Below, piece after piece: positions 1 through 32,000 of a stretch of DNA of 32,000 nucleotides. Within the stretch, counting starts at the first letter, position 1, and every line of letters starts with the position of its first letter. Under the pieces are notes generated by a model. That model did no database searches and was not told the origin of the DNA. It saw nothing but the letters and a program-made list of their open reading frames with translations. The stretch covers positions 330,001 through 362,000 of the forward strand of contig OW818668.1 in assembly GCA_942493105.1 (NCBI GenBank), given 5' to 3'. Origin of the DNA: an uncultured Erysipelotrichaceae bacterium (GTDB lineage: Bacteria > Bacillota_I > Bacilli_A > Erysipelotrichales > Erysipelotrichaceae). The translations under genes were made by a program, and so were the position numbers.

Positions 1-1
1 T

Positions 2-451
2 GGTACTTTGATCCTTCTTGCGATGGATGAAAAAATATCCAGGATCGAAGTAGGCTATGGATTAGAAGGTGCACTCAATGATGCTAAAACTGGACGAATT
101 CAAGACAATTATATGTTGCCTTATTTTAATCAGGGAGATTTTGATCAAGGTATCTTAAATGGTTATCTTGCGATCATTCAAGAAGTTGCTAAAGAATATA
201 ATGTATCGATCGATGCTAATCAACCGCTTGCTTATTCAAAACCTTTTAATTTATGGACAGATTTACCTTCGTGGATGATCATTGGAGGCATCATCTTGCT
301 TGTCATTGTCCTAGGGGCCTTAGATTTAAGATTCCTGGATGGCACACTCATACGTTTGATTTTTTCATTGGTATTCAGTATGGGAAAAGGCAGTTCATAT
401 CGAGGCAGTGGTGGCAGCGGTGGTGGAGGTGGAAGTTCAAGACGATGGTAA
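2..451 (+). CDS. TPM-domain protein (YgcG-like), 5'-truncated by the window edge, with a C-terminal TM helix and Gly/Ser tail
   Basis: The frame is open from the window edge; the track ORF 8..451 begins at an internal TTG. EVGYGLEG...DAKTGRI resembles the TPM domain. Hydrophobic IIGGIILLVIVLGAL segment, GSGGSGGGGGSS tail, TAA at 449-451. Confidence 0.7.
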   Translation, partial: GTLILLAMDEKISRIEVGYGLEGALNDAKTGRIQDNYMLPYFNQGDFDQGILNGYLAIIQEVAKEYNVSIDANQPLAYSKPFNLWTDLPSWMIIGGIILLVIVLGALDLRFLDGTLIRLIFSLVFSMGKGSSYRGSGGSGGGGGSSRRW

Positions 452-453
452 GT

Positions 454-463
454 AAAAAACAGC
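454..463. terminator. Left half-stem (AAAAAACAGC) of a bidirectional terminator split by the IS insertion
   Basis: Perfectly complementary to GCTGTTTTTT at 1995-2004. Lies 3 nt after the TPM stop codon. Removing 468-1988 and one AAT copy restores AAAAAACAGC-GAATGAA-GCTGTTTTTT. Confidence 0.55.
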
Positions 464-467
464 GAAT

Positions 468-505
468 TAAACTATCCCCTTTGTAAAGGACACGGAAAGA
501 AAAAC
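468..505. repeat. IS terminal inverted repeat (end distal to orfA)
   Basis: TAAACTATCCCCTTTGTAAAGGACACGGAAAGAAAAAC matches the reverse complement of 1951-1988 at 29 of 38 positions. Confidence 0.7.
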
Positions 506-536
506 AGATGAAGATCGACAGAAATGTCGGTCTTTT

Positions 537-1536
537 TTATGTAATCAACTGAAATTGATGAATCACTGCTGGTAATAATCGTTTCTGATGAGTTGGATTG
601 GTTATATAATCGTCATATTCGTGAGGGGTCATCCGATTAAGATCCCATTGAGGTCGATCATAATTATAATAGTTGATGTATGAAATAAGGTACTCAGCCA
701 ATCGTTCATAAGAATTGATTTTAGATAATTCGAGTTCGGTTTTAAGCACGGCGTAGAAGGATTCTTGTGGGGCATTATCCCAACAGTTTCCTCGCCTAGA
801 CATCGATTGAGTAATGTCATGCTTAGAGAGAAGATCCTGATAGGCGATACTGGTGTAATGACTTCCTTGATCAGAGTGAAGGATGACTCCCATATGAAGT
901 TCCCCACAGTAATTCTCCAGAAGCTGATTCACTGTATTGATCACGAAATCCAACTCAAGGGTCGATGAGAGCTGCCAGGCTAAGATCTTCTTAGTCATGG
1001 CGTCTTTGATGGTGGATACGTAAGCTCGCTTCCCATTGCCGTAGGTGATATAAGTGATGTCGGTCAATAAGGTCTTCTTGGCACTGCCTTGCGAGAAGTT
1101 TCGATCTAAGATGTTACTGAAGACTTTGTTGCTGTCTTTGGGCTCTAAGTATCGCTTTGACTGGGTTTGCTTTTCGAATTGGACAGATTAGTTCGTACTT
1201 ACTCATCAGCCGATGGATCCTTTTGAGGTTCATAATGACCTGATAATCCCTCTCAAGCCTCATTTTGATCTGTTTGGCCCCTTTTTTGAACCCTTCATAA
1301 TCATAAGCTGCTTTGATTGCGATAAAGTCGAGTTGATCCTTCATTTCTCTTTCACCCATCGTTAGTCTTCGTTTCTTATAAGCGTAGTACCCAGATCGAG
1401 ATACGCTCGCTTGGGTACACATATATTTTATGTCCAGTCGATTCTTTCTTCGACCTTCCATTTCCCATATGATATTGAATCGCTTTTCTGCGCTGAGTTT
1501 TTTTACTCCCCCCTTTCCAGCGCTTTCAGCTTTTTT
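537..1536 (-). pseudogene. IS3 transposase OrfB (integrase core), disrupted by an extra frameshift near 1150-1175
   Basis: Track ORFs 1114..1461 and 537..1067 are two pieces of one OrfB. The first frame reads ...IRKANPVKAILRAQRQQQSLQ*. The other frame over the same DNA reads RYLEPKDSNKVFSNILDRNFSQGSAKKTLLTDITYITYG, continuous with 537..1067. The frame offset implies a 1-nt insertion or a 2-nt deletion. Confidence 0.8.
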
Positions 1537-1901
1537 AAGAATTCATTCTCCTGTTCAAGGTACTCATTTCTGTCTTTTAGATATCGGTTCTCTTCCTCAG
1601 GGCTGTTAAATATTAGTTTCTTAGGTCGTCCTGGTGATTTGAGTCGCTTAAATCCTTCAGGTCGCTTTGCTTGTTTCCTTGCCCTCGCAAATATTGAGTT
1701 GAGTCGGTTTTTCCCAAAGAATTCTGAATCTATTCCTAAATCACTTAAGATTCGCTTTTGCGTTTTTCCTAGTCGACTTTCCCTTTCGATAATTGTTTTG
1801 AACTCTGATGTAAACTGAACCGAACTTTCAGATACTTTTACGACATATTTGTTTCTTCTTAACCTCTCAATTGTCTCCGCACTGAATTTAACTTTTCCCA
1901 T
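1503..1901 (-). CDS. IS3-family transposase OrfA (HTH, leucine-zipper-like C-terminus)
   Basis: 132-aa ORF. C-terminus NEYLEQENEFLKKLKALE is typical of IS3 OrfA. The orfB frame stays open in the -1 frame across its 3' end. Confidence 0.85.
   Translation of the reverse strand: MGKVKFSAETIERLRRNKYVVKVSESSVQFTSEFKTIIERESRLGKTQKRILSDLGIDSEFFGKNRLNSIFARARKQAKRPEGFKRLKSPGRPKKLIFNSPEEENRYLKDRNEYLEQENEFLKKLKALERGE
1530..1536 (-). promoter_or_regulatory. Programmed -1 ribosomal frameshift heptamer A_AAA_AAG (orfA to orfAB)
   Basis: The minus strand reads TTA AAA AAG in the orfA frame (..EFLKK..). The -1 frame is open from here through KKAESAGKGGVKKLSAEKRFNIIWEMEGRR into orfB. Confidence 0.75.
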
Positions 1902-1950
1902 GTTTGACCTCTTTCTTAAGTATAAGAAAACCCCACAGAACTGTCACGAG

Positions 1951-1988
1951 GTTTTTCTTTTCGTGTCTATTCTATGGGGTACAGTTTA
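1951..1988. repeat. IS terminal inverted repeat (orfA-proximal end)
   Basis: Its reverse complement, TAAACTGTACCCCATAGAATAGACACGAAAAGAAAAAC, pairs with 468-505. Confidence 0.7.
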
Positions 1989-1994
1989 AATGAA

Positions 1995-2004
1995 GCTGTT
2001 TTTT
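1995..2004. terminator. Right half-stem (GCTGTTTTTT) of the terminator split by the IS
   Basis: Complementary to 454-463. Lies 15 nt beyond the GH3 stop codon (2019-2021) on the convergent strand. Confidence 0.55.
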
Positions 2005-2018
2005 AGTGAATCATTATT

Positions 2019-4406
2019 TTAGTTTTTCTTCTGTGATATCTTTTGTATACCTTTTATATAATGATTGTTGGCTAAATCTACGATCCCATAAGCTAAAGAC
2101 TCACTTAAGGCTCCTTGGCTTAATAACATGGTCGATCTTAAGGGTGTGTTCATCACAAAAGACATCATCATCTTGAAATGATTAGACTCAATATCAGACT
2201 TCGTGAAATGTCCTGCCTTCATCAACATTCTTTTAGACATGATCCTCATCAGTTTACCTGCCAATGTATCTCGCATATCATCCAAGGTCGAGTCAATCGT
2301 AAAGGACCCTGGTTTAATGGGCTGATCACTTAAGATGTCCTTTTCATATACAAATTTGAAATCTTGATCGGTTGGATATCCTTGGAGATGATCATACCAA
2401 GTCTTGTGCCAACCTTTATCGATGTGTTGAGCTTGAGGAGTTATCAGATTAAACATCAACGATAAACGAATGTCTCTGCTGGATGAACCAACCTGCAGTT
2501 CATACTCCCCTTGTGCACAGACAAAACGTTGAAGCGAAAGATCAAAGTATTCAAAAGCTGAAGGATCTAAAGACATATGGACAACTTTAGATTCACCAGG
2601 TTTCAAGGTAATCTTTTCAAAAGCTTTAAGTTCATGCGACGCAAAGAAATTTGCTTTTGTTTTGTTGCTGATATAGATTTGCACAATCTCTGAGCCTGTC
2701 ATATTTCCATTATTGGTCAATGTAAAACTGATCACATTTTCAACATAACTCAGATCTCGATAACTGAATTCACTATAACTTAGACCATGCCCAAAAGGAA
2801 AAAGGACCTCAATTTGTGCACTATCAAAATATCGATATCCCACAAAGATGCTTTCTCTGTAGTTAACCTGTTGTTTCTCTTTTCCATAGGTTTTAGAACT
2901 AGGAACAGATTCATAAGTAAGCGGAAAAGTCTCTGCCAATTTACCACAAGGATTAACACTTCCAAATAAGATATCCACCAAAGCCGGACCTCCAGCTTCA
3001 CCAGGTAAGTAACCATTAAGGATGGCAGGCACTTGCGTTGCCCAAGGCATTAAACAAGGTGCACCTCCCGCTAATACTACGACAATATTTTTTGTCTTTT
3101 CTAAAACTGCATTGACTAAGGCATTGTGGGCATGAGGTAAATTTAAATCTAGTCGATCAAAGCCTTCGCTTTCCAAGTCTTCAGTCAAACCGATAAATAC
3201 GATGACTTTTTGATCAGAACTTATATCTTGTGTAGCTGCTTCAATCAAGGACATATCATCTGATTTATGACACGAATATGCCTCGCGATACTCAAAGGCA
3301 ATGTTAGATTGCTTTAAGCCATCCAGTAAGGATTCTACTTGTATCGGATGGACTTGTGAACTGCCTGAGCCTTGAAACCTGGCTTTTTGAGCCAATTCAC
3401 CTAAGACCAAGATTTTATGAGATGGATCCAAAGGCAATAAGTGATCATCATTTTTAAGCAAGACAATGCTTTGTTGGGCAACTTTGCGCGCAAAATCACG
3501 GTGAACCTGAGTTTCCAATTTAACTTCTTGACTTAAGGATGGCTCTGCTTTCTTAATTAAATTCAACACATTGAGAACACAACGATCCAAATCTTCCATC
3601 TTCAATGTGCCATCATGAATCGCTTGCTTAACTTGGTTGAGATAGAATTGTTGATTCCCTGGCATTTCCAAATCCAATCCAGCCGCAATATCGATATCAC
3701 GCTGATGAGCAGCACCCCAATCACTCATGACCAAACCATCAAAGCCCCATTCTTCTCGTAATACCGTTTTTAGTAACCAAGGATTAGAGCTGCTATAGAC
3801 CCCATTTATCCTATTATAGGAACACATGATGGTCCACGGCTGACTCAATTTGACTGCCAACTCAAAAGGCTTAAGATATATTTCTCTTAGAGCTCTTTGA
3901 TCAACATTGCTTGAACTGCTCAAGCGATGATTCTCTTGATTATTGGCTGCGAAATGCTTAAGTGAAGTGCCTATACCTAAAGACTGGACCCCATTGATAA
4001 AGCTTGAAGCCAATAGTCCACTTAAAAGTGGATCTTCACTAAAGTATTCAAAATTCCTTCCGCATAGCGGATGTCGTTTGATATTGACACCAGGTCCTAA
4101 AATAACAGATACTTTTTGATTAATGGCTTCTTGAGCCAAGTGTTGACCTAATTGATACAATAGTTCTTTATCCCAACTACATCCACTTAAACTGGCCGTC
4201 GGATAACACACTGAAGGATAGCTGTCGGCAATGCCTAATTGATCACTTTTTTCTATTTGTTTACGTAAACCATGAGGACCATCCGTAACCATGATTTCAG
4301 GAATGTCATATTGAGGAAACGATTCCAGATGCCAAAAATCTTTTCCGGAACATAGCCGAATCTTATCTTCAGTTGATAATTGACTTAATAAAGCTTGGAT
4401 ATTCAT
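2019..4406 (-). CDS. Glycoside hydrolase family 3 beta-glucosidase (BglX-like) with Fn3-like and C-terminal extension
   Basis: 795 aa. N-terminal GH3 motifs (GPHGLRK, GRNFEYFSEDP). GLVMSDWGA contains the family's nucleophile Asp context. GGAGG lies 7 nt upstream of the ATG. Confidence 0.9.
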   Translation of the reverse strand: MNIQALLSQLSTEDKIRLCSGKDFWHLESFPQYDIPEIMVTDGPHGLRKQIEKSDQLGIADSYPSVCYPTASLSGCSWDKELLYQLGQHLAQEAINQKVSVILGPGVNIKRHPLCGRNFEYFSEDPLLSGLLASSFINGVQSLGIGTSLKHFAANNQENHRLSSSSNVDQRALREIYLKPFELAVKLSQPWTIMCSYNRINGVYSSSNPWLLKTVLREEWGFDGLVMSDWGAAHQRDIDIAAGLDLEMPGNQQFYLNQVKQAIHDGTLKMEDLDRCVLNVLNLIKKAEPSLSQEVKLETQVHRDFARKVAQQSIVLLKNDDHLLPLDPSHKILVLGELAQKARFQGSGSSQVHPIQVESLLDGLKQSNIAFEYREAYSCHKSDDMSLIEAATQDISSDQKVIVFIGLTEDLESEGFDRLDLNLPHAHNALVNAVLEKTKNIVVVLAGGAPCLMPWATQVPAILNGYLPGEAGGPALVDILFGSVNPCGKLAETFPLTYESVPSSKTYGKEKQQVNYRESIFVGYRYFDSAQIEVLFPFGHGLSYSEFSYRDLSYVENVISFTLTNNGNMTGSEIVQIYISNKTKANFFASHELKAFEKITLKPGESKVVHMSLDPSAFEYFDLSLQRFVCAQGEYELQVGSSSRDIRLSLMFNLITPQAQHIDKGWHKTWYDHLQGYPTDQDFKFVYEKDILSDQPIKPGSFTIDSTLDDMRDTLAGKLMRIMSKRMLMKAGHFTKSDIESNHFKMMMSFVMNTPLRSTMLLSQGALSESLAYGIVDLANNHYIKGIQKISQKKN

Positions 4407-4439
4407 GAGTTGACCTCCAAGAAATCTTTTAGTCTATTT

Positions 4440-5306
4440 TTAAGCATCCACTGATGCTTGTTTATATGCATGGGCAGGAATCATGATCCACCAAGCCAAC
4501 ATCCAGATGATCAATAAGACATGCAAAGTATCATTCTCATTGAACCATAGTCCAGTTGAATTCATGACCAATGCTCCAATGTTGGCATATAGGGCAACAA
4601 AATAAGCAAGATTGATCCCAATAAAGGTAATCCACAAGATCAATAAGCGATGATGTAGTTTCTCACTTCTAAAGCGATAACTTAGAGCCATAAATATGAT
4701 GATGTTGGGACTCAAAAACAACAACATTCCTTCATAAGAAATCATAAATTGAACAGGAACCAACATCCCTATGCCCTGAAAAATCGTATAGGCACCAATA
4801 CTTAATAGAGCTAATCGTTTTAAAAACAGGGACTTATTATAATCACGAATCAAAGAAGCATAAGCCATCAAGATCGCATTGATACTGATCACTGTTAAAG
4901 TCATATATAAAAGTTCTACCCAATTGGTAAAGGTACATCTGGTTAACCCAACACACTTTAAAGCATAGCCAAAGGCTTGATAGCTGAGTCCCGCAAAGAA
5001 GGCCCCAAGACCCCAGAATACGAAATTAACACCGATCCAATAGGCAAATCGTGTCTTTTTACTTAGAAGATAATGAACACCCAAGCCAACCGTCACAAGG
5101 GTCAAAATAAGAATGATGATCGATGAAGAAGGTTGCTGAATGATCAAGTCATTGAACTTATAAAAAGGCCATTGATCAATATATGCTTGTGTCATGATTT
5201 CAGGAACCATATATAGTGTTGAGATCTTACTAAACATTGTAAACACAAAAAAACTCAAGGCAACATATCCTAATACAAGCATTCCAATCGTTTTATCTTG
5301 TTTCAT
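4440..5306 (-). CDS. Polytopic membrane protein, function unknown, likely co-transcribed with the GH3 gene
   Basis: 288-aa ORF that is hydrophobic throughout, with about 8 predicted TM segments by eye. 33-nt gap to the GH3 start. Confidence 0.6.
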   Translation of the reverse strand: MKQDKTIGMLVLGYVALSFFVFTMFSKISTLYMVPEIMTQAYIDQWPFYKFNDLIIQQPSSSIIILILTLVTVGLGVHYLLSKKTRFAYWIGVNFVFWGLGAFFAGLSYQAFGYALKCVGLTRCTFTNWVELLYMTLTVISINAILMAYASLIRDYNKSLFLKRLALLSIGAYTIFQGIGMLVPVQFMISYEGMLLFLSPNIIIFMALSYRFRSEKLHHRLLILWITFIGINLAYFVALYANIGALVMNSTGLWFNENDTLHVLLIIWMLAWWIMIPAHAYKQASVDA

Positions 5307-5393
5307 ATTACCTTGAGTATACCACTTTCTAGATTTCTAGGAATAGGCTCAATTTCTAAACCATACTATAACTTGATCAATTCATAGAATAAT

Positions 5394-6032
5394 TCAAGGT
5401 TTTGGTTTGTATTTTGTCTTATAGCCTGGGTTATCTTCTGGTCTTAAATCATTAGGATAATTCATGTCTGTTTTAATATCCAAAGATACTTGTTTGATGG
5501 CTTTAAAGACCTCATAAGGGTTTTCTATGGCTCTAAAAACATTGTATACGGCACGTGTTCCGTGATCACCGCTTCTTGCGAACTCTCCGGTAAACACCTG
5601 AATTGACCCTACATTGAAGATTTTCTCAAGTGGATTCACATTGACTTCGATGTTTTGAATCTTATCATAATCAACAGCTTTGAAGTCTATCCCAAAGAAT
5701 CCTGTCCTAAACATCAAACGTTTACTGGTGTATGCATAACGTGTATTCTTATGTACTAAAATCAAACGAATCATATTCAATATGCTTCCATAAAATGGAA
5801 ACATATGAAATAGGATAAATATTGTAATAAAGCCACCCATAGGACCAAAACCACCAAACATGGATGCCTGTAAGAAAAAGAAATAATCAAATGCACCCCA
5901 TAAGATCCCAAAAATCAAAAAAGGTATCCCAGTCGCTAAGAAAGGAATTAATAAAGGCTGTCCTACCCAATAAATCGTCTCATCATTATCCTTAACCGCA
6001 TCAAATTCTTGTGGAATCTCATCAAAGTTCAT
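5394..6032 (-). CDS. Membrane-anchored bacterial PH-domain protein (bPH_2 / YdbS-like)
   Basis: 212 aa. Two N-terminal TM segments followed by YAYTSKRLMFRTGFFGIDFKAVDYDKIQNIEV, typical of the membrane-flanked PH domain. AGGGGA-type RBS. Confidence 0.65.
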   Translation of the reverse strand: MNFDEIPQEFDAVKDNDETIYWVGQPLLIPFLATGIPFLIFGILWGAFDYFFFLQASMFGGFGPMGGFITIFILFHMFPFYGSILNMIRLILVHKNTRYAYTSKRLMFRTGFFGIDFKAVDYDKIQNIEVNVNPLEKIFNVGSIQVFTGEFARSGDHGTRAVYNVFRAIENPYEVFKAIKQVSLDIKTDMNYPNDLRPEDNPGYKTKYKPKP

Positions 6033-6135
6033 AATATTTCCCCTTTTTACTAAGTCATGCTTATACTGTTATTATACCCTCTTCGTAAAGTTAGCACATA
6101 TAAACTTACGAATCCAAGGTCAATTTTAAGGAGCC

Positions 6136-6612
6136 ATGATGTCCCTCTTCTTCCCAAAACAAGCCAATAATCAATTTTCATTTAGCCCTAAGATCCTATT
6201 TGTATTTTATGCTGTAACGTTGATGACCTTGATTCGAAGTTTGATTCATGTCTTTGCCTTTGATGGAGGAGCCAATTCGATCGCAACCATCATCACATTT
6301 AGCGCAACACCTGATCCTGACTTGGTGATCTATTTTGTATTCTCACTTTGGGGATTATCACAGTTACTGATGGGACTGTTTTATGTGGTTGTGAGTTGGC
6401 GTTATAGAAACTTGATCCCCTTAATGTTTATTCTAATATTTATTGAATATGCGATGCGAATTGTGATTGGGAGATGGCTAAAACCACTCAGTGATGTTTA
6501 TTTTAGTGGAACTGCCCCTGGTGAACTCGGTAATATTTTCTTTGTGTTATGTGTTCCAATCTTACTGATTTGGATCATTGTAAGTCATCGTAAAACAATT
6601 AAGGCACTTTAA
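6136..6612 (+). CDS. Small polytopic membrane protein, unknown function
   Basis: 158-aa hydrophobic ORF. AAGGAG at 6128-6133; the ATG at 6139 is an equally plausible start. Confidence 0.55.
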   Translation: MMSLFFPKQANNQFSFSPKILFVFYAVTLMTLIRSLIHVFAFDGGANSIATIITFSATPDPDLVIYFVFSLWGLSQLLMGLFYVVVSWRYRNLIPLMFILIFIEYAMRIVIGRWLKPLSDVYFSGTAPGELGNIFFVLCVPILLIWIIVSHRKTIKAL

Positions 6613-7655
6613 GATGTTCTGTTGAGTTGATCGATTTGTGCGATCAACTTTTTATAATGGGTTCCCATTAAGTTTAAGTTTTCGATGATCCTATTATAAG
6701 ATTGGTTATAAAGCGACGAATCAATCAACTCTATCTCTTTGATCTTTGTGTTCTTTAGATCCGTAAAATCCAATTCTTTAAGACCTTGTATCACGGTCTC
6801 TAGGACCACAAGAAGATTTTGATTAGGTTGGATATCGGTATTTTCTTTGATGTAGATACTGTCATAGGCCAAATGAATCATGGTCTTGATCTGAATGATC
6901 ATGTCAGTATATATGCCAAGATTTCTTTTTTCAGTGCTGTTGAAGGGAATATGACGCTCCTGACGCATGGTATCAAGATTAACTTTAACCATTTCTATGT
7001 CGCTAAAAACAGCAGCTAAAACTGGTTGATAACTGTTATCATTCATCTTATCTTGCTTCAAAACAGACAATGTTTTCTCTAGACCTATGACTCCTTGAAT
7101 CTTAACAAATTCTAAACGACGTTTTCCTAATTTACGATAATAGAGTATTGAGAATAAGAAGTTCATCAATAAAGCAACCGCAACCCCTAATCCTAAAGCT
7201 ATGATCCTTAATCTGAAGGTCAATAAAATACTTGGATTTCCTAATCCATCATTTTGAATCAACTGTGTCATGTAAATGCTGGTAAAGATAGCCACTGGTG
7301 AAACCATACGATAATCGATTTTAAGGGCAATGTAGATTGTAAATCCAATACCTAAGGCAATGGTCAAGAAGCTAATGTTATAACCCATGAGCACAACCAA
7401 AAGCCCTGTCGTTAGGGCTCCTAATGTTGAGGCTAAAAGTTGATTGATCCCACCTTTGATTCCCGAAACATTGATGGCCTCAAGATTATACATGACCCCT
7501 AATAAGACAGAAATCATATCTAAGCGTGTAATCGAAAAAGCCTGTCCCAATAAATAACCCACAGAGATCGCAACCATAGCTTTAATAATATATAGTCTTG
7601 AATCTAATAATATGGCTTCTCTTTTTAGTCCAAAAATGAGCTGAACTTGTCTCAT
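6609..7655 (-). CDS. FUSC / aromatic-acid-exporter-like membrane protein (YgaE/UPF0421-like)
   Basis: 348 aa. N-terminal half has about 5 TM segments with a Gly-rich pattern resembling FUSC_2; C-terminal half is soluble and helical. AAGGAG RBS. Confidence 0.5.
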   Translation of the reverse strand: MRQVQLIFGLKREAILLDSRLYIIKAMVAISVGYLLGQAFSITRLDMISVLLGVMYNLEAINVSGIKGGINQLLASTLGALTTGLLVVLMGYNISFLTIALGIGFTIYIALKIDYRMVSPVAIFTSIYMTQLIQNDGLGNPSILLTFRLRIIALGLGVAVALLMNFLFSILYYRKLGKRRLEFVKIQGVIGLEKTLSVLKQDKMNDNSYQPVLAAVFSDIEMVKVNLDTMRQERHIPFNSTEKRNLGIYTDMIIQIKTMIHLAYDSIYIKENTDIQPNQNLLVVLETVIQGLKELDFTDLKNTKIKEIELIDSSLYNQSYNRIIENLNLMGTHYKKLIAQIDQLNRTS

Positions 7656-7797
7656 AGGATGACTCCTTGTCGGTTGACTTTCTAAAGTAAAATATTATAA
7701 CTAACTCTAAGTTCTTTTACGTTTCTCATTATATCATATGGGTCATGTCCAATAAGCCACTCAGGAAGACTTGAACTCATAAATAACGTGAAGAATC

Positions 7798-7826
7798 TTG
7801 TCTGAAACATAAATCAGGTCTATAAT
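7798..7826 (+). promoter_or_regulatory. Sigma-A-type promoter for the flavodoxin/FMN-binding pair
   Basis: TTGTCT (7798-7803), 17-nt spacer, TATAAT (7821-7826). Confidence 0.55.
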
Positions 7827-7869
7827 TTATGTGCACGATTATTGATCCTTTGGGATCTTGGAGAACATC

Positions 7870-8343
7870 ATGAAAATTGGGATCATTGTTTATTCATACA
7901 CAGGAAATACCTTATCAGTGGCTGAACGTTTGAAAACGAAACTTCAAGAAGCTGGTGACTTGGTTGTCTTGGAATCCATCAAAGCTAAAGATGAGAATCC
8001 CAACTTAACTAAGATCGACCTCAATGTATTACCGGATGCACGTCAATATGATCAAATCATCCTGGCAACACCTGTTCGAGGATTTGCCGTATCACCAATC
8101 ATGAAGGCTTATCTTGAACAATGTCCAAACTTGGATGCAAAACCGATTGCTTGTTTTGTGACTCATGCCTTTCCATTTCCTTGGTTAGGCGGCAATTCCA
8201 CACTTAAGATGATGAAGAAATTGGTTGAGGCTAAACACGCTCGTGTTGTCGCAACAGGTGTCGTCAATTGGGGCAGCAAAAAAAGAGAATCCGATATTCA
8301 AAAAATCTTAACCGAGTTCTCAAATCATCAAATTTGGTCATAA
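7870..8343 (+). CDS. Flavodoxin-family protein
   Basis: MKIGIIVYSYTGNT N-terminal FMN phosphate-binding loop. GGAG lies 6 nt upstream of the ATG at 7870; the track start 7858 is a TTG. Confidence 0.8.
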   Translation: MKIGIIVYSYTGNTLSVAERLKTKLQEAGDLVVLESIKAKDENPNLTKIDLNVLPDARQYDQIILATPVRGFAVSPIMKAYLEQCPNLDAKPIACFVTHAFPFPWLGGNSTLKMMKKLVEAKHARVVATGVVNWGSKKRESDIQKILTEFSNHQIWS

Positions 8344-8345
8344 GC

Positions 8346-8735
8346 ATGAAGAAAAGAAGATGGCCTTGGATTGTTTTAGGAATCATATTCATTAGTTCGA
8401 TTGGCTTTGCTTTATTTTATACCTATACCAGCAATCAATTGAATAAACTTGCGCAAACTCAACTGAGCGAGATCGATTTGGCCGTCATAAGTGATGGAAC
8501 CTATCATGGATCTTATGGTTCATTTCCTGTCATCGTTGAACTTGATGTCACCATCAACTCACATAAGATCACTAAGATCCTCATCACTAAGCATGATAAT
8601 GGTCAAGGAAAACCTGCTGAGGTGATCATTGATGATGTCATAGAAGCTCAGTCTTTAAAAGTTGATGTGATCGCAGGGGCTACTTATTCAAGCAAAACCA
8701 TCTTACTTGCCATACAAGACGCATTAAAACCATAA
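8346..8735 (+). CDS. Membrane-anchored FMN-binding domain protein
   Basis: MKKRRWPWIVLGIIFISSIGFALF signal-anchor. C-terminal VDVIAGATYSSKTILLAIQDAL matches the FMN_bind motif (covalent FMN Ser/Thr context). The start lies 2 nt after the flavodoxin stop. Confidence 0.8.
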   Translation: MKKRRWPWIVLGIIFISSIGFALFYTYTSNQLNKLAQTQLSEIDLAVISDGTYHGSYGSFPVIVELDVTINSHKITKILITKHDNGQGKPAEVIIDDVIEAQSLKVDVIAGATYSSKTILLAIQDALKP

Positions 8736-8738
8736 GAA

Positions 8739-8761
8739 AGCCACAGTGATGTGGCTAGTTT

Positions 8762-8763
<2 letters not shown>
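8739..8763. terminator. Hairpin terminator between convergent genes
   Basis: AGCCACA-gtga-TGTGGCT stem-loop followed by agTTTTT. Confidence 0.6.
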
Positions 8764-10201
<1,438 letters not shown>

Positions 10202-10249
10202 CTAAGTCTATTATAACGAATTTAAGCCTATGTTATGAATCCTCACTAA

Positions 10250-10267
10250 ACGAAAGTGATGTTTCGT
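10250..10267. promoter_or_regulatory. Inverted repeat ACGAAA-N6-TTTCGT upstream of the GH1 gene (candidate operator)
   Basis: Seen directly in the sequence, 61 nt upstream of the GH1 start codon and upstream of a TATAAT-like element. Confidence 0.3.
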
Positions 10268-10282
10268 AGAATCTTGGCGATT

Positions 10283-10307
10283 AAAAAACTGTGTCATTCA
10301 ACACAGT
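10283..10307 (-). terminator. Rho-independent terminator of the nitroreductase gene
   Basis: The minus strand reads ACTGTGT-tgaatg-ACACAGT followed by TTTTT. Confidence 0.7.
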
Positions 10308-10318
10308 TTTCTTAATTC

Positions 10319-11074
10319 TTATGATTTTACTTTTAAGTTGAATCCTTGAGATGCAACATCATTGAGGATCTCAGATCGACGAAGATTTGGATTCATCATT
10401 CTTTTAGAGATCATTGTGCTAAAACTGTCTACTCTGCGATTGGTATCCCTTAAGTCATAATAGGTCTGAAGCAACTGATCATAGTCCTTGATCTTGGATA
10501 AATAGTTTTCAAATCGGACATAGTGATTCTCAAAGACACGCAGATCCATCGACATTCTTGGTTTTAAAGCAGGACTTTGATTTGGAATCCCGATTGCGAC
10601 TCCTAGTACCGGAAAAGTCAAAGGCGGAAGATCAAGCAGTTGTGCTAAGGCTGGTGCATCATTTAAGATGCTGCCCAGATATAAGGTACCTAAATCTAAT
10701 GATTCAGCTGCCGTGACCACGTTTTGAGCCATGAGTGCCGCATCCGTAAAAGATTGAAAGAATCCATCCATCCCTGTGGATGTCTGTGAGATGATCCCTT
10801 GTTCAACAGCGAACTGATTGTTTCGATACTGATCAACAATGAAAATCAAAAATAAAGGAATTCTACTGACATATTCTTGTTTACATATGACAGAAATCTT
10901 TTGTTTGAGGTGTGGATCTGTAATTATAATGATGGAACTGGCTTGAAGTGCACTTGAAGTAGCTGTCCGTTGTGCAACTTCCATTAAGCAATCTATGGTT
11001 TCCTTTGGTAAAGGCTCATTTTTAAATTCGCGGATCGAGCGATGATTCAACTGGTTTTTGATGGTTTCATTCAT
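10319..11074 (-). CDS. Oxygen-insensitive NAD(P)H nitroreductase (NfsA/NfrA family)
   Basis: 251 aa. N-terminal LNHRSIREF...P is typical of NfsA-like nitroreductases, and the size matches. Confidence 0.8.
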   Translation of the reverse strand: MNETIKNQLNHRSIREFKNEPLPKETIDCLMEVAQRTATSSALQASSIIIITDPHLKQKISVICKQEYVSRIPLFLIFIVDQYRNNQFAVEQGIISQTSTGMDGFFQSFTDAALMAQNVVTAAESLDLGTLYLGSILNDAPALAQLLDLPPLTFPVLGVAIGIPNQSPALKPRMSMDLRVFENHYVRFENYLSKIKDYDQLLQTYYDLRDTNRRVDSFSTMISKRMMNPNLRRSEILNDVASQGFNLKVKS

Positions 11075-11140
11075 GTGTTTTCCCCTTTGGATGTACGTGT
11101 GTACTGGTTGATTAAATTTTCTATCTAAAACTTATGTGCC

Positions 11141-11545
11141 TTAAGATCGTTTGGTAAATTCTCTGCGACAACTTGGGCAAGTAATAGCAATCTTACCTCT
11201 TTTACTGGGAACCCTAACTTTTGTGTTGCATTGTGGGCAAATATAAACTTTATGTTGACGATCTGTCAGGTTGTTTTGTAGTACACTGATTCGTCTTCTC
11301 AATGGTCTGGTCCATTTCAGATAGATTTGATTTTCTTTACGTCGAGCACTGATCTTCTTAGACAATGATCGATATAGCGCAATGATGAAAATCAAGATAC
11401 AGATATAATTTACGATCTGATTTCTAAAAAAGATTGAGTTTAGTATCGATAAGATAAAATAACTCACCAATAAAACTAAATTAAGTTGATCATTACCATA
11501 TCTTCCCATCATAAATCTTTGAATTGATCTTAAGAATTTATCCAT
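11141..11545 (-). CDS. Membrane protein with a C-terminal zinc-ribbon (CPQC...CPSC)
   Basis: The preferred start is the ATG at 11545, preceded by AAAGGAG. The track's longer ORF overlaps the upstream gene. Two TM segments, then CPQCNTKVRVPSKRGKIAITCPSC. Confidence 0.65.
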   Translation of the reverse strand: MDKFLRSIQRFMMGRYGNDQLNLVLLVSYFILSILNSIFFRNQIVNYICILIFIIALYRSLSKKISARRKENQIYLKWTRPLRRRISVLQNNLTDRQHKVYICPQCNTKVRVPSKRGKIAITCPSCRREFTKRS

Positions 11546-11558
11546 AAATATAACTCCT

Positions 11559-12584
11559 TTAATTCTTGATCGCTGCGATCGTTCGCAGAACTTGTGGATC
11601 ATACATATAATATTTGAGTTGATCGACATCATCGATCGTTTCTTCGATTTGATCAAAATAGGTCACTATTTTCTTGTGGACACGTTGATAGACTTTATCT
11701 GGATGTTTGATGGATTTATGATAAGCCAACGCATCAAAATACAGATAAATCAAAGCAGGCATGAATTCAAAACAAGAAGATTCGATCCAGAAGTCAACTT
11801 TATCGAAATCCGGAAGATATTGTTCCAAAAGTTTCTCAATCAGCTTATAACCATCCTCGTTGGATTTCCAAATATCTACGAAAACATAATCATAATCATC
11901 GATGAAACTTTGGTCAAAGAAATTAAACGCATCACCTTCGATGATGTTGAGAGGAACATGCGTTGGAAATTGAGGACGCAAGACTTGGTCAAATAGATCG
12001 ATAACGGCTTTTGATTTCTCGATGACAGTTATTGATTTTACTTGTGGGTTAAGCATGGCCATATAGATAAAGTATCCAATACCTAAACCAAAAGTTAAAA
12101 CATTACCATGTGCCTTTTGAGCATAAGGATCCATTGTATTGGCTTCAGAAGGCGCATCCAGCATCCAAACTTCTTGTCCTTGCCAAAGGAATGTTGCTTG
12201 ATAAGGTTCATCCAAAGCCCTCAGAGTCATCCAATCATTGAGTTCGCGATTGGGATCTGGATGGATACTAGAAACACTGAAGAGTTCGTCAGCAGGCATG
12301 GTTTCTTTAGTAAAGCGAAACTCTTTGCCTTTGACTTGATCGAATTTTATATGTGCTTGATAAGGACTCTTTAGATAATCTCTTGTTTTAATGTATAAAG
12401 AAGGCCAGGTCTCTTGAGGACCTAAGAATTCCGCAAATCCAGCCTCTTTCATCTTCAAACAGATTTCTTTTTCGTTCTGAGCTGATACTTGAACGCCTAA
12501 AAAATCATTCTTGGTTTCGTGAGTCAAATGGTATCGGCATCGACTAAAGAAAGCATCGATGGCTGGGTTGGTTTTAATCTTCAT
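11559..12584 (-). CDS. Class I SAM-MTase / spermidine-synthase-fold protein with a unique N-terminal domain
   Basis: The VLTFGLGIGY...ITVIEKS...IIEGDAF...DYVFVDIW pattern matches the Rossmann motifs I-IV of spermidine-synthase-like enzymes. Confidence 0.55.
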   Translation of the reverse strand: MKIKTNPAIDAFFSRCRYHLTHETKNDFLGVQVSAQNEKEICLKMKEAGFAEFLGPQETWPSLYIKTRDYLKSPYQAHIKFDQVKGKEFRFTKETMPADELFSVSSIHPDPNRELNDWMTLRALDEPYQATFLWQGQEVWMLDAPSEANTMDPYAQKAHGNVLTFGLGIGYFIYMAMLNPQVKSITVIEKSKAVIDLFDQVLRPQFPTHVPLNIIEGDAFNFFDQSFIDDYDYVFVDIWKSNEDGYKLIEKLLEQYLPDFDKVDFWIESSCFEFMPALIYLYFDALAYHKSIKHPDKVYQRVHKKIVTYFDQIEETIDDVDQLKYYMYDPQVLRTIAAIKN

Positions 12585-12602
12585 GGTTTCCTTTGTGTGA
12601 AG

Positions 12603-13142
12603 TCATGGTGACATCAATTCGACACGCATGATTTCAGTATACTTCAATTCATCATTAAGTCGTTCTGATTTCATCAAAGAAACTGAGCTGACTTGAATCG
12701 ATATTGATTCTATTTTAGATAGAATTATGGGTCGATCTGAGTGAGCAGGACAATAATTTCTAACAAGTGTCAAATGTGGGATGTATTTTTGATCTTCAAA
12801 TTCAATGTCAACATTCTTTAATCGTTGACAGATTTCTTTATGTAGAGCCATTAGGCGTGAATTGGGTTTAATACCGACCCACCAGATTTCTTCACGCTTA
12901 CGTGTAAAACAACCCAATTCACCCAAGTTTATCTCAAAGGGTTCCGCTGTGATTTCATTGAGTGCTGTTTCAATGGTTTGTGTTGTTTTGACATCACATT
13001 CTCCAATGAACACCAGCGTTAAGTGAAAGTTGTCATATGCAGTAAAACTGCCACGCAATCGATTCAATCTAAAAGGGGTCTGTGCCTTCTGTAACAGCGT
13101 CTTACAGTCATCATTCAGTGTGATTGCGATAAACACACGCAT
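12603..13142 (-). CDS. thpR: RNA 2',3'-cyclic phosphodiesterase (2H phosphoesterase, ThpR/LigT)
   Basis: 179 aa with the two H-x-T-x motifs (FHLTLVF and PHLTLVR) at the expected spacing. Confidence 0.85.
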   Translation of the reverse strand: MRVFIAITLNDDCKTLLQKAQTPFRLNRLRGSFTAYDNFHLTLVFIGECDVKTTQTIETALNEITAEPFEINLGELGCFTRKREEIWWVGIKPNSRLMALHKEICQRLKNVDIEFEDQKYIPHLTLVRNYCPAHSDRPIILSKIESISIQVSSVSLMKSERLNDELKYTEIMRVELMSP

Positions 13143-13174
13143 GGGGGTTCACTTCCTTCATAAGTCAAAATCAA

Positions 13175-13975
13175 TTATAAAACTGTGATGGAATATGAGG
13201 TAGAAAACGTTGCTTGGGGATCTAAGACTATGGTACCTTCTCTTTGATAAAAGTCTGTGGTTGTTTCTTCAAAGTCACCATGGCCATGCCAAGGTTCGAT
13301 ACACAAGAATGAAGCACCAGGTTTTTTCCAAAATACGATCCAGCGATAGCCTTCACAGCTCACTCTGACTCGTACATCTTCTCTGACTAAATCGATGTAT
13401 AAAGAATTGATGTATTCCATTCTAGAGCTGTGTTCGATCTTAAAGAATTCATCATCCATATGGGCAAATCTTCCTTCACTTAAGAAAGGATAATCTTCCT
13501 CAACCGGGAATTCTACCAAGGCAGAATCTGATGAATCGATCGCAAATGCTGGATGTAAACCAAATGAGAAAGGCATTTTCTTCTCATCTTCATTTATGAT
13601 GAGATAATCAATATTGACTGCGTGATCAACTAAGGTATAAGTGACTTGAAGCGAAAAACGGAAAGGATATTGGGCTAAGGTTGTTTCATTGTCTTGTAAA
13701 AGCACAACGATTTTATCCTTGGTGTGAGAAATCAATGTAAATAGACTATTTCTTGTAAAGCCATGATTGCCCATCTCATATACTTGATCAAACAGATGGA
13801 TCTTCTTATCAAATGTTGAACCTACAATGGGAAATAGGATCGGATTGCGGCCTGCCCAATACGTAGGATCACCTTGCCAAAGCAATTCCTTTGATGTTCG
13901 TTTATCAATCAAGGAATGCATTTCTGCGGCTTGTAGGGACACTTCTAGTGATAGGAATTCATTTTCGATTTTCAT
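13175..13975 (-). CDS. Aldose 1-epimerase family protein (LacX-like)
   Basis: FSFGLHPAF and IEPWHG motifs. The start is set at ATG 13975, preceded by AAGGA; the track ORF extends to 14050 without an RBS. Confidence 0.75.
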   Translation of the reverse strand: MKIENEFLSLEVSLQAAEMHSLIDKRTSKELLWQGDPTYWAGRNPILFPIVGSTFDKKIHLFDQVYEMGNHGFTRNSLFTLISHTKDKIVVLLQDNETTLAQYPFRFSLQVTYTLVDHAVNIDYLIINEDEKKMPFSFGLHPAFAIDSSDSALVEFPVEEDYPFLSEGRFAHMDDEFFKIEHSSRMEYINSLYIDLVREDVRVRVSCEGYRWIVFWKKPGASFLCIEPWHGHGDFEETTTDFYQREGTIVLDPQATFSTSYSITVL

Positions 13976-13989
13976 AGAGATTTTCCTTG

Positions 13990-14002
13990 GGTCATAATGA
14001 CC
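13990..14002. promoter_or_regulatory. 13-bp perfect palindrome GGTCAT-A-ATGACC in the leader of the epimerase gene
   Basis: Seen directly. Lies between a TACAAT-like -10 (14011-14016, minus strand) and the RBS. Confidence 0.3.
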
Positions 14003-14105
14003 ATGTGTATATTGTAGAACATTTAACATCAAAACAAAAGGGTAAGCCAAGCATCTTTACGCTTTAAATTTATAGCCAACAATGATCAAAATAAAAGGCC
14101 TACAC

Positions 14106-14134
14106 AAAACGAAAGGCACCTTTCATAAAGTGCC
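14106..14134 (-). terminator. Terminator downstream of the AbrB-duplication gene
   Basis: The minus strand reads GGCAC-tttatgaaag-GTGCC followed by TTTCGTTTTG. Confidence 0.5.
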
Positions 14135-14170
14135 CAAGTAACAATAAAACAACTCTTCTCTACAACACAC

Positions 14171-15244
14171 TTACATTAAAATACTAAGCAAGAATTTAAC
14201 ATAAAGTGGGAAGAGAATAATAACCAAAACCAATCTAAAAACTTGAATAACGGCAATCTTTGGGGCATCACTGTTTATTTCAGAAGCAATCAAAGCCATA
14301 TCCGAAGCTCCCCCAGGTGAAGAAGCAAACATAGCACTGATAAAGTCGATTTCACTGAATCTTGAGATCAAGTAACTGATTACAAATGAAGCAATGATAT
14401 AGCCAACCAATACGAATATAATAGGAACAAGAATCCCGCTCATTTCAGCTAAGTCACCACGATTGATCCCTGAGCCGATTAATGAACCTGCTGCCACTTG
14501 AGCGATTTGTCTAAAGGTGATGGGTAAATCAATCAAATCTGTTTTAACATTCAAGAAAGTAACGACTATAAGCGAAACCGACAGTGCTCCAGCCGGAAGT
14601 CCCGTTAAATAACCTAAGTAACCAGCAATCAAACCAATCACTAAGGTTGATAAGATCCTAATTTTTTTGTTGTCTTGGATCTTGACTTTATTGATCTTAA
14701 AGGTAGATTCTTTTTGAATCTTAGCAGGAATGACTCTTCCTACTTTTAACTTCGCATTTTTGGATAGTGTTTTGATCATAATAGGAAAAGTAGACAAGAC
14801 AAAGATCAATCGACTGGACTGCATAACAGAAACAATCGAAGGATTAGCATTTAGATCATAACTGATCAAAGACATATCCACAACACCACCAGGTACAGCC
14901 ACTAAAAAAGCTGTGGGATAATCGAAACCAAACAAATGATGCAAAGTCAAACCCATGATGGTTGTGAATATCAAAAAGGATCCAATTAGGATGACAATAG
15001 GAACAAACAGTTTCTTAAACCCCAATAAGTCTGAATCTTTGATGCCTTTTGCGATATAGGTCCCTGTTATAGCCTGGGTAATGATCTTGATTTCATTTGG
15101 CATGTATAAGAAATCTGTCCCAACATTGACAATAGCAACCAAAAACATAGGTCCCAACATATAAGGAATTGGAAATTTCAATTTTTTAGCTATTAAGGCA
15201 CCAACAATAGCCACTGCGAAAGTAGCCAAAATATTTTGAATCAT
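14171..15244 (-). CDS. AbrB-duplication family membrane protein (putative ammonia-monooxygenase-like, PF05145-type)
   Basis: 357 aa. Two internally similar hydrophobic halves. N-terminus ...GALIAKKLKFPIPYMLGPM is typical of the family. Strong AAAGGAGGGG RBS. Confidence 0.65.
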   Translation of the reverse strand: MIQNILATFAVAIVGALIAKKLKFPIPYMLGPMFLVAIVNVGTDFLYMPNEIKIITQAITGTYIAKGIKDSDLLGFKKLFVPIVILIGSFLIFTTIMGLTLHHLFGFDYPTAFLVAVPGGVVDMSLISYDLNANPSIVSVMQSSRLIFVLSTFPIMIKTLSKNAKLKVGRVIPAKIQKESTFKINKVKIQDNKKIRILSTLVIGLIAGYLGYLTGLPAGALSVSLIVVTFLNVKTDLIDLPITFRQIAQVAAGSLIGSGINRGDLAEMSGILVPIIFVLVGYIIASFVISYLISRFSEIDFISAMFASSPGGASDMALIASEINSDAPKIAVIQVFRLVLVIILFPLYVKFLLSILM

Positions 15245-15406
15245 GTTTCCCCTCCTTTATCATCGATCAATGTATAGACAACTTAAAAAGTTTTCAACGG
15301 TTTAATTGTAGCACACCGATAACGTGGGTTAAAGCGTTTTATAGGGCAAGCATGAGAATCTTTTTCCCTATCAATAATTACATTTAACACCCTCGAAATT
15401 TGCACT

Positions 15407-15425
15407 AAAAAAGCCCTTAAGGCTT
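15407..15425 (-). terminator. Weak hairpin terminator at the end of the redox/permease operon
   Basis: The minus strand reads AAGCC-ttaag-GGCTT followed by TTTT. The stem is only 5 bp. Confidence 0.4.
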
Positions 15426-15429
15426 AGTG

Positions 15430-15774
15430 TCAACGATGAATAATGAATCTGTATTTATGCTTCTTTTGATAAATTCGATAAACGATGTATCCTAAGCAAA
15501 ACCCTAGGCTAATGATCATAATGATCCAATTCTTAGTGAGAAGACTATTGATCGCCAAGGCACCGAAATGAAAGAACATGATGATCAATAAATCAGAGTT
15601 TAGTTTGAGTCGTCGCTTGGGATAGATATACAAGATATACATTCCAATTCCGATAAATTCTAAATCTACGAGCAATTTCCAAAAGTCTTTGTCCATGATG
15701 TTTGAAAACGCTGAATAAAGGAGAAACAAGATTCCAATCCATAAGATTATTCTAGGTAGTTTCTGACGATTCAT
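15430..15774 (-). CDS. Small membrane protein (114 aa), unknown function
   Basis: Four hydrophobic segments. The start lies 2 nt after the upstream permease stop, suggesting translational coupling. Confidence 0.5.
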   Translation of the reverse strand: MNRQKLPRIILWIGILFLLYSAFSNIMDKDFWKLLVDLEFIGIGMYILYIYPKRRLKLNSDLLIIMFFHFGALAINSLLTKNWIIMIISLGFCLGYIVYRIYQKKHKYRFIIHR

Positions 15775-15776
15775 TT

Positions 15777-16316
15777 CTATTTTTCGATTTTCAAAGCACG
15801 TGTATGTATTTCTTCAAGACCTTTGTGACCTAATACTTTTTCACTGATTAAAGCAATGCCCATGATCCCAACTATATTTAAGACAAATCGTGTCACCGTA
15901 AAAGGTAATCCCATCGATGCAGCTTCAAACATCAAAAGAGGAATCTTTGTAGTAGACCATGCACCAATCATAATCAATACATTTCTAAAAGAACTTCCTT
16001 TTTTAAGCAACATCAATGCTACAGGAAATCCTGCATAGAGCGGACCAGCTGCTGCTGAACCCAAGAGGAAAGCCAATAAGATTCCTTTAATTCCACTATC
16101 CTTACCCATTAAGTTGACCATGGTTTCGCGTTTGACCCATACATCCAACAAGCCTAAAAGAATAAATATTGGAGGTAAAACCATTGCCATTTCAGATAAG
16201 CTATTTATCGTTTTTGTAGAACTTGCATCAAACAAATCTTTATTGACAAAGAATAGGACCACATAAACAACGATCAAGATTAGAAATAAACGATATCTTT
16301 TTAGAGTTGTTTTCAT
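15777..16316 (-). CDS. Half-size permease, subunit 2 (PF03773/ArsP-like predicted-permease family)
   Basis: 179 aa. LLGSAAAGPLYAGFPVALMLLKKG is homologous to LGSITLIPGFIAFPLAAALIKSG of the upstream gene. ATGA start/stop overlap at 16313-16316. Confidence 0.6.
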   Translation of the reverse strand: MKTTLKRYRLFLILIVVYVVLFFVNKDLFDASSTKTINSLSEMAMVLPPIFILLGLLDVWVKRETMVNLMGKDSGIKGILLAFLLGSAAAGPLYAGFPVALMLLKKGSSFRNVLIMIGAWSTTKIPLLMFEAASMGLPFTVTRFVLNIVGIMGIALISEKVLGHKGLEEIHTRALKIEK

Positions 16317-16789
16317 TTTAGAATGACCCCCATGATTAAGGCAACAAAAAGAGAAAATAGAAATGCCAATCCATTTCTAAGATAAGCTGCCTTCTTCCCA
16401 AAGAATTTGATTTCCATCGGAAGAGTAACGATGCCTACCATCATTAAGGTCGAAATGAAGGCTGCGATCTGCATATAACCTGCTCCGCTTTTAATCAAAG
16501 CAGCTGCTAAAGGAAATGCTATAAATCCTGGTATTAAGGTAATTGAACCTAAAATCGATGCCAATAAGACGCCAACCCATCCAGAATCTCCTCCAATGAG
16601 TGAAGAGATTTGAGCAGGAGTCAAAATACTTAACACGAAACCAATCAATAATAGAATCGAAAGAAATTGAGGTAAGATATTCTCAAAAGACTTCCAAGCT
16701 TTTTTTAAAGCTTGGATCGTTTTTTCTTTAGACTTAAACCAAGAAAATCCTAATGCAATTGCAGCAATTACGTATACAGCATTATCCAT
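16313..16789 (-). CDS. Half-size permease, subunit 1 (PF03773/ArsP-like predicted-permease family)
   Basis: Start set at ATG 16789 (MDNAVYVIAAIALG...). It overlaps the last codons of the upstream regulator (..CACCATGGATAA). The track's longer start would read through the His-rich tail in another frame. Confidence 0.6.
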   Translation of the reverse strand: MDNAVYVIAAIALGFSWFKSKEKTIQALKKAWKSFENILPQFLSILLLIGFVLSILTPAQISSLIGGDSGWVGVLLASILGSITLIPGFIAFPLAAALIKSGAGYMQIAAFISTLMMVGIVTLPMEIKFFGKKAAYLRNGLAFLFSLFVALIMGVILK

Positions 16790-17510
16790 GGTGATGTCCT
16801 TCGTGGTTGTGTTTGTGTTCATGATTATGATCGCCACAACCAGCACATTCTTGTGCTGTCAAAGAAGTTGTTAAAGTCTTATTGAGATAAGCATCTAATG
16901 CTTCATCAGCTGTTTTATCTTGAGCATCAATACATTGCATGTTAAGTGCAACCAAACGATTATATGCACCTTTTCCCATAGATTTCATGATCAAAACATC
17001 AACACCTTTGTCTTTTAAGAACTGGGGACGTTCTTGATGGACATGCACATCATCATGAATGTCCTCTGTATTCACAACAACATTATTTTCGATTTCTACG
17101 ATTCTGAAATCATTACAATGACCAAAATGCTCAGCTACGTTTTGCCCGTTAAGGCCTATGGCGATTTTCAACTTGTTTTCTCCTGTTTCATGGTTTATTG
17201 AACGTGTGTTTAAAGGTGATTGTTCTACAAAATTGACAGGTCCGCCTTCTATTTCAAGAACTTTTCCCAAAACCAATGCTTGTGCGATCTTGACTCGAGC
17301 ACTGGCATAAATACGTTGTACCGTCGTACGACTGATATTCATGACCGTTGCACAATTTTCTTGACTGAGTCTTTCGAAATCACATTTACGAATGACTTCA
17401 AATTCATCCAGTGATAAAATGATTGAACCGTGTTCACCTGTCTTTTCAGGACTAAATTTACAACAAACCGGTTCTTCCATAATACTTCTAGATTTGAAAG
17501 GTCTTGGCAT
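16782..17510 (-). CDS. DUF134 (UPF0251 HTH) :: NifB/NifX-like cofactor-binding domain fusion with a Cys/His-rich tail; putative regulator
   Basis: N-terminus MPRPFKSR...FSP...LSLDEFEVIR...MNISRTTVQRIYASARVKIAQALVLGK matches DUF134. The middle, KIAIGLNG..VAEHFGHC..F.IVE....DVLIMKSMGKGAYNRL, matches the dinitrogenase FeMo-cofactor-binding fold (NifX/NifB-C). The tail is ECAGCGDHNHEHKHNHEGHHHG. Confidence 0.7.
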   Translation of the reverse strand: MPRPFKSRSIMEEPVCCKFSPEKTGEHGSIILSLDEFEVIRKCDFERLSQENCATVMNISRTTVQRIYASARVKIAQALVLGKVLEIEGGPVNFVEQSPLNTRSINHETGENKLKIAIGLNGQNVAEHFGHCNDFRIVEIENNVVVNTEDIHDDVHVHQERPQFLKDKGVDVLIMKSMGKGAYNRLVALNMQCIDAQDKTADEALDAYLNKTLTTSLTAQECAGCGDHNHEHKHNHEGHHHG

Positions 17511-17520
17511 AGAACTCCTT

Positions 17521-17538
17521 TATGAACATATGTTCATA
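17521..17538. promoter_or_regulatory. Perfect 18-bp palindrome TATGAACATATGTTCATA (operator; core equals the Cheo/LexA box GAAC-N4-GTTC)
   Basis: Seen directly. Starts 3 nt downstream of the -10 element and abuts the AAGGAG RBS of the DUF134-NifX gene. Confidence 0.6.
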
Positions 17539-17541
17539 ACT

Positions 17542-17569
17542 AGTATACATCTCTTTTAAATTAATGCAA
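17542..17569 (-). promoter_or_regulatory. Internal sigma-A-type promoter for the DUF134-NifX/permease genes
   Basis: The minus strand reads TTGCAT (17569-17564), 16-nt spacer, TATACT (17547-17542). Confidence 0.5.
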
Positions 17570-17583
17570 GAAAAAAGAATTGG

Positions 17584-17907
17584 TTATTTAACCAATCCAA
17601 ATTTCCATGATCCAACGCCACCAATATTGTGGACATCTGTATAGCCTGATTTCTTTAGGAAGTCTGTAGCATCACCTGCTCTGGCTCCACTTAAACAGAT
17701 CACAAATATTTTTTGATCTTTATTAGGCAGCATGCCTTGGACTTTTTGAGGCAAGGTATTCAATGGCACATTGACACTGCCTTTGACATGCCCTTCTCTA
17801 AACTCTTCCTTTGTACGCACATCAATCAATTTGATGGTTTTATCTGCCTGAAGCAATTCATAAGCTTTTTCCTGACTAAGATGATTTGATTTGAAGAAAT
17901 TGAACAT
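17584..17907 (-). CDS. Single-domain rhodanese (sulfurtransferase-type)
   Basis: 107 aa. Active-site loop VICLSGARAG (C-X4-R) in a typical rhodanese fold pattern (LIDVRT..EF..GH..G..N.P). Confidence 0.85.
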   Translation of the reverse strand: MFNFFKSNHLSQEKAYELLQADKTIKLIDVRTKEEFREGHVKGSVNVPLNTLPQKVQGMLPNKDQKIFVICLSGARAGDATDFLKKSGYTDVHNIGGVGSWKFGLVK

Positions 17908-17925
17908 GTTGCCCTCGCTTTGTGT

Positions 17926-17936
17926 TGTTCATAACT
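17926..17936. promoter_or_regulatory. Half-site TGTTCATAACT, identical to 17531-17541, upstream of the rhodanese gene
   Basis: An 11-nt exact repeat of one arm plus flank of the 17521-17538 palindrome. The second arm is not conserved. Confidence 0.35.
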
Positions 17937-17943
17937 GCTAACC

Positions 17944-18237
17944 CTATAAACCATTCGACTTTATGAAATCTAATGATCTTTCAACTTTATGTAAGTCGAT
18001 GAATCTGCTCTCACGCAAGATCTCTTTACCTTCCGCAAACACCAATATGGTTGGTACTGTGAAGACACGATGTTGGCCTGAAGTCCATTGATCTTTCGTA
18101 ATGTCGATTTCAATTAAAGGAATGGTATACTCTTTTAAAACTTCTTTTAGTTGAGGTTCTATCGAATGACATACCCCACACTTTTCACTCACGAAACTCA
18201 TCACATAGGATGAGACATCGTGTTGTTTGTTTGTCAA
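17944..18237 (-). CDS. Thioredoxin-fold protein (CGVC active site)
   Basis: 97 aa. VSEKCGVCHS CxxC motif and cis-Pro context FTVPTILVF. Probable TTG start 9 nt after GGAGG. Confidence 0.75.
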   Translation of the reverse strand: MTNKQHDVSSYVMSFVSEKCGVCHSIEPQLKEVLKEYTIPLIEIDITKDQWTSGQHRVFTVPTILVFAEGKEILRESRFIDLHKVERSLDFIKSNGL

Positions 18238-18291
18238 ACGTCATTACCTCCTTTTAGTAACCTGATCAGTATTAACACGATCGAGGAATAC

Positions 18292-18936
18292 CTATAGTGA
18301 TTCAATACTTGATAAGAAGGTTTCGATTGGCTGATTGCCTACCAATTCAATCGTATCATTGATGATGATCTTTGGTACTCCAGAAACATTGTATTTCTCT
18401 GATAGTTCATAGAAAGTTTGAGCTTCAATCATTTCTCCCTCTACATTTTTATTCAGCATGGCCAACAAGTGAGCTTTTTGAACAGCTCCAGGGCAATGCG
18501 GGCAGCTCATGGTCACAAAGACCTTGATGTTGACAGGTTTATCGATCTTCGCAATTCTCGCTGCCAAATCAGCAGGAACGTCACTGATCTCAGAAGACAT
18601 TTCTACCAAAGCAGACAAGAATGAATTGAATTCATGGCCTGCTGGGATCCCATTGAACTTCACCCCTTTATACTGATCATCTTTATCCAATATGATAAAG
18701 CTAGGTGCCATTTCAATGTTGTACTTTTTGGCTTCTTCAACATCTTTGTCTAAATCAAAGTTTAAAACATTTATTTTTTCATTTAGTGCTGCAACTTCAC
18801 TGATAATTTGCTTGGTTGGTTCACAAGATTCACAATCAGTAGCCTTAGTGAATAAAACGATCGTGATCTTGTCTTTCATCGGTTGTAGTAATTCTGTGAC
18901 TTGTTTCTGTAAGTCTTTATTGAGTAGTTTTTCCAT
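18292..18936 (-). CDS. Glutaredoxin-like protein-disulfide oxidoreductase (PDO / AhpF N-terminal-like, two thioredoxin folds)
   Basis: 214 aa with two CxxC motifs (CESC near residue 35, CPHC near residue 145). SGVPKIIIN cis-Pro motif. AAGGAGA RBS. Confidence 0.8.
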   Translation of the reverse strand: MEKLLNKDLQKQVTELLQPMKDKITIVLFTKATDCESCEPTKQIISEVAALNEKINVLNFDLDKDVEEAKKYNIEMAPSFIILDKDDQYKGVKFNGIPAGHEFNSFLSALVEMSSEISDVPADLAARIAKIDKPVNIKVFVTMSCPHCPGAVQKAHLLAMLNKNVEGEMIEAQTFYELSEKYNVSGVPKIIINDTIELVGNQPIETFLSSIESL

Positions 18937-18949
18937 TGTTTGTTTCTCC

Positions 18950-19925
18950 TTAATGGGTATTTAAATATTCATTGGCAGCCAATGCTGCTTTTGCGCCTTC
19001 TGCAGCCGCAATGATGATTTGTTTGTATGGGCTTTGGATCATATCACCTGAAGCATATAATCCCGCACAACTGGTCTTCCCTAGTTCATCCGTGATCACT
19101 TCATTGCGTTCATTGAGATCAACTAAATGTTTGATTAACGATGTGTTTGGAATATTTCCGATTTCGATAAATAAGCCATCACCATCTATTCTTCTTTCGC
19201 TTTGAGTTACTTTATCAAGAACTCTTACACCGCTTAATGCATCTTCTCCAACGATCTCTAGGATCTGAGTTTCAAGATGAACCTTTATTCTTGGATTAGA
19301 CAACATCCTATCGATCAAGACTTGATCAGCTCGCAGCTGACTTCGATGAATCAAAGTAACGCTTTGTGCGACCATAGCCACATCGATGGGCTGCTTCAAC
19401 TGCTGAATTACCACCACCGGCAATCAAGACATCTTTTCCTTTATACAAAGGGGCATCACATATGGCACAATAGGCCACACCTCGATTTGAGTATTCGATT
19501 TCACCTTTGACATTGAGTTTCCTAGGAGTTGAACCCAAGGTTGCAATCAATGTTTTGGATCGATAACTTGTTTTATCGCTCAACATGACTTCAAAGACAT
19601 CTTCTTTCTTATCGATCGATACAACTTCAGCATCCTCTAAGATTGGGACATTTAATTCACTCACGTGACTTCTAAACTTTTCAGCCATCTCTTCACCACT
19701 GATTGAACTTAAACCAAGATAATTTTCAACCAATGAGGTATTCAATAATTGACCGCCTGTTTTTTTTGCGATCATCGCGACCTTACGACCTTTACGAGCT
19801 CCATATAATGCAGCGTTGTATCCTGAAGGTCCACCACCAATGATTAAGATCTCATAGAGTTCACCAGGCTTAGGTTTTATGTTTTGTTTGACTTCTTTAA
19901 GATTAAATCCAAAGTTTAAATCCAT
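18950..19925 (-). pseudogene. trxB: Low-MW thioredoxin-reductase-like flavoprotein, interrupted by a 1-nt frameshift at about 19388-19390
   Basis: Track ORFs 19326..19961 and 18950..19423 are consecutive parts of one gene: IIGGGPSG (FAD), CAICDAPLY (redox CxxC), AGGGNSAVEAA (NAD(P)H), then the frame changes at GCAGCCCATCGAT, continuing IDVAMVAQSVTLIHRS...GLYASGDM. Deleting one C of the CCC run restores the frame. The start at ATG 19925 is preceded by CAGGAGG. Confidence 0.8.
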
Positions 19926-19946
19926 AAGTTCCTCCTGACAACACAC

Positions 19947-19975
19947 ATTATACGGGGACACTTCTTGAATTTCAA
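19947..19975 (-). promoter_or_regulatory. Strong sigma-A-type promoter of the redox operon
   Basis: The minus strand reads TTGAAA (19975-19970), 17-nt spacer, TATAAT (19952-19947). The palindrome CTTGAAtTTCAAG (19964-19976) overlaps the -35. Confidence 0.7.
19954..19970 (-). repeat. 17-nt repeat ATTCAAGAAGTGTCCCC (inverted copy A), filling the promoter spacer
   Basis: 16/17 identical to the plus-strand sequence at 20697-20713, in inverted orientation. Confidence 0.7.
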
Positions 19976-19987
19976 GTGTAATACTAC

Positions 19988-20656
19988 TTATTTGTTTAAA
20001 ATTTTAGATACAGATGATTCACTGATCGAGAATAATTCACCTAATGTCTTTAGTGAACAATTCGTCGTTCTTCTAAACTCCAGGATGCATTGATTTCTCA
20101 TATCTTTGTTTTTCTTCATCATTGTAGGATCACAGCCCTTCTGTTTCATCCAAGATTCAAGTTTTTGGCGTGCTTCATCCAGGTTTATCGAAGATTCTAT
20201 TGAACCAATTTTAATGTTGTGGGGATCTAGATTAATGGTGAAATGATCTGGACGTTTGGCTTCTAGACAGTGAAAACAATAACTGTTGAATTGGCTGTTG
20301 GTTTGTTTTTGTATGCTTTTGATTTCTTGCTGAAGCTGTGTCTCATCGTGTAAAGGCAAACTACTAAACCGTCCAGAAAATAGACGCCCTTCATAACTTC
20401 GATAAGCACTATAAGCTGTAAGCAGAGAAGACATAATGGCTGATATGCTTCTTCCCTTTGTATCAATGATCATTTTAAAAAGATGGTCATCTAAAAGACA
20501 ATAGGCATAACACTCATATCCAAACTTACTTTGGACTTGTTTCATGATCGTAAGCATAGCATTGCGATCATGATCATCTCTATATAAGATTTCTTTTGAT
20601 TTCTGTGTGACAGACAATAAGGTACTGATGTCTGAGTTTCTTGCTTTTCTGGCCAT
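19988..20656 (-). CDS. RayT/IS200-like (Y1 HUH transposase fold) protein with degenerate catalytic motifs and a C-terminal DnaA-domain-IV-like HTH; putative regulator
   Basis: ECYAYCLLDDHLFKMII (the HUH position reads H-L-F). YEGRLFSGRF corresponds to the family's G-H-L-W/F-Q-G-R-F. C-terminus RNQCILEFRRTTNCSLKTLGELFSISESSVSKIL is an HTH. Start set at ATG 20656 after AGAGGA; the track start 20689 lacks an RBS. Confidence 0.6.
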   Translation of the reverse strand: MARKARNSDISTLLSVTQKSKEILYRDDHDRNAMLTIMKQVQSKFGYECYAYCLLDDHLFKMIIDTKGRSISAIMSSLLTAYSAYRSYEGRLFSGRFSSLPLHDETQLQQEIKSIQKQTNSQFNSYCFHCLEAKRPDHFTINLDPHNIKIGSIESSINLDEARQKLESWMKQKGCDPTMMKKNKDMRNQCILEFRRTTNCSLKTLGELFSISESSVSKILNK

Positions 20657-20696
20657 GTTGTTCCTCTTGTTTATCCTATCATATGTCATGGTCCAT

Positions 20697-20713
20697 ATTC
20701 AAGAAATGTCCCC
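20697..20713 (+). repeat. 17-nt repeat ATTCAAGAAATGTCCCC (inverted copy B)
   Basis: 16/17 match to the reverse complement of 19954-19970. Lies in the divergent intergenic region between the RayT-like gene and the ECF sigma gene. Confidence 0.7.
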
Positions 20714-20827
20714 AGGAAATTTAGAATCATTTAGTCACAATCATGTTAAGTCTGCTCTATAGTATAAAGAAAGAATTATTCTATTTGTTTAACATCTAAA
20801 AAAGGAACATTAAGTTATACTAAAACC

Positions 20828-21340
20828 ATGAGATACACCGAAGAAGATTTCGAAACCATCTATCGCGCTACTGTAAATCAAGTAAGTAAGCATGTGTTCT
20901 TTAAAGTCCAAAATCTGCAGGATGCTCAAGATCTCGTTCAAGACCTTTATTTTGACTTATACAAGCATATGCAAAGCTGCACTGAGAAAATCGATCATCC
21001 TCAGTCCTACATCATGTCTATGGCTAATCACGCCTTAACAAGCTACTATCAAGCCAAATTACGTCGACCCGTTACTTTAATCGATGATGAGATCGATCTT
21101 TTTGAATCTCTGCCAGACTCTTATGAACTCGAAACAGAAGTTTTAGACAAGATCACTGCTGAAGAACTTTGGGCTGAAATCAATAAACTTCCTGACTTAG
21201 ATCGAAATTTACTGGTTGCCCGATTTAGATTTGAAATGAACTATAGTGAAATAGCAGCCCAAGTTCATCTTCCTGAAACCACAATTAAGAGTAAAGTTTA
21301 TAAAGCTTTGGAAGATCTAAAATATAAGTTTATAAAATAG
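20828..21340 (+). CDS. ECF-type RNA polymerase sigma-70 family factor
   Basis: 170 aa. Region 2 (DAQDLVQDLYFDLYKH) and region 4 HTH (LLVARFRFEMNYSEIAAQVHLPETTIKSKVYKALEDLK). Confidence 0.85.
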   Translation: MRYTEEDFETIYRATVNQVSKHVFFKVQNLQDAQDLVQDLYFDLYKHMQSCTEKIDHPQSYIMSMANHALTSYYQAKLRRPVTLIDDEIDLFESLPDSYELETEVLDKITAEELWAEINKLPDLDRNLLVARFRFEMNYSEIAAQVHLPETTIKSKVYKALEDLKYKFIK

Positions 21341-21393
21341 TTTCGTCTATTCTAATCATGCCTGGCTCTATAGAAGTGAAAGGACTTAAACCC

Positions 21394-22437
21394 ATGAACC
21401 AATTCAAAAAGAATCTAAAAAAGAATGCATTTGATGAAGAAGCGATGTTGTCTAATATTCTTCAACGTGCTTCAGATAACGGGTTAAGATCCAAGTGGGC
21501 AAAAGCCCCTAAGGAATCAACCATGCTTAAAAGAGGTCTCATCTTCGTCAGTATGACCTTTGTATTAGTCTTCGCTCTGTTTATATTTAATCCTCTTGGA
21601 ATTTTCGGTAAAGATCAATCTAAGGTCGTCGCAGCCATTGTATCTGTCGACATCAACCCAAGTTTCGAATTATCTGTGAACAACGGAGGTTTGGTCATCA
21701 AGATTGAAGCCTTGAATACTGATGCTGAATCTTTGGATACCAATGATCTATTAGGAGAACCTGTTGAGGAAGTTGTCGATGCCATCGTAAGCTTAGCAAC
21801 AGCAGCTGGATTTATCGACATTGATGATCTTGAAGATGATTATGTTTTGGTTAGTACAGTGCTCAATAAAGGTACTGCAGCCAAAGTCGGTGACCTGATT
21901 CAACAACGCATCAGAGATCGCATTCATTTAAGCGATAAACTTCAAAATGTCAACCTTGTTCAAATCAAAGCGACTTTGCAGGAACAAATGCAAGCCAGAG
22001 ATAAAGATGTTCCAATTGGTCTCTATGTCATCAATGGAATGATCCAAACTCAAAATGGCGAATATATTAGTGTCAAAGATTTCTTCTCAAATCCTCAATA
22101 TCGCCTAACCATAAAAAACAGGGCTCAATTCAATGAAATCCCTGAAGCTAAAATTCGTGAAAGAATCAACGCTGCTCTATCTGAATTAGATGAAGCTGGT
22201 GTTGATACGACCCAACTCAGAACTCGTCTTGAGAATGCCAATAAAGAATCCATGATTCAAATTCAAAGTGAAGTCAGAAAACAAATCAATAAAAAAGATG
22301 GCCCAGGCAATGATGATGCACCAGGTCCTCAACAAGGAACTGATAATGGTAATGAAACTCAATCAAACTCAGACTCTGGTTCTCAATCCAGCGGAACAAA
22401 TACTGGATCTGGTGGTAACGGATCAGGCGGTCAATAA
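21394..22437 (+). CDS. Putative anti-sigma factor: single TM, RsgI-like extracytoplasmic domain, low-complexity tail
   Basis: Position immediately after the sigma gene. TM segment LIFVSMTFVLVFALFIF. The post-TM VSVDINPSFELSVNNGGLVIKIEALNTDA resembles the segment after the TM in RsgI-type anti-sigma factors. The tail is rich in G/S/N/Q. Start set at ATG 21394 after AAAGGA. Confidence 0.5.
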   Translation: MNQFKKNLKKNAFDEEAMLSNILQRASDNGLRSKWAKAPKESTMLKRGLIFVSMTFVLVFALFIFNPLGIFGKDQSKVVAAIVSVDINPSFELSVNNGGLVIKIEALNTDAESLDTNDLLGEPVEEVVDAIVSLATAAGFIDIDDLEDDYVLVSTVLNKGTAAKVGDLIQQRIRDRIHLSDKLQNVNLVQIKATLQEQMQARDKDVPIGLYVINGMIQTQNGEYISVKDFFSNPQYRLTIKNRAQFNEIPEAKIRERINAALSELDEAGVDTTQLRTRLENANKESMIQIQSEVRKQINKKDGPGNDDAPGPQQGTDNGNETQSNSDSGSQSSGTNTGSGGNGSGGQ

Positions 22438-22448
22438 TTTATGCATTC

Positions 22449-22474
22449 AAAAGAATCCTAACGGATTCTTTTTT
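22449..22474. terminator. Bidirectional terminator between the anti-sigma and zur genes
   Basis: AAAAGAATCC-taac-GGATTCTTTT, flanked by an A-run and a T-run. Confidence 0.75.
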
Positions 22475-22490
22475 GACTTCAATTTAACAA

Positions 22491-22880
22491 TCAGGTCTGA
22501 AGTGTCTTCTGACAATCCTGACAGATTCCTTCAATTTCTAAACGATGACGAATGATTTTATAGCCTTCTATACGATCACTTAAGTGAATGGGACATTCTT
22601 TAAGGATCTTGGTTTGATTGCAGATGACACATTTGATCAAATGATGGGCATGTTCAGATTTTAACACATAGTGCTTTTCTTTGGGTTGAAATTCATCGCT
22701 GATTTCAATCAATTCATTGACTAAAAATGAATCAATGACACGGTAAAGTGTTGCGATGGGAATATCGGGATGTAACTTATACAAATCAGAAACACTGACT
22801 GGGTGATCTAATGTTTTAAAGCTTTCCAGAATTGATATTCGAGCTGAAGTTTTCTTCAGCTGTTTTGGCCAATGATTCAT
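22491..22880 (-). CDS. zur: Fur-family metalloregulator, Zur-like
   Basis: 129 aa. Winged-helix N-terminus, HAHHLIKCVICNQ and CQDC metal-site motifs. Last gene of the znu operon, with an ATGA overlap to znuB. Confidence 0.8.
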   Translation of the reverse strand: MNHWPKQLKKTSARISILESFKTLDHPVSVSDLYKLHPDIPIATLYRVIDSFLVNELIEISDEFQPKEKHYVLKSEHAHHLIKCVICNQTKILKECPIHLSDRIEGYKIIRHRLEIEGICQDCQKTLQT

Positions 22881-23680
22881 ACTCTTCCCTTTCTTAGCGG
22901 TAATAATATCAGATAGGTCGTAACTGCCAACAAGACCACAGCACCACCTGGCTTAACACCTGCATAAAAAGATATAAATAAACCACCAATCATAAAGAAC
23001 AAAGAGAATAAGAAGGCAATGACCAGTGTCGATTTATAGCTTTTCGACAATTGCATGGCCGTTGCGACAGGTAAGATCATTAAAGACGAAAGAATCAAAC
23101 TACCTACTGTTTTAGCCGCAATACTTAATGTAATGCCCAACATGATCATAAAGATCACATTGACCAATTTCACATTGACCCCAGAATGCTGAGCCATGGT
23201 CTCATCAAAAGTCATCGCAAAGATTTCTTTATAGAATATAAAATAAACAATCACCACAATAACCACAACGCCTGTAATCATAATGACTTCAGTCTCACTG
23301 ATGGCCACTATAGACCCAAATAAGAACGCAGAGAAGCGATTGGTATCCCTAACAAATGAAGACAAGGTTCCTGCTAAACCAATCCCCAAAGACATTAAAA
23401 TCGCTATGGCCACATCAGCATAATTTGGTAATCTTCGTCTTAACACATCGATCAAGAACACCCCAATCAATGCAGCCAACATGGCACTGATCAAAGGATC
23501 AATGTTTAGAATAAGTCCAATGGCGACTCCAGCTAAAGTGGTATGAGCTATCGCATCTCCTACCATAGACATACGTTTCAACACAATGGTTTGTCCAATG
23601 AGCGGAGACATCACAGCGACCAAAGCACCAACCCACAAAGCTCGATTCATAAACTCATAGTTAAATATGCTCATGAACAC
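22877..23680 (-). CDS. znuB: Metal (Zn/Mn) ABC transporter permease
   Basis: 267 aa, about 8 TM segments. ABC-3 family pattern (MSMVGDAIAHTTLAGVA). Confidence 0.85.
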   Translation of the reverse strand: MFMSIFNYEFMNRALWVGALVAVMSPLIGQTIVLKRMSMVGDAIAHTTLAGVAIGLILNIDPLISAMLAALIGVFLIDVLRRRLPNYADVAIAILMSLGIGLAGTLSSFVRDTNRFSAFLFGSIVAISETEVIMITGVVVIVVIVYFIFYKEIFAMTFDETMAQHSGVNVKLVNVIFMIMLGITLSIAAKTVGSLILSSLMILPVATAMQLSKSYKSTLVIAFLFSLFFMIGGLFISFYAGVKPGGAVVLLAVTTYLILLPLRKGRV

Positions 23681-24392
23681 CTCCCATATGCGTATGACGA
23701 TGAGCCAGTTCTTCTTCGATTTGAGGCTCGTCTAAAAGTAAGATATCACTTTCACCTAAACAAAAGATACGATCAGAAACTGTCTTAGCCAAAGCCAAAT
23801 CATGCGTGATCATAATGATGGCCATGCCTTCTGCTTGGTAACGCTTTAAGATCGAGAATAGTTTTAATGTAAACTGAGCATCTAAGGCACTGCTGGGTTC
23901 ATCAAGAAACAAAAGCTTGGGCTTCATCAATAAAGCTTTTGCGATAAAAACACGTTGCCTTTGACCACCAGACAAAGCTGATAATTGGGTATGGATTTCT
24001 TGACCTAAACCCATTTCTTCAAGGATCACTTTAGCAGCCAACACATGTTTCTTTTGAGGACGTTTAAATAAACCCAGAAGCGGTGTAAAGGCTCCCATCA
24101 CGACTTCAAGTGCAGTTGCAGGGAATGCTTCATGCTGACTAAACTCGTGCTGACCGACGTATATGCGTTCATAGGGTTTTAAAGGCAAACCTGACTCAGG
24201 ATCAAATAAAGATACTTGTCCTTGTTGAGCTTTGATCAATTGAGCCAGAACTTTTAAAAGCGTTGTTTTTCCTGTCCCATTGTTACCAATGATCCCAATC
24301 CATTCATGCTTACTGACACTTAACGAGAAATCTTTAAAAAGAATTTTCCCTGGATAAGCATATGAAATTTTATCAGCAATCAGTATGTTCAT
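23661..24392 (-). CDS. znuC: Metal ABC transporter ATP-binding protein
   Basis: Walker A GNNGTGKTT, signature LSGGQRQR, Walker B LLFLDEP. His-rich C-terminus HRHTHMGGVHEH. Confidence 0.9.
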   Translation of the reverse strand: MNILIADKISYAYPGKILFKDFSLSVSKHEWIGIIGNNGTGKTTLLKVLAQLIKAQQGQVSLFDPESGLPLKPYERIYVGQHEFSQHEAFPATALEVVMGAFTPLLGLFKRPQKKHVLAAKVILEEMGLGQEIHTQLSALSGGQRQRVFIAKALLMKPKLLFLDEPSSALDAQFTLKLFSILKRYQAEGMAIIMITHDLALAKTVSDRIFCLGESDILLLDEPQIEEELAHRHTHMGGVHEHI

Positions 24393-24393
24393 G

Positions 24394-25278
24394 TTAGTTC
24401 AGCGCTTTCTTGAGCCATTGTAAATTCTGTCTCATGATCGATAAGAAATCATCTCCAGCTGCAATCTGCTGATCATTTAGAGATTCACCAGGTCTCAATA
24501 CACCTGTCAAAGCACCTGTTTCAGCAGCAATCGTATTCGCAACTTGCGTATTCGCATCATCTTCATAGAGTATATAAGGAATCTTGTATTGTTTAACGAT
24601 GTCTATGATTTGTGCCATGACAGATGCATCAGGTTCAGCATCTGGTTCTATTCCCATAATGGGAATCATAGTGAGACCATAATCTTGGGCTAAGTAACCA
24701 AAAGCCGCATGATTGACTACAAATTCATCCCTGACTCTGTTTTTTATAGTATCTTCAAATTCTTGATCAAGGGCTTCGAATTCAGCCTTAGCATCTAAAT
24801 AATTGGCTTCATATTCAGCTTTGTGATTTGGATCGATTCGAACAAGATAATTTCTGATCGTATTAAGTATCAACACATCATTTTTTAAACTAGTCCAAAT
24901 ATGCGGATCAATTTGATTTGTAGATTCATTAATGATGGTTGAGATACCTTGTGATACCACAAGGACTTCTTGGCCCTTATGATAGATCGTCTTTGAAACA
25001 TCATCAAACCAAGGTTCAAAATGATTCCCTAAAATAAAAATGTGATCAGCTTTACTTAAGGTCACCATATCTTTGGTTGATGGTTCGTAATCATGTGGTT
25101 CACCAGCAATAGGCAATAAATTTGTAATGCTCACATAGTCACCACCTATACGTTGAGTCAAATATTCCAATACATAAAAACTAACAACGATCTTTATTTT
25201 TTGATCATTTTCATTATTTTTTGGTGTACATGCACTTAAGGAACTGACAAGTAAGATTAGTATAAGGAGTTTTTTCAT
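24394..25278 (-). CDS. znuA: Metal ABC transporter substrate-binding lipoprotein (cluster A-I, ZnuA/AdcA-like)
   Basis: Start at ATG 25278 gives the lipoprotein signal MKKLLILILLVSSLSAC. GEPHDYEPS and DPHIW metal-ligand motifs. Confidence 0.85.
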   Translation of the reverse strand: MKKLLILILLVSSLSACTPKNNENDQKIKIVVSFYVLEYLTQRIGGDYVSITNLLPIAGEPHDYEPSTKDMVTLSKADHIFILGNHFEPWFDDVSKTIYHKGQEVLVVSQGISTIINESTNQIDPHIWTSLKNDVLILNTIRNYLVRIDPNHKAEYEANYLDAKAEFEALDQEFEDTIKNRVRDEFVVNHAAFGYLAQDYGLTMIPIMGIEPDAEPDASVMAQIIDIVKQYKIPYILYEDDANTQVANTIAAETGALTGVLRPGESLNDQQIAAGDDFLSIMRQNLQWLKKALN

Positions 25279-25288
25279 CGCAACCTCT

Positions 25289-25309
25289 AAATGATATTGA
25301 TTATCATTT
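25289..25309. promoter_or_regulatory. Zur/Fur-type box: 21-bp palindrome AAATGATA-N5-TATCATTT
   Basis: 8-bp perfect arms. Starts 2 nt downstream of the -10 and covers the expected transcription start of znuA. Confidence 0.7.
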
Positions 25310-25311
25310 GC

Positions 25312-25340
25312 ATTATAAACCGCGGAACAAAATACATCAA
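25312..25340 (-). promoter_or_regulatory. Sigma-A-type promoter of the znuACB-zur operon
   Basis: The minus strand reads TTGATG (25340-25335), 17-nt spacer, TATAAT (25317-25312). Confidence 0.6.
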
Positions 25341-25485
25341 GTGTAATACCTACTGTCAACTTAAAATGAATTGATAGGTTAAGATTGATTAATGACGTAT
25401 TTATGTCTTGTAACCTTCTGTTAAAATGGGTTCTAATCTTACACAGATATATCTACATATGTTGCCCACAAAGAGTACAATAAAC

Positions 25486-25514
25486 TTGCGTATATTTAGT
25501 ATATTTTGTAAAAT
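25486..25514 (+). promoter_or_regulatory. Candidate promoter of the GGDEF gene
   Basis: TTGCGT, 17-nt spacer, TAAAAT; followed by GGAGG at 25527-25531. Confidence 0.35.
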
Positions 25515-25536
25515 AGAAGGTGCTTTGGAGGTACTT

Positions 25537-26706
25537 GTGGACTTAACTACCAATATTGTATTGAATACCTATTCAATCATCATATTATTTGTTTTGTTTT
25601 TTCACTCTCTTAAGCAAAGTGATAAAAACTCTCTTAAATATAAACTCTTTCTAAGTATCATTGTTGCTACAATGATCACTTTGTTATTTGATTCTTTAGC
25701 ACGGCTTGATGGTTACCCAGAGACAATCTTTCCAATATTGAATCGTATGGGAAACTTTATCATTTTCTTGATTGCACCCGTACTTCCATCAATCTGGGTC
25801 CTTTATGTCCATGATGAGATCTTTCATGCTGTTTCTAAAACCAAGAAATTAGTTTTACCGCTCTTTATGATTTTTGGGTTCAATGCAGTGCTTTTGATTT
25901 TATCTCAATTTACACACTGGTATTATTTTATTGATGCCCAGAATATTTATAAGCGTGGTCCATTCTATTTTGTATCAGCTTTGTTTACTATTTTATTAAT
26001 GCTCATTGCCTTCATCATGATTGTTAAAAACAAAAAGGTGATTGATAAAAAGCACTATAATGGATTGATTCTGTTTGCAGCTCCTCCTTTTATAGCAATC
26101 ATTATCTCGATTATTTTCTATGGACTTTCATTGATGCTCAATAGTCTCGTCTTATCTATTTTGATCTTAGCCCTCTATATTCAAAACCAAGATATCAACA
26201 CCGATTATTTAACGAAAATCAACAATCGTAAACGTCTTGATCAATATATTGAAGAGAAGATCAAGATGAGTTCTAAAGGCAGAACATTTTCAATCATCAT
26301 GATTGATATAGATAACTTTAAAAGTATCAATGATCGCTTAGGCCATGATATGGGAGATCAAGTCCTGAAGGATACAGCTCAACTTCTTAAATCATGCATA
26401 CGATCTGTGGACTTCGTAGGTCGTTATGGAGGAGATGAGTTTTATATCGTTTTAGATATCTCGCAAAGAAGCGAACTCATGATCGTTGTAGACCGTATCC
26501 AACACAAACTTGAAGAGTATAATACAAAACACCAACTTCCCTATCAATTGGTCATAAGTATGGGTCTTGACATCTATGATCCATCCTCCAAAATGTCCGT
26601 CGAGGAATTTCAAAAACATATTGACCAACTCATGTATCAGAATAAAAGAGCCAATCAAATGAATAATATGAATTCTAATTTATCAAAAGAAGCCAGTATT
26701 CAGTAA
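25537..26706 (+). CDS. Membrane-bound diguanylate cyclase (polytopic N-terminal sensor + GGDEF domain with I-site)
   Basis: RYGGDEF active site, with RSVD five residues upstream (the RxxD I-site). About 8 TM segments N-terminally. The preferred start is GTG 25537, 5 nt after GGAGG; the track start at ATG 25426 lacks an RBS. Confidence 0.85.
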   Translation: MDLTTNIVLNTYSIIILFVLFFHSLKQSDKNSLKYKLFLSIIVATMITLLFDSLARLDGYPETIFPILNRMGNFIIFLIAPVLPSIWVLYVHDEIFHAVSKTKKLVLPLFMIFGFNAVLLILSQFTHWYYFIDAQNIYKRGPFYFVSALFTILLMLIAFIMIVKNKKVIDKKHYNGLILFAAPPFIAIIISIIFYGLSLMLNSLVLSILILALYIQNQDINTDYLTKINNRKRLDQYIEEKIKMSSKGRTFSIIMIDIDNFKSINDRLGHDMGDQVLKDTAQLLKSCIRSVDFVGRYGGDEFYIVLDISQRSELMIVVDRIQHKLEEYNTKHQLPYQLVISMGLDIYDPSSKMSVEEFQKHIDQLMYQNKRANQMNNMNSNLSKEASIQ

Positions 26707-26729
26707 ATAAATTCTAGAAAATATCAAAG

Positions 26730-26759
26730 GAAAATGCCGTATGGCATTTTCTGCTTTTA
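26730..26759 (+). terminator. Rho-independent terminator of the GGDEF gene
   Basis: GAAAATGCC-gtat-GGCATTTTC followed by TGCTTTTAT. Confidence 0.75.
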
Positions 26760-26816
26760 TAGTTTGATGCAACTTTTTGTATGTTATCGGTGCTTTATCG
26801 ACTCCTTGCCTTGATT

Positions 26817-26865
26817 GTGTGAAGGCGGTGTGAACTTAGCTGATAACGGTTTATAGGGTGTGGAA
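26817..26865 (+). repeat. Three phased direct repeats GTGTGAA / GTGTGAA / GTGTGGAA upstream of csbD
   Basis: Copies start at 26817, 26828 and 26858, spaced 11 and 30 bp. The last copy abuts the -35 region. Confidence 0.4.
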
Positions 26866-26866
26866 G

Positions 26867-26875
26867 TGCTATGAT
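26867..26875 (+). promoter_or_regulatory. Extended -10 element TGcTATGAT for csbD
   Basis: Seen directly. AGGAGG RBS at 26882-26887 and ATG at 26894. The -35 is poor. Confidence 0.4.
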
Positions 26876-26893
26876 GTGCCCAGGAGGTAACCT

Positions 26894-27199
26894 ATGAATA
26901 ATCTAAAAGAAAACTCAGAAAAATTAGAATCGAATATAAAGAACACAGGAGAAAAAATTGTGAACAAAGCTCAAGACGTTATACATGATGCTTCCGCCAA
27001 GATTGAAAGTTCTACCACTCAAATCAAAGGTAAAATGAAACAAGCCGAAGGTAAGATTAAAATGGATATCGGCAAAATGACAGACAATCCTAAATTACAA
27101 GCTGAAGGAATGGCTGATAAGGCTGTCGGCGTTGCTGAAGAAGTCAAAGGTAAGATTCAAGAATCCATCGCAGACGTCAAACACAATCTAAAGAAATAA
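26894..27199 (+). CDS. csbD: CsbD-family general stress protein
   Basis: 101 aa. GKMKQAEGKIK...TDNPKLQAEGMADKAVG..EEVKGKIQE matches the CsbD repeat pattern. Confidence 0.8.
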   Translation: MNNLKENSEKLESNIKNTGEKIVNKAQDVIHDASAKIESSTTQIKGKMKQAEGKIKMDIGKMTDNPKLQAEGMADKAVGVAEEVKGKIQESIADVKHNLKK

Positions 27200-27226
27200 T
27201 GTCTTGATGTATTATTGATTAACATA

Positions 27227-27269
27227 TAAAAGATTGAATCTGTACCTAATACAGATTCAATCTTTTTTT
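27227..27269. terminator. Strong bidirectional terminator
   Basis: 14-bp perfect stem AGATTGAATCTGTA-cctaa-TACAGATTCAATCT, flanked by AAAA and TTTTTT. Confidence 0.85.
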
Positions 27270-27312
27270 ATTATACTTTTCATGATGAGATGATCACATT
27301 TATAGATATTCT

Positions 27313-28002
27313 CTAGACGATAAATAAGGATAAAACAATAACAAGCACAATGGCTGGAATGGCATTCGCTGCCTTGATTTGAGCCATCTTACTCATTTGT
27401 GCGCCTATCATGATGGTTACAATCCCTCCCACAGCCAGAAAGTTCCCCAATACGTAAGGTGTCATTAAAGGTGAGAAAAAACCAGCACATATATAAACAA
27501 TCAATAGAATGATGATTTGTGGAATGCTGACTAACGCAATAGAATATCCAATAATTGATGAGAATATGACGGCTGTTGAGAAATCCAATACTGATTTTGA
27601 CAGTAATATGGAAGGATCTCCTGTGAAGCCTTCTTCAAGAGCTCCAAAAATACCAGTTCCACTAACACAAAAGGCCACCATAGCCATCACTAATAATTCG
27701 ATTGCTAAGGTGCTGGTTTCTTTGTTTTGGCTACCTTTCTTAATGACCCACAGTGAAATTCTTTCAAGCTTATCTTCAATATCTAAAAGCTCACCTAAGA
27801 TGGATCCTGTGATCAAAGACAAGATGACGACAGTTAAGTTCTTTGTATCAACAACTTTTAGAATCCCCATCGCAATGGCTGCGAAGCCAAAGACGGTTGG
27901 GAGACGATCTTTGAGTCGTTGAGGGACTTTGTGACCAGCGAATCCACCAATTATTCCACCCATCAATACTGAAAATGCATTGAAAATAATTCCAATAGGC
28001 AT
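27313..28002 (-). CDS. DUF554-family membrane protein (YdfK/YqgA-like)
   Basis: MPIGIIFNAFSVLMGGIIGG N-terminus and overall hydrophobic pattern. GGAG precedes ATG 28002; ATG 28014 is also possible. Confidence 0.7.
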   Translation of the reverse strand: MPIGIIFNAFSVLMGGIIGGFAGHKVPQRLKDRLPTVFGFAAIAMGILKVVDTKNLTVVILSLITGSILGELLDIEDKLERISLWVIKKGSQNKETSTLAIELLVMAMVAFCVSGTGIFGALEEGFTGDPSILLSKSVLDFSTAVIFSSIIGYSIALVSIPQIIILLIVYICAGFFSPLMTPYVLGNFLAVGGIVTIMIGAQMSKMAQIKAANAIPAIVLVIVLSLFIV

Positions 28003-28085
28003 GTTGATCTCCATAGATTAATGGTTGTAAGATCTAAGATCTTTAACATTAATGCTTTTATAGTTTCTTAAGTATATGCTTATGC

Positions 28086-28880
28086 TTAGAGTCTGGCTGG
28101 ATTATAAATAATAGACCCGCCATCTTTTTCATAGCGTAGGCCTGAACCTGCAAAGGTCTGTGTAAGTGTACCTAATTCAGGATGAGCAATGATCTCTTTT
28201 GCGCATGATATTTTACGCATGATCATGTCAGAGGCAACAGGTGTAGGGAGATGTCCAGGAAAGATCCGTGATATCTTCAAATTCTGTTGAGCAAGTCGTG
28301 TCAACGCATTCAGATAAGTCGTTAAGCTTTCACAATGATCTAGATACATCCAAGTATCCCCATTGGTTAAAACATCGCCCGCAAACAAAGCTTTTGTTTG
28401 TTCATCATACAAACTAATGCAACCAGGAGTATGTCCAGGCAATGCATAAACTTTGAGCGTTCTTTCTCCAAGATCAAGAATATCTCCATCCTTGATATCA
28501 AGTGTTGCTGGTTGACCTGTAATGAACTCACCTTTGATTTTATCAACATCATTTCCTATCATAAATCGAACATCATTGACTCTAAAATCAACTGTACACA
28601 TCTGTTTACTGATCTCTAAATCTTTATGACTCATATAGATTGGGACATCCGCAAATTCACCATTGCCTCCCGCATGATCAGGATGACCATGGGTATTGAT
28701 GACGATCAAAGGTAAATCCGTAATCGTTCTAACATAAGCTCTCAAAGAACCGATGCCCATTCCAGTATCGATCAATGCTGCTTTCTTAGTGCCACATACC
28801 AAATACATTTGTTCACTGGATGGAGCGGATATCGCATACACACCATCTCCAAAATCTAAATGCAGAAACTTTACTTCCAT
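28086..28880 (-). CDS. MBL-fold metallo-hydrolase
   Basis: THGHPDHAGG (HxHxDH) zinc motif, with downstream LPGHTPG and GD..T. 264 aa. Confidence 0.85.
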   Translation of the reverse strand: MEVKFLHLDFGDGVYAISAPSSEQMYLVCGTKKAALIDTGMGIGSLRAYVRTITDLPLIVINTHGHPDHAGGNGEFADVPIYMSHKDLEISKQMCTVDFRVNDVRFMIGNDVDKIKGEFITGQPATLDIKDGDILDLGERTLKVYALPGHTPGCISLYDEQTKALFAGDVLTNGDTWMYLDHCESLTTYLNALTRLAQQNLKISRIFPGHLPTPVASDMIMRKISCAKEIIAHPELGTLTQTFAGSGLRYEKDGGSIIYNPARL

Positions 28881-28882
28881 GG

Positions 28883-29767
28883 TTATTTCCTCAATGTTTC
28901 TTTAAAGAATTCAAATACTTTATCGCTCATGACTTCTTCATCATACCACGGGTTTCCATGATGACCTTGTCCACTAAATATTTCCAAGGTCACTTGACCA
29001 CCAGCTTTCTTTATGGCACTCGCAAAAGTCAAAGATTGTTGCACAGGTACGATTGGATCTGCATCACCATGATGAATCAAAAAGACCGGCAGATTCTTCT
29101 TGAGATGGGTTGAAGGTGTAGCTAATTTAACCAACTCTAGAATTGTGGTGATGGGTGCTCCCATAATTCTTGATTCAGGAGACAGCGGATCATTATGATC
29201 CGCTTCACCAAGTCTGTTTAAGCGTAGTGCCGGATCCATTTCTAAAAAATTACCAGAAGGACCACACCAATCGACCACAGCTTGAACACTACTGCTAAAA
29301 TCGGCATACCCCATATCTAGATCTTCAAAAGCCGGCTCATCATTGGTTGCCCCAAGCATAGAGACAATGTAGCCTCCCGCTGAAGGCCCCCAAACACCGA
29401 TTTTATCTGTCATAAGATTATAATCATGAGCATGCGCTCTAATGAAACGAATGGCTGCTTTAGCATCCCAAATCAGTGCAGGAAATCTTGCTTCTTGACT
29501 CATTCGATAACTGACACTGATGATGGCATAACCTTTATCCAAGCCTCTAAGCATGGGTCTTAAATTGATGTCGCGCTGAGTCCCAAACAGAAAGGCTCCT
29601 CCATGAAAATGAACGATGACTGGATATGGACCTTTTGAATCCGGTAAATAAATATCCAATACTTGAGAAGGTGAATCACTACAATAAGGCACATCCAGAT
29701 ATTTATGAGATAGTGCATCCAGATCTTCTTGAGGAAGTCTAGGGATGATGATTTTTGGATCTTCCAT
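28883..29767 (-). CDS. Alpha/beta-hydrolase esterase (HGG-type, lipase/esterase family)
   Basis: HFHGGAF oxyanion motif, GPSAGG nucleophile elbow, C-terminal HHGDADPIV and GQGHHG. Confidence 0.8.
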   Translation of the reverse strand: MEDPKIIIPRLPQEDLDALSHKYLDVPYCSDSPSQVLDIYLPDSKGPYPVIVHFHGGAFLFGTQRDINLRPMLRGLDKGYAIISVSYRMSQEARFPALIWDAKAAIRFIRAHAHDYNLMTDKIGVWGPSAGGYIVSMLGATNDEPAFEDLDMGYADFSSSVQAVVDWCGPSGNFLEMDPALRLNRLGEADHNDPLSPESRIMGAPITTILELVKLATPSTHLKKNLPVFLIHHGDADPIVPVQQSLTFASAIKKAGGQVTLEIFSGQGHHGNPWYDEEVMSDKVFEFFKETLRK

Positions 29768-29769
29768 GC

Positions 29770-30744
29770 TTATTCAACCGCCAGTTTCTTAACTTTTTTG
29801 GCTTGTTCTTTTTGATAGATATCAAAGCCTACAGCACCTAATAAAACCATGCCTTTAATGACATATTGAACATAAGTCCCCATATTGATCAGTTGCATCC
29901 CATTGCCCAATACACCTAAAAGTAAGACCCCAACCACCACGCCTCCTATTTTACCTTCACCTCCAACAAACGATATGCCACCTAAAATAGCGGCAGTCAT
30001 ACAAGTAAATTCAGTACCTGGACCAGTTGAGGATTGAGCTGATCCAGATCTAGCAAACAGAATCATCGCAGCTAAAGCCACAATGAAACCACAAATCGAG
30101 AAGACGATCAACTTCATCCGTTTAACGTTGATTCCAGCTAAACGAGCTGCTTCCTGATTAGAACCCAAGGCATAGACATATCTTCCAAAATAAGTTCTAT
30201 TTAATACAAAGTTTGCTATAAAGACTACCACCAACATAATGATCACACTGACTGGAATGTATTCAAACACATAACCTTGACCTAGAAACTTAAAGGTTAT
30301 CGGCAAATTGATGATCTGTTTTGAACCTGAAATCGTATAAGAAAGTCCTTGATAAATAGTACTGGTTCCTAGTGTAACGATCAAAGGATGAACACGTAAA
30401 GTATTGGCCATATAACCATTAAACAGTCCTAAACTTGCCCCCAAAACCAATCCAACCGCAACAGCGCCATATACAGGCCAACCTAGATTAATCATCAGGA
30501 TACTTGTGATGACCCCTACCAAAGACATCTGATAGCCTATGGATAAATCCATCCCACCCGAAATCATAATAAAAGATAATCCAACTGCAGCCACAATGAC
30601 ATAGGATTGTTGAACAAAGATGTTGGTTAAATTACTTACAGTTAGAAAGTACGGTGACATCATACTAAAGAAAATACACAAGGCAATAAACAAGATAAAA
30701 ATGATATATTTTCCTGCAAAATTTGATATGGTTTGTTTTTTCAT
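29770..30744 (-). CDS. Sugar (CUT2, ribose-type) ABC transporter permease
   Basis: 324 aa with about 10 TM segments. RbsC/BPD_transp_2-like pattern (GGMDLSIG, ARLAGINV). Confidence 0.85.
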   Translation of the reverse strand: MKKQTISNFAGKYIIFILFIALCIFFSMMSPYFLTVSNLTNIFVQQSYVIVAAVGLSFIMISGGMDLSIGYQMSLVGVITSILMINLGWPVYGAVAVGLVLGASLGLFNGYMANTLRVHPLIVTLGTSTIYQGLSYTISGSKQIINLPITFKFLGQGYVFEYIPVSVIIMLVVVFIANFVLNRTYFGRYVYALGSNQEAARLAGINVKRMKLIVFSICGFIVALAAMILFARSGSAQSSTGPGTEFTCMTAAILGGISFVGGEGKIGGVVVGVLLLGVLGNGMQLINMGTYVQYVIKGMVLLGAVGFDIYQKEQAKKVKKLAVE

Positions 30745-30754
30745 AACCTTCTCC

Positions 30755-32000
30755 TTAGTTAAGTCCAGATGCCAATTCTAGAATACGGTCTTGGGTAAAT
30801 TCTTTCTTATCAAGTTCTCCAGCGATCTTACCTTCATGTAAAATTAGAATTCGATCAGACATCCCAAGCAGTTCTGGCATATCTGAAGTAATCATTAGGA
30901 TTGCTTTACCTTCTTCAGCTAAGCGTACCATCAGATTATATATTTCATGTTTGGCACCTACGTCGATGCCTCTGGTCGGTTCATCAAAAATCAAGATTTC
31001 AGAATTGGTCGCTAAGGTTTTGGCCAATACGACTTTCTGTTGATTGCCTCCGGAAAGATTTTTCGTCATCTGCTCAAGCGAAGGCGTCTTGATATTTAGA
31101 AGGTCTTTATAAGATGATGCTTGCTGAGTTTCTTTATTGGTATTGATGATCCAGCCTTTGGTCAAAGTTTTGATGTTGGCGATGGAGATATTCCATCGCA
31201 CTGTTTTCTCCAGGAAACAGCCTTGAAGTTTTCTATCTTCAGGAATCAAACCAATCCCATATTCAATGGCATCTTTTGGTAAATGAATATGTGCCTTTTG
31301 ACCATGAATCAGAATCTCGCCTTTATCCATTTTATCGGCCCCAAAAATAACACGAGCCAATTCAGTTCGACCACACCCCACTAAACCAGCCAAACCTAAG
31401 ATCTCGCCTTTTCTTAACGAAAAACTGATGTCTTCATCGCCATTCCCATAAAGATGTTTGATCTCCATGATGGTTTCCCCAAGTGAATAGTTTTTATCAG
31501 GATAGGTTTGATTGAGTTCACGACCAACCATAAGCGATATCAATTCTTTGATGTTGGTTTGATTGATGTCTTTGGTTGCGATATATTTTCCATCTCTTAA
31601 AACAGTGACACGATCTGCAATCTCAAAGATTTCTTCCATTCGATGAGAAATATAGATGATGGTGACACCTTTGGCTTTTAATTTCCTAACAATATCAAAC
31701 ATTTTATCAATTTCCGATACTGATAAGGGTGCACTGGGTTCATCCATGATCAAGATCTTTGCGTTTCTGGAAACCGATTTTGCGATCTCAACCAGTTGTT
31801 TTTGAGATGAAGGCAGATTTCGAACCTGTTTTTTAAGATCAAGGGATACACCCATCAGATCAAAGATCTCTTTGGATTTTCGTTCCATTTCCTTGAAGTT
31901 GGCAAGTTTGCCTGTCTTTTCTCCAAAGCAAATATTTTCCGCAACCGATAATGATTCCATTAAATTAAACTCTTGATAAATGACTTCAACCCCTTCGTGT
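30755..32000 (-). CDS. Sugar (CUT2) ABC transporter ATP-binding protein, duplicated ATPase, 5'-truncated by the window edge
   Basis: The frame is open to the window end (..HEGVEVIYQEFNLMESLSVAENI). Second Walker A GLVGCGRTE, signature LSGGNQQK, first-half Walker B ILIMDEP. Confidence 0.85.
   Translation of the reverse strand, partial: HEGVEVIYQEFNLMESLSVAENICFGEKTGKLANFKEMERKSKEIFDLMGVSLDLKKQVRNLPSSQKQLVEIAKSVSRNAKILIMDEPSAPLSVSEIDKMFDIVRKLKAKGVTIIYISHRMEEIFEIADRVTVLRDGKYIATKDINQTNIKELISLMVGRELNQTYPDKNYSLGETIMEIKHLYGNGDEDISFSLRKGEILGLAGLVGCGRTELARVIFGADKMDKGEILIHGQKAHIHLPKDAIEYGIGLIPEDRKLQGCFLEKTVRWNISIANIKTLTKGWIINTNKETQQASSYKDLLNIKTPSLEQMTKNLSGGNQQKVVLAKTLATNSEILIFDEPTRGIDVGAKHEIYNLMVRLAEEGKAILMITSDMPELLGMSDRILILHEGKIAGELDKKEFTQDRILELASGLN

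Follow-up and report, generated by a model that had tools for sequence, protein, structure and literature searches.

The window (the whole stretch of 32,000 nucleotides that was analysed) carries, between positions 15430 and 19975, a set of eight genes, all on the minus strand. In the ORF listing these genes run in one direction and are tightly packed, and they appear as nine ORFs only because the reductase gene is split. The earlier note had counted nine genes; its ORFs all occur at the positions and on the strand it gave, but two of them belong to the single TrxR gene. These genes and the signals around them are, from 5' to 3' on the minus strand:

20697-20713, plus strand: inverted copy of a 17-bp redox-promoter motif (ATTCAAGAAATGTCCCC), just 5' of the Y1-like gene
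19988-20656, minus strand: gene for a 222-aa Y1-transposase-derived protein with an HTH-like C-terminal end (weak profile matches)
19947-19975, minus strand: redox-module promoter, a conserved 29-bp block TTGAAATTCAAGAAGTGTCCCCGTATAAT (motif and conservation in relatives)
18950-19925, minus strand: TrxR/AhpF-C-like flavoprotein disulfide reductase with a CAIC redox site (profile matches)
18292-18936, minus strand: PDO, with two thioredoxin folds (CESC, CPHC), resembling the N-terminal part of AhpF (TIGR02187)
17944-18237, minus strand: small thioredoxin/glutaredoxin-like protein, CGVC (ORF and profile match)
17584-17907, minus strand: single-domain rhodanese with active-site loop C-L-S-G-A-R (Pfam Rhodanese)
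17577-17598, minus strand: terminator-like hairpin and U6 tract, overlapping the rhodanese stop codon
17542-17569, minus strand: fusion-permease promoter TTGCAT, 16-nt spacer, TATACT (conserved in relatives)
17522-17537, no strand: perfect 16-bp palindrome ATGAACATATGTTCAT, predicted operator, just 5' of the DUF134-NifX gene
16782-17510, minus strand: DNA-binding DUF134 domain fused to a NifX-like domain (profiles and structure model)
16313-16789, minus strand: half-size ArsP_1-like permease A (PermA), 158 aa (profile, PermB homology)
15777-16316, minus strand: half-size ArsP_1-like permease B (PermB), 179 aa (profile, PermA homology)
15430-15774, minus strand: 114-aa membrane protein with no family assigned (ORF)
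15411-15425, minus strand: terminator-like hairpin closing the permease unit (fold energy)

Profile searches bore out all the family assignments made earlier (TrxR-like, PDO, Trx-like, rhodanese, DUF134-NifX fusion, ArsP_1-like half-permeases), the fusion and the half-permeases falling in the expected families, one half-permease with a score below the cut-off. The motifs CAICD, CESC, CPHC, CGVC and C-L-S-G-A-R, claimed at the same time, are all legible in the translated ORFs of the window.

The genes had been read as one operon behind one promoter. The TTGAAA-17-TATAAT promoter of that reading is present at 19975-19947, with 11 of 12 consensus positions, but a hairpin and a second promoter lie between the rhodanese and fusion genes, and the two units thus delimited have different conserved operators. 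The region most likely comprises two neighbouring, separately controlled transcription units rather than one operon, a redox unit (unit A) and a fusion-permease unit (unit B), which appear, as far as sequence can show, to be transcribed independently with unrelated regulation, an outcome that the earlier note had named as one that would refute its reading. The post-rhodanese hairpin (-9.2 kcal/mol, z = -3.6) is AT-rich and may leak; a hairpin and T-run were also read by eye before the fusion promoter in relatives, and folded only for L004 and L001. The signal of the end-of-unit hairpin is modest (z = -2.15, with -10.1 kcal/mol when a longer, nested structure is folded). Taken overall, promoter scanning gave 19 sites versus 21.1 expected from shuffled sequence, i.e., no excess, and both promoters are credited because they are conserved in relatives, not because of the scan. 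The position and hexamers of the fusion promoter are kept in 10 aligned loci, where its spacing to the palindrome is fixed and the palindrome is 99% identical, compared with only 51-56% for the flanks. Fully conserved in 11 related Erysipelotrichaceae loci, save for 15 of 16 positions in L006, the palindrome is single-copy in the window and in each of these loci, and the DUF134 domain is predicted to use it as operator. It was never found at the redox promoter in the window or the 11 related loci, and thus no regulator would be common to both units.

The redox promoter has a different signature, a 17-bp motif occupying its -35/-10 spacer. Near-identical blocks lie 5' of TrxR (L084, L085, L008, L091), PDO (L004, L005) or Trx (L006, L007) genes. 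Only two copies of the motif occur in the window, one in this promoter and one 5' of the Y1-like gene; on that gene's own strand, the inverted copy reads GGGGACATTTCTTGAAT and provides a TTGAAT -35 hexamer. The same inverted pair brackets the Y1-like gene in L004, L005, L008, L084, L085, L090 and L091, and wherever present (the window and these seven loci) the gene is directly 5' of TrxR or PDO. Its ORF, extendable to 20689, belongs to a narrow family of 35 proteins with weak matches to Y1_Tnp (E = 0.0016) and REP_Tyr_transpos (22.3 bits, cut-off 80) and a degenerate HUH motif (DDHLF). Its product is a likely candidate for the regulator of the redox module.

Within unit A, the TrxR gene occupies two ORFs (19326-19961 and 18950-19423). 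The frameshift, correctly seen earlier, was traced by sequence comparison to one extra C at 19388-19390 (CCC here versus CC in three relatives), and the corrected protein would be 324 aa long. Intact orthologues of 324-325 aa were called in L084, L085, L090 and L091, and the L008 gene is uninterrupted, both as an ORF and at the position where the frameshift lies here. Given its frameshifted reductase, unit A may be non-functional in this genome. The PDO scored 247.8 bits against TIGR02187 (cut-off 185), with 1j08, 1a8l and 1hyu among its PDB relatives, and the order TrxR then PDO is the domain order of TIGR03143, an AhpF homologue. Orthologues of the small Trx are present in L004, L005, L006, L007 and L091, and absent from L084 and L008. 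The rhodanese matched Pfam Rhodanese (E = 1.9e-19), its nearest NCBIfam models being PspE/GlpE-type sulfurtransferases, all below their own cut-offs, and its best PDB match 6mxv.

In unit B, the fusion protein scored 76.9 bits against DUF134 and 70.2 bits against Nitro_FeMo-Co. It carries vicinal Cys16-Cys17, a C-terminal CxxC and a His-rich tail, and its AF2 model (pLDDT 76.8) has a C-terminal domain resembling the NifX/NafY/ORP fold (TM 0.67-0.86, normalised to target). Its earlier reading as a metal/cofactor-sensing protein is supported at the level of the family call, and a ligand-responsive autorepressor is predicted. The PermA start, most likely at 16789 rather than at the GTG at 16846 (the same call was made in L001 and L084), gives an 8-nt overlap with the end of the fusion gene, and PermB starts 4 nt within the end of PermA. 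Against ArsP_1, one half-permease scored 37.5 bits, passing the cut-off of 32.3, and the other 20.7 bits, short of it; the two are homologous to each other (31% identity, E = 3e-9). The heteromeric permease proposed earlier is supported in the same way as the family calls. Clustering at 50% identity divides the PermB family into 745 clusters; of the 150 members listed, nearly all are half-size. In contrast to ArsP, SO_0444 and SaoE transporters, which bear a CSC motif, neither half-permease has a cysteine at that position, a lack that speaks against organoarsenicals or thiolate-bound compounds as substrates; PermB has none at all. Its model, with a pLDDT of 66.6, is too poor to give a structural hint at the substrate. 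L003, L004, L005 and L009 each have a homologue of the 114-aa protein (34-48% identity) in the downstream part of the fusion unit, and L084 has a gene matching by position and length at the equivalent place.

Comparison of related loci revealed a constant core of fusion, PermA and PermB, shared by the window and the nine closer Erysipelotrichaceae loci without exception, with PermA directly 3' of the fusion in each of them and not in the more distant L003 and L009. TrxR, PDO, Trx and rhodanese genes vary among these relatives: gene order is nearly identical in L084 and L085, a CoA-disulfide-reductase-rhodanese (CoADR-rhodanese) replaces TrxR and PDO in some, in L007 the same redox promoter is followed by Trx, rhodanese and CoADR-rhodanese, and the L001 fusion has neither a rhodanese nor a Trx gene nearby. 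Synteny is modular, and a single integrated pathway, as envisaged earlier, is not shown. The association of a DUF134-type regulator, rhodanese-thioredoxin genes and a permease does recur well beyond this genome. Across 83 loci, 42 of the 46 rhodanese-domain ORFs lie within 4 kb of the fusion, their density falling from 0.85 per 10 kb at 0-2 kb to no more than 0.05 beyond 6 kb; once loci were grouped at 70% fusion identity, rhodanese lay within 4 kb in only 7/29 lineages and Trx in 9/29. Loci assigned to Lachnospiraceae or other Clostridia show the order fusion, CRP, Trx, rhodanese, CoADR-rhodanese, rhodanese, and TauE follows the fusion in three Blautia/Ruminococcus loci.

The palindrome itself extends further. 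Among 120 metagenome contigs with the exact 16-mer, a DUF134 gene starts within 220 nt in 41, and the 16-mer lies 5' of ArsR/SmtB genes in 12; both kinds of gene are often followed by ArsP_1 permeases. A P-type ATPase also occurs after ArsR/SmtB genes. Stand-alone DUF134 genes also precede a full-length CSC-type ArsP_1, then an ArsM-like protein or a small ArsE-like thioredoxin (the last two named by eye). Distant fusions (74 other loci, mostly Clostridia) carry at their promoters the related palindrome G[AG]CATATG[CT]C, and these sites account for 46 of its 78 matches in 1.1 Mb. The TGAACA-NN-TGTTCA core of the 16-bp palindrome is what we take to be the family-wide core of ArsR/SmtB 12-2-12 operators. 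It lies within a published 12-2-12 repeat of SmtB/ArsR type (PMC8790569). A distant ArsR sharing the palindrome could be its real binder instead of DUF134.

Our leading interpretation, which we hold tentatively and at slightly less than even confidence, is that of two neighbouring stress-response units, an NAD(P)H-driven thiol/sulfur reductase module and an autorepressed ArsR-style exporter. Unit A (19975 to 17577) would be read from the sigma-70 promoter with the conserved 17-bp site as its spacer, probably under control of the Y1-transposase-derived product, and would encode a split AhpF-type reductase (TrxR-like protein and two-domain PDO), the small Trx-like protein and the rhodanese. Electrons would pass from NAD(P)H to FAD, the CAIC disulfide, the CxxC sites of PDO and Trx, and finally the Cys persulfide of the rhodanese or other disulfides, releasing H2S and restoring thiols, a job that CoADR-rhodanese fusions would do in related loci. 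The DUF134 domain, as conservation suggests, would bind the 17522-17537 palindrome as a dimer and repress its own operon until a ligand at the NifX-like domain and/or at Cys16-Cys17, the tail CxxC and the His run frees the fusion from DNA. Derepression would then yield a heterodimeric 4+4-helix, cysteine-free ArsP_1-type exporter and the small membrane protein. The exported species may be a sulfur anion produced or encountered in sulfane-sulfur stress (sulfite, thiosulfate, polysulfide), at well below even odds; something else altogether is just as probable, and a divalent metal ion only slightly less so. The units would be adjacent as responses to one class of thiol-reactive stress rather than as parts of a single pathway.

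Unit B might alternatively serve metal-ion homeostasis unlinked to sulfur, sensing a divalent metal (Zn, Mn, Fe, Ni or Co) or a metal cofactor and exporting that metal, with the redox genes as mere neighbours in a general stress island. We consider this rather improbable. In its favour, the palindrome is one used by metal-sensing ArsR/SmtB repressors, the fusion tail is His-rich, and the half-permeases retain conserved acidic residues (D58, E64, E131). ArsP/DUF318-family genes beside ZntR give Shewanella zinc resistance (bioRxiv 10.1101/072470), and a role in Cu/Zn efflux has been ascribed to the SO_0444 family (bioRxiv 10.1101/2022.07.06.499078). Other fusions precede MntP, ZIP or MATE transporters (MntP in L050 and ZIP in L052 directly 3'), Zur-like and ZnuABC-like genes occupy 22491-25359 of the window, and Fur and Dps genes lie directly 5' of the fusion in L003 and L009. 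However, at the CSC site of metal-exporting relatives the half-permeases have neither Cys nor a conserved His or Met, the His run is variable, with only a bare CxxC at the end of one subfamily, rhodanese and Trx genes cluster strongly around the fusion, and TauE and rhodanese fill the downstream slot in other DUF134 units.

Far less probable is a single operon and pathway in which a sulfur or metalloid compound (persulfide, thiosulfate, selenium, tellurium, organoarsenical) is handled reductively by the NAD(P)H-driven disulfide relay and rhodanese, and then carried across the membrane by the split permease. The close packing in one direction, the nearly identical order in L084 and L085 and the potentially leaky hairpin fit this reading, as do the stand-alone DUF134 gene 5' of a CSC-type ArsP_1 and an ArsM-like methyltransferase in L103 and, in metagenome contig L141, the single unit of DUF134, rhodanese and TauE behind the same palindrome. 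Yet a second promoter and a different operator split genes 4 and 5, close relatives lose or exchange the redox genes while keeping the permease unit, the Y1-like/TrxR/PDO trio occurs in L090 without fusion or permeases after it, the permeases lack the vicinal cysteines required by the ArsP mechanism, and the reductase is frameshifted here. It is just as doubtful that two unrelated gene sets were joined meaninglessly by rearrangement in one Erysipelotrichaceae lineage, as separate regulation, modules found apart (L001, L090) and a transposase-derived gene at the junction might suggest, since a rhodanese-containing module, in two non-orthologous forms, lies less than 4 kb from the fusion in 9/10 closer Erysipelotrichaceae places (window and nine loci), the same association arises independently in other Clostridia and one metagenome contig, the family operator lies 5' of Trx in L076 and L080 (with TrxR next in L076), and the internal control of rhodanese density against distance already points to linkage.

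No characterised equivalent of this gene set was found in the literature searched, in agreement with the earlier note, and DUF134, searched there as a whole word, appears in just three papers, none of which deals with function. Compared with known systems, the two-unit interpretation would make TrxR and PDO of unit A an AhpF-type reductase split over two genes. Unit B shares its palindrome and sensor-exporter logic with ArsR/SmtB systems, whereas DUF134 is a different DNA-binding family, with no homology to ArsR detected by profile comparison (probability 5%). If true, this interpretation would describe a sensor-exporter pair of ArsR/SmtB style, built on a different DNA-binding family.

An ORF reading of the window placed eight genes on the minus strand, from 19975 to 15411, and profile searches confirmed each of the family names that the earlier note had given them.

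19925-18950, minus strand: TrxR/AhpF-C-like flavoprotein in two ORFs (Pyr_redox_2; CAIC)
18936-18292, minus strand: two-domain PDO (TIGR02187, 247.8 bits, cut-off 185; CESC and CPHC)
18237-17944, minus strand: small Trx-like protein (CGVC)
17907-17584, minus strand: single-domain rhodanese (loop C-L-S-G-A-R)
17510-16782, minus strand: DUF134 and NifX-like fusion (vicinal Cys16-Cys17; C-terminal ECAGCG and His run)
16789-16313 and 16316-15777, minus strand: half-size ArsP_1-like permeases PermA and PermB (31% mutual identity, E = 3e-9)
15774-15430, minus strand: 114-aa membrane protein of no family

These genes had been described as one operon behind one promoter. The promoter, TTGAAA-17-TATAAT, is present at 19975-19947; the single operon had to be abandoned, as a hairpin, a second promoter and a palindrome separate the rhodanese from the fusion gene. 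The 9-bp hairpin, followed by U6, lies directly 3' of the rhodanese stop codon (17598-17577; -9.2 kcal/mol, z = -3.6), and the 73-nt gap 5' of the fusion contains, in order, TTGCAT, a 16-nt spacer, TATACT, four bases, the palindrome and a ribosome-binding site. The palindrome, a perfect 16-bp ATGAACATATGTTCAT at 17537-17522, is 99% identical between loci, in comparison with just 51-56% for its flanks and 55-83% for the fusion proteins, and the spacing of -35, -10, palindrome and ribosome-binding site is constant in ten loci aligned on it. It occurs once per locus (operator copies in the source genome were searched for over 32 kb), and none was found 5' of TrxR, PDO, Trx or rhodanese in the loci scanned. 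A hairpin and T-run also precede the fusion promoter in relatives, as read by eye, with L004 and L001 folded. On sequence grounds, unit A (TrxR, PDO, Trx and rhodanese, 19975 to 17577) and unit B (fusion, PermA, PermB and the 114-aa protein) are wired separately.

The DNA-binding half of the fusion protein scored 76.9 bits on DUF134 (PF02001; cut-off 27), and SRTTVQR, the recognition-helix motif of DUF134, is invariant in alignment A1. Its other half scored 70.2 bits on the NifX/NafY/ORP domain (PF02579; cut-off 26.3). In the AF2 model (pLDDT 76.8), the N-terminal part forms three helices with a beta hairpin and is connected through a disordered linker to the NifX-like domain, beyond which the tail is again disordered. 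In this model, the C-terminal domain resembles PH0822, TM1816, NafY, orange protein and NifX, and Foldseek returned 2yx6, 1o13, 1p90, 2wfb and 9ian_F with a probability of 1.00. DUF134, also known as UPF0251 or COG1342, is widespread in anaerobic bacteria and archaea. Literature searches found nothing on its function, the domain being mentioned in passing only, and exact-sequence look-ups of the window fusion protein and PermB returned no record.

Searches for the palindrome extended this promoter arrangement well beyond the window. The exact 16-mer was found in at least 120 loci of metagenome contigs (L092-L211); among the matches listed, a DUF134 gene starts within 220 nt of it in 41 of 120, and the Pfam tally of the scanned downstream genes gave DUF134 (30), NifX-like (17), DUF5320 (13), HTH_5 of ArsR type (12) and ArsP_1 (9). 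The contigs in which ATGAACATATGTTCAT precedes a stand-alone DUF134 gene range from 31 to 66% in GC content. The 16-mer also lies 5' of 12 ArsR-family (ArsR/SmtB) genes, including those of CadC-like proteins followed by ArsP_1 or a P-type ATPase. The stand-alone DUF134 proteins carry CxPGERCF and C-terminal GGCC motifs and are followed by a full-length ArsP_1 permease with a CSC motif, and the next gene, as named by eye, encodes an ArsM-like methyltransferase in L103 and a small ArsE-like thioredoxin in L181 and L201. In L141, DUF134, rhodanese and TauE lie behind the palindrome. Among the distant fusions, a related palindrome, cGACATATGTCg or TTGACATATGCC, occurs at their own promoters (46 of the 78 matches in 1.1 Mb), with further copies in the CRP-side intergenic region and 5' of Trx in L076 and L080; in L076, this Trx is followed by TrxR.

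TGAACA-NN-TGTTCA is the general core of the ArsR/SmtB 12-2-12 operator type, and it was found near the promoter of the fusion's own operon. It lies within a published SmtB/ArsR-type 12-2-12 repeat (PMC8790569). The common operator type denotes a shared way of working and not ArsR/SmtB membership: the ArsR winged helix HTH_5 had no match on the fusion protein, and homology between DUF134 and ArsR was not supported by hhalign of the two alignments (probability 5%). Since the palindrome is shared and no DUF134-ArsR homology was detected, it appears that one operator type serves two unrelated families of DNA-binding proteins before the same transporter family, ArsP_1 being often found 3' of both DUF134 and ArsR/SmtB genes behind the 16-mer. 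Two of these contigs showed further features. In L136 (3893-3919, minus strand), an ArsR-linked ArsP_1 gene is interrupted by a TGA that is in frame and falls precisely on the CSC motif (GIPIPL*SCGVLP, against GIPIPLCSCGVVP in L164), in keeping with the USC selenoprotein form of the SO_0444 family; L139, with the same two-ORF layout, is likely also such a case. In L206 (4225-11648), the palindrome is followed by DUF134, a separate NifX-like gene, a thioesterase and a YeiH-like (PF03601) membrane protein, and the contig has five rhodanese-like tblastn matches and a Trx-like match a few kb away.

The assignment of the half-size permeases to PF03773/ArsP was upheld. PermB scored above the cut-off (37.5 bits against 32.3); PermA remained below it with 20.7 bits, yet it is homologous to PermB (E = 3e-9). 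Members of the ArsP family are built as a 4+4 helix repeat (PMC7176098). Here, no single polypeptide carries both halves: the two genes encode 158 and 179 aa, both align to the first half of the profile, and such half-size genes fit the 4+4 repeat. At 50% identity, this half-permease family falls into 745 clusters, and almost all of the best 150 of 745 are half-size. The CSC/USC motif of ArsP, SO_0444 and SaoE has been described (bioRxiv 10.1101/2022.07.06.499078). Neither PermA nor PermB has a Cys at the CSC position, and PermB is devoid of any Cys: in the alignment, this position is covered by GSAAAGPLY of PermB and GSITLIPGF of PermA, as opposed to PFCSCS, AVCSCT and L-U-SC in full-length relatives. 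The conserved polar residues of the half-permeases are D58, E64, K106, E131 and R143. The missing Cys argues against transport of a thiolate-bound metalloid and makes a hard cation or an anion the likely substrate. An ArsP function in organoarsenical transport, as proposed earlier, was rejected on the scores and the missing motif. Membership of the SAO system was also rejected (SaoE 16 bits, cut-off 325; SaoT 16 bits, cut-off 65; no CSC), with no ABC or MerB-like SAO partner found in unit B. The PermB structure model is poor (pLDDT 66.6, pTM 0.43), and no solved structural relative of PermB was found by sequence. The 114-aa protein was tried as RseC_MucC and rejected, its 19 bits (cut-off 24.4) being taken as transmembrane-helix noise.

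In unit A, the flavoprotein exhibits the FAD/NAD(P)H folds and CxxC of low-Mr TrxR and the AhpF C-terminal part: Pyr_redox_2 matched both ORFs, the motifs GGGPSG, GGGNSA and CAIC were all found, and the two halves scored 179 and 134 bits on TIGR03140 and 165 and 125 bits on TIGR01292. Its frameshift, already seen in the earlier note, was traced to one surplus C at 19388-19390. At the matching site, three relatives (L084, L091 and L008) are in frame and read GCAGCCAT, in contrast to GCAGCCCAT in the window. Without the surplus C, the protein would have 324 aa, as have its orthologues in L084, L085 and L091; a recent mutation and a homopolymer assembly error are both possible. The PDO scored above the curated cut-off of its family and has two thioredoxin folds, each with a CxxC. 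The CX4R spacing claimed for the rhodanese loop proved correct (PF00581, E = 1.9e-19). By its fold and catalytic loop, this protein is classified as a single-domain rhodanese of PspE/GlpE type; it is an orthologue of neither, as it scored 60 on the PspE equivalog and 39 on GlpE (cut-off 102 for both). Its best PDB relative is 6mxv, a 'rhodanese-like family protein'.

Comparison by tblastn covered 83 loci, partly redundant and many of them metagenome bins, and a closer relative was added afterwards; ORF calling in the loci was crude (longest ORF). Synteny proved to be modular: the core of fusion, PermA and PermB is constant in the window and in all nine closer Erysipelotrichaceae loci, while the redox genes are variable. 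TrxR, PDO and rhodanese, without the small Trx, lie 5' of the fusion in L084 and L085; PDO, Trx and rhodanese, without TrxR, in L004 and L005; only TrxR and PDO in L008; and no redox genes in L001. At about 3.5 kb 5' of the fusion, L006 has Trx and rhodanese, L007 has Trx, rhodanese and a CoA-disulfide-reductase-rhodanese (CoADR-rhodanese), and L002 has a protein with a rhodanese-like C-terminus, clipped by the contig start, that is probably a CoADR-rhodanese fusion as well. In the more distant Erysipelotrichaceae loci L003 and L009, the fusion is followed by a NifX-like gene, a Fer4_5 membrane protein and the 114-aa protein, and Fur-family and Dps genes lie directly 5' of it. L084 also has a Fer4_5 membrane protein of 197 aa between PermB and the 114-aa gene, absent from the window.

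Several neighbouring elements were recorded along with this comparison. In relatives, the Fer4_5 (4Fe-4S binding) membrane protein, of ca. 195 aa (L084, 6750-7343), separates PermB from the 114-aa gene (L003, L004, L005 and L009 are also listed), and it lies directly 5' of the fusion in five distant Clostridia loci (L057, L063, L065, L073 and L080; Blautia, Ruminococcus and relatives). The window has a 357-aa AbrB-family (PF05145) membrane protein at 14171-15244 (minus strand), between the cluster and an aldose-epimerase gene, which is missing there in the otherwise collinear L084. IS3-type remnants, whose ORFs for HTH_Tnp_2, HTH_21 and an rve integrase core each lie in a different frame, were found at 537-1901 (minus strand), and a Zur-like Fur-family regulator with ZnuB-, ZnuC- and ZnuA-like ABC genes at 22491-25359 (minus strand), about 2.5 kb from the cluster.

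The redox genes share a promoter element. A 29-bp block, TTGAAATTCAAGAAGTGTCCCCGTATAAT or a near-identical form, is found 5' of whichever redox gene leads: TrxR in the window, L084, L085, L008 and L091, PDO in L004 and L005, both without TrxR, and Trx in L006 and L007. TrxR-PDO and CoADR-rhodanese are thus alternative partners of one Trx-rhodanese pair, behind a common block. The 17-bp core of the block has an inverted second copy just 5' of a Y1-transposase-derived (Y1-like) gene (19988-20656, minus strand), so that the pair, at 19954-19970 and 20697-20713, flanks this gene with one copy serving as the redox-promoter spacer; no further copies were found in the window or the other loci scanned. 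In every examined locus with the Y1-like gene, L090 included, the inverted copy precedes the gene and TrxR or PDO follows it. In L090, identity of the Y1-like protein drops to 33%, and both flanking copies of the motif have diverged to GGGAC-N4-CTTGAAT; the Y1-like, TrxR and PDO trio is followed by an unrelated gene on the opposite strand, and no fusion or permease was called on this 8.4-kb contig. The Y1-like protein belongs to a narrow family (35 proteins) and has a degenerate HUH, reading H-L-F, and an HTH-like C-terminus; it fell below the cut-offs for IS200/RAYT Y1 transposases (PF01797, 19 bits, cut-off 23; REP_Tyr_transpos, 22.3, cut-off 80). We infer that it is a domesticated transposase regulating the redox unit; the regulator of the redox genes is thus probably a Y1-transposase-derived protein, which would act at the predicted site ATTCAAGAAGTGTCCCC.

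Two other readings of the redox motif were set aside. The first, a REP element of an active RAYT, was rejected because each locus has just two copies with none dispersed, because in L006 and L007 a solo copy coincides with the spacer of the Trx promoter, and because the HUH is degenerate. The second, a promoter of SigI/ECF type serving the sigma factor next to the cluster, was rejected as no -10 of that type was seen by eye at a suitable spacing. This sigma factor and its RsgI-like anti-sigma partner (20828-22437, plus strand) are divergent from the cluster; the pair is syntenic with it in L001, L004, L005, L084 and L085 and lies near the fusion in L003 and L009, and no promoter motif matching the pair was seen by eye.

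Beyond the Erysipelotrichaceae, 74 distant loci were found, mostly in Clostridia (fusion ca. 35% identical), with rhodanese as the commonest neighbour and a recurring order of fusion, CRP, Trx, rhodanese, CoADR-rhodanese, rhodanese and rubrerythrin. As an internal control, the distance to the fusion gene was taken: it is no more than 4 kb for 42 of the 46 rhodanese-domain ORFs and for 21 of the 24 thioredoxin ORFs, and the density of rhodanese, which is 0.85 per 10 kb at 0-2 kb, does not exceed 0.05 beyond 6 kb. When loci were grouped at 70% fusion identity, rhodanese occurred within 4 kb in 7 of 29 lineages and Trx in 9. The link of rhodanese and Trx to the fusion is real but not universal. 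Among up to three same-strand genes per locus 3' of the fusion, the commonest matches were ArsP_1 halves, CRP, thioredoxin, rhodanese, TauE and rubrerythrin; Bcp-YaaA, a TrxR, MntP, ZIP and MATE were also seen. Bcp and YaaA, which belong to peroxide stress, lie directly 3' of the fusion in L064, L069 and L077, after a short ORF of 70-79 aa in the first two, and MntP, for manganese efflux, or a ZIP transporter does so in L050 and L052, respectively. These neighbours hint that regulons of oxidative stress as well as of metals are represented in the DUF134-NifX family. A distant half-permease pair (160 and 180 aa) was also found without a DUF134 gene, in L087 (1666-2690) and L088 (5519-6543), behind an intergenic region of about 500 nt without Rfam match. 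The Rfam scan of the window and L087-L089 gave no match, ruling out any catalogued riboswitch before the permeases.

Regulatory and mechanistic statements are here drawn from conservation and context. Unit A would be an NAD(P)H-driven disulfide/persulfide reductase module, made of a split AhpF-type reductase, Trx and rhodanese and functionally interchangeable with CoADR-rhodanese. Taken alone, this thiol-redox half is an ordinary variant of known TrxR/PDO/rhodanese systems. Unit B would be an autorepressed exporter unit with ArsR/SmtB-like logic, combining DUF134 with a NifX-like sensor domain. That the two units are recurrent neighbours in different forms suggests a shared stress. As for the exported species, gene contexts with rhodanese, CoADR-rhodanese or TauE favour a sulfur anion; a metal ion is favoured by the type of operator, the His-rich tail, the MntP/ZIP contexts, the Shewanella zinc data and the Zur/ZnuABC neighbours. 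A joint reading, offered tentatively and still rather doubtful as a whole, is that DUF134 proteins are unrecognised, widespread autoregulatory sensor-repressors doing the ArsR/SmtB job through TGAACA-NN-TGTTCA without detectable homology. Their branches would control metalloid exporters (ArsP_1 with ArsM-/ArsE-like genes), rhodanese-TauE units and NifX/DUF5320 cofactor clusters; in the branch fused to NifX, a metal-sulfur cofactor or Cys/His site might report reactive-sulfur or metal stress to a new cysteine-free heterodimeric ArsP-type exporter beside a rhodanese-based persulfide reductase.

From the locus and its relatives, it is predicted that DUF134 proteins are autorepressors on ATGAACATATGTTCAT, of the ArsR/SmtB operator type, and that they control ArsP-family, TauE and other exporters together with thiol/sulfur stress genes. 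If true, a whole family of 'hypothetical DNA-binding proteins' would gain a role, its regulon motif could be used for annotating anaerobe genomes, and the HTH with a NifX-like cofactor domain would represent a new sensor scaffold for metal or reactive-sulfur sensing. The half-size cysteine-free ArsP_1 pairs would likewise form a distinct transporter subfamily.

Among known systems, the NifX/NafY/ORP/MTH1175 proteins match the predicted fold of fusion residues ca. 113-210 (TM 0.67-0.86 normalised to target), including 1p90 (NafY), 2wfb (ORP) and 9ian_F (NifX), and their conserved HFG motif also occurs in the fusion. Unlike them, the fusion domain is joined to a DNA-binding domain, with no nitrogenase or ORP-complex genes nearby. 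Split AhpF/TrxR and PDO systems (TIGR03143 'AhpF homolog', Pyrococcus PDO 1a8l, the Thermotoga TrxR/Grx-like pair) share with unit A a CxxC flavoprotein and, next in order, a protein of two thioredoxin folds and two CxxC; in TIGR03143, the domains are arranged as the TrxR and PDO genes are here, and the PDB relatives of the PDO are 1j08, 1a8l and 1hyu. The unit A pair differs in being coupled with a small Trx and a rhodanese and in its frameshifted flavoprotein, and no peroxiredoxin partner is encoded in the window.

TauE, which is part of the S. aureus cst operon, fills the exporter slot in other DUF134 units. The closest characterised analogue of unit A is the E. faecalis cst-like operon (CstR, RhdA, RhdB and CoA persulfide reductase), in which rhodaneses are combined with an NAD(P)H-dependent persulfide-clearing reductase (PMC9405070). 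The pairing of rhodanese with an NAD(P)H-dependent reductase is common to both, and L007 has a true CoADR-rhodanese fusion behind the redox promoter block. The window itself has no CstR (CsoR-family) and no CoA persulfide reductase, CoADR-rhodanese being found in the related loci L007 and L026. Unlike in cst, the reductase of unit A is TrxR with PDO instead of CoAPR, the predicted exporter is an ArsP_1-type heterodimer, and the regulator of the redox genes is probably Y1-transposase-derived.

Unit B would most resemble the ArsR/SmtB efflux operons (ArsR or CadC with ArsP_1, SO_0444-type or P-type ATPase exporters), in which an autoregulated small repressor comes first and the exporter next. 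The operator core TGAACA-NN-TGTTCA is identical in both, and the exporters belong to the same Pfam family, PF03773. In contrast to these operons, the permease of unit B is split into two half-size genes without CSC, its DNA-binding domain is DUF134 in place of the ArsR winged helix, and its sensor has a NifX-like cofactor-binding domain and a Cys/His tail.

Follow-up and report, generated by a model that had tools for sequence, protein, structure and literature searches.

The stretch of DNA analysed here (referred to as the window; 32,000 nt) harbours a set of minus-strand genes, in which a gene for a protein combining a DUF134 and a NifX-like domain is followed by two genes for half-size permeases and one for a small membrane protein. 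The genes and the elements around them, listed in the direction of transcription, are as follows:

17577 to 17598, minus strand: terminator-like hairpin 3' of the upstream rhodanese gene, the T-run of which leads into the -35 hexamer.
17564 to 17569, minus strand: -35-like hexamer TTGCAT, read from the sequence; the TTG part alone is conserved among orthologues.
17542 to 17547, minus strand: -10 hexamer TATACT, read from the sequence, with a 16-nt spacer from TTGCAT.
17520 to 17539, no strand assigned: proposed operator TTATGAACATATGTTCATAA, with the 16-bp core ATGAACATATGTTCAT at 17522-17537.
17515 to 17520, minus strand: ribosome-binding site AAGGAG, 4 nt (ttct) before the ATG at 17510; aGGAG in orthologues.
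16782 to 17510, minus strand: regulator gene (242 aa; DUF134 and NifX-like domains by Pfam, NCBIfam, AlphaFold and Foldseek).
16313 to 16846, minus strand: gene of the first half-size ArsP_1-family permease (Pfam PF03773, weak, E 2.6e-4).
15777 to 16316, minus strand: gene of the second half-size ArsP_1-family permease (PF03773, 37.5 bits; conserved synteny).
15430 to 15774, minus strand: gene of a 114-aa membrane protein (from the list of open reading frames), 2 nt past the second permease gene.
15411 to 15425, minus strand: terminator-like hairpin and T-run closing the operon (terminator-like hairpin scan).

The regulator is assigned by Pfam to DUF134 (PF02001) over residues 3-91 (76.9 bits against a cut-off of 27) and to Nitro_FeMo-Co (PF02579; 70.2 bits against a cut-off of 26.3), while NCBIfam reports a match to the C-terminal domain of MrpORP. 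Its recognition helix (NISRTTVQRIYASAR) lies at residues 58-72, and the NifX/NafY/ORP-like domain at residues 122-209 is followed by a Cys/His-rich tail (ECAGCGDHNHEHKHNHEGHHHG). This C-terminal domain has its fold and the family-invariant HFG motif in common with NifX/NafY/VnfX, ORP and the C-terminal domain of MrpORP (PF02579), but here it is fused to a DNA-binding domain and is further set apart by Cys/His positions specific to the clade and by the His-rich tail. The first permease gene overlaps or abuts the stop codon of the regulator gene; as alignments with homologues begin only at residue 13-21 of the open reading frame, translation probably starts at the ATG at 16822 or 16789 instead. 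The gene lies directly 3' of the DUF134-NifX gene in loci L003-L006, L016, L036, L037, L039 and L129 as well, and is itself overlapped by 4 nt by the second permease gene. The 114-aa membrane protein has no family match in Pfam or NCBIfam; homologues are encoded near the locus in L003, L005, L006 and L007, and its gene is probably the last of the operon. On the other side, the T-run of the hairpin behind the rhodanese gene leads directly into the -35 hexamer, so the DUF134 operon would be insulated from its upstream neighbour and transcribed from a promoter of its own.

The palindrome that the first-pass annotation had described ahead of the DUF134-NifX gene is real. The 18-bp dyad TATGAACATATGTTCATA (17538-17521, minus strand) is perfect and occupies the position claimed for it, as TATACT is followed by 'agt', then by the dyad and directly thereafter by AAGGAG. 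Furthermore, the symmetry extends by one base on either side to a perfect 20-bp palindrome (TTATGAACATATGTTCATAA, 17520-17539), which starts 2 nt past TATACT and the last base of which doubles as the initial A of AAGGAG. The promoter that had been proposed alongside it (TTGCAT-16-TATACT) holds in part: the TTG, the TATAcT and the distance to the dyad are conserved, whereas TTGCAT as a whole matches TTGACA at only three of six positions, and the consensus promoter scan does not list the pair of hexamers (8 of 12 positions matched). The predicted transcription start, placed 7-8 nt past the -10 hexamer, would fall at about 17534-17535 and would therewith be covered by the palindrome. In the 32,000-nt window, TTATGAACATATGTTCATAA is the only perfect palindrome of at least 16 bp, and perfect palindromes of at least 18 bp occur at a rate of 0.19 per shuffled window; the shorter GAAC-N4-GTTC motif is found once against 0.52 expected, with one such match in 41 of 100 shuffles. 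Taken alone, the palindrome is thus no statistical surprise, and its significance comes from its conservation in 13 orthologous promoters.

This conservation was followed across 13 non-identical loci, in which the identity of the regulator falls from 83% to 37%. All 13 promoters have the 16-bp core ATGAACATATGTTCA(T) without change, and the 20-bp block is 97% identical over the 13 loci, as against 64-67% for the spacer and the flanks. The TTG of the -35 element is likewise invariant and stands at a fixed distance (some of the promoters have TTGACA or TTGACT), while TATAcT is conserved and always precedes the dyad by 2-3 nt. The genes upstream of the operon differ among the 13 loci. Altogether, the layout of promoter, putative operator and ribosome-binding site reads as a clear phylogenetic footprint.

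Two candidates for the protein that binds this site had been put forward in the first-pass annotation, namely LexA and the DUF134 protein itself. The former was suggested by the core of the dyad (GAACATATGTTC, 17524-17535), which is indeed identical in its central 12 nt to the core of the idealised Gram-positive SOS (Cheo) box; the SOS box of S. aureus, for instance, is CGAACATATGTTCT (PMC11442139). If the palindrome were such a box, the operon would be induced by DNA damage. The identity ends at the flanks, where the Cheo box has C and G and the palindrome has T and A, and a survey of the source genome (a single contig of 2.03 Mb with 38% G+C and 99.6% completeness, the relatives of which are Erysipelotrichaceae metagenome-assembled genomes) contradicts the LexA option. 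The LexA DNA-binding domain (PF01726) has no match in this genome, while it is detected in 10 of 14 control genomes, and the two proteins with an S24 peptidase domain (L001, L002) have N-termini of the XRE type and not of the LexA type. The canonical box CGAAC-N4-GTTCG has zero copies in the complete genome, GAAC-N4-GTTC occurs 31 times, mostly within open reading frames, and the best match upstream of recA and uvrA has mismatches at 4 of 10 positions. Control by a canonical LexA is accordingly refuted, and the resemblance to the SOS box is best regarded as a coincidence of sequence. The case calls for caution, as motif scans in which GAAC-N4-GTTC is named an SOS box would mis-assign regulons in genomes without LexA.

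The second candidate can be approached through the family as a whole. DUF134 (UPF0251, COG1342) is widespread: 61 of the 301 Erysipelotrichaceae genomes sampled carry PF02001, as do 137 of the 301 genomes sampled from Clostridia. Full-text literature searches for DUF134, UPF0251 and COG1342 returned incidental mentions alone, no study of function or of a DNA site, and no report of the dyads described below as an operator class. Upstream regions were collected from about 100 DUF134 genes of Erysipelotrichaceae and Clostridia and were searched under a strict criterion (CATATG at the centre and no more than one mismatch in the five pairs outside it). From such a motif search in other genomes, which the first-pass annotation had proposed, a shared palindrome emerges, and most of the DUF134 genes carry a 16-bp CATATG-centred dyad upstream. 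The counts of strict sites, with the expectation in each case derived from the source genome, are as follows:

Upstream of 70 Erysipelotrichaceae DUF134 genes: 48 sites in 31.5 kb (0.29 expected).
Rest of the same Erysipelotrichaceae loci: 4 sites in 146 kb (1.37 expected).
Upstream of DUF134 genes in the Clostridia sample: 10 sites in 13.7 kb (0.13 expected).

The enrichment of CATATG palindromes ahead of DUF134 genes thus amounts to ~165-fold in the Erysipelotrichaceae, where the 16-bp dyad NNNNNC-ATAT-GNNNNN is present at the promoter in its strict form for 45 of 70 genes and in a looser form for ~60 of 70; in the Clostridia sample, 10 of 31 DUF134 genes satisfy the strict criterion. Around the constant centre, the arms of the dyad fall into several variants:

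ATGAAC..GTTCAT: clade of the source locus.
ATTGAC..GTCAAT: often itself provides the -35 element TTGACA.
GATGGC..GCCATC, ATGTGC..GCACAT and ATGAGC..GCTCAT: other DUF134 genes.
AATGTC..GACATT and CGGT-ATAT-ACCG: other DUF134 genes.

Several of the promoters have two copies of the dyad, which bracket the -10 or the -35 element, and where DUF134 is the second gene, behind a small coiled-coil gene, the dyad precedes the first gene. A class of DUF134 proteins of ~158 aa (MARPxKWRRVEFIP) has no such palindrome upstream in the loci examined; a family-wide rule is incomplete because of this class, and the operator rule as proposed here does not extend to the whole of the DUF134 family.

The positions of these dyads also bear on the possibility that the palindrome acts as RNA, that is, as a hairpin in the 5' leader that affects stability or translation, instead of as a protein-binding DNA site. 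A full transcript would form an 8-bp hairpin beside the ribosome-binding site, the 47-nt leader folding at -9.6 kcal/mol. This fold is, however, unremarkable (z -1.8; z -0.95 for a transcript that begins at the predicted start). Transcription is predicted to start within the left arm, and the hairpin would leave the ribosome-binding site uncovered. Moreover, the homologous dyad coincides in other clades with the -35 element, which is untranscribed, and the variation among dyads retains specific bases (CATATG, and G or T at position -4) instead of arbitrary compensatory pairs. A role as an RNA element is therefore rated as very improbable.

The regulators and their sites were found to vary together. 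Locus L036 encodes permeases that are 71% and 69% identical to those of the source locus and a regulator that is 43% identical; there the recognition helix reads NIGRATVQRIY and the operator reads ATGTGCATATGCCCAT. Locus L129, with permeases of comparable identity (71% and 67%) and a regulator of 37% identity, has an identical helix (SRTTVQRIYASAR) and an identical operator (ATGAACATATGTTCAT). The half-site, on the evidence of these loci, tracks the recognition helix of the regulator and not the permease genes. In a set of 82 regulator-site pairs, counted raw over related genomes, the variation concerns residue 66 (numbering of the source protein). Where the half-site has G at position -4 (GAAC, GAGC, GTGC, GGGC, GGGT), residue 66 is Arg in 22 of 22 distinct helix variants; where it has T at this position (TGAC, TGGC, TGTC), the residue is K, Q, A, G, S, T, L or E, and Arg is found in 3 of 37 variants, although shared ancestry among the genomes inflates all these counts relative to the number of evolutionary events. 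Half-site classes with G at this position do, however, occur in separate clades of two bacterial classes. The putative rule that links Arg66 to G at -4 is not absolute, for L061/L070 and L126/L127 pair Arg66 with TGAC and the half-sites of L133 are mixed.

Apart from LexA, the sequence of the site resembles the 12-2-12 operators of ArsR/SmtB repressors, a look-alike that the first-pass annotation had not considered. According to this alternative, a metal sensor of the CadC or CzrA type would bind the site in trans and the His-rich protein and the permeases would belong to a metal regulon. The core TGAACA-TA-TGTTCA equals the 12-2-12 core, the whole site can be written as TTATGAACA-TA-TGTTCATAA (compare AATACCTGAACA-GA-TGTTCAAGTATT; PMC8790569, Table 2), and the operators of SmtB, ZiaR, CzrA and CadC, with the core TGAACA-N2-TGTTCA, lie between the -10 element and the start codon, as is the case here. 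The source genome itself has two CadC-like ArsR genes, which carry ACATATGAATATATGTTCAAGTGT and ACATATGAACAACTATTCATATGA directly past their -10 boxes; no other intergenic sequence of the genome comes closer to the site than these two (2-3 mismatches). Together with the His-rich tail of an operon product, these similarities make cross-binding by an ArsR protein conceivable. Yet no ArsR gene lies at or beside the locus (the nearest, HTH_5, is ~47 kb away), the symmetry of the site is more complete than in the operators of the ArsR genes themselves, and the outer arms differ, being TTAT in the DUF134 site and CATA in the ArsR sites of the source genome. Furthermore, a complete genome of the same genus (G034) keeps ATGAACATATGTTCAT before its DUF134-NifX gene (L048) without having a CadC-like ArsR protein, its sole ArsR-like match being 30% identical and situated within a 252-aa frame. 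Finally, an ArsR binder would leave unexplained why the half-site shifts to TGAC, TGGC or GTGC along with the DUF134 helix. Control by an ArsR-type sensor is thus regarded as unlikely.

How a DUF134 protein might read such a site is suggested by structural comparison. The AlphaFold model of the full-length regulator shows two domains predicted with confidence and, between them, a disordered linker. In Foldseek, the NifX domain dominates the matches of this model (PH0822, TM1816, MJ0327, NafY, NifX and ORP, probability 1.00), with TM 0.7-0.87 against the targets, and its profile matches TM1816 with an E-value of 2e-19. Modelled alone, the DUF134 domain reaches a pLDDT of 87-96 over residues 31-80 and superposes at 0.4-0.9 A on region 4 of sigma-70 and on the DNA-binding domain of B. 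subtilis DeoR, although the Foldseek E-values for the 45-residue core are at least 0.07 and hence not significant, in spite of a probability of 1.00 and an rmsd below 1 A. Weak Sigma70_r4 matches are reported for the regulator by Pfam. A single-sequence phmmer search of the DUF134 DNA-binding domain against the PDB found nothing, and the domain profile alone found DeoR, its best match being 7bhy (E 9.6e-5).

DeoR, a member of the SorC family that binds the left half-operator of dra-nupC-pdp (7BHY, 8R7Y), has a recognition helix nearly identical to that of the DUF134 domain: LNISRPTVSRLLQYAKEK of DeoR aligns with MNISRTTVQRIYASARVK of the regulator, and ISRPTVSRLL with ISRTTVQRIY, while the three-helix cores superpose at 0.6-0.7 A. 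The two sites agree in their 16-bp geometry and half-site as well, TTGAAC-AAAA-TTTCAA for DeoR comparing with ATGAAC-ATAT-GTTCAT here, and the DeoR site overlaps its promoter, as does that of the proposed DUF134 repressor. In crystals of DeoR bound to the left half-operator TTGAAC-AAAA-TTTCAA, Arg34 and Arg39 contact bases, and the base contacted by Arg39 is G4, the G of TTGAAC (PMC11229326). In the alignment, Arg34 falls on Arg61, which is invariant in the family, and Arg39 on Arg66; the latter both co-varies with G at -4 and aligns with the DeoR residue, which would make a direct reading of the dyad by DUF134 physically plausible. The homology is nevertheless confined to about 38 residues. 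DeoR alone is a tetramer with a SorC sugar-phosphate effector domain and depends on a second half-operator, whereas the DUF134-NifX protein combines a PRPxKxR/Cys segment at its N-terminus with a NifX-like domain and has one dyad, which lies over the transcription start (+1). Membership of the SorC/DeoR family was considered for the regulator and rejected, as the helix-turn-helix alone matches and the C-terminal domain is NifX-like. By analogy, then, the regulator would work like the DNA-binding domain of DeoR, yet it is not a member of the SorC family. With LexA, ArsR/SmtB, DeoR and, as proposed here, DUF134, GAAC-N4-GTTC would be common to at least four unrelated repressor systems.

The structural correspondence further helps to weigh the suggestion that some other transcription factor, co-inherited with DUF134 operons, binds the dyad. 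Positional association by itself cannot name the binder. However, DUF134 is the sole consistent neighbour of the dyad across very different operon contents, and changes in the half-site go along with those of a DUF134 helix residue whose counterpart in DeoR touches the corresponding base. An unrelated co-inherited factor is hence deemed unlikely.

It is instead likely that the palindrome serves as operator for the DUF134-NifX protein, which would thereby repress its own operon. This is the other of the two options raised in the first-pass annotation, and it is favoured by the conservation in 13 promoters, by the ~165-fold enrichment and by the co-variation with the helix, while the LexA option falls away. 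In the proposed mechanism, a dimer of the sigma-4/DeoR-like helix-turn-helix domain would bind the two ATGAAC half-sites with one recognition helix each, and base recognition would fall to the invariant Arg61 and the clade-specific Arg66. As the site extends from about -4 to +16 of a sigma-70-type promoter, its occupation would block initiation. The dyad lies over +1 in the clade of the source locus and on the -35 TTGACA in others, both of which are repressor positions, and in several cases two dyads bracket the promoter; autorepression via occlusion of the promoter is accordingly the most likely mode of action. The protein would thus repress its own four-gene operon, comprising the regulator, the two half-size ArsP-family permeases and the small membrane protein. 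DNA binding, repression as its outcome, the place of the transcription start and the ligand are all predictions of this model. Such self-regulation would provide the uncharacterised DUF134 family with a role that lends itself to experiment.

The NifX-like domain with the Cys/His-rich tail would be the likely sensor, in which the binding of a metal or metal-sulfur species may change the affinity for DNA and thereby tune the expression of the permeases; the nature of the ligand is a guess from the known chemistry of the family. A more far-reaching version of this scheme, which is put forward tentatively and as one possibility, envisages a one-component sensor-repressor. Here, the NifX domain and the Cys/His tail would take up a metal or metal-sulfur cluster species, by which the helix-turn-helix would be either loosened or held more firmly on ATGAAC-ATAT-GTTCAT, the split ArsP-family permease under its control would transport that same species, and a code would apply throughout DUF134, in which Arg66 specifies G at -4 and a residue other than Arg accompanies T at -4 followed by G at -3. 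If the residue-66 code is true, regulons would become predictable from sequence in hundreds of anaerobes, and the combination of an operator, a specificity residue and a DeoR-DNA template would allow regulon prediction for genes of metal-sulfur handling in these organisms.

In the source genome, DUF134 is encoded by one gene and the site has one exact copy, which is at this locus; the regulon would therefore be local, and it appears to consist of this operon alone. Scans of the genome for the 16-mer (up to four mismatches) and for CATATG dyads returned, as intergenic near-matches, the two ArsR operators described above and one weak site. The latter is situated at genome position 1875749, next to unrelated genes.

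In the clade of the regulator, DUF134-NifX, the NifX-like domain is marked by conserved Cys/His positions particular to that clade (HFGxCNDF, IHDxxHVHxxRP and HECxGCG) and is closed by a His-rich tail of variable length. In P0077-P0079, which are DUF134-NifX proteins of more distant kinship, the usual GHG motif takes the place of these positions; this difference suggests a clade-specific metal site.

Window 16782-17160, (-) strand: NifX-like domain region of the regulator, residues about 117-242

The genes accompanying DUF134 regulators differ between loci. In the same-genus genome G110, the DUF134-NifX gene has an identical operator, and a second NifX-like gene, this one stand-alone, comes after it in place of the two permeases. 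What the module regulates is thus not fixed. The gut-metagenome DUF134-NifX protein P0078, found on 171 contigs, has a promoter carrying ATTGACATATGTCAT, and a split gene pair of the chromate-transporter family (Chromate_transp) is divergent from its gene. This locus is a further example of a DUF134 regulator adjoining a two-part permease.

L007:3875-4207 (G110): stand-alone NifX-like gene after the DUF134-NifX gene
L131:2050-3000: P0078 gene and divergent gene pair

DUF134 proteins about 158 aa long (L040, L045, L103, L119, L121, L122, L125 and L128) form a class of their own, marked by the N-terminus MARPxKWRRVEFIP and the helix SRQTFQRIL or SRPTFQRIL. A CATATG-centred dyad was not found within 450 nt upstream of these eight genes, and the class may use another site or lack autoregulation.

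Sequences resembling the DUF134 dyad (window 17520-17539) also occur elsewhere in the genome. The 12-2-12-type operators of two CadC/CzrA-like ArsR genes, ACATATGAATATATGTTCAAGTGT and ACATATGAACAACTATTCATATGA, immediately preceded by near-consensus promoters (ttgaca-17-tataat and ttgacg-17-tataat, respectively), are similar enough to it to mislead motif scans. The sole other intergenic near-match to its 16-bp core, ATGACCATATATTCAA, lies in a long AT-rich spacer flanked by unrelated ORFs and is probably due to chance.

L074:1790-1830 (genome C1:395308-395348, outside the window): CadC/CzrA-like ArsR gene operator
L075:1320-1360 (genome C1:1338826-1338866, outside the window): CadC/CzrA-like ArsR gene operator
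Genome C1:1875749-1875764 (outside the window): near-match with three mismatches

Two genes are split across frames. The second DUF134 gene of the same-genus genome G034, in 81-aa and 73-aa pieces, has probably either become a pseudogene recently or been misread in sequencing; two TGAC/TGGC-type dyads are still present about 290-330 nt upstream. The PDO, Trx and rhodanese genes are preceded upstream by a thioredoxin-reductase/AhpF-like gene that is broken into two ORFs, 211 and 157 aa long, which overlap; its frame changes at a C-run near 19385-19390 (…AVEAA / IDVAMVAQSVTLIHR…), reflecting either a genuine frameshift or an assembly homopolymer error.

L073:512-900 (G034:C1:1311818-1312098): second DUF134 gene, split over two frames
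Window 18950-19961, (-) strand: split thioredoxin-reductase/AhpF-like gene, two overlapping ORFs

Follow-up and report, generated by a model that had tools for sequence, protein, structure and literature searches.

The question raised by this locus is what a transposase-like gene that seems to have lost its catalytic residues is doing beside a thiol-redox operon, bracketed as it is by two inverted 17-nt repeats. The locus lies within a 32,000-nt stretch of DNA from an uncultured Erysipelotrichaceae bacterium, which we refer to here as the window. For the RAYT/TIRYT 'domesticated' tyrosine transposases in general, a host function has been an open question since their first description, and published surveys have either assumed a DNA-editing activity or discarded those members without the catalytic motifs. 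An earlier note on this same DNA had offered three readings, namely, a domesticated transposase that acts as a regulator with two operators, a REPtron-like relic, and an invertible segment.

Inverted repeats and promoters in the window

The features on which the argument rests are as follows.

16782-17510, minus strand: DUF134-NifX-like fusion (Pfam)
17584-17907, minus strand: rhodanese (Pfam)
17944-18237, minus strand: thioredoxin (Pfam)
18292..18936, minus strand: PDO/glutaredoxin-like protein, second gene of the redox operon, with two thioredoxin folds (Pfam Thioredoxin_3)
18950..19928, minus strand: TrxR-like flavoprotein, first gene of the redox operon, starting MDLNFGF (Pfam Pyr_redox_2 on both halves)
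19947..19975, minus strand: predicted redox-operon promoter, TTGAAA (19975-19970), 17 nt, TATAAT (19952-19947), scoring 11/12
19954..19970, minus strand: copy A, TIR and putative operator 2, reading ATTCAAGAAGTGTCCCC in the direction of TrxR-operon transcription
19988..20656, minus strand: putative regulator gene; its 222-aa product is TIRYT/RayT-like and catalytically degenerate (ORF and homologues)
20673..20681, minus strand: extended -10 of the gene's own predicted promoter, TGATAGGAT, 18 nt 3' of TTGAAT
20697..20713, minus strand: copy B, TIR and putative operator 1, GGGGACATTTCTTGAAT on the gene strand and ATTCAAGAAATGTCCCC on the plus strand

On re-reading the sequence, we found the two 17-mers just where the earlier note had placed them, matching at 16/17 positions and mutually inverted. 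Copy A had been said to fill exactly the spacer of the redox-operon promoter, which is predicted to be a near-consensus sigma-A-type promoter; in fact, it covers 16/17 of the spacer bases plus the last base of the -35. Copy B does lie in the divergent region shared with the ECF sigma gene, as had been described, though its main role would appear to be that of carrying the -35 of the gene's own promoter, as its last six bases on the gene strand are TTGAAT (20702-20697). The -10 that follows is weak in the window (TAGGAT), with the promoter scoring 8/12 and so falling under the threshold of a simple scanner, and further along come the SD (AGAGGA) and then the ATG at 20656. This start is fixed by the beginning MARKAR, common to the window protein and all homologues, and a longer ORF from 20689 was ruled out as the gene. 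An antisense promoter running from the downstream copy was also considered and rejected, there being no -10 at the right distance.

Allowing up to 3 mismatches, only two matches to the 17-mer were found in the 32-kb window, and at least two matches also arose in 5/100 shuffles. For the window alone, the pair is unremarkable; it gains significance by comparison across loci. Another inverted repeat (20-nt, 85%) is found within the same 1.1 kb. At the outer end, the published TIR consensus GGGGWSAS of the TIRtron/TIRYT arrangement (Di Nocera et al. 2013, PMC3733652) is matched 8/8 by copy A (GGGGACAC) and 7/8 by copy B (GGGGACAT), as well as 7/8 by the Clostridial form of the motif (GGGGACGG). 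A folding test gave no hairpin signal at the 17-mers of the catalytically dead clade described below (z about 0 to 1), and a hairpin or REP nature of the window 17-mers was rejected, these being without fold signal, unlike some TIRs of intact TIRYTs. Likewise, the gene is not flanked by GTAG-tagged REP hairpins, the 17-mers being unfolded and present as two copies in 32 kb, and an Rfam scan of the window gave no matches.

As for the redox operon itself, the TrxR-like gene of the window is split into two ORFs by an additional C (+1) at ~19390, and is intact in two relatives (L001 and L004), where it encodes 324 aa. If this frameshift is real, the TrxR-like enzyme would be defective in the strain. 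The co-directional genes for the thioredoxin, the rhodanese, and the DUF134-NifX fusion (16782..18237) are kept only in the closer Erysipelotrichaceae relatives.

Fold, catalytic residues, and relatives of the protein

Three regions can be told apart in the 222-aa protein.

Residues ~10-116: Y1 HUH-fold domain
Residues ~117-158: Cys-containing linker (C127, C130)
Residues ~159-222: C-terminal HTH, ending ..SISESSVSKIL

Because a direct sequence search of the PDB with this protein returned nothing useful, and a profile search only weak HTH matches, we assigned the fold by way of an AF2 model (pLDDT 73) and Foldseek. Here, the model shows the beta-alpha-beta-beta-alpha-beta arrangement plus C-terminal helix of the Y1 transposases, and its top 22 PDB matches (probability 1.0, TM (target) 0.5-0.6) are the TnpA proteins of ISDra2, IS608, and Sulfolobus along with RayT, with E. 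coli RayT (4er8) among them at a probability of 1.0. The Y1/RayT-like character that had been read by eye from the N-terminus is thereby borne out, also by family profiles that score below their thresholds. Specifically, Pfam Y1_Tnp (PF01797) gave 19.1 bits on the window protein against a gathering cut-off of 23, while matching 13/18 family members at E<=1 (best 7.8e-6), and NCBIfam REP_Tyr_transpos (NF047646) gave ~22 bits (22.4) against a cut-off of 80, which is short of the RAYT/TnpA_REP equivalog score. Moreover, the Y---NP context of RAYT/TnpA_REP is absent from the window protein.

With regard to the catalytic centre, an hhalign alignment to the single template E. coli RayT, which is not significant (probability 0.2, E 0.27) and serves for register only, sets H58-L59-F60 against H-M-H and S114 opposite Y115 of RayT. 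Both the H-L-F triad and the loss of the catalytic Tyr, as first proposed by eye, are reproduced in this register. An alternative register from MAFFT reads L-F-K at the HUH site, and in both registers the HUH is incomplete and the Tyr absent. Among the TrxR-linked proteins, 0/38 have a complete HUH or the Tyr and none has both His (hhalign, MAFFT); the position of the catalytic Tyr in the dead clade is taken by S/L/A/E/K/M, never Y, and the NP is absent (MAFFT). In an HMM search of 1.84 billion proteins, the HUH and Tyr motifs are both missing in the top ~80 representatives. The protein thus keeps the Y1 fold and the C-terminal HTH but, as judged from these alignments, can no longer cut DNA.

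The C-terminal HTH had been likened to DnaA domain IV, yet no match to PF08299 (Bac_DnaA_C) was found at E<=1 in 18 members. Instead, there are weak matches in the 18 members to Sigma70_r4, HTH_Tnp_4, and HTH_3, and a profile search of the PDB gave region 4 of FliA/WhiG (E 0.07); by these weak profile matches, the HTH is nearest to sigma-70 region 4. PF08299 is itself present in only some of the catalytically intact relatives. In the linker, Cys C127 is conserved and clade-specific, and in the window protein it is part of a CxxC.

The catalytically intact relatives, of which there are thousands, are ~275 aa long and keep NHVHL and RYIHLNP. An ending of the ..G(L/I)SESSVSKIL type is common to these and to the dead clade, and the HMM search joins both groups. 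The motif also flanks the genes of these intact relatives as inverted repeats. Desulforamulus, Sporomusa, Anaerovirgula, and others have the core AAGAACCGTCCCC over the -35 of the intact gene and once more, inverted, on its 3' side. In some (e.g., Desulforamulus), the TIR takes the form of a hairpin, AATTCAAGTC-AAGAACCGTCCCC-GACTTGAATT, with the hairpin copies clustered around the intact TIRYT, and in D. putei the core is found in 5 copies within 8.8 kb. As the motif is the same in the intact TIRYTs, the window gene is therefore placed in a monophyletic (by tree), catalytically dead TIRYT clade that is under purifying selection, and which, at ~75 clusters (50% identity), extends over the Erysipelotrichaceae and several orders of Clostridia. 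In the classification of Quentin et al. 2018 (PMC6006769), the TIRYTs correspond to TnpA_REP subclass 2.1, which has a C-terminal HTH, and the HUH and Tyr are stated to be conserved in all TIRYTs (PMC3733652, PMC6006769). The window gene has the TIRYT bracket of inverted repeats at a fixed distance, and its HTH is homologous to the subclass 2.1 extension, but because the HUH and Tyr are lost, we regard the dead clade as a derived, non-catalytic offshoot of the TIRYTs rather than a regular member.

Conservation of motif and synteny across 38 loci

We compared 38 related genome loci, which belong to the Erysipelotrichaceae and many Clostridia and have protein identities down to 28% (relatives of the window are numbered L0xx). 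A TrxR-like and/or PDO gene adjoins the regulator gene in 38/38 loci, the TrxR-like gene lying directly 3' of it in nearly all, and the PDO gene, found by tblastn in nearly all loci, being its most constant partner. Similarly, NTTCAAG-N4-GTCCC is present within 150 nt 5' of the regulator gene in all 38 (37 at no more than 1 mismatch of the 12 specified bases, with the L021 copy, at -48, found separately), for which the shuffled control at no more than 1 mismatch was 1/780. The TTGAxx of this motif is followed at 17-18 nt by TAnnnT in 28/38 loci, usually as TATACT or TATAAT, and in most loci the motif's TTGAAT is the -35 of the regulator gene's own promoter. For L013-L018, where the upstream motif directly adjoins the ATG, a standard promoter was not seen.

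Of 37 loci, 27 also have a second, inverted motif (no more than 2 mismatches of 12) 5' of the TrxR-like or PDO gene, and in all of the Erysipelotrichaceae-type loci (17/17) it occupies the promoter-spacer position. The architecture cTTGAA-ATTCAAGnnGTGTCCCyg-TATAAT/TATGAT/TATACT is conserved in the window and L004-L018. Mostly, the second motif is absent where the gaps are 35 nt or less, i.e., where the genes are in one operon; it is absent in ten loci with a TrxR gene, three of which have gaps of 43-131 nt. In several Clostridia, the downstream motif stands 6-30 nt 5' of the start codon and its surroundings show no recognisable promoter, so that control there might act by roadblock or through read-through. 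Over the lineages, then, the operator is found at different positions (at the -35, in the spacer, just 5' of the SD, or directly against the ATG), a variability that is typical of repressor sites.

In the information profile, the TTCAAG and GTCCC blocks carry ~2 bits per position and the flanks ~0, and between the window and L004 the motif is retained at 16-17/17 positions while dS is saturated. Because the repeats are conserved where the synonymous sites are saturated, they are not mere relics. Of the REPtron-like reading, what stands is the origin, these being TIRtron/TIRYT repeats that are the same in intact relatives. As an account of the present locus, an inert TIRtron/REPtron relic, in which a decaying transposase has left its ends near promoters by accident, draws on an arrangement homologous to the TIRtrons of intact TIRYTs (PMC3733652) and on the judgement of the HUH survey, which excluded proteins without HuH/Y as non-functional (PMC6006769). 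It sits poorly with a dN/dS of 0.05-0.13 in the dead clade, ORFs that are full length over 38 loci, the breadth of the clade in clusters, a motif kept while its flanks are randomised, and a TrxR/PDO synteny that is strict across Bacillota classes. We consider it very unlikely and, in terms of the apparent selection and synteny, already largely refuted.

Further to this, the one rearranged locus, L029, has its TrxR operon inverted and 1.7 kb away, and the TrxR promoter there carries the motif in both orientations, one over the -35 and one before the RBS. The motif therefore follows its target and not the 3' end of the regulator gene, and its moving along with the TrxR promoter speaks against a relic as well. 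The same locus, having a TIR pair with no gene in between, could be taken to mean that the repeats still serve as substrates for recombination or transposition in trans (by an intact TIRYT or other enzyme), or else as the ends of a 760-bp invertible promoter switch, in line with the bracketing of the gene by inverted 17-mers and with the several hairpin core copies around the intact TIRYT in Desulforamulus, which are consistent with past mobility. However, the window protein is without the catalytic Tyr or HUH, no recombinase is among the annotated ORFs of the window, the dead-clade sites form no hairpins (z about 0), there are but two copies in 32 kb, and the relative orientation of the gene and TrxR operon is identical in 37/38 loci, as it is throughout the assemblies and contigs of the closest relative. 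An invertible segment, as had been suggested earlier, is hence not borne out, and continued recombination of any such kind is highly improbable.

That the 17-mer is read by another factor, or acts as RNA, with an unrelated role for the dead transposase, is in our estimation improbable. Here, the link between protein and motif is an inferred one, and a place in the 5' UTR would be expected for the downstream copy of some Clostridia. Against this, the motif co-occurs with the protein family, intact and dead alike, in Erysipelotrichales, Clostridia, Desulfotomaculia, and Negativicutes, irrespective of the neighbouring genes, and the copies have neither an Rfam match nor a fold signal. Since both window copies are upstream of their -10 boxes, they are not transcribed from the gene's own or the redox-operon promoter, and an RNA-level role in the window was rejected.

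A coupling to the ECF sigma gene was also rejected, as the sigma/RsgI pair adjoins the regulator gene in no loci other than the window and L001-L007. Beyond these, the upstream neighbours of the regulator gene are unrelated and mostly co-directional, and by this gene order the ECF sigma gene is an incidental neighbour.

Proposed function and comparison with known systems

Of the three original readings, the domesticated transposase as a regulator with two operators is best supported by the synteny, the motif at promoters, and the purifying selection, with its own promoter and the TrxR-like/PDO operon as the coupled partners, in place of the sigma locus that had been considered. Lost catalysis, a kept HTH, and repeats over two promoters make a transcription regulator most likely. 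In such a scheme, the two TIRs would have turned into operators, one over the -35 of the own promoter and its upstream flank, and the other in the spacer of the TrxR-like/PDO promoter. The 222-aa protein most likely binds the bipartite GGGGAC-N4-CTTGAAT, for which the two invariant blocks, one helical turn apart, suggest two DNA-binding surfaces or subunits. Once bound, it would occlude RNA polymerase at both its own and the redox promoter, and the clade-specific C127 suggests that oxidation, or a metal or cluster change, might release this repression. The conserved sites overlap the core promoters of own and target genes, as do those of repressors. By analogy with an ancestral transposase that synapsed its ends, the protein may also bridge the two inverted sites.

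The same protein-operator pair could alternatively belong to an activator or dual regulator, whose sigma-region-4-like HTH would recruit RNA polymerase, or stand in for contacts with it, at the own promoter, while modulation of the redox operon would fall to the inverted copy. The own-promoter motif covers -35 to about -46, where a class II activator would sit, the -10 of this promoter is weak in the window, and sigma-70 region 4, to which the HTH is nearest, is a reader of -35 elements. Still, the redox-operon site is inside the spacer of a promoter that, at 11/12, needs no activation, and site position and orientation vary in a manner rarely tolerated by activators, and so we view this alternative as unlikely, if worth keeping in mind. 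Overall, the gene product is probably a repressor that controls both the thiol-redox operon and its own gene through operators derived from the TIRs. More tentatively, we propose that the dead clade was exapted as a Cys-dependent, redox-responsive repressor, with its TIRs converted to operators of the TrxR/PDO operon.

A clade that cannot cut DNA, yet is conserved together with its repeats and one operon, therefore has a directly testable function, offered here as that of a thiol-redox regulator in anaerobic Bacillota. If true, this would give a RAYT-type domesticated transposase its first concrete function in the cell. It would also be a clean bacterial case of joint co-option, the transposase becoming a transcription factor and its ends the cis-elements, a route that is well documented in eukaryotes. 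Carried over to the thousands of intact HTH-TIRYTs, the idea would make their upstream TIR an autoregulatory operator over the -35. Our literature searches gave nothing relevant on the motif sequence, inactive IS200/DnaA/HTH proteins, transposase-TrxR links, or RAYT-derived transcription factors.

Thioredoxin-system genes in Bacillota have thiol- or redox-responsive repressors, such as those of the PerR, Rex, and YodB/HypR type. The proposed likeness to these is that of an autoregulated repressor with its operator over a strong thiol-redox promoter and a conserved Cys as a possible sensor; in contrast, the fold, origin, and operator are unrelated, and sensing is purely conjectural here. The TnpA proteins of IS200/IS605 (IS608, ISDra2) are the best structural match of the N-terminal domain, being dimeric Y1 proteins that bind their ends by sequence and structure. 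Unlike these, the window element is neither an IS nor multi-copy, and has no HUH/Tyr and no subterminal hairpins.

With the RAYT/REP systems of E. coli and Pseudomonas (PDB 4er8; Bertels et al. 2017, PMC5581495), the window protein shares the same fold, as well as the character of a single-copy, vertically inherited 'domesticated' transposase with cognate inverted repeats on both sides. Yet it lacks both the GTAG-tagged REP hairpins and the catalytic centre, and has an extra HTH, and the window gives no sign of a repeat family spread over the genome. Closest are the TIRYTs, which the window protein resembles in being single copy, with a RayT-like Y1 fold, a C-terminal HTH, and a bracket of GGGGWSAS-ended inverted repeats. 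A -35 inside the upstream TIR is mentioned in neither PMC3733652 nor PMC6006769, though the present comparison shows the -35 box to be part of this TIR throughout the HTH-TIRYT family. By comparison with the TIRYTs, the dead clade is ~50 aa shorter, being without the Y--NP...WSSY region and the HUH/Tyr, and its TIRs form no hairpins and coincide with promoter elements, while it has gained a conserved Cys and a locked synteny with the TrxR-like/PDO operon.

Gene neighbourhood and the paired 17-mers

The gene under study encodes a catalytically degenerate relative of the TIRYT proteins, which are RayT-like Y1 proteins with an HTH.

Features of the locus in the window
18950..19928, minus strand: thioredoxin-reductase-like (TrxR-like) gene, left of the gene, first of the same-strand neighbours
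Left of the gene, minus strand: two-thioredoxin-fold protein (PDO/glutaredoxin-like)
Left of the gene, minus strand: thioredoxin
Left of the gene, minus strand: rhodanese
Left of the gene, minus strand: DUF134-NifX fusion
19975-19947, minus strand: redox-operon promoter (TTGAAA, 17 nt, TATAAT; 11/12)
19954-19970: copy A, the reverse complement of ATTCAAGAAGTGTCCCC
19988..20656, minus strand: gene under study, 222 aa, start MARKAR
20702-20673, minus strand: the gene's own promoter (TTGAAT 20702-20697, 18 nt, TGATAGGAT 20681-20673)
20697-20713: copy B, ATTCAAGAAATGTCCCC
Right of the gene, divergent: ECF-type sigma factor
Right of the gene, divergent, with the ECF-type sigma factor: RsgI_M-domain anti-sigma factor

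Homologues all share the MARKAR start, whose ATG has a good SD ahead of it. The two 17-mers, whose coordinates and sequences the earlier note had read correctly, are 16/17 identical and mutually inverted. It had called such a match between two specific intergenic regions unlikely by chance, with similar ones expected somewhere in 32 kb. While no other match with up to 3 mismatches is present in the 32 kb, two matches also arose in 5/100 shuffles of the window and inverted repeats of comparable quality occur within the same kilobase; judged from the window alone, the pair is statistically unremarkable.

Elsewhere in the window, one extra C at about 19390 splits the TrxR-like gene (minus strand) into two overlapping ORFs (GCAGCCCATCG versus GCAG-CCATTG in the related locus L004). 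The orthologue is whole (324 aa) in L001 and L004; either the extra base is an error in sequencing a homopolymer, or the gene for the operon's central enzyme is a true pseudogene here. After the DUF134-NifX gene come two half-size ArsP_1 'predicted permease' ORFs (15430-16846, minus strand; 177 and 179 aa, 4-nt overlap), also split in L001, with small unannotated ORFs downstream. The genes at 22491-25359 (minus strand), for a Fur-family regulator (129 aa) and then an ABC permease, ABC ATPase and ZnuA-like binding protein, are likely a zinc uptake operon under Zur control; 25426-26706 (plus strand) encodes a 7TM-GGDEF diguanylate cyclase. About 20-25 nt past copy B toward the sigma gene (20714-20827), a short element, ..tt(t/c)GTC(T/A)aa.., kept in the equivalent regions of L004, L005 and L010, resembles an ECF-type -10 (CGTC-like); the promoter scanner also finds GTCACA-18-TATAGT at 20734-20763.

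A bipartite motif at two promoters

To a degenerate-pattern scan with one genome per species we owe 39 loci, 38 of them drawn from Erysipelotrichaceae and from the Clostridia (Vallitaleaceae, Fusibacter, Acidaminobacteraceae, Peptostreptococcales, Tindallia, Fastidiosipila and Oscillospiraceae) and one from Desulforamulus. Upstream of and antisense to the gene, all 38 non-Desulforamulus loci carry NTTCAAG-N4-GTCCC, or GGGGAC-N4-CTTGAAT on the gene's strand. In 37/38 the motif lies within 150 nt with at most one mismatch of the 12 specified bases, the single miss (L021, copy at -48) being a start-codon artefact, and 1/780 shuffled upstream regions reached the same score. Information is about 2 bits per position in the TTCAAG and GTCCC blocks, with almost none in the flanks. 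A TAnnnT hexamer, usually TATACT or TATAAT, stands 17-18 nt after the motif's TTGAAT in 28/38 loci, and hence the motif holds the -35 of the gene's own promoter.

A tblastn search with the gene's neighbours in the window as queries placed a TrxR-like and/or PDO gene beside the gene in 38/38 loci; synteny with the thiol-redox operon extends across classes. The sigma/anti-sigma pair adjoins the gene only in its closest relatives, L001-L007. The suggested coupling to the ECF sigma locus is not borne out; the TrxR/PDO operon is the partner, together with the promoter of the gene itself. Before the TrxR-like or PDO gene, 27/37 loci have a second, oppositely oriented motif copy, inside or just downstream of the thiol-redox promoter; it is mostly absent at intergenic gaps of 35 nt or less, where the genes are evidently one operon. 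All 17 Erysipelotrichaceae-type loci place it as in the window, cTTGAA-ATTCAAGnnGTGTCCCyg-TATAAT. Copy A does sit in the redox-promoter spacer, as previously described, but does not exactly fill it, spanning the last -35 base and 16 of the 17 spacer bases.

In one locus, L029, the TrxR/PDO operon is on the opposite strand, 1.7 kb from the regulator gene, and its TrxR promoter (GGGGACGGTACTTGAAT-17-TATAAT) is followed 49 bp on by ATTCAAGAAGTGTCCCC, directly before the RBS. From this locus, the motif belongs to the target promoter and not to the regulator gene's 3' end. Read on the minus strand (6340-6460), the inverted pair, 49 bp apart and gene-free between, has one copy over the -35, and the distant regulator gene has a copy of its own. 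The pair looks like a gene-less pair of terminal inverted repeats (TIRs) and hints at two-operator (looping) control. Recognition of the motif by a different factor, or a role in RNA, is unlikely, given that it follows this protein family in four classes of Bacillota regardless of neighbours, that copies A and B are both upstream of their -10 boxes, and that Rfam gave no matches.

In one Erysipelotrichaceae subgroup (L013-L018), the upstream motif comes after a rhodanese gene and a terminator-like hairpin and stands 1-10 nt before the regulator ATG, a space too small for a normal promoter or SD; a TATAAT overlapping the motif 6 nt before the ATG of L016 suggests a leaderless mRNA. Fusibacter/Acidaminobacteraceae-type loci (L026, L028, L032, L033, L037, L038) have a palindrome with 16-bp arms (GTACCGCCCCGTAAAT ... 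ATTTACGGGGACGGTAC), the upstream motif being one arm, about 60 nt upstream of the motif, with an ABC-transporter ATPase gene immediately before it. The palindrome may represent a terminator, another half-site or what is left of a REP-like element.

Fold, lost catalysis and selection

Sequence profiles detect the gene product weakly (Pfam Y1_Tnp, 19.1 bits, cut-off 23; NCBIfam REP_Tyr_transpos, 22.4 bits, cut-off 80). Its AlphaFold2 model, built from an 18-sequence family alignment (pLDDT 73), has an N-terminal domain of beta-alpha-beta-beta-alpha-beta-alpha topology, and the top PDB matches are ISDra2 TnpA, IS608 TnpA, Sulfolobus IS200 TnpA and E. coli RayT (4er8), all with probability 1.0 and TM 0.5-0.6 on target, in agreement with the Y1/RayT-like N-terminus noticed earlier. 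A profile alignment to E. coli RayT taken from MG1655, non-significant (probability 0.2, E 0.27) and fixing the register only, pairs H58-L59-F60 with H-M-H and S114 with the catalytic Y115. This reproduces the H-L-F triad and missing Tyr previously read by eye; the MAFFT register, one residue off, puts L-F-K at the HUH position. Under either register the HUH is incomplete and the Tyr absent, and neither alignment gives the intact residues of an ordinary active transposase. The C-terminal 60 residues are a helical HTH, described before as DnaA-domain-IV-like. Bac_DnaA_C did not match it, and its weak matches are to Sigma70_r4, HTH_Tnp_4 and region 4 of FliA/WhiG; it is sigma-region-4-like and not demonstrably DnaA-like, a label justified only indirectly because some intact relatives that share its ..SESSVSKIL end carry PF08299.

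The Tyr and full HUH are missing in 38/38 TrxR-linked proteins and kept in all sampled intact ones. When 1.84 billion representatives were searched exhaustively by HMM, about 80 proteins lacking both motifs came out as best matches, with intact proteins next, and in an NJ tree the TrxR-linked proteins are one clade, sister to intact HTH-TIRYTs. Pairwise dN/dS is 0.05-0.13 for pairs with unsaturated dS, which marks a non-catalytic Y1-fold and HTH protein under purifying selection; between the window and an 84%-identical relative, where dS is saturated, one 17-mer is unchanged and the other differs by a single base. C127, a conserved Cys gained by the clade, occurs in 82% of its members versus 8% of intact proteins, alongside variable CxxC pairs (C127-x2-C130 in the window). 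No hairpin folding was found at the clade's motif sites, unlike some intact TIRs.

From these sequence comparisons, the clade would be a functional family. That gene and repeats are an inert relic is contradicted by purifying selection, synteny with TrxR/PDO and motif conservation. Several observations on the assembled sequences contradict an invertible switch, which the earlier note raised, or mobility that still goes on: catalytic residues are missing, no recombinase was found among the annotated window ORFs, orientation is constant in 37/38 loci, and the 17-mer has just two copies in 32 kb.

Proposed regulation and relation to TIRtrons

We propose that the gene product binds the 17-bp motif, whose invariant blocks, some 10-11 bp apart, suggest two neighbouring major-groove contacts; perhaps the HTH reads the -35-like TTGAAT, leaving GGGGAC to the Y1 domain or to another subunit. 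Once bound, it would repress its own and the redox promoters. The same pair acting in activation is improbable: repression is preferred because the redox promoter is near-consensus with the site in its spacer, and because site position (-35, spacer, pre-SD, or against the ATG in L013-L018) and orientation vary between lineages. Y1 transposases are dimers that grip both ends, and bridging of the two inverted sites by this protein would by analogy be plausible. The gene product might sense thiol oxidation, or else a change of metal or cluster, through the cysteines particular to the clade, a conjecture in keeping with the regulated redox genes. The first observation is confirmed, and its reading as a domesticated regulator with two putative operators seems essentially right, save that the partner is not the sigma locus.

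From the Desulforamulus putei locus (L041) comes a 280-aa protein that shares the HTH and keeps NHVHL and RYIHLNP intact; used as a query, it retrieved at least 3970 relatives, each about 275 aa long, which bear RayT or IS200 transposase annotations, some with PF08299 or PF04545. In eight intact-relative loci (Desulforamulus, Sporomusa, Anaerovirgula, Herbivorax, Thermoanaerobacteraceae and MAGs), a core, AAGAACCGTCCC(C/T), lies over the -35 region of the gene's promoter; in most it recurs inverted downstream, sometimes in several copies, and every copy is a stem-loop in Desulforamulus and in several more of the loci (delta-G to -19.7, z to -6.8).

At intact HTH-TIRYT loci (L041 2500-6850; L047 8860-13170; L049, L050, L052), a conserved 13-mer, AAGAACCGTCCCC, is the hairpin loop, and the stems are lineage-specific yet complementary (AATTCAAGTC/GACTTGAATT, GGCAAG/CTTGCC, AATTCACATC/GATGTGAATT). 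Groups of hairpin copies stand at either flank of the gene, oppositely oriented, and in Desulforamulus a RecQ helicase gene is bracketed as well; motif copies there flank MutY-like and RecQ genes. A degenerate downstream copy, GTTGAGAACCGTCCCT, in Sporomusa acidovorans (L044 10832-10880) is separated by about 25 nt from the start of the DNA_binding_1 (MGMT/Ogt-like) gene that follows it; intact TIRYTs may adjoin DNA-repair genes. The D. putei DSM 12395 gene has an apparent N-terminal frameshift (L041 3897-4010; MPRIPRLK.. in one frame, ..GEYCTYHVIQRG.. in another), the D. profundi orthologue being whole at 281 aa.

The TIRtron, a TIRYT gene with its TIRs, has been published with the TIR consensus GGGGWSAS (Di Nocera et al. 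2013, PMC3733652), and TIRYTs were later equated with TnpA_REP subclass 2.1, with C-terminal HTH domains (Quentin et al. 2018, PMC6006769). The window repeats begin GGGGACAC and GGGGACAT, and the core with its inverted downstream copies at the intact relatives is the published arrangement (PMC3733652). The window repeats are TIRs of this known architecture, the part of the REPtron-like reading that stands, and the bipartite motif is an inheritance from transposon ends. We found no description of a catalytically dead, operon-linked TIRYT clade in the searchable literature; HUH and Tyr are stated to be conserved in all TIRYTs (PMC3733652, PMC6006769), and Quentin et al. removed proteins without core motifs as presumably non-functional (PMC6006769). 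In contrast to published TIRYTs, which keep HUH and Tyr, the gene belongs to a clade both catalytically dead and operon-linked, with a probable regulatory function.
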